Numbered from the stretch's first letter, positions 1 to 64,000 are shown. The stretch: 64,000 bases of DNA from an uncultured archaeon (GCA_963810275.1 CAWENF010000021.1:160001-224000); one strand, 5' to 3'. The notes: generated from the letters alone by a model not told the origin. A program made the numbers and translations.

Positions 1-837
1 CTCAAAAAACTGGGGACACTGCTATGTTGGATGCCACTTGAGGAAAGACGGAAAATTCCGGCTATTAACTCTGAAAGGGCAGATATAATCATTGCAGGTG
101 CAGCAGTTATAGAAGCAATTATGGAGCAGTTCGGCTTGGAAGAAATCCATGTGAGTCACCGTGAACTCCGAGACGGCTTGCTGGTGGAGTACCTTTCCAA
201 CTTTGAAGGATTCAGGGAACTGCAGAAAGCGCCTATGCGAAACCGAAGCGTCCTGCAGCTAGGAAGAACATGCAACTTTGATGAAAAACACGCTGAGATA
301 GTTTCGGATTTGGCGTTGCAGCTTTTTGATAGTGCAAAACTTGTCGGGCTGCATAATTTAGGTAATAAAGAGCGGGAACTTCTTAAACACTCATCAGCAT
401 TGCATGATATAGGCGATTTCCTCTCCTTTAGTAATCACCATATGCATTCGCATTACATAATTCGCAACGCTGGACTTCCAGGTTTTGACCGATCAGAAAT
501 CAAAATAATGGCAAATATTGCACGTTTTCACCGTAAAAAGCTGCCTTCTAAAAAAGCCCTCAAAGCAGAAGGTTTAGAAGATAAAAACAAAGATACCGTT
601 GCGATTCTAAGTACTTTTCTGCGGTTTGCTGAGAAACTTGATCGTAGTCACACTGGTTTGGTAAAGCAGGTGGAGTTTGTTAAAGTCGCCAAAGAGCAGA
701 TTCTGCTTAGGTTCTACTCGGATTCGGATTGCAGTCTGGAGCAGTGGAGTATTTTGCAGAACCGCCAAGCCTTCTACGATGCCTTCGGAAAACAGCTTGA
801 CGCCCAATGCGTCGTAACTGCAGCCCCCCAACAATAA
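1..837 (+). CDS. ppx: Ppx/GppA family exopolyphosphatase, C-terminal part (5'-truncated by window edge)
   Basis: RADIIIAGAAV and ELRDGLL motifs, then the HD-type C-terminal domain (ALHDIG, HHMHSHYII, IARFHRK); frame open from base 1. Confidence 0.9.
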   Translation, partial: LKKLGTLLCWMPLEERRKIPAINSERADIIIAGAAVIEAIMEQFGLEEIHVSHRELRDGLLVEYLSNFEGFRELQKAPMRNRSVLQLGRTCNFDEKHAEIVSDLALQLFDSAKLVGLHNLGNKERELLKHSSALHDIGDFLSFSNHHMHSHYIIRNAGLPGFDRSEIKIMANIARFHRKKLPSKKALKAEGLEDKNKDTVAILSTFLRFAEKLDRSHTGLVKQVEFVKVAKEQILLRFYSDSDCSLEQWSILQNRQAFYDAFGKQLDAQCVVTAAPQQ

Positions 838-838
838 G

Positions 839-1720
839 TTACTCTTTTTCCAGTTGCTCCTTAGCTTTAGATAACGCCGCTTTCTGCTCTTGACTCAAAA
901 CGGGGTACTTGAGTTTGAGCGCTTGAATCTCTGATGCGATAATTTCCGAAACCGAAGCTTGCAAAACCCATTTGCGATCCGCTGGAATAACATACCATGG
1001 GGCCCACTCCGTGCTGGTGTTGTTAAGCATCTCCTCGTAAGCTTCAAGATAGTTCCCCCATTTTTCTCGTTCTGACAAATCGGTGAGGGAAAACTTCCAG
1101 TTTTTTTGTGGGTCGTCAAGGCGCTTCAGGAATCGTTTTTTCTGTTCATTTTTGGAGAGGTGTAAAAAGAATTTTAGTACAACTGTTCCGTTTCGGACGA
1201 GGTGACGTTCAAAGAGGTTAATATCTTCATATCGTTGTGGCCAAAAAGAGGTGCCTTCATCTTTTTGGGGAATTTTTTGTTTGGCAAGAACGTTGGGTCG
1301 AACCTTTACGATTAAGACGTCTTCGTAGTAGGAGCGATTAAAGATGCCTATGCTTCCCCTCTCTGGCAGGGCTTTGTAATATCGCCATAGGAAGTCATGG
1401 TCAAGTTCCTCCTCAGAAGGTGTTTTGAAGCCTTTGACTTGGCAGCCCTGCGGATTTACACCAGACATTACGTGGCGGATGGTGCTATCTTTGCCTGCTG
1501 CATCCATACCCTGCAAAATAATGAGCATCGCATATGAGTCGCTTGCCCACAGTAGGGCCTGTTGTTCAATCAGGGTTTTGCGGTTCTTCTCAAGAATTGC
1601 TAATGCTTCTTGCTTTACAGATTTTTTGCTACTTTTAGTCCATTGGGGGAGCCAATCGGATTTAAATTCTTTTAAGGAAACCGTTTTTCCAGCGGGAACT
1701 TTAAAATCTTCTGCATCCAT
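839..1720 (-). CDS. ppk2: Polyphosphate kinase 2 family protein (PPK2, class III-like)
   Basis: Walker A QGMDAAGKD, FKTPSEEELDHDFLWR, FNRSYYEDV, KFFLHLSK, APWYVIPAD motifs; ATG at 1720 preferred (track start 1741). Confidence 0.92.
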   Translation of the reverse strand: MDAEDFKVPAGKTVSLKEFKSDWLPQWTKSSKKSVKQEALAILEKNRKTLIEQQALLWASDSYAMLIILQGMDAAGKDSTIRHVMSGVNPQGCQVKGFKTPSEEELDHDFLWRYYKALPERGSIGIFNRSYYEDVLIVKVRPNVLAKQKIPQKDEGTSFWPQRYEDINLFERHLVRNGTVVLKFFLHLSKNEQKKRFLKRLDDPQKNWKFSLTDLSEREKWGNYLEAYEEMLNNTSTEWAPWYVIPADRKWVLQASVSEIIASEIQALKLKYPVLSQEQKAALSKAKEQLEKE

Positions 1721-1809
1721 TGACAAATAAAAACCTCGCACAAGCCTGAATAGGAATTGTATCTAATAACGGCTTGGGTAAATCCATTGCTCTGCTTATT
1801 AAAAAATAG

Positions 1810-1962
1810 CCTCTGTTCACGACAAAATCGAAGGGTCAAAGCTTCGACTTAGATGTTGTTAAGAAGCTGTTGAGGTACTGGAGGGACGTTAATTTTGAAA
1901 CAAAACGGGGTAAGGGCACCACTTCTATTGTGGAGTTGCCTCTGGAACCGTATTTGGTTTAG
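1810..1962 (+). pseudogene. Remnant of a histidine kinase HATPase_c C-terminus
   Basis: Manual translation PLFTTKSKGQSFDLDVVKKLLRYWRDVNFETKRGKGTTSIVELP* matches the F-box/G2-box pattern PxFTTKxxGxGxGL...GKGTxFxxxLP; no start codon, in-frame TAG immediately upstream. Confidence 0.7.
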
Positions 1963-2603
1963 CCTAAAACGATTTTTTCGCCTGTTACTATGTAGACGAT
2001 GGATTCGCATATGTAGACGCCGTGGTCGGCTATGCGTTCGAAGTAGCGTGTTACAAGCATGCTTGATGCGATGCATTTGCTGTCGCCAGTTTCTTGGCTG
2101 ATCAAGCGATTGAGGAATTCAAGGTACATTTTATCAACTTCGCGCTCGGTGGGCGTGATGGTTTTGGCGATAGCAACATCATGTTTACGTAGTGAATCTA
2201 TGCTCGTTTTAACTATAGATAGAACCTTCACGCTCATTTCTTCAAGGTACGATTTAGCCCAAGGATCGCATGCAGTTAACCCATGCAGTTGCTCGTTAAT
2301 TGAAGAGATGTCCAAGGCATATCTGCCGTAACGTGCGAAGTCGTTGGCGATTTTTATGTAGGATTTGATGGCGCGCAAGTCAGACGCGACAGGTTGGAAA
2401 CGGGCTATCAATTCGAAGGTTTTGTCTTCTACTTTATCAGCCATTGCAACAAGCACATCGGACATTTCCCGAACCTGCCCCAGGACGCTTTTGCTCTCCA
2501 AGTATCCGTGTATTGAAAGCGCTAAAACTTCGTAGGTTAAGTCGCCCATTCTTGTAAGTAGCACTGACTGTTCTTCTAATCCGCGATCAATAATTCGACT
2601 CAT
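1959..2603 (-). CDS. phoU: Phosphate signalling complex protein PhoU
   Basis: Two PhoU repeats (FQPVASDLR, RYFERIADH); directly downstream of pstB. Confidence 0.92.
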   Translation of the reverse strand: MSRIIDRGLEEQSVLLTRMGDLTYEVLALSIHGYLESKSVLGQVREMSDVLVAMADKVEDKTFELIARFQPVASDLRAIKSYIKIANDFARYGRYALDISSINEQLHGLTACDPWAKSYLEEMSVKVLSIVKTSIDSLRKHDVAIAKTITPTEREVDKMYLEFLNRLISQETGDSKCIASSMLVTRYFERIADHGVYICESIVYIVTGEKIVLG

Positions 2604-2619
2604 AGCAATCTATTCCACC

Positions 2620-3381
2620 TTAACCGAATTCCCCTGTTATATATTTCTCTGTCATGGGGTTCTTAGGTGACTCAAAAATTTCCTTTGTCGCGCCATATTC
2701 AATAAGAGAGCCCAAATACAGAAAAGCTGTGTAGTCGGAAACTCTTGAAGCTTGCTGCATGTTGTGTGTTACAATGACAACTGTGTAGTTGCGTTTAAGT
2801 TCAACTACAAGTTTCTCAATTTTTGCTGAAGCAATAGGATCAAGTGCAGAGGTAGGTTCATCCATCAAAATGACTTCTGGCTGCAAAGCAATAGCACGTG
2901 CAATACATAAACGCTGTTGCTGCCCACCTGAAATACCGGTTCCAGGCTTTTTTAGGTCATCTTTAACTTCCTCCCAAAGTGAAGCTTGCTCAAGGCTACG
3001 TTTTACAACTTCGTCAAGGTTTTTGCCTTTCTTGGCGCCAGTTAAGCGTAAACCTGCGGCGACGTTATCATAAATAGACATAGTTGGGAAAGGGTTGGGT
3101 TTTTGGAAAACCATGCCGACTCTGCGTCGCACCATAACGGGGTCAATTTCTTTGCCGTAGATATCTTCGCCATCTAGCAGAATTTGTCCATTCATTTTAG
3201 CGTTGGGAACAAGCTCGTGCATACGGTTTAGGGCTCGGATAAAAGTAGATTTTCCGCAGCCAGAGGGACCAATGATAGCTGTAACAGCATTTGCCTGCAT
3301 TGAAAGATTAATATCCTTTAATACCTGCTTTGTGCCAAACCATGCATTCAGGTTTATGCTTTGAATTTTTACGTTTTCCAA
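2620..3381 (-). CDS. pstB: Phosphate ABC transporter ATP-binding protein PstB
   Basis: [48 protein letters not shown]. Confidence 0.97.
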
Positions 3382-3387
3382 TTTCTG

Positions 3388-4269
3388 TCACCTTGATAAG
3401 CTACTGAAGCTACTTCTGTTGGCTACCAACCTAACAAATATGTTAAGAGCCAAAACCATTAATATTAACACTAATGCGGCGCCCCAAGCCATTGCTTGAT
3501 CCTCAGCGGAGGGCAATTGCGAATTGAGGAAAATCCTAAGTGGCAAGGCATCCATCGGTGCATCTAGACCATGGAAGAAGTAGCTGCTGCCCAGAATCGT
3601 GAGCAGTATGGGGGCGGTTTCCCCGGCGATTCTTGCGACAGCTAAAAGGGCGCCTGTGATTAAACCGTTTTTTGCGGAGGGGATTGTTATGCTAAGTATC
3701 GTGCGCCACCTGTGAGCACCCAAAGCCATCGAGGCCTCACGTAGGCTGTTGGGCACAAGTTTCATAGATTCCTCAGTTGTTCGTGCAACAATAGGGATTA
3801 GCATAAAAGCTAGAGCGACTGCCCCAGCTAAAGGGGAATAGCCCACCTTTAGAAAGCCTACAACGATTATCAAGTAAGCAGTAATGCCCACTATGATTGA
3901 TGGAAATTGTGTTAGAATGTTATTCGTAGTTCTTAGCCAAGCTGCATAATGGTTATTGCCATACTCGGAGAGGTATACGCCTGTCAATATACCGATTGGA
4001 ATGCCGATAAGACTGGTTAAACCGATAAGAATTATTGAGCCTTGAATAGCAGGTCCGATGCCGCCGTGTAAATAGTCTGCAAATAGAAAGTTTAGGTTAA
4101 TTACAGGTGCTCCTCGAATTATAACTTCGACAAGTATGCTAATCAAGGGCACTACGGCTACAACAACACAGATCAGGCATAGCAAATAGAATAGCCTGTT
4201 TTTGAACTTACGTAAATGGTAGTTATCGAGCTTAAGTCGCTGGAGTAGCTCTGAAAGCTTGTTTGGCAT
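3388..4269 (-). CDS. pstA: Phosphate ABC transporter permease PstA
   Basis: PSIIVG, VPNSLREASMALGA, ARIAGETAP motifs; operon position. Confidence 0.95.
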   Translation of the reverse strand: MPNKLSELLQRLKLDNYHLRKFKNRLFYLLCLICVVVAVVPLISILVEVIIRGAPVINLNFLFADYLHGGIGPAIQGSIILIGLTSLIGIPIGILTGVYLSEYGNNHYAAWLRTTNNILTQFPSIIVGITAYLIIVVGFLKVGYSPLAGAVALAFMLIPIVARTTEESMKLVPNSLREASMALGAHRWRTILSITIPSAKNGLITGALLAVARIAGETAPILLTILGSSYFFHGLDAPMDALPLRIFLNSQLPSAEDQAMAWGAALVLILMVLALNIFVRLVANRSSFSSLSR

Positions 4270-5192
4270 TACTCAACGGCTCCTCCTTTCACTTTTAATA
4301 CCCTCGTCACTGTGAAGTGAGCTATGATGTTTATAATTAGACTGATGACAAGCAAAACTAAGCCTGCAGCGATGTAGGGCGACTTGTCGGCAGATTCTTT
4401 GAAACCATTGGCAATTAATGAAGGCAAGGTTTGACCTGCCTGAAAAAGTGAGGACGGCATAGCGTTGGGTCCAATAGCGTTGCCTATAACCATGGTAACA
4501 GCCATGGTTTCTCCCACTGCCCGGCCTAATCCAAGAATTATGGCTCCGAAAATGCCTGAGCGTCCATAACTGAGAACCCAGTGCCGGATAACTTCCCATT
4601 TTGTGGCGCCAATGCTATAAGCACCTTCCCGAATTGAGTTTGGAACTGCGCTAATTATTTCCCGGGAAACGGAAGCTATTGTGGGTATAATCATTATTGC
4701 TAAGATTACTCCAGCGGTTAGAAAGTCCAAACCGAAGGGTGTATCGCTGAAAAGCGGGATCCACCCCAAATAGGTGTGGAGAGGATTTTCTATATTATCT
4801 AGTATCCAAAAACGCAGTACAAATAAGCCCCAGAGCCCAAAGATAACGCTGGGTACCGCCGCTAACAACTCTACAAGGTAGGAACAAGGAACTCTAACAA
4901 CTTTTGGAGCCATCTCTACTAGGAAAATTGCTATACCCAAGCTTAAGGGCACTCCTATTAGAAGAGCAATACCTGATGTAATGAGGGTTCCAAGGATATA
5001 AGGGAGCACACCGTACAGGTCGAGGTTGGCACTCCAATTTATGCCAGTTATGAAATTAAACCCATACTTAGCTAAGGCGGGTTCTGCACCCGAGAATAAA
5101 ATAAAAGCGTTAAGTAATAATATTAGAAGTGCTGACGCAGCGGTAACAGCTACTATGGCCTTAAATACGTTATCGCCTTTCAGCTTCGCCAT
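4269..5192 (-). CDS. pstC: Phosphate ABC transporter permease PstC
   Basis: ELLAAVPSVIFGLWG, ILGLGRAVGETMAV motifs. Confidence 0.95.
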   Translation of the reverse strand: MAKLKGDNVFKAIVAVTAASALLILLLNAFILFSGAEPALAKYGFNFITGINWSANLDLYGVLPYILGTLITSGIALLIGVPLSLGIAIFLVEMAPKVVRVPCSYLVELLAAVPSVIFGLWGLFVLRFWILDNIENPLHTYLGWIPLFSDTPFGLDFLTAGVILAIMIIPTIASVSREIISAVPNSIREGAYSIGATKWEVIRHWVLSYGRSGIFGAIILGLGRAVGETMAVTMVIGNAIGPNAMPSSLFQAGQTLPSLIANGFKESADKSPYIAAGLVLLVISLIINIIAHFTVTRVLKVKGGAVE

Positions 5193-5266
5193 ACGAATCT
5201 TCTCAAATTTGTATATTCAAAAGAAAAAAAGGTTTTGGATGAGATTATGTTTACACCACGGCAATT

Positions 5267-6367
5267 TTAGCTTGTCGGTATGCTTTCGCCGTTGAAAGTT
5301 ATTGAGTTCAGCGTTACTTCGTTGAGTGTCACTAGGTTTGATGGTAAAGCGGCATATTCTAATGGACCTGCAAGGGCTTGACCGTCATGCACAATGTACC
5401 ATAGATATTGGACTAATACTGTTGCTTTGGCCATTGTCATGCCTGGAACATCACCGAGATCTTGGTAGACTAAGATGTATGTTGGAGTCACTATGGGATA
5501 TGCTTGTGCACCATCGGTATTGAGTATGTATACGTCTGCCCAACTTTCACTTCCTGTTGGAAGGTCAGTTGGTAGAGACTGAGCTGCCGCAGTGGTAGAT
5601 TCCAGTGAGGGTAACACAAAGTTACCTGCAGGATTTTGAAGCGCTGCAACTTTCACATTATTTTCAAGTGCATAAGCTAATTCGATGTATCCAATTGAGT
5701 ATTCGGTTTGGTCAATTAATGCTGCAACACCAGAGTTTCCGCTTCCACCAACACCTGTTGGCCATTCAACGGTAGTGCCGGCGCCGACCATTGTGCCCCA
5801 TGGTTCACTTACTATTGAGAGATATTTTGTAAACCAGTCGGTGGTTCCTGAACCTTCAGAGCGGTGTACGACAGCTATTTCATGGTTAGGCATAGTTAAG
5901 TCGGGGTTTAGCGCATTTATTGATGGGTCATTCCAGTTAGTTACGGTTCCTAAGAAAATGTTAGCGACTACTGCGCCGGTGAGTTTTAAGCCTGTATCAA
6001 TGTTTGGAAGGTTGTAAGCTACGGTGATTGCGCCGATTGTTTCAGGGATATGAAGTGAACCGGTTGCTTGGGCTCTTTGTTCGTCAGTTAATGCTGCGTC
6101 GGAACCTGCGAAGTCAACAACTTTGTTTATGAAGTCAGTTCTACCTTGTCCGCTACCGCCGCCTGCATAGTTGATTTCAACATTACTATGCATCGAATTA
6201 TATTCGACAATTGTAGCATCGAGGAATGGTTTTGGGAATGTTGCTCCTGAAGCATTAAGTGTGACTAATTCAGCTGCAGGACTCGAAAGATAAGTATACG
6301 CTAAGACTCCGCCAGCTATTATGGCAATCGCAATTATTGCAACAACAATAGTATATTTAGCATTCAT
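5267..6367 (-). CDS. pstS: Phosphate ABC transporter substrate-binding protein PstS
   Basis: N-terminal membrane anchor; SGATFP, GGGSGQG, DFAGSD, HRSEGSGTT, IGYIE, AYPI motifs. Confidence 0.95.
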   Translation of the reverse strand: MNAKYTIVVAIIAIAIIAGGVLAYTYLSSPAAELVTLNASGATFPKPFLDATIVEYNSMHSNVEINYAGGGSGQGRTDFINKVVDFAGSDAALTDEQRAQATGSLHIPETIGAITVAYNLPNIDTGLKLTGAVVANIFLGTVTNWNDPSINALNPDLTMPNHEIAVVHRSEGSGTTDWFTKYLSIVSEPWGTMVGAGTTVEWPTGVGGSGNSGVAALIDQTEYSIGYIELAYALENNVKVAALQNPAGNFVLPSLESTTAAAQSLPTDLPTGSESWADVYILNTDGAQAYPIVTPTYILVYQDLGDVPGMTMAKATVLVQYLWYIVHDGQALAGPLEYAALPSNLVTLNEVTLNSITFNGESIPTS

Positions 6368-6411
6368 ATTTTTAATTCTCCTATTTGTTATCTATGCTCC
6401 TAGGTTGGTTA

Positions 6412-6450
6412 TATAGGAAATCTCCATAAAATATATAGTATTTATAGAAA
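6412..6450. promoter_or_regulatory. Putative phosphate-regulon operator/promoter box upstream of pstS
   Basis: TATAGGAAATCTCCATAAAATATATAGTATTTATAGAAA, closely repeated at 7908-7950. Confidence 0.45.
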
Positions 6451-6485
6451 CAACTAATATAATAAATATTCATAGAAATATTCAC

Positions 6486-7547
6486 TTGGAGTCAACCGTG
6501 ACAAAAAAACCAGAAAAACAAAACGAAGAACAACGAAAACTACAAGTCACCGGCGGATCAACATTCATACTTTCACTACCCAAGGACTGGGCAACCAAAA
6601 ACGAGCTCAAACGCGGCAGCAGCATGATGGTTAGAGAAGAAGAAGACGGTTCACTCTCCGTCTCACCCACCAGCCTGCCTAAAAAAGAAAAACAAGACGA
6701 AGCATACATCCGTGTTTCACATTCAGACAACCCAGACGCAATTATGCGTACTGCCATCTCGGCCTACCTAAACGGCTACAACATTCTTCACATTCTAGCA
6801 CAAGGACAAAAACCGCTTTCATCTAAACTACGCAATCACCTCAAACATTTCGCCCGTAACTACCTGGTAGGCACGGAAATCGTCATCGACACCCCTACTG
6901 AACTCACGTTGCAAGTGCTCCTGAATTATCCTGAATTAACCGTACAGAATGCACTTAGTCGAATGGCCATTATTGCGTCGTCTATGCATAAGGAAGCCAT
7001 GAGTGCACTTAGCAACCTTGACTACGCCAGCGCCAAAGCAGTCATCGAAACCGATAGGGAAGTCAACCGCTTTGGACTCTACATTGTGCGGCTCCTAAAA
7101 TTGGCAGTTACTAATCAACGCATTGTTAAAGAAATTGGGCTAGGCAACCAAAAAGAGTGCCTAGGACACCGGTTAATTGCTAAATCAGTTGAGAGAACCG
7201 CTGATCACGCAACTAAAATCGCTGAGAATACATTGTTGCTTAAAGAAACGGTTGATGAAGAATTGATGCAGAAAATCGGCGAGTTAAGTGAAATGGCAAA
7301 CTCTATGTTTGAACGAGCAATGGAAGCTCTATTCAAACATGATTTTAGAATCGCCGAAGTGGTTATCGAGAAGCTGAGCCAAACCCATAAACTTGAAAAA
7401 GAAGCAGTTCTTAGGTTGCCAACAGCTAATGTGGAGGAAAGCATCAACTTGAGGTTAATTTTAGAGAGTGTCCGCAGAACCGCAGAATATGCAAGCGACA
7501 TTTCCGAGGTTGTTTTGAACTTAAATGTTGAATCAGTCCTAAGTTAA
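6486..7547 (+). CDS. Archaeal phosphate uptake regulator (AbrB/MazE-type N-terminal DNA-binding domain plus PhoU domains)
   Basis: RKLQVTGGSTFILSLPKDWA AbrB-like start; ERTADHA and RRTAEYASDI PhoU repeats; divergent from pstS. Confidence 0.9.
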   Translation: MESTVTKKPEKQNEEQRKLQVTGGSTFILSLPKDWATKNELKRGSSMMVREEEDGSLSVSPTSLPKKEKQDEAYIRVSHSDNPDAIMRTAISAYLNGYNILHILAQGQKPLSSKLRNHLKHFARNYLVGTEIVIDTPTELTLQVLLNYPELTVQNALSRMAIIASSMHKEAMSALSNLDYASAKAVIETDREVNRFGLYIVRLLKLAVTNQRIVKEIGLGNQKECLGHRLIAKSVERTADHATKIAENTLLLKETVDEELMQKIGELSEMANSMFERAMEALFKHDFRIAEVVIEKLSQTHKLEKEAVLRLPTANVEESINLRLILESVRRTAEYASDISEVVLNLNVESVLS

Positions 7548-7682
7548 AACAATTTTTTACCTTTTATCTTTAGTTAGAACTTATAATGTAGACTGCGTTG
7601 CAGAGTGTTCAAAAAATCAAAAAATATAAAAAGAGAATTTAAGGCGCCACCTCTTGCAGTACAACCAAAACTTGTTTGCAGC

Positions 7683-7857
7683 TTACTGGAAAGTCTCTAT
7701 GAAGCAAACTACTTCTTGGTTGTTGTAAATACTTGAACTGTCAATTAGGTGTGCTGTGCCATCTGGACAATACACTTTGTCACCTTTTTGTGGCTCTATG
7801 GAAGCGTTTTCCGCATTCTCTTAGTTTAGAGCAACCATCACAATCTCTTGATAGCAT
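7683..7857 (-). CDS. Small Cys/His-rich protein, one frameshift near 7790
   Basis: MLSRDCDGCSKLRECGKRFHRA / KGDKVYCPDGTAHLIDSS...ETFQ*; GGAG upstream; not in ORF track. Confidence 0.5.
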
Positions 7858-7907
7858 GTTTTCTATCATCTCCACTTTTTTCTAATATGCCTTACGTAAA
7901 ACGCATC

Positions 7908-7950
7908 TATAGAGATAATCTCAATAAAATACATAGAATATAGATAGAAA
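7908..7950. promoter_or_regulatory. Second copy of the pstS-upstream box
   Basis: TATAGAGATAATCTCAATAAAATACATAGAATATAGATAGAAA. Confidence 0.45.
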
Positions 7951-8117
7951 AAAAGCAGATACTCATAAAAATTAACGTAAAATGCACTTTCAACCCCAAT
8001 TCTTTACGCATACGAGAATAAAATAGCAGGCCAACAGGTCAATAAGTAGAAGAGTGAAAAAGCGTCTAACATACCTCAACCTTTAAGAAACTAAATCGCC
8101 ACAACAACCAGACATCA

Positions 8118-8771
8118 ATGCAGCAAAAGTTCAAAGTAAAAGGTATATTTCTGGACTTAGACGGCACTCTTGTTGACTCCAACCCCGCATATATAGAAGC
8201 TGCCAAAATAGCTTTTCGGGCGGTTGGAAAAACGCCTCCTCCAACGGAGGTTCTGCTTGAACTACCCAAACGCGTGGAGCAAAGCCGGTCCATCGAGGAT
8301 ATCACACAGGGAACAACTGACGAGTTTTTGCCCGTTTACTTGGACGCCTACCATGCTATAACTGGCAAAAAAACCAAGCTATTACCTAAAGTAGTAGCTA
8401 CATTGGAGGTTTTGTCTAAGAAGGCAAAGCTGGCATTAATTACAATGCGGCATGTGCCAAATGAAGTGCTGCAAAAAGAGCTGGATAGCTATGGTATATC
8501 CAAATACTTTACTCACATCGTGACCGCGTTGGACACGGAAAAACCAAAGCCTGACCCGGAAGCGCTGATTATATGTATTGAAGCTTTGGCTGTGGAAATG
8601 TGTGAATGCGTGATAGTTGGCGACTCCATTAATGATTTGCGGGCAGGTAAAGCTGCTGGAGTAAAGACAGTGGCTTTGCTTTCTGGTTTGTACAGTAAAG
8701 AAGAGCTGGAGCAGGAAAACCCAGATTTGGTTTTGGCAGATGTTAGCTCTCTGCTGGATGTCATAGCGTAA
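8118..8771 (+). CDS. HAD family hydrolase (phosphoglycolate phosphatase/PpaX-like)
   Basis: DLDGTLVDS motif I, KPKPDPE, VGDSINDLRAGKAAG. Confidence 0.9.
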   Translation: MQQKFKVKGIFLDLDGTLVDSNPAYIEAAKIAFRAVGKTPPPTEVLLELPKRVEQSRSIEDITQGTTDEFLPVYLDAYHAITGKKTKLLPKVVATLEVLSKKAKLALITMRHVPNEVLQKELDSYGISKYFTHIVTALDTEKPKPDPEALIICIEALAVEMCECVIVGDSINDLRAGKAAGVKTVALLSGLYSKEELEQENPDLVLADVSSLLDVIA

Positions 8772-8889
8772 TGGTTATATCCGTTTTTGAAATATTGCGC
8801 GTTTTTGCCTAATTCAGTTATATTGCTGTGTGAAAATAATGTTTATTAGCCCTTAATCTTAAAGGGTTTATGGAGAAGGCTTCAGCGGA

Positions 8890-9501
8890 ATGAATTACAT
8901 AGAGATGATAATAGGGGAGAAACTGAAGGAAGCGGACCCCGCTTTGGATGTGTCGGCGTCAGATCGCAAAGTCTTGCAGGTCGCCTGCCAGGACTTCACT
9001 AACTATCTAAAATGGCATTGGAACCTAATCGGCAAAGAAACAAACCAATGTGAAGTGGTAGAGAGACTCGACAAATTGTTCAAAGAGGACATAGAAGAGC
9101 TAGAAGAGTTCCTCACGGTTTGGTGCAGCATCTGGTTCAATAAATGGAAACAGCGAGTAAAACTGCTTATCGGCAACCAAAATGCTAACAAATGGAGCAA
9201 AATAGCGAAACCCATCGCCGACGCGGAGCCGATTTGGCGAAAAATCGAGCACAAACAGGAACTTCAAGAAGTTGTGGTTGCCACCTTGATCAAGAATGGG
9301 GAAATATGCGGTACCGAAATCCTCGCTGAGAATCTGCTTAAAATGGAGTTGGGCGAACGGTGCATGCAGTGTCTTGAAGAGAAAGAGCGTGACTTAACGA
9401 TGCTTAATGGTGCTTTGCGTAAAGCCCGCGAGATGGCGAGAAGCCGGGGGCCACTAATTTTTGTTAAAGTGGATAAGGGCTACTACAACGCAGCCGAATA
9501 A
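8890..9501 (+). CDS. Hypothetical cytoplasmic protein
   Basis: 203-aa ORF with GGAG upstream; no recognised motif. Confidence 0.7.
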   Translation: MNYIEMIIGEKLKEADPALDVSASDRKVLQVACQDFTNYLKWHWNLIGKETNQCEVVERLDKLFKEDIEELEEFLTVWCSIWFNKWKQRVKLLIGNQNANKWSKIAKPIADAEPIWRKIEHKQELQEVVVATLIKNGEICGTEILAENLLKMELGERCMQCLEEKERDLTMLNGALRKAREMARSRGPLIFVKVDKGYYNAAE

Positions 9502-9900
9502 CTCCATCGTTAACCCAATTTTCTTTCTTGGCGTCGTATTTTTTTATTAATTAACGCTGTAAAGATTAACAAATGAGTTTTTTTGTTTTGAATGGCATCT
9601 TGGAAATATATCATTAATAGATGTCGATTCATCATCGCCGTAGTCACCACCTTCGGGTTACTTGAACTCGAAAGTAGTTCTCATATCCCTTTTGAGAGTA
9701 TCTATAGTGCTTGATTGCTCTGCGTGTACCAAACAGAGTTGCGATCATGAAGAAAATACGTTCTCAAGGAGTTGAGTAAACATGAGCGGTTTTTTGCTAT
9801 GGGTGAATACAAATTTAGGCAAAGCTAAAGCTAACAGACAGCTGAAAGAAAAATTAAAACGGAAAACATAGATTCCTGTTTTTAAAGGGATAGTCGACGG

Positions 9901-10089
9901 TTATACGACTCTTTGCCTCTGAAGAGTCTTAGTTCTCCAGGTATAGCGCCGCATGGTTTTCTGTTCACCGAAGCCACAAGCGCCACAACGGTGGTTACGC
10001 ACGTGGTAAGCGCGTCTACCGCATCTGCGGCACATAATATGGACTGTTTTTCCTTGACGCTTACCCATAGAAGGAGTACCCTTACCCAT
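9901..10089 (-). CDS. rpl37e: 50S ribosomal protein L37e
   Basis: MGKGTPSMGKR...CRRCG...CGACGFG; canonical position after the Sm gene. Confidence 0.97.
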   Translation of the reverse strand: MGKGTPSMGKRQGKTVHIMCRRCGRRAYHVRNHRCGACGFGEQKTMRRYTWRTKTLQRQRVV

Positions 10090-10094
10090 TCAAC

Positions 10095-10322
10095 TCACCT
10101 GGGTGGGGGCGAAATAAGGACTACGTTGTCTCCGCGGACGATTATTAGCCCTAACTTCCTTTGGTTTTCAACGACTGTAGTGTCTTCTGTTTCTTCCAAG
10201 ACCAAGTTTAGGTGTTGATCGAATCCCTTGAGGCGACCTCTGAGGCTTTTGCCACCTTTTAAGCGGACGAGCACAATTTTGCTGAGGTTCTGTTCAAGGA
10301 TTTCGGTTGTCATTTCGCTCAT
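10095..10322 (-). CDS. Sm-like archaeal protein (LSm/SmAP1)
   Basis: RGRLKGFDQHLNLVL (Sm1) and IIVRGDNV (Sm2). Confidence 0.95.
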   Translation of the reverse strand: MSEMTTEILEQNLSKIVLVRLKGGKSLRGRLKGFDQHLNLVLEETEDTTVVENQRKLGLIIVRGDNVVLISPPPR

Positions 10323-10512
10323 ATTGGAATCCTCAATTTTCTTGTTGCTTCTATACTTGAATTCTCTCCATTTAAACCTATCTAACCTTGGATAAGGATT
10401 AGGCAGATAAGCTGAGGAACTGCAAGGGGTGCTTTGTTTGTGGGTTTTGTGGCTTTCACTTATAAGTAGGTGTAGGCTAGTTTCGGAGTAAAACAGGCTT
10501 GAGGCTGAATAA

Positions 10513-11196
10513 GTGAAGATAAAAATCAGCAGAAACTATGCGGTTTTAGCAGTGGTACTTGCTGTTCTGCTGGTTTTATCCGTGTATTTCTACGTGAACT
10601 TTAATGACCCCTACATTCTGCTTTTCTTCACCGCGTTGGGCTTTAACCTCATCCCGTTTGCTGGTCCCAGCAATCTACTGATTGCCTCAACCGCAGCCAT
10701 CGCCTTCGTGGAGTCAGACCCCCTCACGCTAGTCACCATCGGGTTTATAATCGCTATAGCTGCCGCCCTCGCCAAAGGCGTGCATTACATGATAACGTTT
10801 TTTGTTAGTGGGCAATTAAGCGAGAAGAGGCGCCAACGCTTAGACCAAGACGCATCAAAAGTGCGCAAATGGGCGTTTCTGCTTCTTTTCGCCGCAGCCG
10901 CCACCCCAATCCCTGACGAGCCCATAGTTATCCCGCTTGGGTTAATGAAGTACAGCCCCGCAAAGTTCTTCACCGCCTACTTCTTAGGCAAACTATCCAT
11001 CACGGTTGCGGGAGCTTTTCTGGGTCAGGAAACAAGCACGCTGTTTTCGGGTTGGCTAAGTCCAGAAGCCATGGTAGCCATATCGGTTGTGTTAACGGTG
11101 GTTATCACTGTTATTCTGCTAAAGGTGGACGTGGGTAAGCTGGCGAATAAGTACCTGCACCACAAACCCAAAGAAACACAGCGAAAAGCATTATAA
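10513..11196 (+). CDS. DedA/VTT-domain membrane protein
   Basis: FAAAATPIPDE...PLGLMKY...FFTAYFLGK pattern, multiple TM helices. Confidence 0.75.
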   Translation: MKIKISRNYAVLAVVLAVLLVLSVYFYVNFNDPYILLFFTALGFNLIPFAGPSNLLIASTAAIAFVESDPLTLVTIGFIIAIAAALAKGVHYMITFFVSGQLSEKRRQRLDQDASKVRKWAFLLLFAAAATPIPDEPIVIPLGLMKYSPAKFFTAYFLGKLSITVAGAFLGQETSTLFSGWLSPEAMVAISVVLTVVITVILLKVDVGKLANKYLHHKPKETQRKAL

Positions 11197-11226
11197 ACCA
11201 AGCATCCACCCATTTGGCGTGTTAGT

Positions 11227-11730
11227 ATGCCTCAAAAACAGCGCAGATACCCCCTAAAAACCAAAGAAGCAAAACAAATCATAGACCAAGCCAGCCAGAA
11301 ACTCAAACTGGATTTTGAAGCGCTTTTCGGAGCTAAAGCCACCGTGGAGGTCGCCGAGTCCGATGTCGCCGAGGTCTACCTCATCGCAGGAAAGCCGATG
11401 CTTTTCAAATCCGCCGACAAAGTCCTGCCGACGTTACTCTTTTCAGAGTTTGCAGGTGTAGCGCCCAAGATTGTTGTAGATATGGGTGCAGTGCCCTATG
11501 TGTGTAAGGGTGCGACGGTTATGGCGCCAGGTATTGTGCGAGTTGAGGGGGAATTTTCAGTGGGAGACTATGTGCTTGTTTGTGATGTTAAATTTTGCAA
11601 GTCTTTAGCGGTTGCTGAAGCGTTGATGGATTCTGCGACTGCGAGTGCAACCAAGAAGGGTCCAGTTGTTAAGACGGTTCATTGGGTGGGCGATAAGGTT
11701 TGGGATTACGTTAAATCTCTAGCTGAATGA
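11227..11730 (+). CDS. PUA-domain RNA-binding protein (DUF1947/MCT-1-like)
   Basis: LPTL, VVDMGAVPYVCKGATVMAPGI, HWVGDKVW. Confidence 0.9.
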   Translation: MPQKQRRYPLKTKEAKQIIDQASQKLKLDFEALFGAKATVEVAESDVAEVYLIAGKPMLFKSADKVLPTLLFSEFAGVAPKIVVDMGAVPYVCKGATVMAPGIVRVEGEFSVGDYVLVCDVKFCKSLAVAEALMDSATASATKKGPVVKTVHWVGDKVWDYVKSLAE

Positions 11731-11827
11731 GCAAACAAAATTTCAAGCATATTTAAGCTATCGCTTCTTTTACAGGTTATTTAGCTGTTTGGGGCTTGAA
11801 AGGTTTTTATTAGCTAACGCATAGGGT

Positions 11828-12703
11828 ATGTTGGTGCTTTTTATGATCTTTCTGTTAGCGGCAATGTTGACGCTAGAGGAGGTTTTCAGCAACTTCTTAA
11901 ACACAATCGCACAAGCTCTACCCGGAATCATCGGAGCAATCATCATAATCATCATCGGAGTCATCGTAGGCTGGTTCGTAGGCAAAGTAGTAAACCGAAT
12001 AGTCGACCGCACCGTAGAGAGAAACTTTGACCAAAGTGAAATCGGAAAGGTCTTCCGTAACTCGGGCTTTGACTTATCCAACTTTGTCGGCGGACTACTA
12101 TATGCGTTTGTTGTAATCGTCTCCATAACCGTCGCCATAGGCTTACTCAACGTACCAGGCACTGAAGGCCAATTCATGGCGCAGATAGCAGCTTACTTAC
12201 CAAGGCTCTTAGGCGGCATACTAGTAATTGTCTTAGGCATCGTACTGGTTGATTTCTTAGCCCAGCTCGTTGGAAAAGTAATTAAACCCATGTTTGGACC
12301 CAACAAAACCGAAATCGCCGACATGCTAAAGAACCTGCTATTCATCGGATTGGTCGCTATCGTCTTAAACATCGCTTTTGATCTGCTGCTGTTCAGCGCT
12401 GGAGGATTAGTATACTCGCTTATCATAGGCTTTGTCATCATCGGAGCAGGCATAATCTTAGCAGACGGCTTAATCAAATCTATAACCGACGACCACCCAG
12501 AATTCATACCCATAGCAGGCTACACCAAATTCATACTCTACAGCATCTTCCTGCTCATCGGCACCGGTGCAATCTTTTCCACGTTCACAGGAGTAACGAC
12601 CATCATCAGCACCATCGCATGGGCATTTGCTATCGCACTGGCAATCGCATTGATACCATTAATCTACAGTTTAGCCAAACGCATACAAATAGAAACTAAA
12701 TAG
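11828..12703 (+). CDS. Conserved TM-helix-repeat membrane protein (mechanosensitive-channel-associated type)
   Basis: Two LP(G/R)(I/L)(I/L)G(A/G)I repeats, many TM helices. Confidence 0.7.
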   Translation: MLVLFMIFLLAAMLTLEEVFSNFLNTIAQALPGIIGAIIIIIIGVIVGWFVGKVVNRIVDRTVERNFDQSEIGKVFRNSGFDLSNFVGGLLYAFVVIVSITVAIGLLNVPGTEGQFMAQIAAYLPRLLGGILVIVLGIVLVDFLAQLVGKVIKPMFGPNKTEIADMLKNLLFIGLVAIVLNIAFDLLLFSAGGLVYSLIIGFVIIGAGIILADGLIKSITDDHPEFIPIAGYTKFILYSIFLLIGTGAIFSTFTGVTTIISTIAWAFAIALAIALIPLIYSLAKRIQIETK

Positions 12704-12787
12704 CCAAAACCTCCGCCCTTTTTTTAAAACTCCATAAGTCGCTCTGTTTCCTAAAGCATTAAAAGCTCAACCGCGAATGTTTTTCTA

Positions 12788-13690
12788 ATGTCCACTCTGA
12801 GTTTACCCTGTTACCTTAAAGCAGCCATTCTAATCGTTGCAACAACCTTCCTTGCATACGGAATTTACTGGGCAGTTAACGGAGTCATATGGGCAAACAG
12901 CCTAACCCAAATCTTTAGAGCCCTCTCCAGTGGGCAAATAGACTTCTTAGGTCCAATTACAGTTACACATGCAATTTTGTTAGTAATTCAAGAGTCATGC
13001 TCGGTTGTAAACTGCTGCTTTGTTCTGCCTGCCAGCGCCATTTTGGGCTTTTACACAGCTGTGCAGTACCTGAAGGGAAACCCAAGTTACCTTGTTAAAC
13101 TGCGTTGGGTGCTTGTTTTGACGGCTGTTTTCTATTTGCTGCTTGTACCCTCCAGCATTCATCATCTCATCGGCATAACATCTGGATGGCCTATGGTTGA
13201 CATCGGCGTCGGCTTATCCTACCTGCTACAGGCGCTACTAATTGCCCCGCCGCTTTTGGTTCTTGCAAAAAAACTGGGAAAACCAAAGCAAACCAGCCAA
13301 ATCCTGCGTTGGGCAGCTGTTGCAGCCCCGCTTTTTGCATTTGCCACGTGGTTTAAGTACCTGTTTTTGTGGTGGGATACGCTGCTGCCACGAGCACCAC
13401 TTGACGGTGGAGTATGGAGTGTGGTGGGCGCCGCAAACGCGGTGGTAACTTTGCTGGCTGCAGGGGCAGTTACAGCGTTTGCAGTCTACAAACTCAAAAA
13501 ACTGAGCTTCGATGCAAAACTTGCGGGAGCAGCGCTGGTTTTGTTCGGCGGCTTCTTCTGGGTTTTCACGTTAACAGCGCTTTTTGTGCCAGCCTACACG
13601 TCGTTTTGGTACTTAACGGATTTCTGGATGCTAACCCTACCCATACTGGGGGCTGCATTGCTATTGCAGCAAAAAACCAACCAGTTTTAG
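12788..13690 (+). CDS. Hypothetical polytopic membrane protein
   Basis: 300-aa ORF with about 8 hydrophobic helices. Confidence 0.7.
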   Translation: MSTLSLPCYLKAAILIVATTFLAYGIYWAVNGVIWANSLTQIFRALSSGQIDFLGPITVTHAILLVIQESCSVVNCCFVLPASAILGFYTAVQYLKGNPSYLVKLRWVLVLTAVFYLLLVPSSIHHLIGITSGWPMVDIGVGLSYLLQALLIAPPLLVLAKKLGKPKQTSQILRWAAVAAPLFAFATWFKYLFLWWDTLLPRAPLDGGVWSVVGAANAVVTLLAAGAVTAFAVYKLKKLSFDAKLAGAALVLFGGFFWVFTLTALFVPAYTSFWYLTDFWMLTLPILGAALLLQQKTNQF

Positions 13691-13765
13691 AGCTGCCCTT
13701 GCCTGTCATTTGCCTTAAATCTTTGCGCGCACCTAAACTGTGTACCGAGTTTTGTGTGTAACCAC

Positions 13766-14754
13766 ATGCGCAAAAAATGGTTTATTGCCAAAACTTTGCT
13801 ATTGAGGGCGGTTCTTTTAGCATCACTGAATCTGGTTTACGCGGAATCACCGAAAATTATCCATGTAGATAACACTTACAAACCAGCGTACCCTCTTCCT
13901 ACACCGACGCCAACCAACACTCCATCAACCACAACAAGTCCTACAGAGAACGCGGCGCCGACAGCTAACCCCACCACTGTAGCAACAACAGACACTTCTA
14001 CAGAAAACCCAGCAATCTCGCAAAGTTCCACGCCAACAGACACCCAGACTCCAACGGCAGACCCAACCGGCAACCCCACAACCACCGACAACCCAGAAGT
14101 ACCCGAATTAACCCCTATAGCGTTAATCGCAACGTTAATTCTATTTGGCAGCCGTGGCAGTGTTTAGCAGAAAAAACCGCCCAAACCTAAAACGCACAGG
14201 AAGCATAGCCGTTTTGATTGCAGTGATGGCGTTTTCGTTGATGACTAACATGGCGTACGGGCAAACCACTACACCCACAACCACACCCACGCCAGTTGTT
14301 GGCTACTCGCTATGGTTCACCAATGGTACAGAGTTGCTCATAGACGGAGCCAACTGTTACGGCGTACTGTACGGCGGCCCATACTTAAACATAGGCGGCA
14401 TCAAACCTATCGCCAGCGGATTCGGCAGCTCCGCAGACAAAACCAGCAGCATAGTGATTCTAAGAAACGACCGTAACGTATCCATAGACGTTACCTTAAC
14501 GCTCCAAAATGTTCAAGTACCCTCAGACATTGAAATCAGCATGCATTACTTCTTTATGAGTAATCACACTTATGCCCTACACAGCGCAGTGGATGGGAAA
14601 CAGCAAGGTAGCCCAAAACCCGCTGGGACCTGGACAGTACATTTGGCTAGCAATAACGGTCACGCTTGCCCAACCAGATGTGCCCCTAACTGGAACACCC
14701 AATTACGGTTTCAGCTACAGCTTCGACATAGAAGTCACAGCAACACAAGCATAA
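13766..14754 (+). CDS. Secreted Thr/Pro-rich surface protein with internal PEF-CTERM-like segment; two +1 frameshifts
   Basis: Signal peptide, TPT-rich linker, VPELTPIALIATLIL(L)AAVAVFSRKNR, second hydrophobic segment and beta-rich domain; joins track ORFs 13754-14167, 14145-14768, 14572-14754. Confidence 0.6.
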
Positions 14755-14832
14755 TCACAAACAACTAAAAGAATCAGTCAACAATACAGCGAAATCCTCG
14801 TTTCCCCAATTTCATTCCAAAATCACGTAAAA

Positions 14833-15108
14833 TTCAACAGTGAAGAAAGTGATTGGAGTAACACCCAAACAATAATTATACCTTCCAACACAGGGTCGAT
14901 TTCAACAACGCCTAAACCTACAACTTCTTATATCCCAAGTACGCCACCATCAACTAACAGCAATGGATCAACTGAGATAACTATACAAATATCGTCTATT
15001 AACTTGCTTTTATTGACGGGTATCCTATTAGTAGTTGTTTTGGGTGTGGCTATAAGCATAGTCATTTCTGTTCAACATCGAAAAACGCCAAAACCATCTA
15101 TCTCTTGA
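14833..15108 (+). pseudogene. Orphan C-terminal fragment of an HRKT-tail surface protein
   Basis: FNSEESDWSNTQTIIIP, S/T/P linker, TM helix, QHRKTPKPSIS*; no start codon. Confidence 0.65.
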
Positions 15109-15391
15109 TTTTAGTTTGTCTCCGCGGGATTGCGGGTTTGGTGTTTTCACTGTGAGTAAATGAGATGTCAGAGTTTAGGCTAGGGAGGCAAACTGATTCA
15201 TGTAGGGCAATTTATGTTTTTAAGTAGTCGTTCAACTTTACAAGATAAAATCAAAAAAAACGAACCCACTAAAAAGTAAGTGTCACAGAAAGATTTGCAA
15301 CAACAAACATAAATAAAGAAAACTAAAATTTTAAGAAAGGAAGTTTTGAAACTCATTTTCCTTCTTACACTCTTCTATAGCTGCTAAAGTA

Positions 15392-15449
15392 GGGCTTTGA
15401 CGTATAGCCATGTTATGCTCTCCTTGCTCCTCCAGTTAAGCACGAATGC
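15392..15449 (-). other. 3' arm of 16S pre-rRNA processing stem (BHB)
   Basis: Transcript CUUAACUGGA-GGAG-CAA-GGAGA and CUAUACGUCAAAGCCC are complementary to the leader at 17018-17078. Confidence 0.85.
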
Positions 15450-15456
15450 TTTACTT

Positions 15457-16943
<1,487 letters not shown>

Positions 16944-17017
16944 ATGCACTCCATGCTGACTTGTCGGATCATTATGTTTTTTGTGTGGTACGAATATTGT
17001 ATAGCACAATTCTCCTC

Positions 17018-17078
17018 GCATTCAAATTTCTTAACTGGATTTGGAGGGAGAAACATTCCACTCTATACGTCAAAGCCC
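17018..17078 (-). other. 5' arm of 16S pre-rRNA processing stem (BHB)
   Basis: Transcript GGGCUUUGACGUAUAG...UCUCC-CUCC-AAA-UCCAGUUAAG gives a 3-4-3 bulge-helix-bulge with the 3' arm. Confidence 0.85.
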
Positions 17079-17247
17079 AATTCAGACCTAATAGAGCAAT
17101 TTATCAGGTCCACATATGTGTCCCCGCAATTGGAGGCCAACACCATCATTCCTGTAAGGCGAATCGCCGTTTCGGTACGGGTTGAGCCGCCGCCATGTGA
17201 TAATTGCGGGGCTTGATAGTAGCTGAGTTCTCTTAGAAGTAACATTA

Positions 17248-17268
17248 GGTGATATAAAGATTTCTTTT
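17248..17268 (-). promoter_or_regulatory. Probable rRNA promoter (BRE/TATA)
   Basis: Minus strand AAAAGAAATCTTTATATCACC about 300 nt upstream of the mature 16S 5' end. Confidence 0.55.
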
Positions 17269-18344
17269 CAACTTGTTTAAACCACGCTTCAGAAGCTGAC
17301 ACGCTTTAAATGAACCCAGTTCTACCACTTCAACATGGCAATGATTAGTTTTTAACATTTCTCCCCATAATCTGCAAAATAAGCTTAACTAAAAAACGAT
17401 TGTTTTCCATGGTTTTTCTATGAAAAAATAGCTGCCACCCCTAAAATCCTCGAAAAACCCGAGCGCCCCCGCAGAAATCATCGTAAATGCGGGGGAGAAA
17501 ACTCTGCGGAAAATACATTGCAGCCGATTTTTCATTTTAGTGTTTTATGATAGCATTGATCTTTTAATCTTCTTTTTGGGCTGTGTTTCTGTTGCTGTTG
17601 ATCGCGGGGCTGATTATGGCATAATCATCAACTAACATAAGAGCAAAAACATAGTTTTTACAATAATTGATATACTATAGAAAATGAGTAAAATAAATTC
17701 AAAATCTCAATTCTCCATTTTAGTCAAGATTTATATAATTTACGAACTGCACCACTACAGACAAGTTCTGCATGCACGCCATTAAATGCGGATGCAGAAG
17801 CCTAATGTGAACAGCAAGTCCCTCCGCTGTATAGTAGCGTTCGAGGCAAAGCATGCAACAAAACCTAGTCAAGATATGGTTCTCCTAAAAAATTGAGCGA
17901 CGAATAACCATAAGGTATGGCAAACTGGAAGCTATAGATTCCTGTTGGGGTTAGTAACGAGGTGCGCGTTACTTATGTGACGGTTGTGCTCGTCTACGTT
18001 GTCGAAGATTTTGTTATTGACTTTGCAGAGGAATTTGGCATTAGAAGTTATCTTTGGCTCTATAAGTACAAGGTTTGGATTTGAACGCTTAGGCAAACAG
18101 TCACCCCCAACAATAGCTGATAGTTACCGGCAGAATTTACGTTTTTGTGACTACTCATGGGCAACAACGCAGAAAAAAGAGCTGGCGAGGATCATATTAT
18201 CTGTGCTCGACTTTCCTGCCAACTCAAAATCAGGAGAAACCGAATTTGATGAGGAGTTGTTGCTTCAGGCAGAAGCCAACATTTTCTTTTATGTCTATTT
18301 GGAGTAAGAAGTATCGTGTGGAAAGGAGTGATTGGTGCCCGACA

Positions 18345-18436
18345 GGTTAGGCGGGTTTGGCTGCCGAGGCTGGGTAAACCGTAAACCACACATTTTTGGT
18401 TTGCCCAATTTCGGCGTAGGGCTTAGCCCGCCCAAC
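18345..18436. repeat. Long imperfect GC-rich inverted repeat (hairpin)
   Basis: GGCGGG/CCCGCC, GCCGAG/TTCGGC, TGGGTAAACC/GGTTTGCCCA pairings, followed by a T run. Confidence 0.6.
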
Positions 18437-18980
18437 GTCTCTTTTTAGGTTGTGACAGCAAGTGCACAATCACATCAGCATTTATGGCGCCAACGCCAAT
18501 AAATACTTGTAAGACGGGTTAACTTAGAAGCAGGCAAATGTTTCCCCTCTCTCTTCCTGATTGTTCCCACTTGTTTCTAAGTTAACCCCACTCGCATCCT
18601 GTCACTTTAAATTTACCAGAATACAATAAAAATATGTTTACGCTTAACCGCCAACACGACAGTTTCTTTTTTAAGATACTTTTATGTATTTTCAGAATAG
18701 GTTTTTGGATATGCCAACATTCGAATGTACTGTCTGCGGCAAGAAAATACGTGGTGAATACGAAGTGTCATGTACTGGGGATATTAACCGCAACGTGGAA
18801 AAAGCGCCTTGGTGTTGCGGTAAGGAAATGATTGAATCAATCGACGACTAACTTAACGCTCAACTCTATTAGGTTGTGACTACAGACTGGAACCAACAAA
18901 AAAATATTAAAACAGAGCAATCCTGTGGGTATAACAATAGCTTGCCAGTAAGCTGGTAAACTTCAAAAAAGTAGTTTACA

Positions 18981-19442
18981 GTGGTGAAAGTGATTTTGAG
19001 CTTAACACAAGGGGACCTCGCCACCAGCCTACGAGACCACCTAGAAAACAAAGGATACAAGGTCAGCACCTCAAAAGACAGCTATAGTCAAAGCTTAGAG
19101 GTAACTGCGATTAAAAACAGGGAAATCCTAATAATTGAAGGCGTCTGGGAAACGCTTCTGCCAGCTGAGGAGGTCATTACATATGCAATTGGGAAATTAG
19201 TTAAGAGAATGAAAAAGCCAGACCCATGGATTGACTACGGTTTAGCTATTCCAAAGGGTTACTTTAAAGTTCTCAAAGACTATGAGGTCGGCGGCTTGGA
19301 GAACCTAAAACTTCACTTGTTTTTAGTGGAAAATATCTATACACTAACACACTTGAACCCCAAAGTAACGCTTGAACTGGTGAGGCACCTAAAAGCGGGT
19401 AACCTTTCAACTTTGCACATCTGGGGCATAAACTACGAATAA
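18981..19442 (+). CDS. Hypothetical protein, PD-(D/E)XK nuclease-like fold, catalytic motif degenerate
   Basis: LRDHLENKGYKV...LEVTAIKNREILIIEG...YAIGKL...YGLAIP pattern. Confidence 0.55.
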   Translation: MVKVILSLTQGDLATSLRDHLENKGYKVSTSKDSYSQSLEVTAIKNREILIIEGVWETLLPAEEVITYAIGKLVKRMKKPDPWIDYGLAIPKGYFKVLKDYEVGGLENLKLHLFLVENIYTLTHLNPKVTLELVRHLKAGNLSTLHIWGINYE

Positions 19443-19491
19443 TGCCTAAAATTTAAACAATCTTATAATAAAGTCTGAAGGCAAAACATGC

Positions 19492-21960
19492 TTGAGCGAA
19501 AAAAACCCAACTACTGAGCAAGCTAAAAAAATTGAAGTCAAAGATTTAATGGATAAACTGTCAACTTCCCAGAAAGGAATCTCAAGCGACGAAGCAGAAA
19601 AACGTCTTCAACAGTACGGGGCCAATGAACTCCAAGAGAAAAAAGAAAACCCCATCAGGAAATTTCTCAGTTACTTTTGGGGTCCGATTCCTTTTATGAT
19701 TGAAGCCGCTGTTGTCATGTCAGCGGTAATTTCGCACTGGTCGGATTTCGCAATCATCCTGATGCTGCTTATGATCAATGCGGTGGTGGGATTCTGGCAG
19801 GAACACAAAGCAGACAACGCTATAGAGCTGCTTAAACAAAAACTTGCATTAACAGCCAGAGTATTGCGTGACGGCGCATGGAAAGAGATGCCCGCAAAAA
19901 ACCTGGTGCCAGGCGATATCGTACGGCTCCGTTTAGGCGAAATCGTTCCCGCAGACGTCAAACTAATCCAAGGAGACTACATCTTAACCGACGAATCCGC
20001 CTTAACAGGCGAATCCCTACCAGTAGAGAAACATGCTTCCGAAGTGGGCTACGCCAGTTCAATTGTGCGGCAAGGAGAAATGGACGCCTTAGTCGTCAAC
20101 ACAGGCGCGCACACTTTTTTTGGAAAAACTACCAAACTTGTTGAAGAAGCCCAAAGAAGAAGCCACTTCCAAAAAGCCATCGTGAAAATCGGCGACTACC
20201 TCATCGTGCTGGCCGTGATGCTTGTCATTTTGATTTTCATTGTTTCTATATTTAGAGGAGAAAACATCCTTGAATTGGTGCAGTTTGCCTTGGTGTTAAC
20301 TGTCGCTGCGATCCCAGCTGCACTACCCGCAGTCCTCTCAGTCACCATGGCCATCGGCGCCATCGCCCTCGCAAAAAAAGAAGCTATCGTAAGCAAACTG
20401 GTCGCCATCGAAGAAATGGCGGGCATGGACATCCTCTGTTCGGACAAAACAGGAACCATAACCGAAAACCAGCTTACTGTAGGAAAAGTCAATACCTTTA
20501 GTGGCTTTAGCGAAAACCACACGCTACTTTTCGGTATGCTTGCCTCCAGAGAGGAAGACCCTGACCCAATCGACAAAGCTATAGTGCGAAAAGCCAAAAG
20601 CATTCAAACCATAGTGGAAAATGCAGCCAAATACCAGATTAGCAATTTTAAACCCTTCGACTCCGTGGCAAAAAGAACAGAGGCAAAAATCAGCGAAGTC
20701 GAGGGCGACAACTTTAGAGTATCCAAAGGCGCACCCCAAGTGATTCTTGCACTTTCTCAAACTAAAGCTGATTTGACAAAGCAAGTACAAGCCGCAGTTG
20801 ACCAACTCGCCAAAACAGGAAACCGAGCTCTTGCAGTAGCAGCAACTGATAAAGACGACAAATGGCGCTTCGTAGGTTTAATCGGTCTGTATGACCCGCC
20901 CAGACCGGATTCTGCGCAGACCATCAAAACTGCCCAGCAGATGGGTGTTGAAGTGAAGATGGTAACAGGTGACCACATTGCCATCGCCAAAGAAATCGCG
21001 GGGCAAGTTGGTTTGGGCACAGATATTGCATTACCCTCGGAATTTATCGACAAGCATGAAAGGGAATCAAGCAAAGTCGTGGAGAACGCAGACGGATTTG
21101 CGGAGGTGTTTCCCGATCACAAATACCACATAGTAGAGCTTTTGCAAAATAAAGATCACATTGTAGGTATGACGGGGGACGGCGTTAACGATGCACCTGC
21201 TCTTAAAGAGGCAGATGTAGGCATAGCGGTGGCGGGGGCGACTGACGCAGCTAAATCGGCAGCCGACATCGTACTAACCAAGCCAGGGTTGTCGGTGATT
21301 ATCGATGCTATTAAGGAAAGCCGAAAAATCTTTCAGCGAATGAATAACTACGGTATATATCGTATAGCAGAAACCATCAGAGTACTTCTGTTCATCACTT
21401 TCTCGATTATTGCGTTCCAGTTCTACCCCGTAACTGCACTCATGATTGTCCTCTTGGCAATTCTAAACGACTTACCGATTATGACGATTGCCTATGACAA
21501 TGTAAAGTACTCAGACGCTCCCGAAAAATGGGATATGCGGAGGTTGCTAGCAGTTTCGACTTTTATAGGAATTATAGGGGTGTTCTCGTCTTTTGGAATT
21601 CTCTACATCGGCACTGAAGTGTTTAAGCTTGACCCGCTGGTCTTGCAGTCGTTTATTTACCTTAAACTGTCCGTAGCAGGACACTTGACCGTGTTTGTCT
21701 CCCGAACCAAAGGGCACTTCTGGTCCGTTAAACCAGCCAGACCCCTCCTGTTTGCGGTTATTGTAACTCAGCTAATCGCAACACTCATAACGGTTTACGG
21801 GATTCTGCTTCCGGCTATGGGCTGGATACTGGCGTTGTTTGTGTGGGGATACGCTTTGGTGTTGTTTGTGGTGACGGACTTCGCTAAGATAGGTTTCTAC
21901 CGATTGCTTCGCTTTGAGAAAAACAGCAAAAAGTATCGATGGAAAAACTTCAGCGAATAG
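19492..21960 (+). CDS. Plasma-membrane proton-efflux P-type ATPase (P3A)
   Basis: TGES, DKTGT, KGAP, DPPR, TGD, GDGVNDAP; P3A-typical FWGPIP, YRIAET, LNDLPIMTIAYD. Confidence 0.93.
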   Translation: MSEKNPTTEQAKKIEVKDLMDKLSTSQKGISSDEAEKRLQQYGANELQEKKENPIRKFLSYFWGPIPFMIEAAVVMSAVISHWSDFAIILMLLMINAVVGFWQEHKADNAIELLKQKLALTARVLRDGAWKEMPAKNLVPGDIVRLRLGEIVPADVKLIQGDYILTDESALTGESLPVEKHASEVGYASSIVRQGEMDALVVNTGAHTFFGKTTKLVEEAQRRSHFQKAIVKIGDYLIVLAVMLVILIFIVSIFRGENILELVQFALVLTVAAIPAALPAVLSVTMAIGAIALAKKEAIVSKLVAIEEMAGMDILCSDKTGTITENQLTVGKVNTFSGFSENHTLLFGMLASREEDPDPIDKAIVRKAKSIQTIVENAAKYQISNFKPFDSVAKRTEAKISEVEGDNFRVSKGAPQVILALSQTKADLTKQVQAAVDQLAKTGNRALAVAATDKDDKWRFVGLIGLYDPPRPDSAQTIKTAQQMGVEVKMVTGDHIAIAKEIAGQVGLGTDIALPSEFIDKHERESSKVVENADGFAEVFPDHKYHIVELLQNKDHIVGMTGDGVNDAPALKEADVGIAVAGATDAAKSAADIVLTKPGLSVIIDAIKESRKIFQRMNNYGIYRIAETIRVLLFITFSIIAFQFYPVTALMIVLLAILNDLPIMTIAYDNVKYSDAPEKWDMRRLLAVSTFIGIIGVFSSFGILYIGTEVFKLDPLVLQSFIYLKLSVAGHLTVFVSRTKGHFWSVKPARPLLFAVIVTQLIATLITVYGILLPAMGWILALFVWGYALVLFVVTDFAKIGFYRLLRFEKNSKKYRWKNFSE

Positions 21961-22041
21961 CAGTATAGAGCTGGCAAATTATTTCAGTAAAGCCCTCAAT
22001 TATAAAAATTTGGACTGGCTAAAAAAGGGTAGAATGTTGGC

Positions 22042-22374
22042 TTAGAGTGTAAGCCACAAAAGGATACCCATAATTAATCCGTAAATCGCTAATGCTTCAG
22101 CTAAAGCGACAATCAAGAAGCTTCTGAAGAAGGTTTCAGGCTTCTCCGCTAGAGCGCTGATTGCAGCTGTGCCTGCGGAGGAGATGGCTAATCCAGCAGC
22201 TATAGAGGGCAAGCCGATAGCTAAGGCAGCAGCAAATGCTATGGCGACCCTGTCATTGTTTACTACTGTAGTGGTCGTATCTTGCACCGTTTGAACGGTA
22301 AAAGCGGCTGCCACACCCATAAGAGGCAAAAGCACAAGCGGAAGCAACACGAACAGTAATAGTTTACGATTCAA
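22042..22374 (-). CDS. atpK: A/V-type ATP synthase subunit K (c), single hairpin
   Basis: AAISALAEKPE...ALAEALAIYGL with carrier Glu. Confidence 0.92.
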   Translation of the reverse strand: MNRKLLLFVLLPLVLLPLMGVAAAFTVQTVQDTTTTVVNNDRVAIAFAAALAIGLPSIAAGLAISSAGTAAISALAEKPETFFRSFLIVALAEALAIYGLIMGILLWLTL

Positions 22375-22466
22375 GTTACGTCATACTCCATTACTAGTCA
22401 ATAGCAGACTGTTTTGTGCATTTAAGTTTTTTCTTGTTTGATAATTTTTCCCAACAAATATAATGG

Positions 22467-22616
22467 CTAAGCTGAATCCACAGAGCCTTCAGCCTTGGCT
22501 TTAAGAGCAAGGAGATCGGATTTGACTTTTTCGCGTTCCGCCTTTGCTTGCATTTCGACTTTTCGGATTAATGCAATGTAATCGTTTTCCAACTTTTCAC
22601 CAGACAAATTTCTCAC
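22467..22616 (-). CDS. Small charged helical ORF resembling ATP synthase subunit H/G
   Basis: VRNLSGEKLENDYIALIRKVEMQAKAEREKVKSDLLALKAKAEGSVDSA*; GGAG upstream; inside the atp cluster. Confidence 0.4.
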   Translation of the reverse strand: MRNLSGEKLENDYIALIRKVEMQAKAEREKVKSDLLALKAKAEGSVDSA

Positions 22617-22628
22617 TCCACAGACAAA

Positions 22629-23084
22629 CTATTTTATTATAAGCACAGGGCAAGGGCTGTACTCGATGACGCGTTCGGTCACGCTGCCGATCAAGATTCG
22701 TTCAGCGCCTCTGTGCCCGTAGGTTCCCATAACAACAAGATCCACATTGAAGCTTTTAGCTAAATTCACGATTTGCTCAAACGGTCTACCCCGTACTATC
22801 ATCGGAGTTGCCTTGACATTTTCCTTTTCAGCCAACCCTAAAGCGTAGTTTGTGTAACGTTCCCCATCCTTTTTCAACTCAGCTTCAATTGCTTTGCGGC
22901 TAGTCACCTTTGCAAACTGATCCATAACCACCTCGTCCACCACAAACACAAACAAAACTTCAGTGTTACGCGACTTTGCAATGCTTAATGCATATTCAGC
23001 AGCTCGTATGCTGTACTCGGAGCCGTCTGTTGGAACAAGGATTTTCTGGATGGTTTCGGAGCTAAACTTTCTCATTTGGTTCAT
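22629..23084 (-). CDS. Universal stress protein (UspA family)
   Basis: KILVPTDGS, DLVVMGTYG, IGSVTERVIEYSPCPVLII. Confidence 0.95.
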   Translation of the reverse strand: MNQMRKFSSETIQKILVPTDGSEYSIRAAEYALSIAKSRNTEVLFVFVVDEVVMDQFAKVTSRKAIEAELKKDGERYTNYALGLAEKENVKATPMIVRGRPFEQIVNLAKSFNVDLVVMGTYGHRGAERILIGSVTERVIEYSPCPVLIIK

Positions 23085-23718
23085 TCTCCATTTGCCTATT
23101 TTTAATCAAAGACTTAATTTTTTTTGTTCGAACAAACTCTTCACGATCCTTCTCCTCAAGCACGAGTTCTATCCACTTAGCAGTTTTGCGGTAACGGGGA
23201 ATAAGCACGTGATTAAGTGCGTTGACTCTACGTTGGGTTCGTCGGACATCGTTGGCGATTTGAAATGTAGTGCCTTCGGCTTTGGCGAGGTGACCAAGGA
23301 TTTCTATGACTTTGACAAAGTGTTTAAAGGAGTGGTCAAGTTCGGCGCTGGTGTTGGCAAACCCATAGTCCGGTTTTAGGTCTTTGTGCGCCTGAAAAGT
23401 GACTACGGGTACAGCCACGCCCATAATGCTGCGGTAGTCTATTAGATACTCGGCTTGGCGGTTGCTGGTCAAGGCGGTGTTGGCAATGGCTTCAGAGCCT
23501 TTAGCCAGGTTAGCCGTCTTTAAGCTGGCGTAGGCTTTGGCAAGTTCTTCAAGCAATTCTTGGCGAGTCCGTTCTGAATCAAACACGGCACTACGCAGTT
23601 CACGAAGCAGGATGTCGCGTTTGCGTTCCAGCACTTCCCGTCCCGACTCAGCCAAATTCAGCGTTTTTTTGGTCTGAATCAAATTGATTCGTGTCGGGCT
23701 TATGCTCTCCAAGGACAT
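23062..23718 (-). CDS. atpD: A/V-type ATP synthase subunit D
   Basis: SPTRINL, LERKRDIL, TQRRVNALNHVLIP, LEEKDREEFVR. Confidence 0.95.
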   Translation of the reverse strand: MSLESISPTRINLIQTKKTLNLAESGREVLERKRDILLRELRSAVFDSERTRQELLEELAKAYASLKTANLAKGSEAIANTALTSNRQAEYLIDYRSIMGVAVPVVTFQAHKDLKPDYGFANTSAELDHSFKHFVKVIEILGHLAKAEGTTFQIANDVRRTQRRVNALNHVLIPRYRKTAKWIELVLEEKDREEFVRTKKIKSLIKNRQMENEPNEKV

Positions 23719-23726
23719 AGTTTGCC

Positions 23727-25121
23727 TTAAACCTCAGTGTCTGTTTTTGGCAGATACTTCTGGATATACTCGGGTTTGATTGCGGTTAATTCTTCTTCAG
23801 GCAGGTCACTCAAGGCGTCCCATGCGATGTCTAGGGTTTGCTCGATGCTTCGATTCTCGTTTTTACCCTGATTGATAAGCGTCTTCTCAAAGCATTCGCC
23901 AAATCTGAGGTATTCTTTGTCGCGTACGCCTAAACCTTCCTCGCCGATAATTGTAACAAGAGATTTTACTGCGTTGTACTGCGCGTAAGCGCTATAAAGT
24001 TGGCTATAGACGTTTGCATGGTCTTCTCTTGTGCTTCCTTTGCCAATGCCATCCTTCATTAGTCTGGACAGGCTGGTGGTGATATAGATTGGTGGATAGA
24101 TGCCCTGTTTCTCCAGGCTGCGGCTCAAAACGATTTGCCCTTCGGTGATGTAGCCTGTCAAGTCGGGGATGGGGTGAGTTATGTCGTCGTTTGGCATTGT
24201 TAGAATCGGCATCTGAGTGATGCTGCCTTTTTTGCCGATGACTCTACCAGCGCGTTCATAGATATTTGCGAGGTCACTGTACATGTAGCCTGGGTAGCCT
24301 TTGCGACTGGGCACTTCCTCCATGGCTGAACTGACTTCCCTGAGTGCCTCGCAGTAGTTAGTCATATCCGTCATGAGAACCAGAACGTGGCTTTCTTGCT
24401 CAAACGCCAAATACTCAGCAAGCGTTAAACCTGCTCGAGGCGTGATTATACGCTCCACTGGAGGGTCATCAGCGAGGTTCAGGAACATGGCGACGTTTTT
24501 TATGGCACCTGTTTCTTCAAAGCTTTTCTTGAAAAACGCCGCGTCATCATGTTCTAAGCCCATGGCAATGAAGACAATATTGAAGTGTTCATCAGCATTG
24601 CGGATTTGGGCTTGCCGAACAATTTGCGCGGCTAACTCATTGTGGCTCAAACCGGGACCTGAAAAGACGGGGAGTTTTTGTCCTCTTACGAGGCTGGTTA
24701 AGCCGTCAATGGCTGAAATGCCTGTCTGAATGAAGTCTTTGGGGTACTCTCTGGCAGTCGGATTAATGGGGTAGCCGTTTACATCGCGTTTTTCTTCAGT
24801 GAAGAAGCGGGGATGTCCGTCGATGGGTTCGCCAAAGCTGTTCATAACGCGTCCGAGCATTTCGGTTGACACAGGTACTTCTAGGCCGTGGTTGAGGAAG
24901 CGGGTGCGGGTCTGCGACGGAGAAAGACCGGTTGTGCCTTCAAAAACTTGTATGGTGACTGCTTTCTGAGTGACCTGAATGACTTTACCCAGTCGAGTTT
25001 CACCCGTTTGTGTTTTGATAGAAACTAACTCATCATAGCCTACGTCTTTAACGTTCTCTACCACGATTATGGGACCGCTGATGGATGATAATCCCTTGTA
25101 TTCTAGGCTTGAACCTACCAT
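23727..25121 (-). CDS. atpB: A/V-type ATP synthase subunit B
   Basis: [48 protein letters not shown]. Confidence 0.97.
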
Positions 25122-25126
25122 AAGGT

Positions 25127-26896
25127 CTACCTCAGGGTTGCCTCCAACCGTTCAATTTCATTCTGCATCTTCACTTCGATATTGTCTAAGCGTTTTAGCT
25201 GGTCGTTTGGAATACTGCTTTTCATGCGCATGATGTCTTCGGTGACCGGTAACTCTGTTACTTTAAAGATTGGGGCGCCATTGCTGACAACTTCGTAGGC
25301 TAAGCGGTGAAAGTCCACGATGATTTTAAGCATCTTAAACTGCTTCTCCGGCGAACAATAAGTATCAACTGTGTCCAAAGCATTTTGTTGTAAAAATGCA
25401 ATGCGAATAATGCGGGCGGTCTCCAAGACGAGGCGCTGCTTGTCAGGTAACGCTTCGGGACCGACCAATTTAACGATGTTTTTTAGTTCGTCTTCTGCTT
25501 GAAGGATGCGCATTGCTTCTTCACGATAATGGTTCCAGCTTTCGTCCACGTTATGATGCCACCATCCTGAGAGTTCAGAGATGTAACCACTGTAGCTTGC
25601 CATCCAGTTGATACTGGGGTAATGGCGTGCGTCCGCAAGCTCCGCATCCAACGCCCAAAACACGCGTGTGAAGCGTTTAGTGTGTTGGGTGACGGGTTCT
25701 GAGAAATCACCACCGGGAGGGGAGACGGCACCTATGGCGCAGATTGAGCCGACTTGGGGGTTACTTCCTAAGGTTTCGACGACGCCTGTTCGCTCATAGA
25801 ATTCAGCTAACCTTGAGGGAAGATAACTCGGAAAGCCTTCTTCGGCAGGCATCTCTTCCAACCGACCAGAAACTTCGCGAAGGGCTTCTGCCCATCTGCT
25901 TGTGGAGTCAGCCATCAACGCCACTGCATAGCCCATGTCGCGGTAATACTCGGCAAGCGTTATGCCGGTGTAGATGCTTGCTTCACGGGCAGACACGGGC
26001 ATATTGCTTGTGTTAGCGACTAGAATTGTGCGCTCCATTAGGGGGTGCCCCGTGGTTGGGTCAAGCAGTTTAGGAAAACTATCCAGCACATCGACCATTT
26101 CGTTGCCGCGTTCGCCGCATCCCACATAAATGACTATGTTGGCGTTTGACCACTTAGCCAACTGCTGCTGCGTGACTGTTTTACCTGCCCCAAATGGTCC
26201 GGGGATGGCTGCAGATCCACCTTTGGCTATGGGAAAGAAGGTGTCGATGACGCGTTGCCCAGTGATTAAGGGGTCTGATGCGAAGAGGCGGCGTGTGTAG
26301 GGTCTGGGTTGCCGTACAGGCCAACGTTGAAGCATCCGTACATCAACTTTTTTACCGTCTACCTCCAAGGTGGCTATCGCGTCTGTTACAGTGTATTCAC
26401 CTTTGTTTACGATCTTAACGAGCTTTCCCTGAAGATTTATGGGAACCATAACTCGATGCTCGACTAAGTCAGTTTCTTTAACGGTGCCTAAAACGTCGCC
26501 GCCGATCAGTTTTGCTCCGACTTTGCAGACGGGGTTAAACGTCCATTTCTTGGTTCTAGATAAAGCAGTTACGTTGCGGGCTTGCTTGATGAATGCTCCT
26601 GTGAGTTCTTTTAGAGTTTCAAGCGGGCGCTGGATGCCGTCAAAAACGTTGCCCACCAAGCCTGGACCCAACTCGACGGAGAGCGGGCTGCCAGTGCCCA
26701 CAACAGGCTCGTTAAGTTTTAAACCCGAGGTGTTCTGGTAGACTTCGATGGTTGCGTGGTCGCCCTCTAAGCGGATAATTTCGCCGATCAAGCCGTCGTG
26801 ACCGACTTCAACCATCTCATGCATTACAACATCAGTTAGCCCCGTGGCTTCGACAACTGGACCTGCAACTCGGATAACTCTACCCTGAACCACCAT
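25127..26896 (-). CDS. atpA: A/V-type ATP synthase subunit A
   Basis: GPFGAGKT Walker [35 protein letters not shown]. Confidence 0.97.
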
Positions 26897-27516
26897 CAGT
26901 TCTTGTCTCCAAAAAACAGCTTGGCGATCTCAACACGCAATTCAGGTTTAAGTTCTGCGAGGCGATTATCCAGTGTTCCATCAAATACGATTTTGCCGTC
27001 TGCACTATGCACCTTGCATCCTCCGATGAACTCTTGGGTTTGAGACGAAATCTCAAAGTCCGCACCAAGTTTTTTAGACGTAGCTTCAAGTTTATCCATG
27101 GTTAACCAGCCCTTATCTTTTGAGTTAACTTCCACAATGAGGGATTTCTGCTCCATCTTTTGAGCGATTGCCTCTATCGATTTAACAAGGTATGAGCGAT
27201 ACTTCGAGGTTTCTGTGAATTCTTTGAGTTTTTGGAGGGCTCCTTGAAAGGCTTCGGCGACGAGTTCTTCTTTGGTCTGCAACAGAAGGTTTCGAACATC
27301 CACTTCGGTGACGGAGGCAATTTTTCGCTTCTCCGCTTCCGCTTTAGCTTTAGCTTCCGAGATAAGGGTACGATAAATTTGGTCGGCTCCTTCTTTTGCA
27401 TTGCGCAGAGCTTCCTTTGCTTGGTTTTCTGCATCTAAAATGTCAGAGTCTGCTTCTTTCTGGACGTCGCCGATTACTTCGTCAGCTATAGCTGCGACAC
27501 CGGTTTTAGTGCTCAA
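26896..27516 (-). CDS. atpE: A/V-type ATP synthase subunit E
   Basis: Charged helical N-terminus, IGGC...DGTLDNRL C-terminus; operon position. Confidence 0.9.
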   Translation of the reverse strand: MSTKTGVAAIADEVIGDVQKEADSDILDAENQAKEALRNAKEGADQIYRTLISEAKAKAEAEKRKIASVTEVDVRNLLLQTKEELVAEAFQGALQKLKEFTETSKYRSYLVKSIEAIAQKMEQKSLIVEVNSKDKGWLTMDKLEATSKKLGADFEISSQTQEFIGGCKVHSADGKIVFDGTLDNRLAELKPELRVEIAKLFFGDKN

Positions 27517-27527
27517 TTTGGTTACCT

Positions 27528-27837
27528 CTAAAGTTTGATACCTAAGATTTTGCTTATTGTATCTGATATGGGGGTGCGATTTGAGGTTCCCCTACTGCCG
27601 GGAAGCTCCACGATTAGTGGGGTAACCCGTTCTTGGCGGATTCTGGTGATTTGTTCCTGCAGCGCTGGAGACGCCGCATATGTGTGCACTTATGACGATG
27701 ATGGCGATGTCTGTTTGGGTCAATGCTTTGTTTAGGGCTTGCTTTGCTTCTTCAGAGGAGGTTACTTCAGCTCCTTCGACCCCGACTAGCCTAAAGCCGG
27801 TGACCATATCGCTGTCGCCTATCACGTAACCAATCAT
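27528..27837 (-). CDS. atpF: A/V-type ATP synthase subunit F, one frameshift near 27685
   Basis: MIGYVIGDSDMVTGFRLVGV...DIAIIVIS, then in another frame EQITRIRQERVTPLIVELPG...ISKILGIKL*; 310 nt = 3n+1. Confidence 0.85.
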
Positions 27838-27892
27838 GCCAGCACCTAATATAACTTTAAATGCTTGGTAGGAGGAAAAATAACTGTTAAAA

Positions 27893-29908
27893 ATGTTGCG
27901 ACCCGAGAGAATGACGTCGACATCTATTGTATGTTTAAAAAAAGATGTCGAAGGCATGCTCGAAACGTTAAACACGTTTGGCGAGTTCCACATTGAGACG
28001 TCGCCTGAGGAAGAGGTAAGCCTTGCGGAGTATAACCTGATTATCCGTCAGCTAAAGGAACGCCTGCTTGACGTGGATGGGTTGATTAAGCAGCTTGTTG
28101 TGGAAAAAGGAAGTTTACTTAGCATTTTTAAGGCATCAGAGCCCAAAAAGCTGGCGGTTACAGCTGATAACTGGCAGATGCTGCTTGAAGAAACCAGCAT
28201 GAACATTTTAACATTTAAAAAACAAATCGAAAACCTCAACTCCGAACAAATAATCCTGAAAGAGAAAGCCGTAGAGCTAGAGCATCTTGAGAGGATGCTT
28301 GTCAACATGCAGAGCCTTAATGCTGACTTCGCCGACGCCGAAAACCTCAAGCTAATCTACGTTGGATTCGCAAGTTTGCCCACTAAAAGCTGCTCGCCCT
28401 TCGAAACTTCTATGGCAGGTCTGCCAATTTATTTTGATAGGTGCCACATCTGTGAGGAAGAATGCTTCATAGCCGTAGCCGCCCCCGCCAAATATCGTGA
28501 AGAGATCGAGCGGACACTGCGCACTTACCACGCAGACATCTTTCTCAGACCAGATGATTTGCCCCAAAACGTGGTTGTGGCCCTAAAAGAAGTGAAAAGC
28601 CGCTCAAAAGAGAATCAACGGCAACAAAAAGCCCTTGCTGAAGAAATTAAAAAGCTGGGCGAAGAAAACCGCGACAAATTGGTTTCTTTGAAGGAAACCG
28701 CCGAAAATGTTTTGGCGTTGCTTGAGGCGGAGAAGAAGATTTTGCAGTCAGGTAGGTTGGCAACTATTACGGGGTTTGTGCCTCAGAACCGGTTTGATGA
28801 GCTTAACCAAACGGTTATAGAGAAGATGGAGGGGAAGGCTTTGGTGCTCAAAAACGAACCAGACGATCACAAAATTGATGATCCTCCGACGAGGATTCTG
28901 CATAGCCGTTGGATAAAGCCTTTTGAGGAAATCACAAAGCTCTACGGACTGCCCAAATACTCCGAAATTGACCCTACTCCCTTCTTAGCGATTAGTTTCC
29001 CTATTTTGTTTGGGCTGATGTTTGGCGACTTGGGCCACGGTTTAGTGCTGTTGACAGGCGGCGGCATCCTTGGGATACTTATCAAGGGTAATCAAAGTGT
29101 GAAAAATGTGTGCTGGATTATGGCTGCCTGTGGCGCCGCAGCGTGCTTGGCAGGGTTGCTTTTCGGCGAATTCTTTGGGCTGGCAGTTTTCCCTCCGCTA
29201 TGGTTTAGTCCCTTTGAAGGTGAAAACGTATTCAACTTCCTGATTTTTAGCCTAGCCGTTGGAATAGTGCAAATCATGAGCGGCATCGCTATTGAACTGG
29301 CAAATTATGTTGTGAAACACGACTACGCCGATGCCCTCTTAACCGCTGTACCCCAGATGGCGTTCTACCTCGGAGGTATCTACCTAATCGCTATCTACCA
29401 GTTAGATTTTGGCGCATGGCTTGCTGGACCCATACTTTTCCCAGTTATCCCATTCGTCATCATGGTTACGGGTAAACCGCTTTACCTTATGGTGGCTAAG
29501 CCCAAAAACTACCATGTGGACCCTGAACACGCTGAAACGGAAACATTTGTAGGTAGACTTTTTGAAGGCGGAGACTTCTTCACGCGACTGCTCAGCAACA
29601 CTATAAGCTACAGCCGCATTTTGGCGCTTTTGATGGCGCACTGGGCGCTGCTTTTAGTGGTTTACCAAGTAGCCGAGCAAGTTACACCTTTGGGTACGCT
29701 GGGACTTGTTTTAGGAGGCATAATCATAGTCTTTGGCAACCTAGCCGTCATAGCGTTGGAGGGCTTAATCGTGTTTATCCACACACTGAGATTGCATTTT
29801 TATGAGTGGTTTAGCAAATTCTACGGCGGCACAGGAGCCGAGTTTAAACCGTTTAAGCAGAAATTCATTCACACCACACTGACCCTGAAAAAGAAAAAGC
29901 AGGATTAG
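27893..29908 (+). CDS. atpI: A/V-type ATP synthase subunit I (a)
   Basis: PPT, YGLPKYSEIDPT, FGLMFGDLGHG, NTISYSRILAL, HTLRLHFYEWFSKFY. Confidence 0.96.
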   Translation: MLRPERMTSTSIVCLKKDVEGMLETLNTFGEFHIETSPEEEVSLAEYNLIIRQLKERLLDVDGLIKQLVVEKGSLLSIFKASEPKKLAVTADNWQMLLEETSMNILTFKKQIENLNSEQIILKEKAVELEHLERMLVNMQSLNADFADAENLKLIYVGFASLPTKSCSPFETSMAGLPIYFDRCHICEEECFIAVAAPAKYREEIERTLRTYHADIFLRPDDLPQNVVVALKEVKSRSKENQRQQKALAEEIKKLGEENRDKLVSLKETAENVLALLEAEKKILQSGRLATITGFVPQNRFDELNQTVIEKMEGKALVLKNEPDDHKIDDPPTRILHSRWIKPFEEITKLYGLPKYSEIDPTPFLAISFPILFGLMFGDLGHGLVLLTGGGILGILIKGNQSVKNVCWIMAACGAAACLAGLLFGEFFGLAVFPPLWFSPFEGENVFNFLIFSLAVGIVQIMSGIAIELANYVVKHDYADALLTAVPQMAFYLGGIYLIAIYQLDFGAWLAGPILFPVIPFVIMVTGKPLYLMVAKPKNYHVDPEHAETETFVGRLFEGGDFFTRLLSNTISYSRILALLMAHWALLLVVYQVAEQVTPLGTLGLVLGGIIIVFGNLAVIALEGLIVFIHTLRLHFYEWFSKFYGGTGAEFKPFKQKFIHTTLTLKKKKQD

Positions 29909-30954
29909 AGCCAAAGCTGGTTCTGGATATCTTCAGATGTCATGCCTGCCTCAACGCCTAAGGTTGCGGCGACCAAGTTGTGGACTTCCGCCTCTTTTTG
30001 CGTGATAAAGCCCAAAGTGGAGGAAATATTGAAGACTTCTCGAATCTGCGTCTTATGTGCGTGCATCAGCAGTGCACGTTGGAATGCCTGTTCAGCGTTT
30101 GCCACTGTCTCCTCAGCGGTTTCGGCTAGCTCAAAGAACGCAGTATAGTGACTTCCCTTCACGATTTTAAAGGCAGTTGCGAAGTTGAGCGCCGTAATTA
30201 TGGCTTCCACTTCCTTAGTCAACTTAAAAGTCTCCTTAGGGACCGATAGACGCAACATGTTTGAGTCATAACCCAGATTTTTACCCCGCAGTAATGTAAG
30301 CAAAACAAAACTATCATTCCACATGCCAGCGTAGAAGGCAGCATGCGATTTCTCGGCTCTGGGAAGATGACTGTAAACTTTGTATAGCTGCTCGTAGAAG
30401 AAGGCGTCAGTGAATATGTCGATGGCTGTTGCGAAGCCTGTGCGCTCAAAACTTTTTAACCCCAAGCTAAGAGCCTCACCGTACTCGGTATCCTTAAAAA
30501 CTTGCACCGCATCTGCTAAGCTGGGGGCTTTGGAGGCTTCCTCCATCAAAGCATTGTGCTCGAAATACTTCGCTACGGGGGTGTAGATTCGGCCGAGACG
30601 CTGCTCAACGGGTAGTTTGGCGTTGGCGGCTCGAATTAGGGTTTTTATGTTTTCCAGTTCCAGCCGCTTAAGGTACAAGTCGAGGTACCGTACTGCTCTA
30701 GGCGGGGAATACTTTATAATTTTAAGATAGGTCTCGATAAGGTTCTCATTGAAGGAGCGCTCCATTTTTCGGCCCGTAATAGGCGACACGATACGGCTGA
30801 TTTGCTCTTGGTAAGGAGAATCCCGAAGTTGCCCCATCACCTCAGCGAGATTTTTAGCTTCACATAACGCTTTGATTTTTGCTTCAGACAAGAATTTGCT
30901 GCGTTCAGCACCGATTTTAGGAAGAACGGCAGCGTATTTAGTTGTCTGCATCAA
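29905..30954 (-). CDS. atpC: A/V-type ATP synthase subunit C (d)
   Basis: YAAVLPKIGAERSKFL, ELENIKTLIR, QKEAEVHNL. Confidence 0.88.
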   Translation of the reverse strand: MMQTTKYAAVLPKIGAERSKFLSEAKIKALCEAKNLAEVMGQLRDSPYQEQISRIVSPITGRKMERSFNENLIETYLKIIKYSPPRAVRYLDLYLKRLELENIKTLIRAANAKLPVEQRLGRIYTPVAKYFEHNALMEEASKAPSLADAVQVFKDTEYGEALSLGLKSFERTGFATAIDIFTDAFFYEQLYKVYSHLPRAEKSHAAFYAGMWNDSFVLLTLLRGKNLGYDSNMLRLSVPKETFKLTKEVEAIITALNFATAFKIVKGSHYTAFFELAETAEETVANAEQAFQRALLMHAHKTQIREVFNISSTLGFITQKEAEVHNLVAATLGVEAGMTSEDIQNQLWL

Positions 30955-31268
30955 AGGTTTTCCTCAAGCACGGCATCAACTATGACGTCCACGGCTTTAT
31001 CCATACGAGTCTTAGCTTGCGCTTTGAGTTTCTCAGCTTCACTGTCAGTTTCATCGAGCCGTTTTTGGCGAAGTTGGTTGGCTTCGGCTACGGCGGCGTC
31101 ATAGCGTTTTTTGGATTCTTCGGCGGCATAGGCTTTGCTGTTTTTAAGCAGGCTTTGGGCATCTTTTTGGGCTTGAACGATGATTTGGCGAGATTTTTCT
31201 TTGGCGTCGGATTGGATTTTTTCGGCTTGGGCTTCGATGCGTTTTAGTTCCTCCCACACCTTATGCAT
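30951..31268 (-). CDS. atpH: A/V-type ATP synthase subunit H (G)
   Basis: 105-aa charged helix ending MDKAVDVIV; overlaps subunit C start. Confidence 0.8.
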   Translation of the reverse strand: MHKVWEELKRIEAQAEKIQSDAKEKSRQIIVQAQKDAQSLLKNSKAYAAEESKKRYDAAVAEANQLRQKRLDETDSEAEKLKAQAKTRMDKAVDVIVDAVLEENL

Positions 31269-31362
31269 AGCTACTTACCTTGCACTATTTGGTTATGAAA
31301 GTATCATAAGACACTTACGGTAGCCACAGCCCACACGGGAGCCAAAACCTGAAAAGGAACTT

Positions 31363-32271
31363 TTAGACTAAGCTTTTTTGCTTGTATCCCATAACAGCGG
31401 CATACACCTTTTCAGGCGTGTACCCAGCGAAACTCAGCAGGTTAGCCGCCGCCGAATAAAGCAGCAGCAAGTACTTTTGGGCATCAGCGTTGACGCCTCG
31501 CTCGATTAACTGTCCCGCCTTCACCCTACGCATAAACCGCTTGTTATTTGCGTCGGTAAAAAGGAACCTCACGCTGGTACCCGCATGCACTTCCAGTCCC
31601 TGATTGGCAAGTTGCTGGGCGGCTATGACTTGACTGACCTGCTGGCGGTAACGTTTGGGTGGCTTAGACATGTGTTTGCTTATTATCAAATCAGATAAGG
31701 CAACTTCACCATAAAGTAGCTGTTGCCGGTAGTTGCGCACCACACCAATTGCCTCTGGAATAAGCTTGTGAACTTCTTTGGCGTCATTGGCTTCGGCTAA
31801 AATCTTAATCATATCTGTTTGAGCGTTGAAAATGAAGCGAGGTGTGTCACCTTTACTCACTTCTAGCCCGAGAACTTTGATTTTGCCGTTGTCCATTGCC
31901 CCCACATAGCGATTGAGAACACTAACCCGTGGATGAATGCGGGAAGACAAAAAAACTATCCACTTGTAGTGACCCTCAAAGTTGATGGGAATCCCCGTTT
32001 CTTCTGAAATAACCTCACAGAGCATGAGGTAATCCTTCAGTTTAGCATCACTTTTTTTGAGCCAAAGCGAATCCACGATGCCATGCATAACCTCAAAACC
32101 AGCTTCATCCGTCAAATGCGAAGCCCGAAGATAAGTCTCGCGGGCATATGCGCAGACACGGGACTTAAGATCACGGTGCAAAAGTACCAAAGTCCAGCGG
32201 CTGGGAGAGCTAAAGCTGACCGTTCGCTTGTGGCCCGACGACCCATGGAAGCTGCTCGAATAAAACCTCAC
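31363..32271 (-). pseudogene. C-terminal half of a family B DNA polymerase (PolB2-like)
   Basis: VCAYARE, HGIVDSLW (variant of YGDTDS), NRYVG, KVLGLE, DTPRFI; exonuclease domain and motifs A/B absent. Confidence 0.75.
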
Positions 32272-32516
32272 ACAAATCGTCTGTCAGAAGTGCGCAAGCA
32301 AAATAAAAAAGTAAACAGTTAACGTTTTTCTACCGCTCAGACCCCAGGCGGGATAACTTCGAATCCCCAGAGGTAGGAGGTTGAGTTTTTTTTGGTTCAT
32401 CAGCGAAGGAGTCAGTTATTTGATGAGTAACTGGGAGTTGAACCCAACACAAACCAACTTTTATATCATAACCCTTCCTAACAAACCCATCACCAACATC
32501 TAAAAAGGCGCCTGCA

Positions 32517-33779
32517 ATGCAACCCCCAATCCAAACCTCCAACCTCATAAAACCCCAATACCAAGCCGACTGCATCTCAAACATCCCAAAACTCCTACTG
32601 CAACTACTCCAAGCCAAAAATGCTTCAGCTCACACGCCACTTAGCAGCTACATAAAGCAAGCTGAAACCAAAAATGTAAACAAAGTTGTGCTCCTGGTAC
32701 TCGATGGGTTTGGATTTAGGCAAGTCGAAGCCCATCAAAAAAACGCCTTTCTGGGCGGTTTAGCTGAAAAAGGCGACTTTGCAGCAGTTACAAGCGTGTA
32801 TCCATCGCAGACCACCAACGCCCTAACCACCTTGAACACTGATTTGACGCCTCAAGAACATGGCGTGTTTGAGTATTTTTTGTACCTAAAAGAGGTTGGG
32901 TTAGTGAATACGTTAAAGTTTGAACGGGTTGTCTCCCGGCGCAAAGTTAAGCCTGTGTGGAAGGGGTTCAAGCCCAGCCTCATGTTTGGGGGCAAAAGCA
33001 TCCATCGAACGTTAAAGGAACAGGGCATCGACACTTACACGCATATTAATATCGAAAACGCTTTTATTGCCATCTCGAACTTGCTTTTTGACGGCAGCAC
33101 GGTTGTGCCTGCACTTAAGACCTCGGATTTAGCGGTTAATTTACGCAAAAACCTTGAGAATGCGGGTGGCGGCTACTTTTTTGTCCACATAGAAACCTTA
33201 GATACAATTTCGCATGAATATGGTCCGGAAAGCAGTCATTACTCGGCGGAACTTGAAGCCGTAACTTGCATGCTGCAAAAGGAGCTAATCGAAAAAATCA
33301 ATCCAAAAACCGCCAAGGAAACCCTCATAATACTCACCTCAGACCACGGCGCAGTCCAAGTTAACCCCCAAGAAACCTCATATCTAAGCCTCGACCAACC
33401 CCCCCTAACTTGGAGACAAACGAGCAAAAACCGCAAACGGATATTCCCCACAGGGAGCCCGCGAGACATTTTCCTGCACATCCATCCAGACAAGCTGCAA
33501 GAAGCCAAAGAAAAGCTGGCTAGGCGGATTGGTTCTAAAGCTTTGGTTGTAGAGACCGAGGTGATGGTTAAAGACGGCTGGTTCGGGTTAGGTGAGCCCA
33601 GCGAAGAGTTTTTAGAGCGTGCAGGGAACTTGATGGTTGTGCCTCTTGGGAAGGAGACTATTTGGTTTGCTAATCCTGACGGGCGGCGGTTAAGTTTTCT
33701 GGGGCAGCATGGTGGCTTAAGCCGTGAGGAGATGATGGTGCCGTTTGCTGTGGCGAATCTTGGGCGCCTAAAAAAGTAA
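32517..33779 (+). CDS. Alkaline phosphatase superfamily protein (nucleotide pyrophosphatase/phosphodiesterase-like)
   Basis: LVLDGFG, TSVYPSQT, DTISHEYGP, TSDHG, GQHGGLSREEM. Confidence 0.9.
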   Translation: MQPPIQTSNLIKPQYQADCISNIPKLLLQLLQAKNASAHTPLSSYIKQAETKNVNKVVLLVLDGFGFRQVEAHQKNAFLGGLAEKGDFAAVTSVYPSQTTNALTTLNTDLTPQEHGVFEYFLYLKEVGLVNTLKFERVVSRRKVKPVWKGFKPSLMFGGKSIHRTLKEQGIDTYTHINIENAFIAISNLLFDGSTVVPALKTSDLAVNLRKNLENAGGGYFFVHIETLDTISHEYGPESSHYSAELEAVTCMLQKELIEKINPKTAKETLIILTSDHGAVQVNPQETSYLSLDQPPLTWRQTSKNRKRIFPTGSPRDIFLHIHPDKLQEAKEKLARRIGSKALVVETEVMVKDGWFGLGEPSEEFLERAGNLMVVPLGKETIWFANPDGRRLSFLGQHGGLSREEMMVPFAVANLGRLKK

Positions 33780-34146
33780 GCTGTCTCTTGACTATTGGTT
33801 TTCTATTGCTCTCTTCGATAGACACATCCCTTTAAATATGCTAAGTCGACTGTGGTGTTTTGTGTTTGGTGACGTTTGTATTCAATGGCTTTGCTTTAAA
33901 TTATAAAATCGAGTGCGGCCTCTAACTTGACTTAATCTACATTTGAATAAGTTTGGTTGACTAACGCTTTACGCACTTTCCAGAAGCAGAATCAAAATGA
34001 TTTTTATCGCCATAATCACAGAATTTGCAGTCACTTCGCGTGTCCTGCCCGAAGGGACAACCTTTCAAATCAGCCGTACCAATACGCCTCAACTACCGCC
34101 TAACAAGCCAAACCCATATAAAACTATAGACAAACAACCATCAAAC

Positions 34147-35028
34147 CTAATGGACGCTACCTAAAATTTCACCTAAACGCCCTAAATGCTCAAACATAAC
34201 AAAGTGTCCCTCGCCCCCAAAAACCTCCAGCGTCGCAGAAGGCACCAGTCCTGAAATTTCGTAGGCGTTTTGGACACGGCAAGTCTTATCTTCGCTCCCA
34301 TGCCAAACCCACAGCTTTCCCTCCCCCACCGCTTCGAATGGCAACGTCCAAGACTTCACAAAAAGCTGATGCTCCTCCACCACGGCTTTAACGCCGCATT
34401 CCCCTTGTCGGAAGGCTTCAGCCATAGAATCATACATAAGCGTAACCCACTGGCGGTCTTTTAGCCGTGCGAGGTCTGTTTTTGAGCAGCCCTGGAGCAG
34501 CTGTTTGCCTTGAGGTGTTGACAGAAAAGCTTCTGCGTCACCGTCGGCTTTGAGCAGTTGCCGACTGAGGTAACTCATAGCAAACTTTCCGATTCTTGGG
34601 AACCTCATAAGGTACTTTGCTAATGGGTTGTTGTGAGCTGATGCAACGTCAAAGGGTAAAGTGGGAGCAGCAACTGTAACCGCACGAGAAACCCTGTCGG
34701 GGTTACATGTTAAATAAGCCAAAGCGAATACCCCGCCGCCTGACCACCCCAAAACCCCAAACTGTTTTAACCCCAAATGGTCTGCGAGGCAATTGAGGTC
34801 GCCGTTAAAGTCAGTTAGGTTCTGTCTATGTGCATAAGTGGAGTCACCATAGCCAGGGCGGTCCACGCTGATAAGCTGCAAACCCGAATCCACCGCAAGC
34901 CAACGAAGAAGATTTACTTCGAGACGGCTGCTGGCGGTTCCATGAAAATACACCACAGGATAACCTTGCCCAACAGTGAGGTATGCGAGTTTGCGTCCGC
35001 CAGGCAAGATACAGATTTCTGCCGCCAA
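34147..35028 (-). CDS. Alpha/beta hydrolase
   Basis: YFHGT, DRPGYG, GWSGG nucleophile elbow, WHGSED, GEGH. Confidence 0.92.
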   Translation of the reverse strand: MAAEICILPGGRKLAYLTVGQGYPVVYFHGTASSRLEVNLLRWLAVDSGLQLISVDRPGYGDSTYAHRQNLTDFNGDLNCLADHLGLKQFGVLGWSGGGVFALAYLTCNPDRVSRAVTVAAPTLPFDVASAHNNPLAKYLMRFPRIGKFAMSYLSRQLLKADGDAEAFLSTPQGKQLLQGCSKTDLARLKDRQWVTLMYDSMAEAFRQGECGVKAVVEEHQLFVKSWTLPFEAVGEGKLWVWHGSEDKTCRVQNAYEISGLVPSATLEVFGGEGHFVMFEHLGRLGEILGSVH

Positions 35029-36081
35029 CTATTTCGCCACCAGGTAGAGGGTGAACGTTGAGGTATTTGGCTTTAGTGGATGCCAAAAAGGGATGTGAGC
35101 AGTGAAGCTTTAGAAGTTAGTAGGCTCAAGCGCCTTGAATGGGAAACAGCTTCTTTGCCAACCTCAACGCCAAGTCAGGGTCAGATTCATAATCCAAGTG
35201 CCGTGGACCCATGTCGATATAGCGGTCAAACTCTTTTTTGGTCATGTTGATGTTTTTAAGGAATAGCTATTAGCATTAACCAGCCTAAAAGAAGAACAAC
35301 AACAAGCAAAATTTTCAAACTGTTGTTGTTCTCTTGAACTCTGACCTGAAGAGTTGAATCTAGGAAAAGTCATAATTCTTCATGTTTCACTAAGACATTA
35401 AGAAAAGTAGTCGGAAATGGTAGTCCAGAATAATCGGTACTCTGGCGTTTAATTTTACACTGGTTTTTTAGTTTGTTAAAGCTCTTTTATGAGTTGTTCT
35501 TTTAGCACACTGCTAAGTTGGGATATTTGTTGATCTTCAAGTTTGTCTCCCGAAACAAAGGTTACGTTTAGGTGATTAGTGCTTGTCTTGTTAGGATTTC
35601 TTCGGGGGTTTAGTTCATTGAGCATATGATTTCTTTGAGTAAGTCGATTTTTGAAGCCGGCTAAACCAAGGAAACAGTGAACGTTAACCTAAAAGCTACG
35701 TATCGACAGTTTAACTGGCGGGTGGAAAGAGCGCAAACTATGCCACACAATTCCTAAGGGTAAAGTGTGGAAATCCTGGTAGAAATTAAGTTAACAGAAG
35801 TTAGGAAAGGCAACGGTACCGTTACTGTTCGCAAATAGTTCTGTGGAGTCTTAATGGTTTTTAGAGTTTGAACGGCGAGTTAGTAATCAAAGATGAAGTG
35901 GTCCATTGGATGTCAAACAACAAACAACTGGCTAAATGCATTAATTGTGATACCACATATGGATTAGAAGTAATAGAAAACTGAAATTAGCAGAAAGAGT
36001 CAAAAATGAGTTATCAATCAAATTCGTTTCGCCATGATAAAACCAGGAAGTATGTAGTTAACCAAAGAGTGGAAAACAAAT

Positions 36082-36942
36082 TTGCATGAAGAAATCTGTA
36101 AAGTATTTGATGAAGCCAACTTTTTTCAACAACAAGGTTATGAAAAAACGGCATCTCAGATTAACGATTTAACTGTACGCGTGGAACAAAAGAAAATTCG
36201 CGAAATAAAGACCATTTTGGGGGAAGTACTCAAAATAAGCAATACCTTCAACTCAGAGTTCGAGACAGCCTATCCGATGGGCGGGGCATATAGAAGAAAA
36301 TGTTTTCCACAAACCCAGCTTATCGTCTTTAGCGGCTTAATGGCTATGGACAAAGAACAGTCCCAACCACCAGAATTCGTACTCAATCTCATAAAAAAGA
36401 TGAACACACAAGATGACTACATTAATTCTTTGAGCAAATCGCTCTCGGCGCTTTTATCTAAGGACAATAGAACACCTGAAGAGGGCAAAGAAATGTTTAG
36501 AGATGCCTGCACTATTTATGCACAGTCATTTGAGGGCATCTTTTCTTCGGCTGCCAAAATATTGTATTTTTTGATGGAAAAAACGGGTGAAGGCATTCCA
36601 GAATTTACGCCAACAGCCACGGTTTGGGATATTTGGAATAATCTAAAACAAGGTAAGGTAGACGTACCAGTATTTTTGGAAAACTGGCATGAAAAAAACA
36701 ACATCCAAAAAGCAATAGCACACGCCCAAAACCAATATGACCCCATGCGTGATAGGGTACACTTCGTTAACAAAGATAGAGACGGCAAAATCACGTATGA
36801 GAGCCCGGAGGACATGACGTTTGCTGATTTCTTTGAGATTTGGATGGAAGTAGCTGATGCCATAGATTCGCTTAGGTATTCTATGCGTCTTTATGGAATC
36901 TTCCAAACACTTGCAATGTATGAAAACAGTTTAAACTCTTAA
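36082..36942 (+). CDS. Hypothetical protein with degenerate HEPN-like motif
   Basis: 286-aa helical ORF; IQKAIAH resembles the HEPN RNAIAH motif. Confidence 0.6.
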   Translation: MHEEICKVFDEANFFQQQGYEKTASQINDLTVRVEQKKIREIKTILGEVLKISNTFNSEFETAYPMGGAYRRKCFPQTQLIVFSGLMAMDKEQSQPPEFVLNLIKKMNTQDDYINSLSKSLSALLSKDNRTPEEGKEMFRDACTIYAQSFEGIFSSAAKILYFLMEKTGEGIPEFTPTATVWDIWNNLKQGKVDVPVFLENWHEKNNIQKAIAHAQNQYDPMRDRVHFVNKDRDGKITYESPEDMTFADFFEIWMEVADAIDSLRYSMRLYGIFQTLAMYENSLNS

Positions 36943-37164
36943 TTTTTCAGCTGACTGGGCGCTGACAACCCAACCAGCCCCAAAGTTAACGCCGCCACAG
37001 CGACCAAAACGATCACGATTTTAGTTTTCCGCATTCTATTTCATCACCACATAATAATATAGTCATAGACGGGTATAGTAGTTGCCTGAAACAAAACTGA
37101 ACAGTCTTAAAATTAACTCTTTTATCCAACAGACGTAACTGACTAAAGTAGAGATAAACTTTAA

Positions 37165-37621
37165 ATGGTAAAACTAAACATAGGCAACAAAACACCCGAC
37201 TTCATTCTCCCATCAAACACAGGAAAAGAGATTACACTATCACAGTTTTTCGGAAATAAGAATAGTGTTCTTCTTTTACCCGCGAGACGAAGGGCCAACT
37301 TGCGTCAAAGAAGCACAAACATTTAGAGACAACATTGAAGACTTCAATAGCAGAAATGCGCAGATAATAGGTATAAGCTCACAAAGCGTAGAATCCCACA
37401 AAAAATTCGCAGCCCATCATAGCCTACCATAAATTCTACTAAGCGATGGCGATAACAGCGTCAGAAAGTTATACGACGTTAAACCTACTTTAGGAGTCGC
37501 AGGCAGGGCAACTTTTGTTATCGACAAAAAGGGCATCGTTAAGCACATTTTTGTTTCACAACTCCAATTCAGCAAACATGCAAAAAAAGCTCTAAATGCC
37601 TTAAAAGAAATCCCACCATAA
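37165..37621 (+). pseudogene. bcp: Peroxiredoxin Bcp/PrxQ, frameshift plus internal stop
   Basis: MVKLNIGNKTPDFILP / FYPRDEGPTCVKEAQTFRD...IIGIS...SHKKFA...LP*ILLSD...GRATFVIDKKG. Confidence 0.85.
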
Positions 37622-38116
37622 ATTAGGTCTATGTATGAAGAGGAGCCTTTAAGCACTTAAAGGCATACTTTAAGTCTGACAATGGTCCTAAATTAGTAAA
37701 TTTTTTGAGTATTCCGCAGGCACCTTGGAAATTCGATATATGTCCATTCTCGAAATAACCTTTTTATAGAGAATTCTTCTGCAGGATCTATAGAAGAGGA
37801 GAGTTGTTGCAATAATAGGTCTAACTACGGTTATTAACAAAGCCATCTTCAACTTGATTTTAGGAAGTAAGGATGGCAATTATGCTATTCAAGCTCAAGT
37901 ACTGGCTCTCATGAAACCTGATGGTTGGTAGACTCGGAGTTGCGAAACAATATCGTTTCACTAAATCCACCGCGGTGAAAATTTATGGGAAATCTGCTAT
38001 CGGCAGTAATTATCTGATTTAGAGCACTAAAAGAAGAAGCTTCGGAACCCCTTATACAAGACCTGAAAATAGTTTATTGATTATCTAATATTAACCACGT
38101 GCATTTAATTGGCGAG

Positions 38117-39164
38117 TTATTGAGGAATGTTCGTTTGTTCGTCCATTTTTAATCTAGCTAAGAGGTAAGATATTGTGGATTCGGCGCCTTGGTTCAAGTT
38201 GAGTCCGTGCACTGTTATCCCATCGTAACATGCTCCAGTCTCAACATCATAAACAGATACATTTCTTGAGTTATTTCCTAAAAACCACTCAAATACTGTC
38301 CCCATTATCTCTCTATATCGTGTATCCTTGGTTAGTCTTAGTGCTTCATCTAATGCCTCAATAGTGGATGAGGCTTCTATAGGCTGTTGGTCATAAAACG
38401 CTCGTTCGCTACCCCTTAGGTACCACCCATTGCTACCTACAGGCAAAAATTTTTTTTCTATTACCTGAACTTTTAACAGAAATTCCAAAGATTCAATACC
38501 AACTTGGAAATACTTTCGGTTATCTGTAAGGGAGTATGCAGCAAGCAAAGCATGCGGCAACCTAGCATTTGCATAAGTAACATAGTCTTCAAACCATCTC
38601 CAACCATCAGATGACGCAGCATTATACCAGTCGTATCAGAAAATCTGCCAAGGGTTTAACATTCAACACAATGTTTGTATCCTCAGGAAAAGCTTGAGAA
38701 TACTGTTGCAACCCCAATATTACAAAGGCTTTTGCCCGTAACGATTTAAAACTAAAGCTCCATGGGAATGCTTTGTCAAATATCTCTTTTGCCAATTTTC
38801 GTCTACTATTATTCAACGAGGAGTTTAAGCAAGTTCCACAAGCCCATAGAGTACGACCCATGCATTCTTCAGAATCAGCTTCTTCCACTATTCTTCGGTC
38901 ATATCTCATAAAGTTGTTTATTCTGCCATCTTTTCTTTGCATATAGTAAAGAAAACTCAGATAGCAATCAATGATCTTCTGTAATTCCGGGCTCTTATCA
39001 GTCAAGTAGCATTTTGTAGCTACTATCAGAGCTCTCGCGTTATCATCTGTAGCATAACCTTCTTTTCTATTTGGAATACAGAATTTTGAATGCTGTAAAA
39101 TTCCTGTGTCATCAGTCAACGCTCTAAGAAAGTCAAGCTGAATGCGTGGCAAATTCAAGTACAA
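38117..39164 (-). CDS. Glycosyltransferase-associated six-hairpin-glycosidase-like protein, frameshift near 38625
   Basis: LTDDTGILQH, GYATDDNARAL, WRWFEDYVTYANARLP, DQQPIEA, WFLGNN, CYDG, NQGAEST. Confidence 0.8.
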
Positions 39165-40359
39165 TACCCTCTTTCTTCTGCTTTCTTACAGACTTCTTAG
39201 GCATAGTAACTCTATCGAAGAGCTTTACGTATTCCATCGCCACTTTCGGCCAGGTAAATCGCCTACTATACACATAATTCCTAATCGCCATTTTCGCTCT
39301 CAAGTCTTTATCTAACAGTTTTTCCAAGCAATCAGCTATTGAACTAGGATCTTCAAAATCGAAAAAAAGACCACGATTATCTGCCAAGTTTTCTTTAGCA
39401 TGAAGATATGGCGTTGACATAATAGCGGTCCCTGCACCCATGGCATACGCAAGCGTTCCGCTACTGATCTGGTTAGCAGAAATGTATGGAGTAACGTAAA
39501 TGTCAGTGGCCTGCAGATATTTTATTAGTTCTCGCTTTGTGAGATAACGATTTTTAAATCGAACATGCTCTTCCAAGCCCAACTCTTTAACCAGTTCGAC
39601 GAGTTTATTGCGGTAGCTTTCTCCTTCTTGTTTTCTAACTTGAGGGTGCGTTTCACCAATTATAAGATAAATTAACGTAGGTTCCCTCTCAATTACCTGT
39701 GGCAACGCCTGAATTGCATACTCAATCCCTTTACCTCTGCTCAACAACCCAAAGGTTGTAACTACAAGACGATTTTTTAAGCCTAAAGACTCTTTTGCGA
39801 CGCTGCTTGAAACATAATTAATTTCTGGGCAGCCATGGGGGATTACTGCTTTCTGTTTTGATATTATGCCTTGCTTTTTTAAAATCTTAATTGCTACACC
39901 TGCAATAACAACAACGGCAGTGCTTTTAGAAATAATTTTTTTAAGAACCATAAGAGCTTTGGGTTCAATATCCGCATTTACAGTATGCAGAGTAGTTATG
40001 ACCGGTTTCTCAACAACATCAAGAAAATGAAGGATATATTCACCATAATCGCCTCCAAAAAGACCAAATTCATGCTGAAGACTAACAACATCAACGTTTG
40101 AGGCATTAATCTGTTCGGCAACTCTTATGTATGAGCTAACATCATCCCGACTAATCTCCCACTCAACCCTTTGGTCATAATTGTAAACTTCTTTTTTCTC
40201 ATGTACAGCAATCAAAACTGAGGTAAATTTATGGAGTTTATCAACCGAGTCTGCTAAGTCCTTAGTAAAGGTAGCAATCCCGCACTCTTTAGGAGGATAG
40301 GTACTTAGATATGCAATACGTTTTTTTTGTGGATCAGATGAAATAGTTACTTGAAACAT
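39133..40359 (-). CDS. GT4 family glycosyltransferase
   Basis: STYPPKECGIATFT, QHEFGLFGG, FGLLSRGKGIE, GETHP, SSGTLAYA. Confidence 0.92.
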   Translation of the reverse strand: MFQVTISSDPQKKRIAYLSTYPPKECGIATFTKDLADSVDKLHKFTSVLIAVHEKKEVYNYDQRVEWEISRDDVSSYIRVAEQINASNVDVVSLQHEFGLFGGDYGEYILHFLDVVEKPVITTLHTVNADIEPKALMVLKKIISKSTAVVVIAGVAIKILKKQGIISKQKAVIPHGCPEINYVSSSVAKESLGLKNRLVVTTFGLLSRGKGIEYAIQALPQVIEREPTLIYLIIGETHPQVRKQEGESYRNKLVELVKELGLEEHVRFKNRYLTKRELIKYLQATDIYVTPYISANQISSGTLAYAMGAGTAIMSTPYLHAKENLADNRGLFFDFEDPSSIADCLEKLLDKDLRAKMAIRNYVYSRRFTWPKVAMEYVKLFDRVTMPKKSVRKQKKEGIVLEFATHSA

Positions 40360-41109
40360 TTTTCTTCAACTCAGATCAGATCAACAGATTTGCTGGAACC
40401 TATCGGAATATTGCCCCAAATACAAGCAGGAAAAAATCCTAGTCTGAACAAATCAGCGAAATAACGACAGATTACGTAGATGATTGCATTGTTTGATGTA
40501 ATAAAAATGTTTTCCCAGGATTTGCCTACTCGTGCTTGTGAAAGAAATATGGGCTAAATTCATTTTTTGATTTTTCTTTCAAGTAACTTTTTCTGCCTTT
40601 CTCCCTTTTTCTTCTTAAACTGTATGCTGCAACCAAAAAAACTAATTTGGTGCTTCATCTTTGTGAGCTTTCACTGCATCTCGCACGGTACTCTTCCATT
40701 ATTTAGAATGTACCATATTGAGACTATCAATCGGTTACAGCTCAGGCTATTTGAACTATTAATCAACTCTGCCCGCTTGTTTAGGTATGCTTCATATATT
40801 CCCTGATTTTATGCGCCAAATGAGGTCATACTGCGCCTCCACAGCCTTATAGCTCTTATCAGATAAATATTCCCTCAGGGTAAAGCTCCAGTTTCTTGGC
40901 TTCTATGGCGTCCCATAAGGCAAAATCATCAAAAGCTGGATCCTCCTCGTTTCGGTTATGGTTCCACTCATAATCTTCAAAAAGACAAACAGGGTTAAAT
41001 TTCTAGCATCTCAATAAAAAACAATGGACCCTAAGCATAACCTGACTATCTTCACTTTTTAGAGACAGCCGGGAACCAGTTATAGATTAAGCGTACCAGG
41101 CGTTAGCGT

Positions 41110-41590
41110 AAAAAATCTTATGACTGATCAAGAACAGAGTTTTCCTTGTCGCTTAATTTGCTTAGAAGCTGTTTAGCGGCTTCGTTTTGCTATTCGAGCT
41201 TGTGTCGTTGTTCGATTATGGCTTGTGTTTCCTGCTGGAATGCGAATCTGATTTTTTGCGCTCGATCATGCAAAAGCTGCTCATCCAAGTTGCCTATATG
41301 CGAAACTATGGTTTCGTCATCGGGAGGAAACCTCAAAACATTGCGTCTCTAACTCTTAGAGTTTGCGGCTAAGCACATTCATCACAAGCCCCTCCCAGTT
41401 TTACGCTCTTTGGAGTTATCGTCTTGCAGCTTTGGAATCAGAACGCATTTCTTCAGCTTCTCCTCTAAAGCGATTGCCCTTAAGCTCAAGCGCCTCATCT
41501 TTGAGCAAGCCGCCATAGGTTGAGACCGCTGAGACTAAAACTCTGGCCCAACCCTGTTTAAGGGGTCGCTGTTGCCGCCATTATGAATTT
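41110..41590 (-). pseudogene. Decayed helical ORF remnants with stops and frameshifts
   Basis: Fragments WARVLVSAVSTYGGLLKDE, IALEEKLKK and RFPPDDETIV...DEQLLHDRAQKIR interrupted by stops. Confidence 0.35.
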
Positions 41591-42042
41591 TTTTGTGAGA
41601 TAAGCTTAATACTCCATCTAATACTCGAAAAAGCGTGTTTCTGCGCTCTTTTGCTGAGCGATTTAATGACGGTTTTTATTGGTTTCAGCTTCAGTGTCCA
41701 CCCAAGAGTAAACGCCAAGTTCTGGTCTTACATCTCTACACCAAGAGAAAAAACAACAAAGCCAGTTAGCGTCTAAGACAACACAAAAGAAGACAACAAA
41801 ACTCAATAAGATACTTTAAGAATAAAAGATTCATGCTCGTCAAAAAACTTAGTCAATTTTTACATTTTTTATGGATTGCATATGAACCGCTCACTATAAT
41901 GAGCTCGCCAATGACAATGGGTTTACTACATTTACAACAAAAAACAACGCCATTTCTATGCAAGACGTATTAGATCATTTCTCCGAACTGCAAATGTTTG
42001 CATTAGTCAAGCCTCAAAAAAAGAAAAGGGGTATTGGTTTAT

Positions 42043-44672
42043 TTATGAACGCTTTCGTATAGCCATAAGCAATACGACGCCGACTATTGCTATTGCAACA
42101 ATTATTGCAGCTACTCCGCCGAGAATGTACATATCAGTTGGTGGCAACGATAGTGTTTGAACTGGTGCTGCTGTTGGTAGCTGGATCACTTGCATGAAAG
42201 CAGTTAGAGCGTTCGAGGATCCATAGTAAGATTCAGAACCTGCAAATGTCAGCGATAAACAGTGTAAGTCTCCAGCATATGTCAGGAGTCCAAGTGTAAG
42301 CTGTAGAAGCCATAGACGTTACTTATGGTGTGTACCGATTTGTTCTATAGTTGCCGTTAGCGTCAACAACACTTATAGTTAATTGGTACACCGGTTGTGT
42401 CTGGTTGGTTGTGGCTGTCTGCATGTAAACGTATTCCATCCATCCGGTTCTGGCTTTCGTCAGAGACTGCATGGAACGCCGTTGGGGAACCGTGCTGCTT
42501 GCTCTTTTTGGTTCGTACCGGCAGAGATGTCAGTAATGGTACCGCTGATAACTACAGATTTGCCCAATTCTATGCCTGCTTTAGGCGCTTCGACAGTCAG
42601 TTGGCTGGGTCCCTTGCCAACAGTGTATACTTTCATGTCGTAGGTGTTTAAGAAGACAAAGTATCCGTCCGCGACTCGGTCATATGTTGCATCCATGCCT
42701 GTAGCCCAGCCCATCAAAGTCCAAATTTCCGTTCCGTCTGTAGCATTAATCACTCTGTAACGTGCATCCTTGTAGAATGGTGAGTTGGGTGAATGTTCTG
42801 TGGTTCCTAAGAATAGTTTTCCGTCGGCAATTACGTCAAGATCGTATGGATAAGTTCCGTAGGATGTTTCAAGACCCGCAAAAGTGCTGTTTCCAGGACC
42901 GCCATTACCGTAGGTCCATAACAGGTTTCCATCTGTTATGTCATAAGCATAGAGGACGCCACCATAGCCAGTTACGTATATTTTGCCATAAGCGACAGCT
43001 GGATAGTTTCTAAAGTATGTATAGTCATTCATTGGCTCAGTTGGTCCCCACATTTTTTCGCCGTTGGCTAAGCTATAGCCTGACATCTGCCGGGCCTCTT
43101 TATCGTATAATATGAATACGCCGCGTTGCGGATCCCAGTTTGCAAGACCTCGTGTGCCATTTCCTTCAGCAGGGTTAAAGTGTTTTGTCCATAGCACTTG
43201 TCCTATTGAATTTGGCTTCAGACTTACGGCTGTTACATTGGCACCTTCAAGGGATACTGTTCCAAATGTAGCTGTTGGGTGTCCTCCAAAGCTGCCTTGA
43301 ACCAGTAGCATTATATCGCCAAGACTAGCTCTGTCAACACGCCACGAATCAGAGTTAGGCAAGTTTATGGATACGTTGTAGTCAAAGTTTGAGGGCAAGC
43401 CTGCATCAATTTCTCCTGAGTACCAGCCACCTGCGCCATTACCTGATTCTGCACCGATTGATTTAGAGGAATTCCATTGAAGAAGACGCCAGTCAGGATC
43501 TTCAGTAGTACCTTTGTTAACAACTGAGTAACGAATTACTTCTCCGTTTGGTCCTGGAACTGCTGCAAGGTTAGTGTCAGTTCGGGGAACGCCCGTTACG
43601 GTCAATGCAGTGGGCAACCCTGTTGTTGGGTCGTATGATGTCCCAAAGTTGCTAGAGAACAAAAGACCATTCGGTAAGATTCCGTGTTGATTAGGAGTGT
43701 CAAGAGAAGGCAGCAATCCAAAGCTGATAGTTGGCAGTTCAGAGCCAGATCGGCCTATATCAGGGTTATACCAGATTTCTTCACCCGTTTGCAGATCTAC
43801 ACAAATCCATCCACCGCCTACGCCTCTGTTGCCGTAGGGTAATTCATAGTATAGTCTTCCATTCATTATCAGTGCGTTTGAAAATCGAGTCTGATATGAA
43901 CCGCCTGTGAAGTACATTTCTCCTGGAATGGCAGTGTTGTTTCCACCAACAACTCCGCCGTCCTGGTAAGATTTACTCCACATAATGTGTGCGCTGTTAG
44001 GTGCGATACCATCTGGTTGTACTCTTGCGATGTAGAGTCCTGCTGTTCCGCCTCCGACTGAGGCACCAGATAGGATGAATGGTTCTCCGAGCCAGTTTGA
44101 TGAGATTGTGTACCAGTTTGTGTTTTGTCCTTCTATGGGTCGTGACCAGTACTCAGTTGGAAGTGGATAGCTGTCTTTTGCTGGTGGCAGTTGGTCTTCT
44201 TGCACTGTTAGCTGATATGTTGCGTCTGCGGGTGTAAAGACATCACCATTCCATGTTTGCTCTGTTCTTGAGCTGTTCCATGTGTATGTTTGTCCTGGGT
44301 AGCTGAAGCTTAGGTTGTAGGTACCAACTGGGTTGGACTATAGCTGATGAACTGAACGCTTGTTGGATCTTGGACCACAGGCCAGTTGTATGTTGTTCTG
44401 TTCCATCAGGCGCAGTTACGATTAGTTTATAGTCGTGACGCCTAATGTCGTTGGTTACAGTTGCTCCAGGCATAGCTCCATCAACCACATTATAATAAGT
44501 ACAGGTTGACCGACTCCAACTGGGTGGGTCAGCTTGAATATAAGCGTAGGATTCTACGGTCAGATTGGAGAGTGGGCATCTGCGGTAGGCATATTGTATG
44601 TAGATGTAAGCATAGGAAAAGATGTAGTGTATATCGGTTTTTAGAAATAAGATTTTTGGTTTTTTTCTCCAT
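42043..44672 (-). pseudogene. PQQ-binding-like beta-propeller surface protein 1 (frameshifted at both ends)
   Basis: PLPTEYWSRPIEG, APNSAHIMW, EHSPNSP, YTVGKGPS, ARFPNGVP, C-terminal TM plus RKRS; intact core 42460-44205. Confidence 0.8.
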
Positions 44673-44940
44673 TTTTTCGGATTTTTATTTTACCCTTAAA
44701 AATCGATTGGCATGAAGTATAAGTTTAATGAACTTTTAGAATAATACTTATTGTTCACTAAATTTATAAGGAGATTTTTAATAATTTCAGATTTTTAGTA
44801 AAAAAATAAAGTGAATTTATAAGTTGGCAAAATAATCGAAATTCTATTTAAAAAAAGTAGCAAGTTCAATAATTTCCAAAAGAAATCGACTTATACATTA
44901 ACAGTATTCCGTACACATACTTTCTTTTGTGCCATCTGTT

Positions 44941-45219
44941 CTAAGAAATTAACCTCATTCGCTTTAGGAGCAAATTGGTTTGGTGCATCTGCTTTAGACA
45001 TTTAGCACCATTCTCAGTCAACAAAAGCCCAGTATCCGTTCGACAAACCGCATTTGCCTGGATAAGACATGCCAAGATTTTTTGAAACCTATAATAAGGA
45101 AGGTTAGCCCGACGGGCAATACGTGTCGGACTTGCTTTCCCAATGCTGTCTTCTTCTTGACATATGAGAACCAACAATTCATAGTAAATATCAAATTTAC
45201 TTCGCTTGCCCGCATTCAC
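44941..45219 (-). CDS. Winged helix-turn-helix regulator (ArnR1/HTH_45-like)
   Basis: KRSKFDIYYELL...PTRIARRANLPYYRF...LTENG. Confidence 0.8.
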   Translation of the reverse strand: MNAGKRSKFDIYYELLVLICQEEDSIGKASPTRIARRANLPYYRFQKILACLIQANAVCRTDTGLLLTENGAKCLKQMHQTNLLLKRMRLIS

Positions 45220-45436
45220 TATGCAATCCCTCTTTTTTTCATCGCATAATTTATTTGAATAAGAATTACCAAACTGATAATTACTAGAACCTTGAGTCAA
45301 AAGTAAAGCGACATTGCCTCCGTCTGCAAGGGACCCTACTACGTAGCTAAGGTGCCATATCCACAAGAAGAAGAACGCCGATCAAGGAAAAATCGCTGTT
45401 TTCTTTCTCGTCAAATCTATATCACTTTTTGTTTTG

Positions 45437-45540
45437 GGTTTGCTGAGGCTTCTGCCAAGATTTAAGGAGAAAAAGGAAAGAATGAGAGCAACACTTGCAA
45501 ATAGACAATATAACAGAAGCCCTCTCAGCCCCAACTTAAA
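45437..45540. repeat. Intergenic direct repeat, copy 1 (copy 2 at 52410-52515; partial copy at 48350-48375)
   Basis: GGTTTGCTGAGGCTTCTGC...ATTTAAGGAGAAAAA...CAGCCCCAA. Confidence 0.7.
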
Positions 45541-45593
45541 AAAATTAAAAAAAACAAAAAAGGGAGGGAAAAAATTTTTCATAGTTTTTCACC

Positions 45594-48016
45594 TTATGGG
45601 TGCTTTCTTAGAACTAACATCATGACGGCTAAGACTACGATGATTGGAACGATGATTGCTGCTGACATTGGTATGAAGTATTGGTCAGCCATGCTTGGAG
45701 GTTGTGTTGGTTGCGGCGAGGGTGTTGCTGATGTGGGGTCAACTGCGAAAGATGTGACTGCGTGAGATTGCCAGTAAGATTTGCTGCCTGCAAATGATGC
45801 GTAGAGAGTATATTTGCCTTCAATGTCAGGTGTCCAGTTGTATGTGAAGAAGCCATCGGCATCTGCTGTTGTAGTGCCTATAGTTCGATAGTTGCCATTT
45901 GAGTCAACAACACTCAATTCCACTTGTACACCTACCACGTTTGTTGGGCGGGGTCTTTGCATAGAACGTATTGATCCATGCGGTCATGCTTTCGTCAGAT
46001 ACTGCGGGGACACCATTGGAAAACGAGCAGCTTGTATTCCTGAGCAAATACAGCAATGTCCAGTACTGTGCCTTCGATCATTACACTGCTTCCTTGTGTT
46101 GTGACTTTGGGTGAGGCATTAACTGTTATAGCGCTATGTCCTTTTCCGAATGCATATATCTGGTTGTCCATAGCATTGTGTGTTACTAGTAATCCATCTG
46201 CAAGGGCGCCCATGGCATTTCTAAGCCTTGATAAGCACCAGAAATATTCCAGATGCCTTCGCCTGTTGTAGCGTTAATAGCCCACATTTTCATACACGAA
46301 TAAGGGTTGGTCTGGCGAGTGTTCATTGTGTGGAATGTAGATTTTGCCATCTGGAATTATTGAGGCGCCATAGAAAGCCCAAGTACCGTAGGTTGTGTCA
46401 AGCTGAACTTGAGCACAGGCTCAATGCTTTCTGACCTGTAGTCATATTGTATCCAGATACAATCTCTGCAGATCCAGCGATGTAGAATATGTGGCCACAA
46501 AACCCCTCCAACATCAAAGATACCCAGTGGTTTTGTGGACCTTGAAGTGGATATATTTAATTTTATGTTTTTATGTGCAGAATTATCCACTGTTGATCTT
46601 CTCTGAAGGGTAGAGCGTATAACTCTGTGTATAGACTAATGTAACGGATATACGTGCGACAGTATCCGTCAATTTTCATTACCAGAAAAAATTCTTACCT
46701 GCTGTATCCTACGTGTACAAAAGTAGGCAATGGGTCTGTTAGTACTGGAAAAGTTCTGGTAGTGATCGTCACACCTTATTTTTCATCTCACCATTCAATA
46801 TGATCCTGCGCCATTTACTATGTTTGCATCCACTTCCCATTAAATACTATCGTGCTATTGATTGTTTGTCCTTGAAAACGTTCGATCTACGTTCATTATT
46901 TTGCTAACTCCAACATTTGAGGTGAAAATGATCTGGGAAGCGCAATAAGTACTCATCTCTAAATATCCTTTGCGTTATTGATAGTGTAAATTCGTATTTC
47001 GCCTTTTCGCACATTTGAACGTCACCGCTTGAGGCGTTCTAGACTGAAGGAATAATTACCTGTGAATCTATCATCTATCTGCTATGTAGTTTGTTGAATC
47101 ATGGATCAGCCAGACTATAAATTTTTACGCGTTATGGGAAAATGCAACCTAATCGTAGGCTGTTGAAACCGCTCCATAGGAGATGTTTTGATACTATAGA
47201 GATCACCTATACATACATCTACTGCTATTGTACCGTATCTTGGTGGTTCTGCGGTTTCGTAGTAGAGAACACCGTTCATAATGATTGGTGGTCTAAACAT
47301 TGGTTAATAGTTCAAGCCGCCATAGTAAGATTCAGCATAGCCGATAATTCCTCTCACTATTCCTCCTGGCAGCAATTGTTTTGTCCACATTATGTGTGAA
47401 GTGTTAGGTCCTGTAGAGTAGGGATTTGCATTACCGCTGCCTTCATAGGCTACTGCGTCTTTATCGCCTTTACCCATGAGCCAGTTTCCTGCAATAGTGT
47501 ACCATTCCCTATTTTCCGAATTTATTGGTCTTGTCCAATATTCAGTTGGAAACGGTAATTCAGGTGTTATGCCAATAGGTTGCTCTTGAACAGTGATTTC
47601 AATTGTTTTTGATTCTAGTGGTACATACCATCTTGAATAGCCATTTGAGCCCGTTCTGTTTACCCATTGTCCTGGAAAGCTAGCGTGTATTTTGTAAGTT
47701 CCTGTACTATCTGGAGTGAACCCAATGTAAGTACCTCCTTTATATCCGATTTCAATCCGCTGAATGTTTGTGTCTTTCCGTCTGGTTTTTCCACAGTAAC
47801 TTCGACGTTATCCCAAGTTTGTCCGGCAATTGGATTTGGTATTGCAAGCCACCATTGAATGTTTAATTGCTGACCAACACCGACAGGATTTGGAACTGCA
47901 CTGATGAATAATCGTGTTTCGACATCAACAGCCGACACTTGTATTACTGACATCATAGAAGGCAAAATTAGAAGCAAAATGCTCACAAAAATTATTGATA
48001 CTTTTTTGTTTTTCAA
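45594..48016 (-). pseudogene. PQQ-binding-like beta-propeller surface protein 2 (heavily disrupted)
   Basis: AVPNPVGVGQ, PTEYWTRPIN, PPIIMNGVLYY, DNQIYAFGKG, DSNGNYRTIGTT, TM plus RKHP in separate frames. Confidence 0.75.
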
Positions 48017-48053
48017 TTTCTTAAATCTCCGTTTCGGGATTTTAGTTTATCAA

Positions 48054-48295
48054 GTTTAATGTTTTTTGCAAATAAGTCTCACGGACACTGCGTGCATACA
48101 AATAAATGCTCAAAACTATGATTAGTTTAACAAACTGATTTTAATAATAAACATAATGCTTGCTCACTTTTTGTGCATACAAATAATTGTGTAAAAATAT
48201 GGGTCATTAGGACACAAATAGCAAACTATAAACAAGAAAAGAAAACAAGTACTAAAAATTAAGATCTCTATTTTTTCGGTACTGACTTTAATTAT
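48054..48295. repeat. Duplicated upstream regulatory region, copy 1, with four CAAATA motifs
   Basis: Aligns with 51061-51305 (TTTGCAAATAAGTCTCACG, CATACAAATAA, GGACACAAATAGCAAA, ACAAGAAAA, AAGATC). Confidence 0.8.
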
Positions 48296-48409
48296 GCTAA
48301 AGACGCTTCGGTTGGTCTGGGAATAGAGAATTAAGTTATCAATGTTAAACAGAAACTTCTCAGCCCCAATTTGAAATCCAAAACGAAAAAAAGAAAGTGG
48401 GGGCTTGGT

Positions 48410-51045
48410 TTATGGTTTTTTTCTTAGCATCAAGATCATGACTGCGCCGATGACTGCAACGAGGATGAATAAGGCTGCGATTGCTGGTATGAAATATTGA
48501 TCTGCCATAGATTCTGGTTGCTCAGCTTGAGGAGTTGGTGTTGCTGCTGCTTGATCGACGTTAAATGCTGTAACTGCATGCGATGGATAATATGAGCTAC
48601 TTCCTTCAAAGGATGCGTAAATTATGTATTTGCCTTCAATATCAGGCTGCCATGTGAAACTGTAGAATCCATCTGAGTCAGCTGTGGTTGTTCCAATCGT
48701 TCTATAGTTGCCGTTTGCATCTAATACGCTTAAATTGATGTCAACACCTTGCGCATTTGGTTTTTCTGTTTGTTGATAAACGTACTTCATCCAGTCTGCC
48801 ATACTTTCATCAGACACTGCAGGAACGCCGTCGGGGAATCTTAATTGAATTTCTTTTTGAGTACTACCCGGTGAGACGTCTGTAATTGAACCTCTTATTG
48901 TTATCGTGTTAGCAATTGTTATACCACTTGATGGTACGTCAATGTTTATTGCGCTTGGACCTTTACCTATTGCGTATATTTGCATGTCATATGTGTTCAT
49001 AGCTGCAATGATACTATCTCCAATTAGAGGGTATCCACCCCAGTGAGTCCCGCGAATAAGACCATCTGCTCTCCAAACTACATCACCGGTTGTTGCGTTA
49101 AGACAAATCATTGGTGCGTCGACTGGAAGTGAAAGTTCATATCCGGAGTGTTCTGTGTGTATGACATAAATCAGGCCGTTTGCAATGAACATTGGATAAA
49201 GTGGCCATTCTGCGAACGTTGATCCTAACGCTCTTTCATTGATAGCTGTATAATTCCAAAGCAAATTGCCTGTTAAAGTATCGTAGCAATATAGCACACC
49301 TGAATATCCAGCGGTATAATATTTGCCGTCGTAAATTTGATTAACTGCTCTAGCTGATGTTCCTGCAAGACCCATAGTATAGAAGTCTAAGTAACCGTGT
49401 GAATCCGAAGTCCATAAGTGTGCACCTGTTTCAACACTAAATGCATAATCTTGTCGTGTTTCTTTTTCACCAAAAACTATGATCTCATCTTGTGATAGAT
49501 CACTTGTTGCCTGCCATGCAATTGTTACATTACCATCTTTCCAGTCTGATGGTGAATCCCATACCTTGTTGAAAAATAAAGTTCCTGCACGTTGTTCGTC
49601 AATGCTTATTGCCCATAATGTAACACCATTCGCCGATGCAGTTCCACCAAGAATTCGGTCATCAAGAACTGAAAAGACAGATCCAGGTAGACCCGTTGGA
49701 ATAGTTACGTTCCATTCGTATCCTGCATATCCTGTTGGTGTTAGTTCGTTGTCTGCTGGAGTGACAGATGAAATTCCTGTTGCATCAACAACTTTACCTT
49801 CAGGAACCCATTGTTGTAGGTTTGTTGTACCAATTTCTTGTCCTGCCCATAAGTCAGGAATGTTAGTTGAGTTCCAAAGGGTCATGTAGCCTTTTGCTAA
49901 GGTTAGTTGTATAGACAAGCATTTCACCGTTTTCGCCGATAACTTTGTTTCCTGATGGGACATTGTAGATTGAATAGATGTATTCACCCGTGAATGGATC
50001 AAATGCACATAAAGTTGTACCTGCATTGAATGGAAGTCCTAGTGATGTTTTAGTTTCTGCGGTTGCAGTAGCCCATAAGTAAGGATATGTGCCAACAACG
50101 TTAATTGAGTTCCATTGCATCAATTGTCCTTGAGCTAAAGTCAAATTGTTGAGAAAAGTTTTTGTCCAAAGCACTTCACCTGTATGCAAGTTTACAGCTG
50201 TGTATTCATGAATCTTTGATGTAGTTGGATAGTTGTCGTAGTACAAGTTTCCAAGCATTATGACGCTTCTCAAGAATTTGCCTTGATATGCATCTCCAAT
50301 AGTTACTCTGTCTTCTGTTATTGTACTTGTAGTTCCTTTGCTGCCACCAACTAATCCTCCACCTGTAATTGGTCTACTCCAAAGTAGATGGGGTGATTGT
50401 GGTGCGTAATCGTTTCCATATGCTATTCTGTTATAGGTGTTAGCTGTGTTTGATGCCATTAACCAGTTGCCGCCAATGGTTTGCCATGTTTGGTACTGGT
50501 TGTTTATTGGTCTTGACCAGTATTCATTAGGTAAGGGTTGATAAATAGCACCCTGAATTGGTTCAGATTGTACAACTATACTCCACTTTTTCACTAGAAC
50601 TTGCTTGCATTATTGTTCCTTTTGGGAGAGAAGAACCTATGCTAGCGGGATTAGTTTGTTCTGGGAAGAACGATTGTAAAATATATGTTCCTTCCATGTC
50701 CGGTGTAAAACTTGTTGATGTTCCGCCAGTTGAATCAGTTGCAAATGGACCTAAAGTTGTCTCGTGACCGTCTGGGTCTGTGATGACTACTGTAAGTCCT
50801 GTCCAGCTATATTGGTCAGCAGCTAATTGTTGAGTTATACCTAACCGGATAAGAACTTCTTGTCCTACGCCGATGGGGTTTGGTGTTGCCCCAACGAATG
50901 CATAAGTTTTTAACGTGGGTTCAGCGCTGTCTTCACCGTTTATTGTCGGAATAATAGTTGATACTGATAGTACAGATAGCAACGTTATTGTCAGTATAGC
51001 AAATATTTTATTGGTTTTTGACACTTTCATTTTTTCTTGCTCCAT
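48410..51045 (-). CDS. PQQ-binding-like beta-propeller surface protein 3 (two frameshifts)
   Basis: Track ORFs 50563-51045, 49863-50594 and 48410-50026 join into one protein: ATPNPIGVGQ, LPNEYWSRPIN, EHS, YAIGKGPS, RFPDGVPAVSDESM, TM plus RKKP. Confidence 0.85.
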
Positions 51046-51060
51046 AATTTTGTAACATTA

Positions 51061-51305
51061 GTTTGATGTATTTGCAAATAAGTCTCACGAACATCAAGTG
51101 CGTTCAAATAAATGTAAAGAAGTATGGTCAGTTTGGGAAATGGAGTGGGAAAATAAACAGATAAACCTGCTCACATTGCGTACATACAAATAAATGTGTA
51201 AAAAATCGGTGATTTGGGACACAAATAGCAAATTATAGACAAGAAAAAGAGAGCAAGTATTAAAAAAAATAAGATCGCCATTTATTTGGTATGGACTATA
51301 ATTAC
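51061..51305. repeat. Duplicated upstream regulatory region, copy 2
   Basis: See 48054-48295. Confidence 0.8.
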
Positions 51306-51975
51306 ACGAGGATTATAATTGAAATCCTTTCAGCGATTGCCTGCTTAGTATTAGCAAATTCATGATAAAACCATATCAACTTAAGAAACAAAGCAGGTAT
51401 CTTGGCTTACCATCGGATTTGGTATTCTTGGTTTAAGTTTTGCTCTTACTGTACGCTACTAATCCCGCCGCTTTATCATAATGCTGCATTGTCATGGTTT
51501 GCACACTTCACACGGGTATTTGCATTTATATTCCTCGCAATAACATACTATTTTTCAAAAAATCAGAAAAACGATTACTATGGGACCTAACTCTTAGCCT
51601 CGTGATAGTTGCCTTTATTGCTTCAGCTTTAGCACTCTTATATGCGCCACGAGATATTCTATCAAACTATACAGTTGCTCTGACCTTTGTCCGTATTCTT
51701 AGTTTAGCAGTCCTATCTTACATAATTATCCATACGTTTAGAATACACACAGCAAATCCAAATCTAACACCATATTGGGTCCCCCTGGGCTTTCTATTCT
51801 TCGCATTGAGCCAGTTTTTGTTACTTACATGTACATTACTGAGAGGTTCATTAGATTCAATTGCACAGATACATTAAGCTGGGTAGCTTTGCGTTCGATT
51901 GGCAGGTTTAACATTTTTCTTTTTGTTACCTATCGAACCTTTTACAGTTCTGAGGGAATGGGTCACAATAGATGA
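51291..51975 (+). pseudogene. Polytopic membrane protein preceding a wHTH gene (several frameshifts)
   Basis: MDYNYTRIIIEILSAIACLVL / FMIKPYQL / RYLGLPSDL / FTRVFAFIFLAITYYFSK / YWVPLGFLFFALSQF / FLFVTYRTFYS; stop overlaps wHTH ATG. Confidence 0.65.
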
Positions 51976-52244
51976 ATAAGATTCATCGAAGTAGGATGGA
52001 AATATACGGCGAACTGTTAGCTGTGCTAAAAGAAGAAACTAACAACGAAAAGTTAGTGGTGACTCGGATTCAGGGTCGAATTAATGTGCCTTTTGATCGA
52101 TTTAAAAAATACATTTCAGAGCTTTACAGTTTAGGCTTGATTGAGGACCAGACTACTCTTAAACTTACAGACAAAGGAAAAGAATACCTAAAGGGATACG
52201 AGCAAATTGTGATTTTCATGGAGCGCATGGGTCTCACAAAATAG
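51972..52244 (+). CDS. Winged helix-turn-helix regulator (ArnR1/HTH_45-like)
   Basis: HRSRMEIYGELL...TRIQGRINVPFDRFKKYISEL...LTDKGKEYL. Confidence 0.85.
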   Translation: MNKIHRSRMEIYGELLAVLKEETNNEKLVVTRIQGRINVPFDRFKKYISELYSLGLIEDQTTLKLTDKGKEYLKGYEQIVIFMERMGLTK

Positions 52245-52409
52245 AATAACACTTTGAGACTATGCAGTGCTAGACTATGTCCCTTTTTATGAAGGGGGGA
52301 GAAAAAAACGATAAATTCTTCTCCAGAGGTGCGTATCCCAGCGGATTCGCCATTTTAGTTGTAAAAAATCTGATTTGCAGTACCTTTAGTCAACAAAAGA
52401 AGATTTTAA

Positions 52410-52515
52410 GGTTTGCTGAGGCTTCTGCTTAAGGAGATTTAAGGAGAAAAATTAATTAAAACAACAGCAAACAACATCATACACATACAAAAACCCTCAT
52501 CAACCCCAATTTTAA
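52410..52515. repeat. Intergenic direct repeat, copy 2
   Basis: GGTTTGCTGAGGCTTCTGC...ATTTAAGGAGAAAAA...CAACCCCAAT. Confidence 0.7.
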
Positions 52516-52750
52516 AGCCAAAAAAACTAAAAGAGAGTTATGCTCCGTGATGCTATTTTGTTTGTATAAAATAAATCGTAGAAAAGAGTAGCCCAGAAGA
52601 GATTCGAACTCTTTAGGACTTTTCTTTCCTGCTGAAAGAAAATCCCTGCCAAAAGAAAGGGCTTTAATTTGGGTTTCTTCGTGTTCCATATGTTGTTTCT
52701 CCGTATCTTTATGTGATACAATACATATCAATCAATAGACAAATATAAAT

Positions 52751-52767
52751 GTATCATAATATGATAC
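52751..52767. promoter_or_regulatory. Perfect palindromic operator
   Basis: GTATCATA-A-TATGATAC between TATAAA (52744-52749) and the ATG at 52783. Confidence 0.65.
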
Positions 52768-52782
52768 TCTAAGTGACTGCCG

Positions 52783-52965
52783 ATGCATAAAGCCATCCTA
52801 TCAGAACGTGAAAGAACTCTACTAACCAAATTCCTTGACGATGAACCCATAACAGATGAAACCTTCCGAATGCTAAAAATGAGGATTAAGCGAAACTATC
52901 CCACTATAACTCAAGATTTTCAGCTAATCAGCCAACTATTGAATAAGCTTGAATCTTCCACATAG
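52783..52965 (+). CDS. Small helical protein, probably DNA-binding
   Basis: MHKAILSERERTLLTKFL...FRMLKMRIKR; TATA box and operator upstream. Confidence 0.65.
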   Translation: MHKAILSERERTLLTKFLDDEPITDETFRMLKMRIKRNYPTITQDFQLISQLLNKLESST

Positions 52966-53016
52966 GGCTATTTTTACTATATTTTATTTTAGAATTTACT
53001 TCTATAATTATTGGAT

Positions 53017-53047
53017 ACCTTTTCCTGAGGTCGGGGTATACCACCCT
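53017..53047 (+). repeat. Inverted copy of the junction repeat block
   Basis: ACCTTTTCCTGAGGTCGGGGTATACCACCC, reverse-complement orientation of GGGTA...GGAAAAGGT. Confidence 0.6.
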
Positions 53048-53132
53048 CTATCAATCATCATATGAACTATAGTAAGTTAGTAATTGATTTTTTATTAGTT
53101 AATTATTAGAATAGCAATTAATCTATGGTTAG

Positions 53133-53220
53133 TTTATCAAGTAACTTTGGCATTATTTCTCATAGTCATTATTTTAGCCATTGAATCCTATAGGGGGGTA
53201 GCATAGGTATGGGAAAAGGT
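53133..53220 (-). repeat. Cassette junction J1
   Basis: ATCAA-GTAACT-TTGGC and GGGGGGTAGCATAGGTATGGGAAAAGGT. Confidence 0.65.
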
Positions 53221-53339
53221 CTAATGATTCCAAGCTATACCAAATTATTTCTATATGGTTGATTGCTGTCAGAACTTATTAGCGGACATAGTACATATCC
53301 AAAAAATATTAAATCGAACAAGGCATAAGAGCAATAGTT

Positions 53340-53516
53340 ATGACTCCTACTAAGATTAACAGCATTCTTTCAGTTATTGGATTATTATTGATTTTTATTG
53401 CCATAATTGGCGGATATTTTACTTTAGGTCAACAATTGTTTGGTTACTTTTCATTCATCGGACTCGCTGGTTTGATAATTCAAATATGGGTGTATCATAG
53501 AAAGAAGCAGATATGA
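53340..53516 (+). CDS. Small two-TM protein (58 aa)
   Basis: MTPTKINSILSVIGLLLIFIAIIGGYFTLGQQLFGYFSFIGLAGLIIQIWVYHRKKQI*; below ORF-track cutoff. Confidence 0.65.
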   Translation: MTPTKINSILSVIGLLLIFIAIIGGYFTLGQQLFGYFSFIGLAGLIIQIWVYHRKKQI

Positions 53517-53547
53517 AAAAAGGTCAAAACTAAAAACAAAATAGCAC

Positions 53548-53624
53548 ATCAAATATTTCTTTGATTAACTATTGTCGAATTGATTAAGAATGGGGGTAGG
53601 GTACACCCAAGCTTGGGAAAAGGT
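53548..53624 (-). repeat. Cassette junction J2
   Basis: TTTCTTTGATTAA...TTGATTAAG...GGGGGTAGGGTACACCCAAGCTTGGGAAAAGGT abutting the stop at 53625. Confidence 0.75.
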
Positions 53625-54494
53625 CTACTTATCCGACAGAACGGTTTTTCGATGCCTTCTAAAGAGCACACCAGCAATAAACGCCAAGGCGATAATAACA
53701 AGTATAATTGGCAATATTACCAAATTTGGCAAGTCTGTATACCCAACCGAAAACGTTATTGTTTTTTCATCCATATTTCCATACATATCACTTACATACA
53801 AAGTCAAAGAGTGGGTACCTTTTGATAACTCTGTCAATGTTATATTCCACGTACTTGGATTACCATTATGACTATCCCAAAGAGTCACGTTATTTGCTCC
53901 ATCAAGACTATACCCTGCCCAATCAGTCAATCTGCTAACAGTATAGCTTAACGAAACATTAGATTCTCTGTAAGTCTGATTTGACGGCGATAAAAGGTTG
54001 ATTTCGATAGGATTACCTGTTACAGTATAATTAAGAGAAAGTTGAGGAACTATTGGATTTTCTACTCCCCATATGTAGCTACAAAAGCAGCTAAAAGTGT
54101 AGGTTCCTGAGTATTGTGCAGTAAAGTTGAAAGAGTCTTCGGTTGAGTTAAAATCATATAGCGTTTTAGAGTTTACGTCTTGGATTTTTGGGTGTACAGA
54201 GTAAGTGATTAGTTCACCATGTCCACCGATGTATCTGTTTGGGTAATAGTGAAAGTTGTTGATTATAAATAAACCTTGAACTTGGTCACCTTTTTCAAGC
54301 GGCATCATTCGGATTGTGAAATAGCCTTCAGGGACAAGTGAGTATTGTTCGCATAATTCCTTATTGAATTCTTGTGGTACGTTGGATGATGGTTGTGGAT
54401 TTTCAGGTTGAACCACAAACAAGGTTAAACATAGCGATATGATTATTAGAGATAGAATTAATGCAAAGGTTTTGCCGATTCTACCCATGTTCAA
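53625..54494 (-). CDS. Membrane-anchored surface protein (Ig-like domain, TM-RRHRKT tail)
   Basis: Signal peptide, LSPSNQTY...GYSLDG...GTHSLTLYVSDMYGN, TM plus LFRRHRKT. Confidence 0.85.
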   Translation of the reverse strand: MNMGRIGKTFALILSLIIISLCLTLFVVQPENPQPSSNVPQEFNKELCEQYSLVPEGYFTIRMMPLEKGDQVQGLFIINNFHYYPNRYIGGHGELITYSVHPKIQDVNSKTLYDFNSTEDSFNFTAQYSGTYTFSCFCSYIWGVENPIVPQLSLNYTVTGNPIEINLLSPSNQTYRESNVSLSYTVSRLTDWAGYSLDGANNVTLWDSHNGNPSTWNITLTELSKGTHSLTLYVSDMYGNMDEKTITFSVGYTDLPNLVILPIILVIIALAFIAGVLFRRHRKTVLSDK

Positions 54495-54526
54495 TATTGG
54501 TGTTTAGAAGTGATATAACGTTAATT

Positions 54527-54633
54527 GTATAGATTTCTTGACTAAGCTGAGTCGAGGTTTATTGACTAACAGAAAGAGGTAGTTTAGCGGGAAAAGGTTA
54601 AGCTTCCAAGTGACGTTTTTTCGATGCCTAAAA
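54527..54633 (-). repeat. Cassette junction J3 including an orphan RHRK-tail sequence
   Basis: GTATA-GATTTC-TTGACTAAG, GTCGA-GGTTTA-TTGACTAA (24 bp later), GGGAAAAGGTTA, then TTTTTTCGATGCCTAAA. Confidence 0.8.
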
Positions 54634-54671
54634 TAATTTTGTGGTTCTATATTTGCAGATATACTTAGAAG

Positions 54672-55556
54672 CTATATTTTTAATTTCAGAAGAGTTCCAT
54701 TTGGCTGGAACTCTGCCACAAACACATCTCTTGCAGTCAGCGTAAGGGTAATTCCTTGGTAGCTATCAAAAATATCAAACTCCAAATCCAAATTCAAGTC
54801 AGTGTTAGTGGGCTGTTGTCCAGTCGCATTTTCATATTCTAAGATAGCTTGATTGTAAAACCAGTTTAGCCCCAATGAATCAATCTGGATAAAATCATTG
54901 TTTATTTGCTCATGCGACGGATAACCGCTGGGAAGATCATAATCGCTATAATGACTGGAAACCTAATAAAAATATGGATCACCACTACTATGCCCTACAG
55001 TTAACCGTGTTCTAATGTCTCCTGCATAAAAAGCCCAGTGTACCCCACCTTGCGGTGCGTTACTATAAGTCGAATGAATACTAAGACTCTCAAAAATCAA
55101 AGTCCCAAAATGTTCAAGTTGATAAAACTGAAAACTCGATGAGGACTCAAGAGTTTGAAGGTATGATGATAATGAAGCATCCAGTATTTCAGGATAACTT
55201 GCAGTAGGAGCAGTAGGTCCTGCATAACCCTGCATGTAAAACCCTACCCCTCCAAACGCCAACATGAATATAAAGAAACCTACAACCAGTCTGCTGAATA
55301 TTTTAGTTATTTTGTTCTTAATGACAATAAGGATAATGGTTATAACTAGTAGTAATCCGCTAATCGAAACAAGAATGATTGAAAGTGTCGAAATTGGGAC
55401 TGTAGTAAGCTGGATTAGAAAGAAACTTGCAACAAAAAACAGTACCAGTCGGGGAAGACCAATTCTACGCATGAGTTGCGGTTTGTTCTCTTTGGACGGT
55501 TGAGGTTGGCTACTTTTTAACGGTAATAGTCTATATGTTCGTTTGGGAGAACTCAT
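54672..55556 (-). CDS. Hypothetical membrane protein, frameshift near 54963
   Basis: Track ORFs 54963-55556 (3 TM) and 54672-54875 appear to be one gene. Confidence 0.6.
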
Positions 55557-55734
55557 TTTAAGAAATCTTGGATAATTGCAAGTTTTTGGTTTTGATGTTG
55601 TTAGATATTACTTTGATGCTTTTGAAGTTATTAGTTGACACTCTCTTGTTTGTTACTAATGTATTTGTATGGTTACTTTCATTATTAGTCTTTATTAACA
55701 TTTTTAGTGTGTGCTTGAAAGTTATTTGAATTAT

Positions 55735-55770
55735 TCTAACAGATAGCGTAGTAGGTAAGTTGTGAAAAGT
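55735..55770 (-). repeat. Cassette junction J4 (degenerate)
   Basis: CTAACAGATAGCGTAGTAGGTAAGTTGTGAAAAGT abutting the stop at 55771. Confidence 0.45.
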
Positions 55771-56427
55771 TCACGGCTTCAAGTATGCGGTTTTTCGATG
55801 CCTTCTAAAGAGCAAAACTGACAGCAAAAAGACAGCCACTATAACGCCAATAGGCAACAGGCAATTTGTCAACTCTAAGTGTGGTGCATTTCTATCTGTC
55901 GGTGGGGAAGGAGTCGGAATTGATTCAAAGTTACTGGTAAATACTACGGTTGAATTTGCTTCACTCCGATATGTAAACCCAAACATCGCAACAATAAGGT
56001 TTACAGAACCAGCTGTATTAATCTCTACTTTATGCGTTCCATCGGGAATATTTGAGATGGTCTCATTAAATTCTAAAAATTCAACTTCGCTATCCTGATT
56101 TGAATAGAGGTTAGTTTCTTTAGTTTGCCAATCACCCTTATAGTAAACTCTTGTTATGCTTCCAGAGTTATTTCTTACACCATTATGCTCTATGATACTT
56201 GACGGTATATTGGGTGATAATTTGATAATTTGTGGCTTTGTTACGTTGAAATATAATTGAATTGAATTAGATTGTATTGTAGAACCATTTTGTGGATAAG
56301 TGACGGTGATATTTGGTCCAGTCATTGTTGGTTTATAAAGTTCATAGTAGTCTTGAGCATCCACAATTGCCAAGGGTATTGTTGTTAGCATCAACCCAAT
56401 TATTACCAAAGCCACTATTAGTTTCAT
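55771..56427 (-). CDS. Membrane-anchored surface protein (Ig-like domain, TM-RRHRKT tail)
   Basis: Signal peptide, ITVTYPQN, IPDGTHKVEI, DRNAPHL, TM plus LFRRHRKTAYLKP. Confidence 0.85.
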   Translation of the reverse strand: MKLIVALVIIGLMLTTIPLAIVDAQDYYELYKPTMTGPNITVTYPQNGSTIQSNSIQLYFNVTKPQIIKLSPNIPSSIIEHNGVRNNSGSITRVYYKGDWQTKETNLYSNQDSEVEFLEFNETISNIPDGTHKVEINTAGSVNLIVAMFGFTYRSEANSTVVFTSNFESIPTPSPPTDRNAPHLELTNCLLPIGVIVAVFLLSVLLFRRHRKTAYLKP

Positions 56428-56466
56428 GTCAGTTTTAGTTTACTTTATATTCCACTTATGAGCCTT

Positions 56467-56530
56467 TTTGTCAAGCTTTCTTGACTAAGCTAAAAGAATA
56501 AGGGTGGGGTAGCATAGTCGTGGGAAAAGA
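56467..56530 (-). repeat. Cassette junction J5
   Basis: TTTGTCAA-GCTTTC-TTGACTAAG...GGGTGGGGTAGCATAGTCGTGGGAAAAGA. Confidence 0.85.
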
Positions 56531-56532
56531 TG

Positions 56533-57291
56533 CTAATTCTGTTTCTTGGTATTTTCTTCTTGTAGTTGCCATAATCTACCAAATTCACGTTCATTATCAA
56601 CGAATTCTTTCAAGTCATTAGCATATACACTTGAAGCCTTTTTGTAGAACCAATCATAGAAGTCTTTTATCAATCCCTGATATTCTATAAAGACGGCTGT
56701 AACCTCTATTTCTTTATGTGTATTAAGGTAATTCTTGGAATGTGCTGTCCAAGCATTATTTCCATGCCAAGATAAGAGAACTTTTTTGTCAAACAGAATG
56801 CTTGATTGAATTTCGTTTGGGTCACTTTTAAAATTTAATTGAGCAGAGATAAGCGGTAAACCTATATGTTGATTAAATCTTCGCAAGTCTTTAACAAAGT
56901 GGTAGCAATCATAAAGCTTTAGCTTAACAACCATTTCATCATAATCCTTCCTCAAGTTTTTATTCTGTAATTGGTCACAGAAATTGCTACTATGGCTAAT
57001 TAAGGAAAATGTACTTGATAGATAATTATGTATCAAGCGTGATAGCTCTCTCAAGAAAGCCTGAAATTTATCTCTCTTAGCAATATCCCACATGTTAATG
57101 GAGTCTTTTTCGTATAATGCAATTTGTTTTTCCAGTTCTTGATAGTTCTTAATGACAAAATACTGAGAGGTTGCAAGATTCTGAATGTCATTGAAGATTT
57201 TAGCACCTTTCAGCTTCTCCCGCTTGTCCATTAATGCTCTTATGCGTTTTCCTATAGGTTCATTCTTTACGGGATACTTTTCTTCAACCAA
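56533..57291 (-). CDS. Hypothetical cytoplasmic helical protein with HEPN-like RxxxxH motif
   Basis: RLIHNYLSSTFSLISH and KDLRRFNQHIGLP. Confidence 0.75.
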   Translation of the reverse strand: MVEEKYPVKNEPIGKRIRALMDKREKLKGAKIFNDIQNLATSQYFVIKNYQELEKQIALYEKDSINMWDIAKRDKFQAFLRELSRLIHNYLSSTFSLISHSSNFCDQLQNKNLRKDYDEMVVKLKLYDCYHFVKDLRRFNQHIGLPLISAQLNFKSDPNEIQSSILFDKKVLLSWHGNNAWTAHSKNYLNTHKEIEVTAVFIEYQGLIKDFYDWFYKKASSVYANDLKEFVDNEREFGRLWQLQEENTKKQN

Positions 57292-57345
57292 CTAAATCAA
57301 CTGTACTCTTTTCTAACGCTATTCTGTTGATAATACCTTTAACTT

Positions 57346-59004
57346 TTACCACCGAAATCGGTTGGAGAATATGGTGGGTACACCTTGCTGTGGGAAAAGG
57401 TCATTGCTTCGGGTTACGGTTTTTCGATGCCTTCGATAAAGTACTACGCAAACCAAACAAATGAAAACAACCGAGATTACAGCAATTATGGTCAAGAATA
57501 ATAATGATTCAGTTTCCTGTATAGTGAAGCTGATTGTTTTTGAAATGCCTTGATTGTCATATCCGTCCATAGCATAGACTGTAATATTATGTGTACCAAG
57601 CGGCAAATCCGTGAGCGTTAGATTACCCGAGATAGTCTCATTCTGCTTTCCATCCAAACTGTAGCCAATCCATGTAACCTGTTTGTTGAGTACAAAGTCT
57701 AAACTTACATTTCTGACTGAATAAGCAACGCTTTCTGGATTGATAATTTCTATAGTTGGCATTATAAGCCAATCAGGAAACACTTCCTCAACAGTGGACA
57801 GATTGAATGGATTTATGAGCGGGTATCGGTCAAGATGGGTAGGGTCTAAGTAGAATGGAGAATCACCCAAGCCATCGCTGTTGTTATCCTCTCCTTGGTA
57901 TGTATTCCAATAATTACCTTCTTTGCCATTATCCAAATAGTCAGTAACATTTGACATAGACAGTGTCCACATTTGATAATATCGATTGTCCACAAAGTTG
58001 TTATGAACTAAGAAGCTAAGATTACCGTAAGGGTTTATGATAGCGTTACGAGAGTTTATAGTCCATTCATTGTAGGCAATGTAGTTTGCATACATTATAC
58101 TATCGGCACTTGGGGAAATACCGATTCGGCAGTAAGTAATGTTATTTAACAAAGCTTTATTGCCATAGCCGATTATAATTAAACCTTAGCCGTAATGGTC
58201 AAGTACATTTCTGCATACTATGTTATCTTTGCCATTGACTCTAAATTCTCCACTTTCTGTAAAGATATTCTTGTAAAAAAAGCAATCATCAGTGGTAGAA
58301 GAAAAAGAGCCAGTGACGTTGTTAAAAGACATAACACCGAAAGTTCCAACAAAATTAACATCACCATTTATAATTCTATTTGAGGAAAAGTTACAGTGGT
58401 TTCCAGCTATTTCATAATCATACAACCGTTTAGCAGAAGGGTTTTCGGAAAATACATTATCTGTGATATCATTATTAGAGCCAAGCATAGTCAAAGGGGC
58501 TTTTATGGAGTTATTTCTAAGTTGACTGTTTGAACCGATTATTGACATAAAGGAAGTAAGGACGTTTCCTTTTATTTGATTATTATTTCCAGTTATGTTT
58601 ATGTCGCCACCATTGGTTACGATTGTGAATCCAGTAAGTACAAAGTTGTCTGAATGTACTTTCATTGCTGTATCATACCATACTGGAGCGGGGAAAAGGT
58701 CTGGAAGATACCAATACAAGGGTTCACCCACATGCTTTTCTGATTGTAGATTTAGCTTTGTTGAGCCAGCATTCTCGCCTATTAGAGCAACGGATTTGTC
58801 TATGGTGAGTTCGGTTTCAGTGTAAATTCCGCTTCTAACATAAATTGTATCTCCGTTTGTGGCGTTTTTTATTGCAGAGGAAATTGTAGGAAAATCATCA
58901 GGCACTGTTATTACCTTTTGTTGGGCTTTAACGGTTAAGGGTTGAATCGCTACTAAGGATGCGACAACCAGCAAAATAAGCAGTAAACATAGCCCTTTTC
59001 TCAT
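57346..59004 (-). CDS. NosD/pectin-lyase-like parallel beta-helix surface protein with Ig-like domain and RRHRKT tail (frameshift near 58190)
   Basis: ITVPDDFPTISSAI...GDTIYVRSGIY, DNGKEGNYW...DGLGDSP...DRYPL, GYSLDG, YRRHRKT; a 1-nt loss near 57417 reads through the expected TGA at 57401-57403. Confidence 0.8.
57371..57401 (-). repeat. Cassette junction J6 (stop-proximal block only)
   Basis: ATGGTGGGTACACCTTGCTGTGGGAAAAGGT. Confidence 0.7.
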
Positions 59005-59966
59005 TCTTGCCCTACTCCAGACTCAACAGTTTTACGCTGTCTTCTATAAATAGTGAACGATAGAACAACAATAATTACAGCCACTATAACGCCAATAGGC
59101 AACAGGTAAAATATCGAGTCTAAATGTGGTGCATTTCTATCTGAAGATGGGGAAGGAGTCGGATTTGATACCGCATAAATATCGACAGGTGATGTTAAGG
59201 GATATTGGTCAATGTTTTTTTCATCAATAACGTAGACACTTGAACCGTTATAGTCGCTCCAATAATTACCGACTGAGCCATTATCCCATGAATCTATTGA
59301 ATAATACACTCTGGCTGTGTTAGTATTACTTACAGTATCGCATACAAAGTTATTTTGATATATCGTATTGTTAGAAGAAGTTACAAAACTGATTAAGCTG
59401 GTATATTCGCTCTTGCTTCTAAAACTATTTTGGGAAATTACATTTTGAGAACTATTTATAAAAATCATTCCAGTCAAATTGTCTCTGATAATATTTTGGG
59501 CAAATAGGTTTGAGTTGCTACCAATTGAATAAATTCCGCCAACATCAATGCCGTTCATACCCTGAATACTCCAAAATCCTGTTAGTGTATTGTTGTAAAT
59601 CAGGCAGTTTGAGGAATTAGTCAAAGATAAGCCTATTAATGAAATTTTTTCATCCTTGTCAATAATAAAGCCCTTAATAATGACATTAGATAGCTGATTC
59701 AAAATAATAGCTGATATAGTCTGTTTGTTGCCGTCAAGCACAATATTGCTTGCTTTTACAGTTATAATTCCCTTAACGCCACTTGTTACAACATAATCTT
59801 TACCAGTTTGTTGAATTGGTGCTGATGAAGGTGTGATGCTTCCATTTGATTCAATGGTTATATTACCGTTGTCTTGAGCTTCAGTCGGCGATCGTTGAAG
59901 GTTTTGTATAGATAATAGAAATGCTATTATCATCAGTACAGCAAAGACTTTGCCATTTTTTTGCAT
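59001..59966 (-). CDS. NosD-like beta-helix surface protein with RRQRKT tail
   Basis: ITIESNGSI, SNIVLDG, WDNGSVGNYWSDY, DQYPL, DRNAPHL, TM plus YRRQRKT; stop overlaps next ATG. Confidence 0.85.
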   Translation of the reverse strand: MQKNGKVFAVLMIIAFLLSIQNLQRSPTEAQDNGNITIESNGSITPSSAPIQQTGKDYVVTSGVKGIITVKASNIVLDGNKQTISAIILNQLSNVIIKGFIIDKDEKISLIGLSLTNSSNCLIYNNTLTGFWSIQGMNGIDVGGIYSIGSNSNLFAQNIIRDNLTGMIFINSSQNVISQNSFRSKSEYTSLISFVTSSNNTIYQNNFVCDTVSNTNTARVYYSIDSWDNGSVGNYWSDYNGSSVYVIDEKNIDQYPLTSPVDIYAVSNPTPSPSSDRNAPHLDSIFYLLPIGVIVAVIIVVLSFTIYRRQRKTVESGVGQE

Positions 59967-60000
59967 AATCCATTTTTGGATAAATTTAGTTAAAAGCATT

Positions 60001-60047
60001 CTTGTTCAGACTTCTTGACTAAGCATAGTGAACTTTTCTTGACTTAG
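60001..60047 (-). repeat. Cassette junction J7 (paired palindromes)
   Basis: GTTCA-GACTTC-TTGACTAAG and GTGAA-CTTTTC-TTGACTTAG, 24 bp apart. Confidence 0.75.
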
Positions 60048-60127
60048 ATGGCGGACCAGATTTCATACATAATAGAATTTGATAATTCGTTGAGTCAATT
60101 GCGTGTTTTTGTTTTTATGTTTTTTGT

Positions 60128-60314
60128 TTATCTTTTTGGTATAAGTATGCTTGTAAGCGAACCAGCTATTGCGATTAATGAGAAGTAAAAAAACTCTTTT
60201 GATACCTCTGTTGCTTGAGATAAAGATATGTAACCTCCAATTATAGCAAATGCAAACAGAGATATTGAAAGTAAAGACAACAGACGATATTGTTTTGTTA
60301 TAGGATATTTCCAA
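60128..60314 (-). CDS. Small two-TM protein, paralog of 53340-53516 (one frameshift)
   Basis: SLLSISLFAFAIIGGYISLSQATEVSKEFFYFSLIAIAGSLTSILIPKR*. Confidence 0.55.
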
Positions 60315-60367
60315 TATTGTTTATACCTACTTTATCTGACTTGTTAATGTTACAAAATACAAAAACT

Positions 60368-60444
60368 ATACGGGTTTCTTGACTAACCACGTCACCGTTT
60401 CTTGACCAATAGAGGGCAGGGGTACACCCATGCATGGGAAAATT
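60368..60444 (-). repeat. Cassette junction J8
   Basis: ATACG-GGTTTC-TTGACTAA, GTCAC-CGTTTC-TTGACCAA (23 bp later), GGGGTACACCCATGCATGGGAAAATT. Confidence 0.85.
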
Positions 60445-61399
60445 GCACGGCTTCAAGTTACTGGTTTTTTGATGTCTTCTAAAAAGTAGGACTGAAACTA
60501 TGATTATAGCAAGTATTATGCTGATGGGCACCAGGTAATCAATCAACTCTCAATGGGGTGGATTTTATCTTCGGGTGGTGGAGTTGGAATTAAGGAAGGT
60601 GTTGGAGTAGCTATTGAAGTTATATTAACAGGATTTTTCAGTGGATAGTGGTCAACATTGTTGCTATTAATAAAATATGAACCAATACCTGAGTAATCAC
60701 TCCAATAATTTCCCAGTGAGCCGTTATCCCAAAAGTTCTTTTCGAGGAAACAATAAAATTATTTTGACCAAGTAAGTTATTGTTAAAAAGTGTGTTGTTA
60801 TGACAGCCCCTTGTTACCAGAACTTCAGTTATGTTATTTTCGGTAAAATGGCTGCTATTGCTGAGGTTTAAAGTCTCAATAGTGCTGTGTGCGACTCGAT
60901 TTTTTACCCCTAAACCAAGTGTATAGCCAATATAGCAGTTAGAGACTGTAACGAAATGACTATCTGACAAATCTATATTCCATGTTGTGTTAGCATTGAA
61001 AATAAGGCAATTAGAACAATTTTCCAATAAAATTCCAGCACGACCCAAAAAACCAATTATTGAAATGTCTTTTAGATGACGTTCTTACATTTTCCAGCTT
61101 AAACCTGAATTACTTGCTCGGTCATACACTGAAGACCCGTTAATAGTGTATCCTGCGCCATCAAAGACGATATTGCTGCATTGAATGATAAGTGCATATT
61201 TGCCCGAGATGTCTTTTGTTAGAGTGTATGTGTTTCCTTGTTGTTGGATAAATTCTGTTTGTGGTTCTATGCTTCCATCGCTTTTTATGGTGATATAGGG
61301 TAAATAGACGCTGGGATATGCTCGTGGAATTAATGATTACCCCAGATGTGATGGGATAAAAAGACCTAAAACCAAAATCATGACTATTAATTTTTTCAT
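60445..61399 (-). pseudogene. NosD-like beta-helix surface protein with RRHQKT tail (multiple frameshifts)
   Basis: ITIKSDGSIEP, YTLTKDI, SNIVFDGAGYT, WDNGSLGN, DHYPL, TM plus LFRRHQKTSNLKP in several frames. Confidence 0.75.
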
Positions 61400-61455
61400 T
61401 TTATTCCTCGGTCTTTTTCAAGGTTGAATTCCTACAGGATTTAGTAATAAGTTTT

Positions 61456-61478
61456 TCAGTCAACGTTTCTTGACCGGT
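61456..61478 (-). repeat. Cassette junction J9 (single palindrome)
   Basis: TCAGTCAA-CGTTTC-TTGACCGG. Confidence 0.7.
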
Positions 61479-61490
61479 TTCCGATTCCTC

Positions 61491-62442
61491 CTATAAAGTA
61501 ATGCGAGAAATACATAACGCTACACCAACAAAATTATAACTAAGACTTTGACAAGGATAAGCATTGGAAAAGTTTCTGCCTATGGTGAAAACTAATGTTT
61601 CTGAGGCTCCAACGTTCCCAGAAACATCCCATGCATAAATAATCAACTTATGTTCGCCAACAGACAAATCAGTCAAAAGTCATGTTTCCAATCACGCTAT
61701 TATTACCCCAGTATCCAAATTATAAGCAAGCTTTGAGACTGGCTCATTGATTGTAAAAGTTTAAAGGTATAGCATTCTGGAGAATAAGTTGTATTCTCTA
61801 TCCTGATAATACAGTGATGTTTGGGGCAGTTCGGTCTATTGCAAAACTGACTGATGTAGAACCTTCTATTTGAAAGGAATTATAAACTATTTTTTTCAGA
61901 CCCGATACCTTCGCTCAGTGGAACAGGAGCATGGAAAAATTGTCCTTCCTTTTAATGGCATAAACCGTTAAGGTTTATGTTTTCCTCTCTGGTTATTTAT
62001 CGTACCATTAATTCCAGTAAGGTTAAAGCTGCTGTGGAATAATCAAAGGGGTTTAGTTCATACATTCATATACCGGTAAACATAGGTGTTTTTTTGTTGC
62101 CAATCAACCTTATAATAGATTGTATCTTGATCTATCTTGAAGTGTTTAGAATAGAGTTTCCACTCGTAGCTGTAATTGTTAAATTAAAGTTATTCACGTT
62201 TAACGATGAAGTTATTTTCTAAAGGGGTAAGATATAGTTATTGTAGGCGGTTTAGCACCTACTTGGCTGGGTGGTATGCTTCCCCCATTTTCAAGGTATG
62301 TAGAAACGCCAATGCCTGAAATTTCTGCCGAGGAAGCTGATGTATATGATGAATTAGCTTCCCCCAAATTTAGGCTCCCACAGGTCAATAAAATCAGAAA
62401 TAAACATGTTGATGCGATGGTGGGAATCACACGTTTGTTCAT
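61491..62442 (-). pseudogene. Ig-like membrane-anchored surface protein (multiple frameshifts)
   Basis: Signal peptide, KPPTITIS, SVSFAIDRTAPNITV, DLSVGEHKLIIYAWDVSGNVGASET fragments. Confidence 0.7.
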
Positions 62443-62489
62443 TAAAGTTCACTGTTAACAGTAACTTGTCCTTTACATTGAAAAGTGTT

Positions 62490-62535
62490 CTTGTATAGGT
62501 TTCTTTACTAAGACCAGTCAAGAGTCCTTGACTTG
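62490..62535 (-). repeat. Cassette junction J10 (paired palindromes)
   Basis: GTATA-GGTTTC-TTTACTAAG and AGTCAA-GAGTCC-TTGACT, 24 bp apart. Confidence 0.8.
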
Positions 62536-63216
62536 TGTTTTTATTTGTATAGAAACTTGAATTAATCCCTAATTATTAAACAACAAGAATGGATAAAAAA
62601 ATTCTTTTATTAATACCACTTTAATTAGAAAAGAATAAGTGACACCCATGGCAAATAGTCGAACCAGAAAAAAGAGCGTTTATACTCTCAATTCCAATTG
62701 GTTTGATACTAACAATTTTAACAGGCTTTTTTATACTGCTATCTCAGGAAAATTATTTTTCAGCTAATAAAGATGAACAAATTTTTCAGTTAACGATGAG
62801 ATGAGTCCTGTCGGTGGGTTGATAGTATTATTTGGAGATTTAACCTAAACAAATAGAGAAAAGATAAGGGTGTTGAAATGTGACTGGATATAATGTTGGA
62901 TGTAAAAGTCTTTTCTACAATGGTACTGAGGTCCAAGTTGGAAATTATTTTAGTGGGCTATTTTTTGAAAATGGCACTATTAATAGAACCGCTTAAAGCT
63001 GGGGCGAAGTTAGAGAGGTCATAGGAGCTATTATGGTTACTGTAGGTGATGATGCGTTGGGAGTGATGATGTCAAAAAAGGCAGATATTGTTTCCTTTGT
63101 AATTTTGGATAACGTTGTTTTAGACCAACAAGAAAATGTAAGGAATTAAGTTGTATTATGTAGAAGTTTTGGCGCTTCTTTTTCAGAGATATTTTTTGAT
63201 GTATAGTTAAAAGTGT

Positions 63217-63299
63217 CTCGTCCAGATTCTTTGACTAAGTCGTGTAAACTTTATTCATTAAACAAACTATGGGGGTATACACCTTATCCTGGAAAAGGT
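63217..63299 (-). repeat. Cassette junction J11
   Basis: GTCCA-GATTCT-TTGACTAAG...GGGGGTATACACCTTATCCTGGAAAAGGT. Confidence 0.8.
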
Positions 63300-63459
63300 G
63301 GTTATAGAATTTTCCTTTTCCCACCCTTTTCATATTCACAGAAGATTTGAATTCTTCTGGACTTGTGATTATCCCTCTATCCATCAAATTTTGGTAATCT
63401 TCAAGGTCATAAATAAAACCACATTTTTTACATCTTAAAAGAATTTTAATTAAAACCAA
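63235..63459 (-). CDS. Small CxxC protein whose 3' end runs through junction J11
   Basis: LRCKKCGFIYD; GGTG upstream. Confidence 0.45.
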   Translation of the reverse strand: MVLIKILLRCKKCGFIYDLEDYQNLMDRGIITSPEEFKSSVNMKRVGKGKFYNHLFQDKVYTPIVCLMNKVYTT

Positions 63460-63486
63460 TGAAACACCTAAAAAAGAAAGAGATTA

Positions 63487-64000
63487 CTAATTGGAGAATG
63501 GGTTAACTGAGAAGCTAACTCCATCTCCATCGCTTGAAAATTCCGACTGTTTAGTTTCCTTGTGTGTTATCGGATAGTACTTCAGTGCTACACCATCCTT
63601 CTCCTCTTTAAGCAGTCCAGCCATACAGAAGTTCTTCAGCATTTCACGAAGCCGTTTATCTGAGCAATGGCGTTTTTAGTATCGTAGTCATGTTGTGGAT
63701 TTCAGCGATCCGTAAACCAGTCATTTCGTTGCATGCTGGCTCAACCATTTGCCAAACTTCATATTCTTCAGGAGTTAAGCCTAGTTCATTGCATTTGAGG
63801 ATGGGTTCGTCGATGGTCTTAGCTATTTCTATGTCTTGAGTTAGCGTATATGCATAGATCTCTCAAGTGTTGTACTATGTTTTAGAAGTTAATGATGCCC
63901 ATGCTTCAGCAATAGATAGTAGACGTGGAAAGTCTCTTTGTGCCCTTGGACCAAGATTAGAGGTATTCTCAAAGAACCAATGCTGAAGATTTTTCATGTC
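63487..64000 (-). pseudogene. C-terminal part of an MCM/primase-helicase-like replication protein with winged helix (frameshifted, truncated by window edge)
   Basis: PRAQRDFPRLLSIAEAWA (sensor-2-like), TQDIEIAK, GLRIAEIHN / SDKRLREMLKNFCMAGLLKEEKDG. Confidence 0.5.

Follow-up and report, generated by a model that had tools for sequence, protein, structure and literature searches.

In integrons, the attC sites are imperfect hairpins of about 57-141 nt whose structure rather than sequence is conserved, and the cassettes lack promoters of their own, their expression depending on one common promoter, Pc, located by attI and the divergent intI. The pdif modules of Acinetobacter plasmids are flanked by Xer sites; each dif/pdif site spans 28 bp, in which a 6-bp spacer separates two inverted arms of 11 bp, and the sites alternate in orientation around the modules. 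Morons of lambdoid prophages are promoter-gene-terminator units between backbone genes. Integrons have also been described from archaea (Ghaly et al. 2022, PMC9668308), and composite terminator/promoter motif cassettes, termed promoter-early stem-loop (PeSL), from the hyperplastic regions of T4-type phages (PMC4122927).

Here we analysed a stretch of 64,000 nucleotides (the window) from an uncultured archaeon, in which a preliminary description had recognized a run of one- or two-gene units separated by repeats at 53.0-63.3 kb and interpreted it as a site-specific cassette system. We propose, with modest confidence, that the junctions of this array are composite gene-end and operator/promoter punctuation around self-contained single-gene modules, and that they also serve as preferred recombination points.

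An integrated island in the tRNA-Gln gene

The array lies inside an integrated element of roughly 15.5 kb, which extends from 52588 to about 68096 in the tRNA-Gln gene and is bounded by tRNA-Gln repeats. Its end regions contain the following features, with positions beyond 64000 given as window-equivalents.

52588..52613, +: attL, 26 bp that match the 3' part of tRNA-Gln(CTG) perfectly (BLAST E 1.2e-7)
52783..52965, +: left-end backbone gene, 60 aa, conserved in three further islands (66-69% aa identity)
53016..53047, -: motif B (see below), inverted copy by nhmmer, 51 nt past the stop of the 60-aa gene
63490..64000, -: 3' part of a frameshifted backbone P-loop gene that continues to 64897 (tblastn matches in three frames)
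68071-68096, beyond the window: attR, within tRNA-Gln, 26/26 nt identical to attL

A tyrosine recombinase had been suspected beyond 64 kb, and a PF00589 tyrosine integrase is indeed encoded just past the window end (67183-68028, E 1.2e-20); it is co-oriented with the array and starts 41 nt from tRNA-Gln. The GC content across 51-64 kb is 0.33-0.37, compared to 0.449 for the genome. In the complete genome G014, the same att pair brackets a syntenic island with a 93% identical integrase, and the tRNA-side flank is conserved (70% identical). Several genomes of the same genus have one att match only, indicating a patchy presence of the island. All three hallmarks of tRNA-integrating elements were found: an integrase adjoining a tRNA gene, direct repeats derived from the 3' part of the tRNA, and patchy presence together with deviant composition. 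The island is a mobile element put into tRNA-Gln by its own tyrosine integrase, and integration of the whole island through the 26-bp att repeats accounts for the recombinase near the array.

Related islands, one of them on contig C3 of the same genome and others in genomes of the same genus, have common end modules and different cargo. Homology between the present island (C21) and the C3 island, which has its own 39-nt att repeat with 92% identical copies, begins at 52615, just after attL, and the backbone homology picks up again at 63208. The 60-aa left-end protein, the gene of which is frameshifted in the C3 island, has no match in Pfam or PDB; a DNA-binding role is possible, which is our guess. 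The P-loop gene gave weak P-loop matches and an Atlas lead to PF27228. Neither PHROGs nor the phage and plasmid collections contain a match to the set of backbone proteins. An Atlas row for a related protein cluster names Candidatus Bathyarchaeota.

Junction motifs and cargo genes of the array

Two motifs recur at the junctions. Motif A is a palindrome, GTCAA-N6-TTGAC in its perfect form, which was searched at the junctions as TTTCTTGAC with at most 1 mismatch. Motif B is a block of ~30 nt that reads ACCTTTTCC...GGGTGTACCC in gene orientation, and was searched with a profile (nhmmer, E<1). The array is organized as follows.

53192..53223, +: motif B (nhmmer), end point of the C21/C3 island homology
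53340..53516, +: ORF of 58 aa, two hydrophobic stretches, weak DUF6903 match; no other cargo gene is on the plus strand
53597..53628, +: motif B (nhmmer), overlapping the stop codon of 53625-54494 (offset -3)
53625..54494, -: 289-aa surface protein; weak PKD/Ig matches, membrane anchor at the C-terminus, FRRHRK tail
54535..54569, +: two motif A copies at 24-nt spacing, beside a TATA-like box and 46-80 nt before the ATG at 54489
54572..54603, +: motif B, degenerate, one mismatch in the core
54604..55556, -: broken membrane-protein gene, in-frame TAG at 54963-54965
55771..56427, -: 218-aa surface protein, same anchor tail as in 53625-54494
56470..56490, +: perfect motif A palindrome, 43 nt before the start codon at 56427
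56501..56531, +: motif B (nhmmer), 2 nt from the stop of 56533-57291
56533..57291, -: 252-aa protein without signal peptide or anchor; no family match
57346..59004, -: gene of a ~550-aa surface protein that has the anchor tail; an in-frame TAA (58186-58188) interrupts it
57372..57405, +: motif B (nhmmer), top-scoring copy in the genome
59001..59999, -: NosD-like surface protein (332 aa, parallel beta-helix) with anchor tail; 4-nt overlap with 57346-59004
60000..60046, +: motif A pair, at most 1 mismatch
60063..60314, -: small ORF module, homologous copies on contigs C3 and C17
60298..61400, -: beta-helix gene remnants in several frames (split reading frames)
60364..60447, +: composite junction, motif A pair (60364-60410), then motif B (60419-60447)
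61459..61474, +: motif A, perfect palindrome, from the genome pattern scan
61491..62442, -: gene remnants in several frames (split reading frames)
62489..62532, +: motif A pair, pattern match
63216..63299, +: degenerate motif A, then motif B (63271-63299, nhmmer)

Ten of the 11 junctions listed in the preliminary description carry at least one motif copy above threshold, and with low spacer and reversed controls (below) the junction repeats are real and far beyond chance. Motif B was matched by nhmmer at 53192, 53597, 56501, 57372, 60419 and 63271, and its core TGGGAAAAGGT with one mismatch at 54588; junction 55735 has a degenerate motif B only, seen by eye. The palindromes stand at six junctions (motif A at 54535/54559, 56478, 60012/60036, 60376/60399, 61467 and 62501/62525), but those claimed at 53133 and 53548 are degenerate. 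Block B had been said to abut stop codons, which holds for 53625-54494 (-3) and 56533-57291 (+2), whereas the ORFs 57346-58152 and 63235-63459 run through it. The motif B copies within the array are all in direct orientation; an additional, inverted copy at 53016-53047 is a conserved backbone feature and no array end.

The cargo consists mostly of surface proteins with a common C-terminal anchor module, which is 88% identical and attached to otherwise unrelated genes. The two coupled genes previously placed at 57346-59966 do overlap by 4 nt, but are really 59001-59999 and the interrupted gene 57346-59004. Pfam, PHROGs, NCBIfam, PADLOC and Atlas offered nothing in favour of the label HEPN-like given to 56533-57291, the only trace being an R-x4-H string seen by eye. 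At least five genes are broken in this copy (54604-55556, 57346-59004, 60298-61400, 61491-62442 and 63490-64897), two of which have intact homologues: one of 293 aa in G005 for 54604-55556 (82% aa identity) and one of 530 aa in G014 for 57346-59004.

Motif A is spread over the host chromosome. This genome (G000) has 16 perfect GTCAA-N6-TTGAC palindromes, 14 of them intergenic, compared to 2-8 matches (0-2 intergenic) for each control spacer of 2-5 and 7-11. Eleven of the 16 lie outside the two islands, and their neighbours include radical SAM/DinB, DUF763, Lsm and ferredoxin. The pattern GTCAAGAAANNTTGAC gave 56 matches in five same-genus genomes against none for reversed controls, and none of the seven sites in G014 lies within the island. 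Most copies on the chromosomes of the genus lie between genes, often 43-111 nt ahead of a start codon. The motif is therefore read from its position as a transcription-factor operator, and not as an array-specific site; its dispersal beside ordinary genes is what the preliminary description itself had named as refuting a cassette system. The array units have their own motif A and, just downstream of it, a TATA-like box, both at 25-80 nt before the start codon.

Motif B keeps one orientation and adjoins or overlaps stop codons, those of backbone genes included. Its strict pattern gave 12 matches in G000, compared to 2 for the reversed control; all 12, and all six in G014, are located within islands. 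For 19 of 51 copies, a stop codon in the right orientation was found within -8..+12 nt. Among independent metagenome copies the association holds for 26/56, with 0/56 in the wrong orientation and 82/2240 at random positions. An alignment of 79 copies revealed conservation in primary sequence with an invariant TTTT (79/79), and RNAalifold gave a consensus structure of 0 pairs on the same copies. Two candidate hairpins of motif B score no better than shuffles, as do eight of nine junction folds (z +0.96 to -1.56; the ninth, -2.81), in agreement with the earlier view that the sites are distinct from attC. Several points count against a terminator: the motif's own T tract is T4 only, further T-runs of >=5 within 45 nt downstream are barely enriched (15/92 vs 299/2760), and a host RNA polymerase terminator need be neither element-specific nor conserved at about 25 further bases. 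A motif A half-site lies within 70 nt downstream of 33 of 92 motif B copies; the composite junction is therefore common, but not the rule.

Module exchange and alternative explanations

The C21 and C3 islands share block-wise homology that breaks at the repeats, and the same cargo genes occur in other contexts in G005, G014 and G022. For example, the gene 55771-56427 with its promoter and motif A is 75% identical to a G022 locus with different neighbours, and 60063-60314 with flanking motifs A and B is 90% identical to C3 73959-74410 and 86% to C17 41847-42210. Homology-block ends fall within 15 nt of motif A or B in 57 of 315 cases, compared to 799 of 15750 random positions. As the other 258 ends lie more than 15 nt away, the motifs are preferred, not exclusive, breakpoints; other breaks occur between the integrase and 78-aa genes, within coding regions, and between motif A and the TATA-like box. 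The shuffling proposed earlier is borne out to this extent: cargo differs between islands, homology breaks at repeats though not only there, and the data support the array units as exchangeable modules within a mobile element.

We propose that the array, as variable cargo, is a series of self-contained transcription units, each with one or sometimes two genes. Motif B, specific to this island family, would mark their 3' ends, its position suggesting termination or 3'-end formation, and motif A would be the operator of a factor with sites all over the host chromosome that may activate or gate the next gene. The same punctuation and anchor-coding tail between unrelated genes would thus offer homology for recombination within and between elements, shuffling the modules; the exchange would be homologous rather than site-specific. 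The motif B copies are poor substrates for homologous recombination because they are short and diverged.

Three other explanations were weighed against this punctuation model. It is quite unlikely that motif B is a true site-specific recombination site, at which the element's recombinase captures, excises or reorders single-gene cassettes in an integron-like manner without attC hairpins. Such a site would fit the element specificity of motif B, its constant orientation at the 3' ends of the one-gene units and its attI-like position right downstream of the backbone integrase/78-aa operon in 4/4 islands examined, as well as the different cargo between common end modules, the enrichment of block ends near motifs, and one low-depth metagenome contig that joins 60043 to 57417. 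However, the tRNA att repeats already account for the integrase substrates, motif B is near-identical in the C21 and C3 islands despite integrases of only 22% identity and different att sites, and motif B also follows backbone genes, for which reasons we do not retain the capture system of the preliminary description. Moreover, the integrase scores far under the IntI and XerA cut-offs, no inverted recombinase arms were found in the 79-copy alignment of the hairpin-less motif B, the units possess their own operator and TATA-like box, and most block ends, including breaks of the other kinds listed above, lie away from the motifs.

Conservation in primary sequence without base-pair covariation, together with element specificity, would also suit an operator or iteron bound by an element protein (the 60-aa or the P-loop protein) for element-wide silencing, replication or roadblock termination, which we consider unlikely. 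Some copies have no preceding ORF, namely that at 53192 and the tandem copies in backbone intergenic DNA at 65720-66011. The inverted pair 53016 and 53192 by the 60-aa gene, which brackets about 145 bp of AT-rich DNA and recurs in the C3 island and L036, looks more like a protein-binding region. Yet the strong, orientation-specific link to stop codons is unexpected for an operator or iteron of the usual kind, the searches revealed no DNA-binding domain in the 60-aa protein, and the candidate genes are damaged, P-loop in this copy and 60-aa in the C3 island. Finally, it is very unlikely that the repeats are inert, now functionless flanks from tandem duplication of one ancestral surface-protein gene. 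Several cargo genes are paralogous (beta-helix proteins, common anchor tail), the anchor tail and motif B form one conserved 3' block, and many genes here are decaying; but motifs A and B flank unrelated genes (56533-57291, the 78-aa and 60-aa genes) and have been retained in different species and in metagenomes, with unrelated genes in between, and neither the invariant TTTT nor motif A at unrelated chromosomal promoters would be expected of such flanks.

Comparison with known systems

The island resembles an integron in that most of its array units hold one gene, a site in constant orientation follows each unit, and a tyrosine recombinase is encoded close by. It differs in that the sites are ~30 nt, conserved in sequence and unstructured, the units have their own predicted promoters, and the recombinase sites are the tRNA att repeats. 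Searches for an IntI-type integrase gave 47.5 bits against a cut-off of 265 (TIGR02249) and 30.1 against 435 (PRK15417); with these scores, and no attC-type structure in junctions or motif B, an integron was rejected. Like pdif modules, the exchangeable gene modules here are bounded by short sites, but motif B has no 11-6-11 inverted arms and its array copies are direct, not alternating. The archaeal XerA model scored 96 bits against a cut-off of 220, and a dif/pdif module was rejected on the arms, the orientation and this score.

The island shares with archaeal tRNA-targeting elements the integrase beside a tRNA, the tRNA 3'-end repeats, low GC and patchy presence, whereas the punctuated cargo array is unusual and the backbone lacks PHROGs or phage/plasmid matches. 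Morons are similar as self-contained accessory transcription units in an integrated element, with surface and defence-type cargo, but here many tandem units carry one family-wide punctuation sequence. PeSL cassettes differ in belonging to phages rather than to an archaeal integrative element; here the gene-end half has no stem-loop, and the promoter half is an operator also present at host chromosomal promoters, with a putative regulatory activity. Nevertheless, PeSL motifs are likewise short, conserved and composite, and recur in a variable region between ORFs that are unrelated and mostly single, which the island matches by position alone; they coincide with points of insertion, deletion or replacement between relatives, where the island motifs are enriched, not exclusive.

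The gene array and the element that carries it

From 53.0 to 63.3 kb, almost every gene is encoded on the minus strand, and two repeat types, motif A and motif B, recur between the genes. On the plus strand, motif A reads TTTCTTGACTAAG around a palindromic GTCAA-N6-TTGAC core; two copies often stand together at a spacing of 23-24 nt. Motif B, a block of ~30 nt, reads GGGGTA..TGGGAAAAGGT on the plus strand and AATGACCTTTTCCCACGnTTGGGTGTACCCACCCT in gene orientation (consensus of 79 copies). The repeat-delimited array of the preliminary description is real, with a threshold-passing motif copy at 10 of its 11 listed junctions; at junction 55735, only a degenerate motif B is seen by eye. In gene orientation, the junctions run from stop codon to motif B, ~10-15 nt, a single or double motif A, a TATA-like box and the next start codon, which sits 43-64 nt below motif A.

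An integrated element of contig C21 (CAWENF010000021.1) carries the array as its cargo; it extends past the window end, in the same numbering, from 52588 to ~68096. The following features lie at or near its ends:

52588-52613, perfect copy of the last 26 nt of tRNA-Gln(CTG) (E 1.2e-7)
67183-68028, tyrosine recombinase of 281 aa (PF00589, E 1.2e-20), just past the window
68069-68144, tRNA-Gln(CTG), directly adjoining the integrase

The recombinase had been predicted near the array and is indeed present. The GC content over 51-64 kb is 0.33-0.37, compared to 0.449 for the genome.

A second, shorter island resides on contig C3 (72700-81057) of the same genome. The two islands share a left-end block of 90% identity that begins exactly at 52615, a backbone of 72% identity from 63208 onward, and motif B plus a 78-aa gene beside the integrase at 87% identity; their integrases are just 22% identical. 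The C3 island is bounded by its own 39-nt direct repeat of 92% identity (L002:10661-19190, corresponding to C3 72661-81190), which by eye resembles the 3' end of another tRNA, and ARAGORN calls no tRNA there. Two exact 65-nt tandem copies are found just beyond this repeat (L002 19058-19122 and 19126-19190). G014, a complete genome of the same genus, has an island of 10.2 kb flanked on both sides by this 26-bp att, with an integrase 93% identical to that of C21 and a conserved tRNA-side flank. More islands are present in G001 and G015, and probably in G010 and G022 as well; several other same-genus genomes have a single att match only. Together, the islands form a family of small elements that integrate at tRNA genes in this uncultured genus of archaea.

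The islands share the following backbone:

integrase
78-aa hydrophobic protein
protein of 444-510 aa that shows a weak P-loop signature (Atlas lead PF27228)
60-aa protein, conserved and encoded at the opposite end of the island from the integrase

The Atlas lead PF27228 covers 10-41% of the cluster members of the P-loop protein; a literature search on its name-giving ORF found nothing, and tblastn of the protein against phage and plasmid collections gave no match. An HTH assignment for the 60-aa protein was a guess without support. A provirus reading was rejected, as no viral hallmark was seen and the PHROGs matches among 27 proteins comprised the integrase only, plus four weak matches of unknown function. 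A search of 52400-64000 against Rfam yielded no match up to E = 1.

The genes for the 60-aa and P-loop proteins enclose the cargo, whose length is about 10 kb in C21, against 1.8 kb on C3 and roughly 4 kb in G014. The C21 copy is decaying: its P-loop gene, intact in G001 and G015, is split across three frames (63490-64897), two further genes are in pieces, and two surface-protein genes have in-frame stops (TAG at 54963-54965 and TAA at 58186-58188). The latter two genes are otherwise well conserved, with intact homologues in G005 and G014, and their stops may reflect either nonsense mutation or faults in the assembly. The C-terminal anchor motif was rejected as a genome-wide family, with just 6 matches in this genome, 4 of them in the C21 island. 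A 272-aa protein of C21 (66082-66900, plus strand; L001:2082-2900) contains an R-x4-H string and weakly matches the Cas13a HEPN region (E 0.005), and the same position of the C3 island holds a split PDC-S32/AbiJ-like candidate defence gene (L002:16403-16935); together they point to defence-type cargo beside the integrase operon. To the left of the island (42460-52244) lie host surface proteins that combine a PQQ-like beta-propeller and Ig-like domains. The same region has two genes of the HTH_45 winged-helix type, at 44941-45366 and 51972-52244, that are candidate regulators.

Exchange of modules among islands

Islands with matching ends hold different genes, and array genes are found elsewhere with other neighbours at 75-85% nucleotide identity (G005, G014 and G022). 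For gene 55771-56427, the shared stretch extends from its stop codon across the promoter and motif A, and ends at motif B. A module that consists of a small ORF with flanking motifs A and B (59991-60442) is 90% identical in the C3 island. Overall, this module has three genomic copies of 86-90% identity, the other two being at C3 73959-74410 and C17 41847-42210.

The exchange is wider than the motifs and is not confined to them. An anchor-coding module is 88% identical across otherwise unrelated genes (repeat family D4), the 78-aa gene is shared by C21 and C3 though the neighbouring integrases are unrelated, and one homology break between these islands separates motif A from the TATA-like box. 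When 46 loci were compared all against all, 315 ends of homology blocks were obtained, of which 57 fall no more than 15 nt from motif A or B; for random positions the count is 799 of 15750, which makes a 3.5-fold enrichment. The other 258 ends lie elsewhere. A single metagenome contig links 60043 to 57417 with nine letters in between, but its depth of 2.8 is too thin to serve as evidence; it derives from the one DNA sample listed for the stretch (share 0.08), which yielded just 200-300-nt contigs of relatives, and the listing showed no RNA sample.

Motif B as a gene-end mark and motif A as a putative host operator

Both motifs occur beyond chance. Motif B marks gene ends in a fixed orientation and is specific to these elements. 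Its strict pattern has 12 matches in the genome, compared to 2 for the reversed control, and all strict matches lie inside islands, both here (12/12) and in G014 (6/6). In a profile search of the genome, the islands of C21 and C3 accounted for every hit with E<1 (10 and 9, respectively); hits outside have E values of at least 3.1. A correctly oriented stop codon is found from -8 to +12 nt of the gene-proximal end in 19 of 51 copies from this genome and its relatives, and likewise in 26 of the 56 copies that 31 independent contigs from metagenomes carry, where the opposite orientation gave 0/56 and random positions 82/2240. In many copies the stop is the TGA within AATGACC, which closes the conserved anchor tail. 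Backbone units are also followed by motif B, including the integrase/78-aa operon in all four of four islands and the 60-aa gene. Two metagenome contigs of 10.9 and 11.9 kb (L161 and L175) carry 4-5 co-oriented copies of motif B with motif A 24-45 nt before them; neither contig has an integrase or backbone gene.

Not every copy is explained by a plain gene-end role. Motif B may stand without a preceding ORF, as at 53192 and in the tandem copies at 65720-66011, and a conserved inverted pair encloses ~145 bp of AT-rich DNA at the left end, beside the 60-aa gene:

window 53016-53223, inverted motif B pair
C3 73104-73313, inverted motif B pair
L036 1893-2106, inverted motif B pair

The region might contain the element's origin or act in its control. 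Motif B may bear a likeness to an origin-recognition box.

A TTTT is invariant in all 79 copies of motif B, and a further T-run of at least 5 after the motif is hardly enriched (15/92 against 299/2760). RNAalifold gave 0 conserved pairs in motif B, two proposed hairpins had 69.1% and 73.1% paired cells compared to 68.6% and 73.0% in shuffles, and single-stranded DNA folds at 8 of 9 junctions were no better than shuffles. A loose motif B pattern gave at least 120 single matches on genome contigs of unrelated bacteria, evidently by chance, and the specific pattern had no match on viral contigs.

Motif A is dispersed over chromosomes next to ordinary genes, an outcome that the preliminary description had named as refuting its reading, and that applies to this half of the repeat; its distribution fits a putative host-wide operator. 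The genome of 2.26 Mb contains 16 perfect palindromes, and 14 of these are intergenic, compared to 2-8 matches with 0-2 intergenic for each of the control spacers other than N6. Eleven of the 16 lie outside both islands, nine of these being intergenic, and 7 of the 14 intergenic sites are 43-111 nt upstream of a start codon, by crude ORF calls. Neighbours of the non-island sites include a radical-SAM/DinB pair, a DUF763 gene, an Lsm-like gene, a ferredoxin/NosD pair and unknowns. Palindromes before the radical-SAM/DinB pair, the Lsm-like, DUF763 and unknown genes are located at C4:23343-23448, C17:19568-19617, C18:81927, C5:32408 and C15:45346 (loci L005, L010, L012, L007 and L009, respectively). 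These chromosomal palindromes before genes suggest a host regulon. The extended motif A, GTCAAGAAANNTTGAC, has 56 matches in five same-genus genomes, against 0 for reversed controls; in G014, its 7 sites spread over 0.22-1.71 Mb and none lies in the island.

Proposed role of the junctions and comparison with known systems

We propose that the junctions act as regulatory punctuation around self-contained modules, in which motif B would be a gene-end signal and motif A an operator through which the following gene joins a host regulon. The recurring motifs and the shared anchor tail would offer footholds for recombination. As the motif A half would borrow a host-wide operator, the acquired genes may be wired into a host regulon. 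The variable region is a set of self-contained surface-protein and defence-type gene modules separated by a conserved composite motif.

Two other roles of motif B should be weighed. An element-encoded DNA-binding protein might read it, which we consider unlikely; the copies without an ORF and the inverted pair speak for it, and the orientation-specific link to stop codons speaks against it. We hold it quite improbable that motif B serves for recombination in a hitherto undescribed type of archaeal cassette system on tRNA-integrating elements. In such a system, single genes with their own promoters would be taken up and reordered at a site of 30 nt that is defined by its sequence and lacks structure; the agent would be a protein of the element distinct from the integrase, or else integrases that share a second specificity. 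The enrichment of homology-block ends near the motifs speaks for this reading, and the larger share of ends found elsewhere against it. Such a system, if true, would diversify the cell-surface and defence repertoire of this uncultured genus. Motif B as a gene-end signal remains our preferred reading; should it end transcripts, it would be a terminator with a sequence specificity unusual for archaea, and should it recombine, a new kind of cassette system. It also provides a sequence handle for such elements and their cargo in metagenomes, one pattern having retrieved the 31 contigs.

The integron/dif-module-like reading of the array was partly right in spirit, because a mobile element does carry exchangeable modules and a tyrosine recombinase lies close to them; it was wrong, as far as testable, about the nature of the repeats. 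The integrase scores far below the IntI and XerA cut-offs, no attC-like structure was found at the junctions, the units carry their own putative promoters, the integrase substrates are tRNA repeats, and one and the same motif B coexists with two unrelated integrases. The closest described case to the A/B punctuation is that of the PeSL motifs of T4-type phages (PMC4122927).
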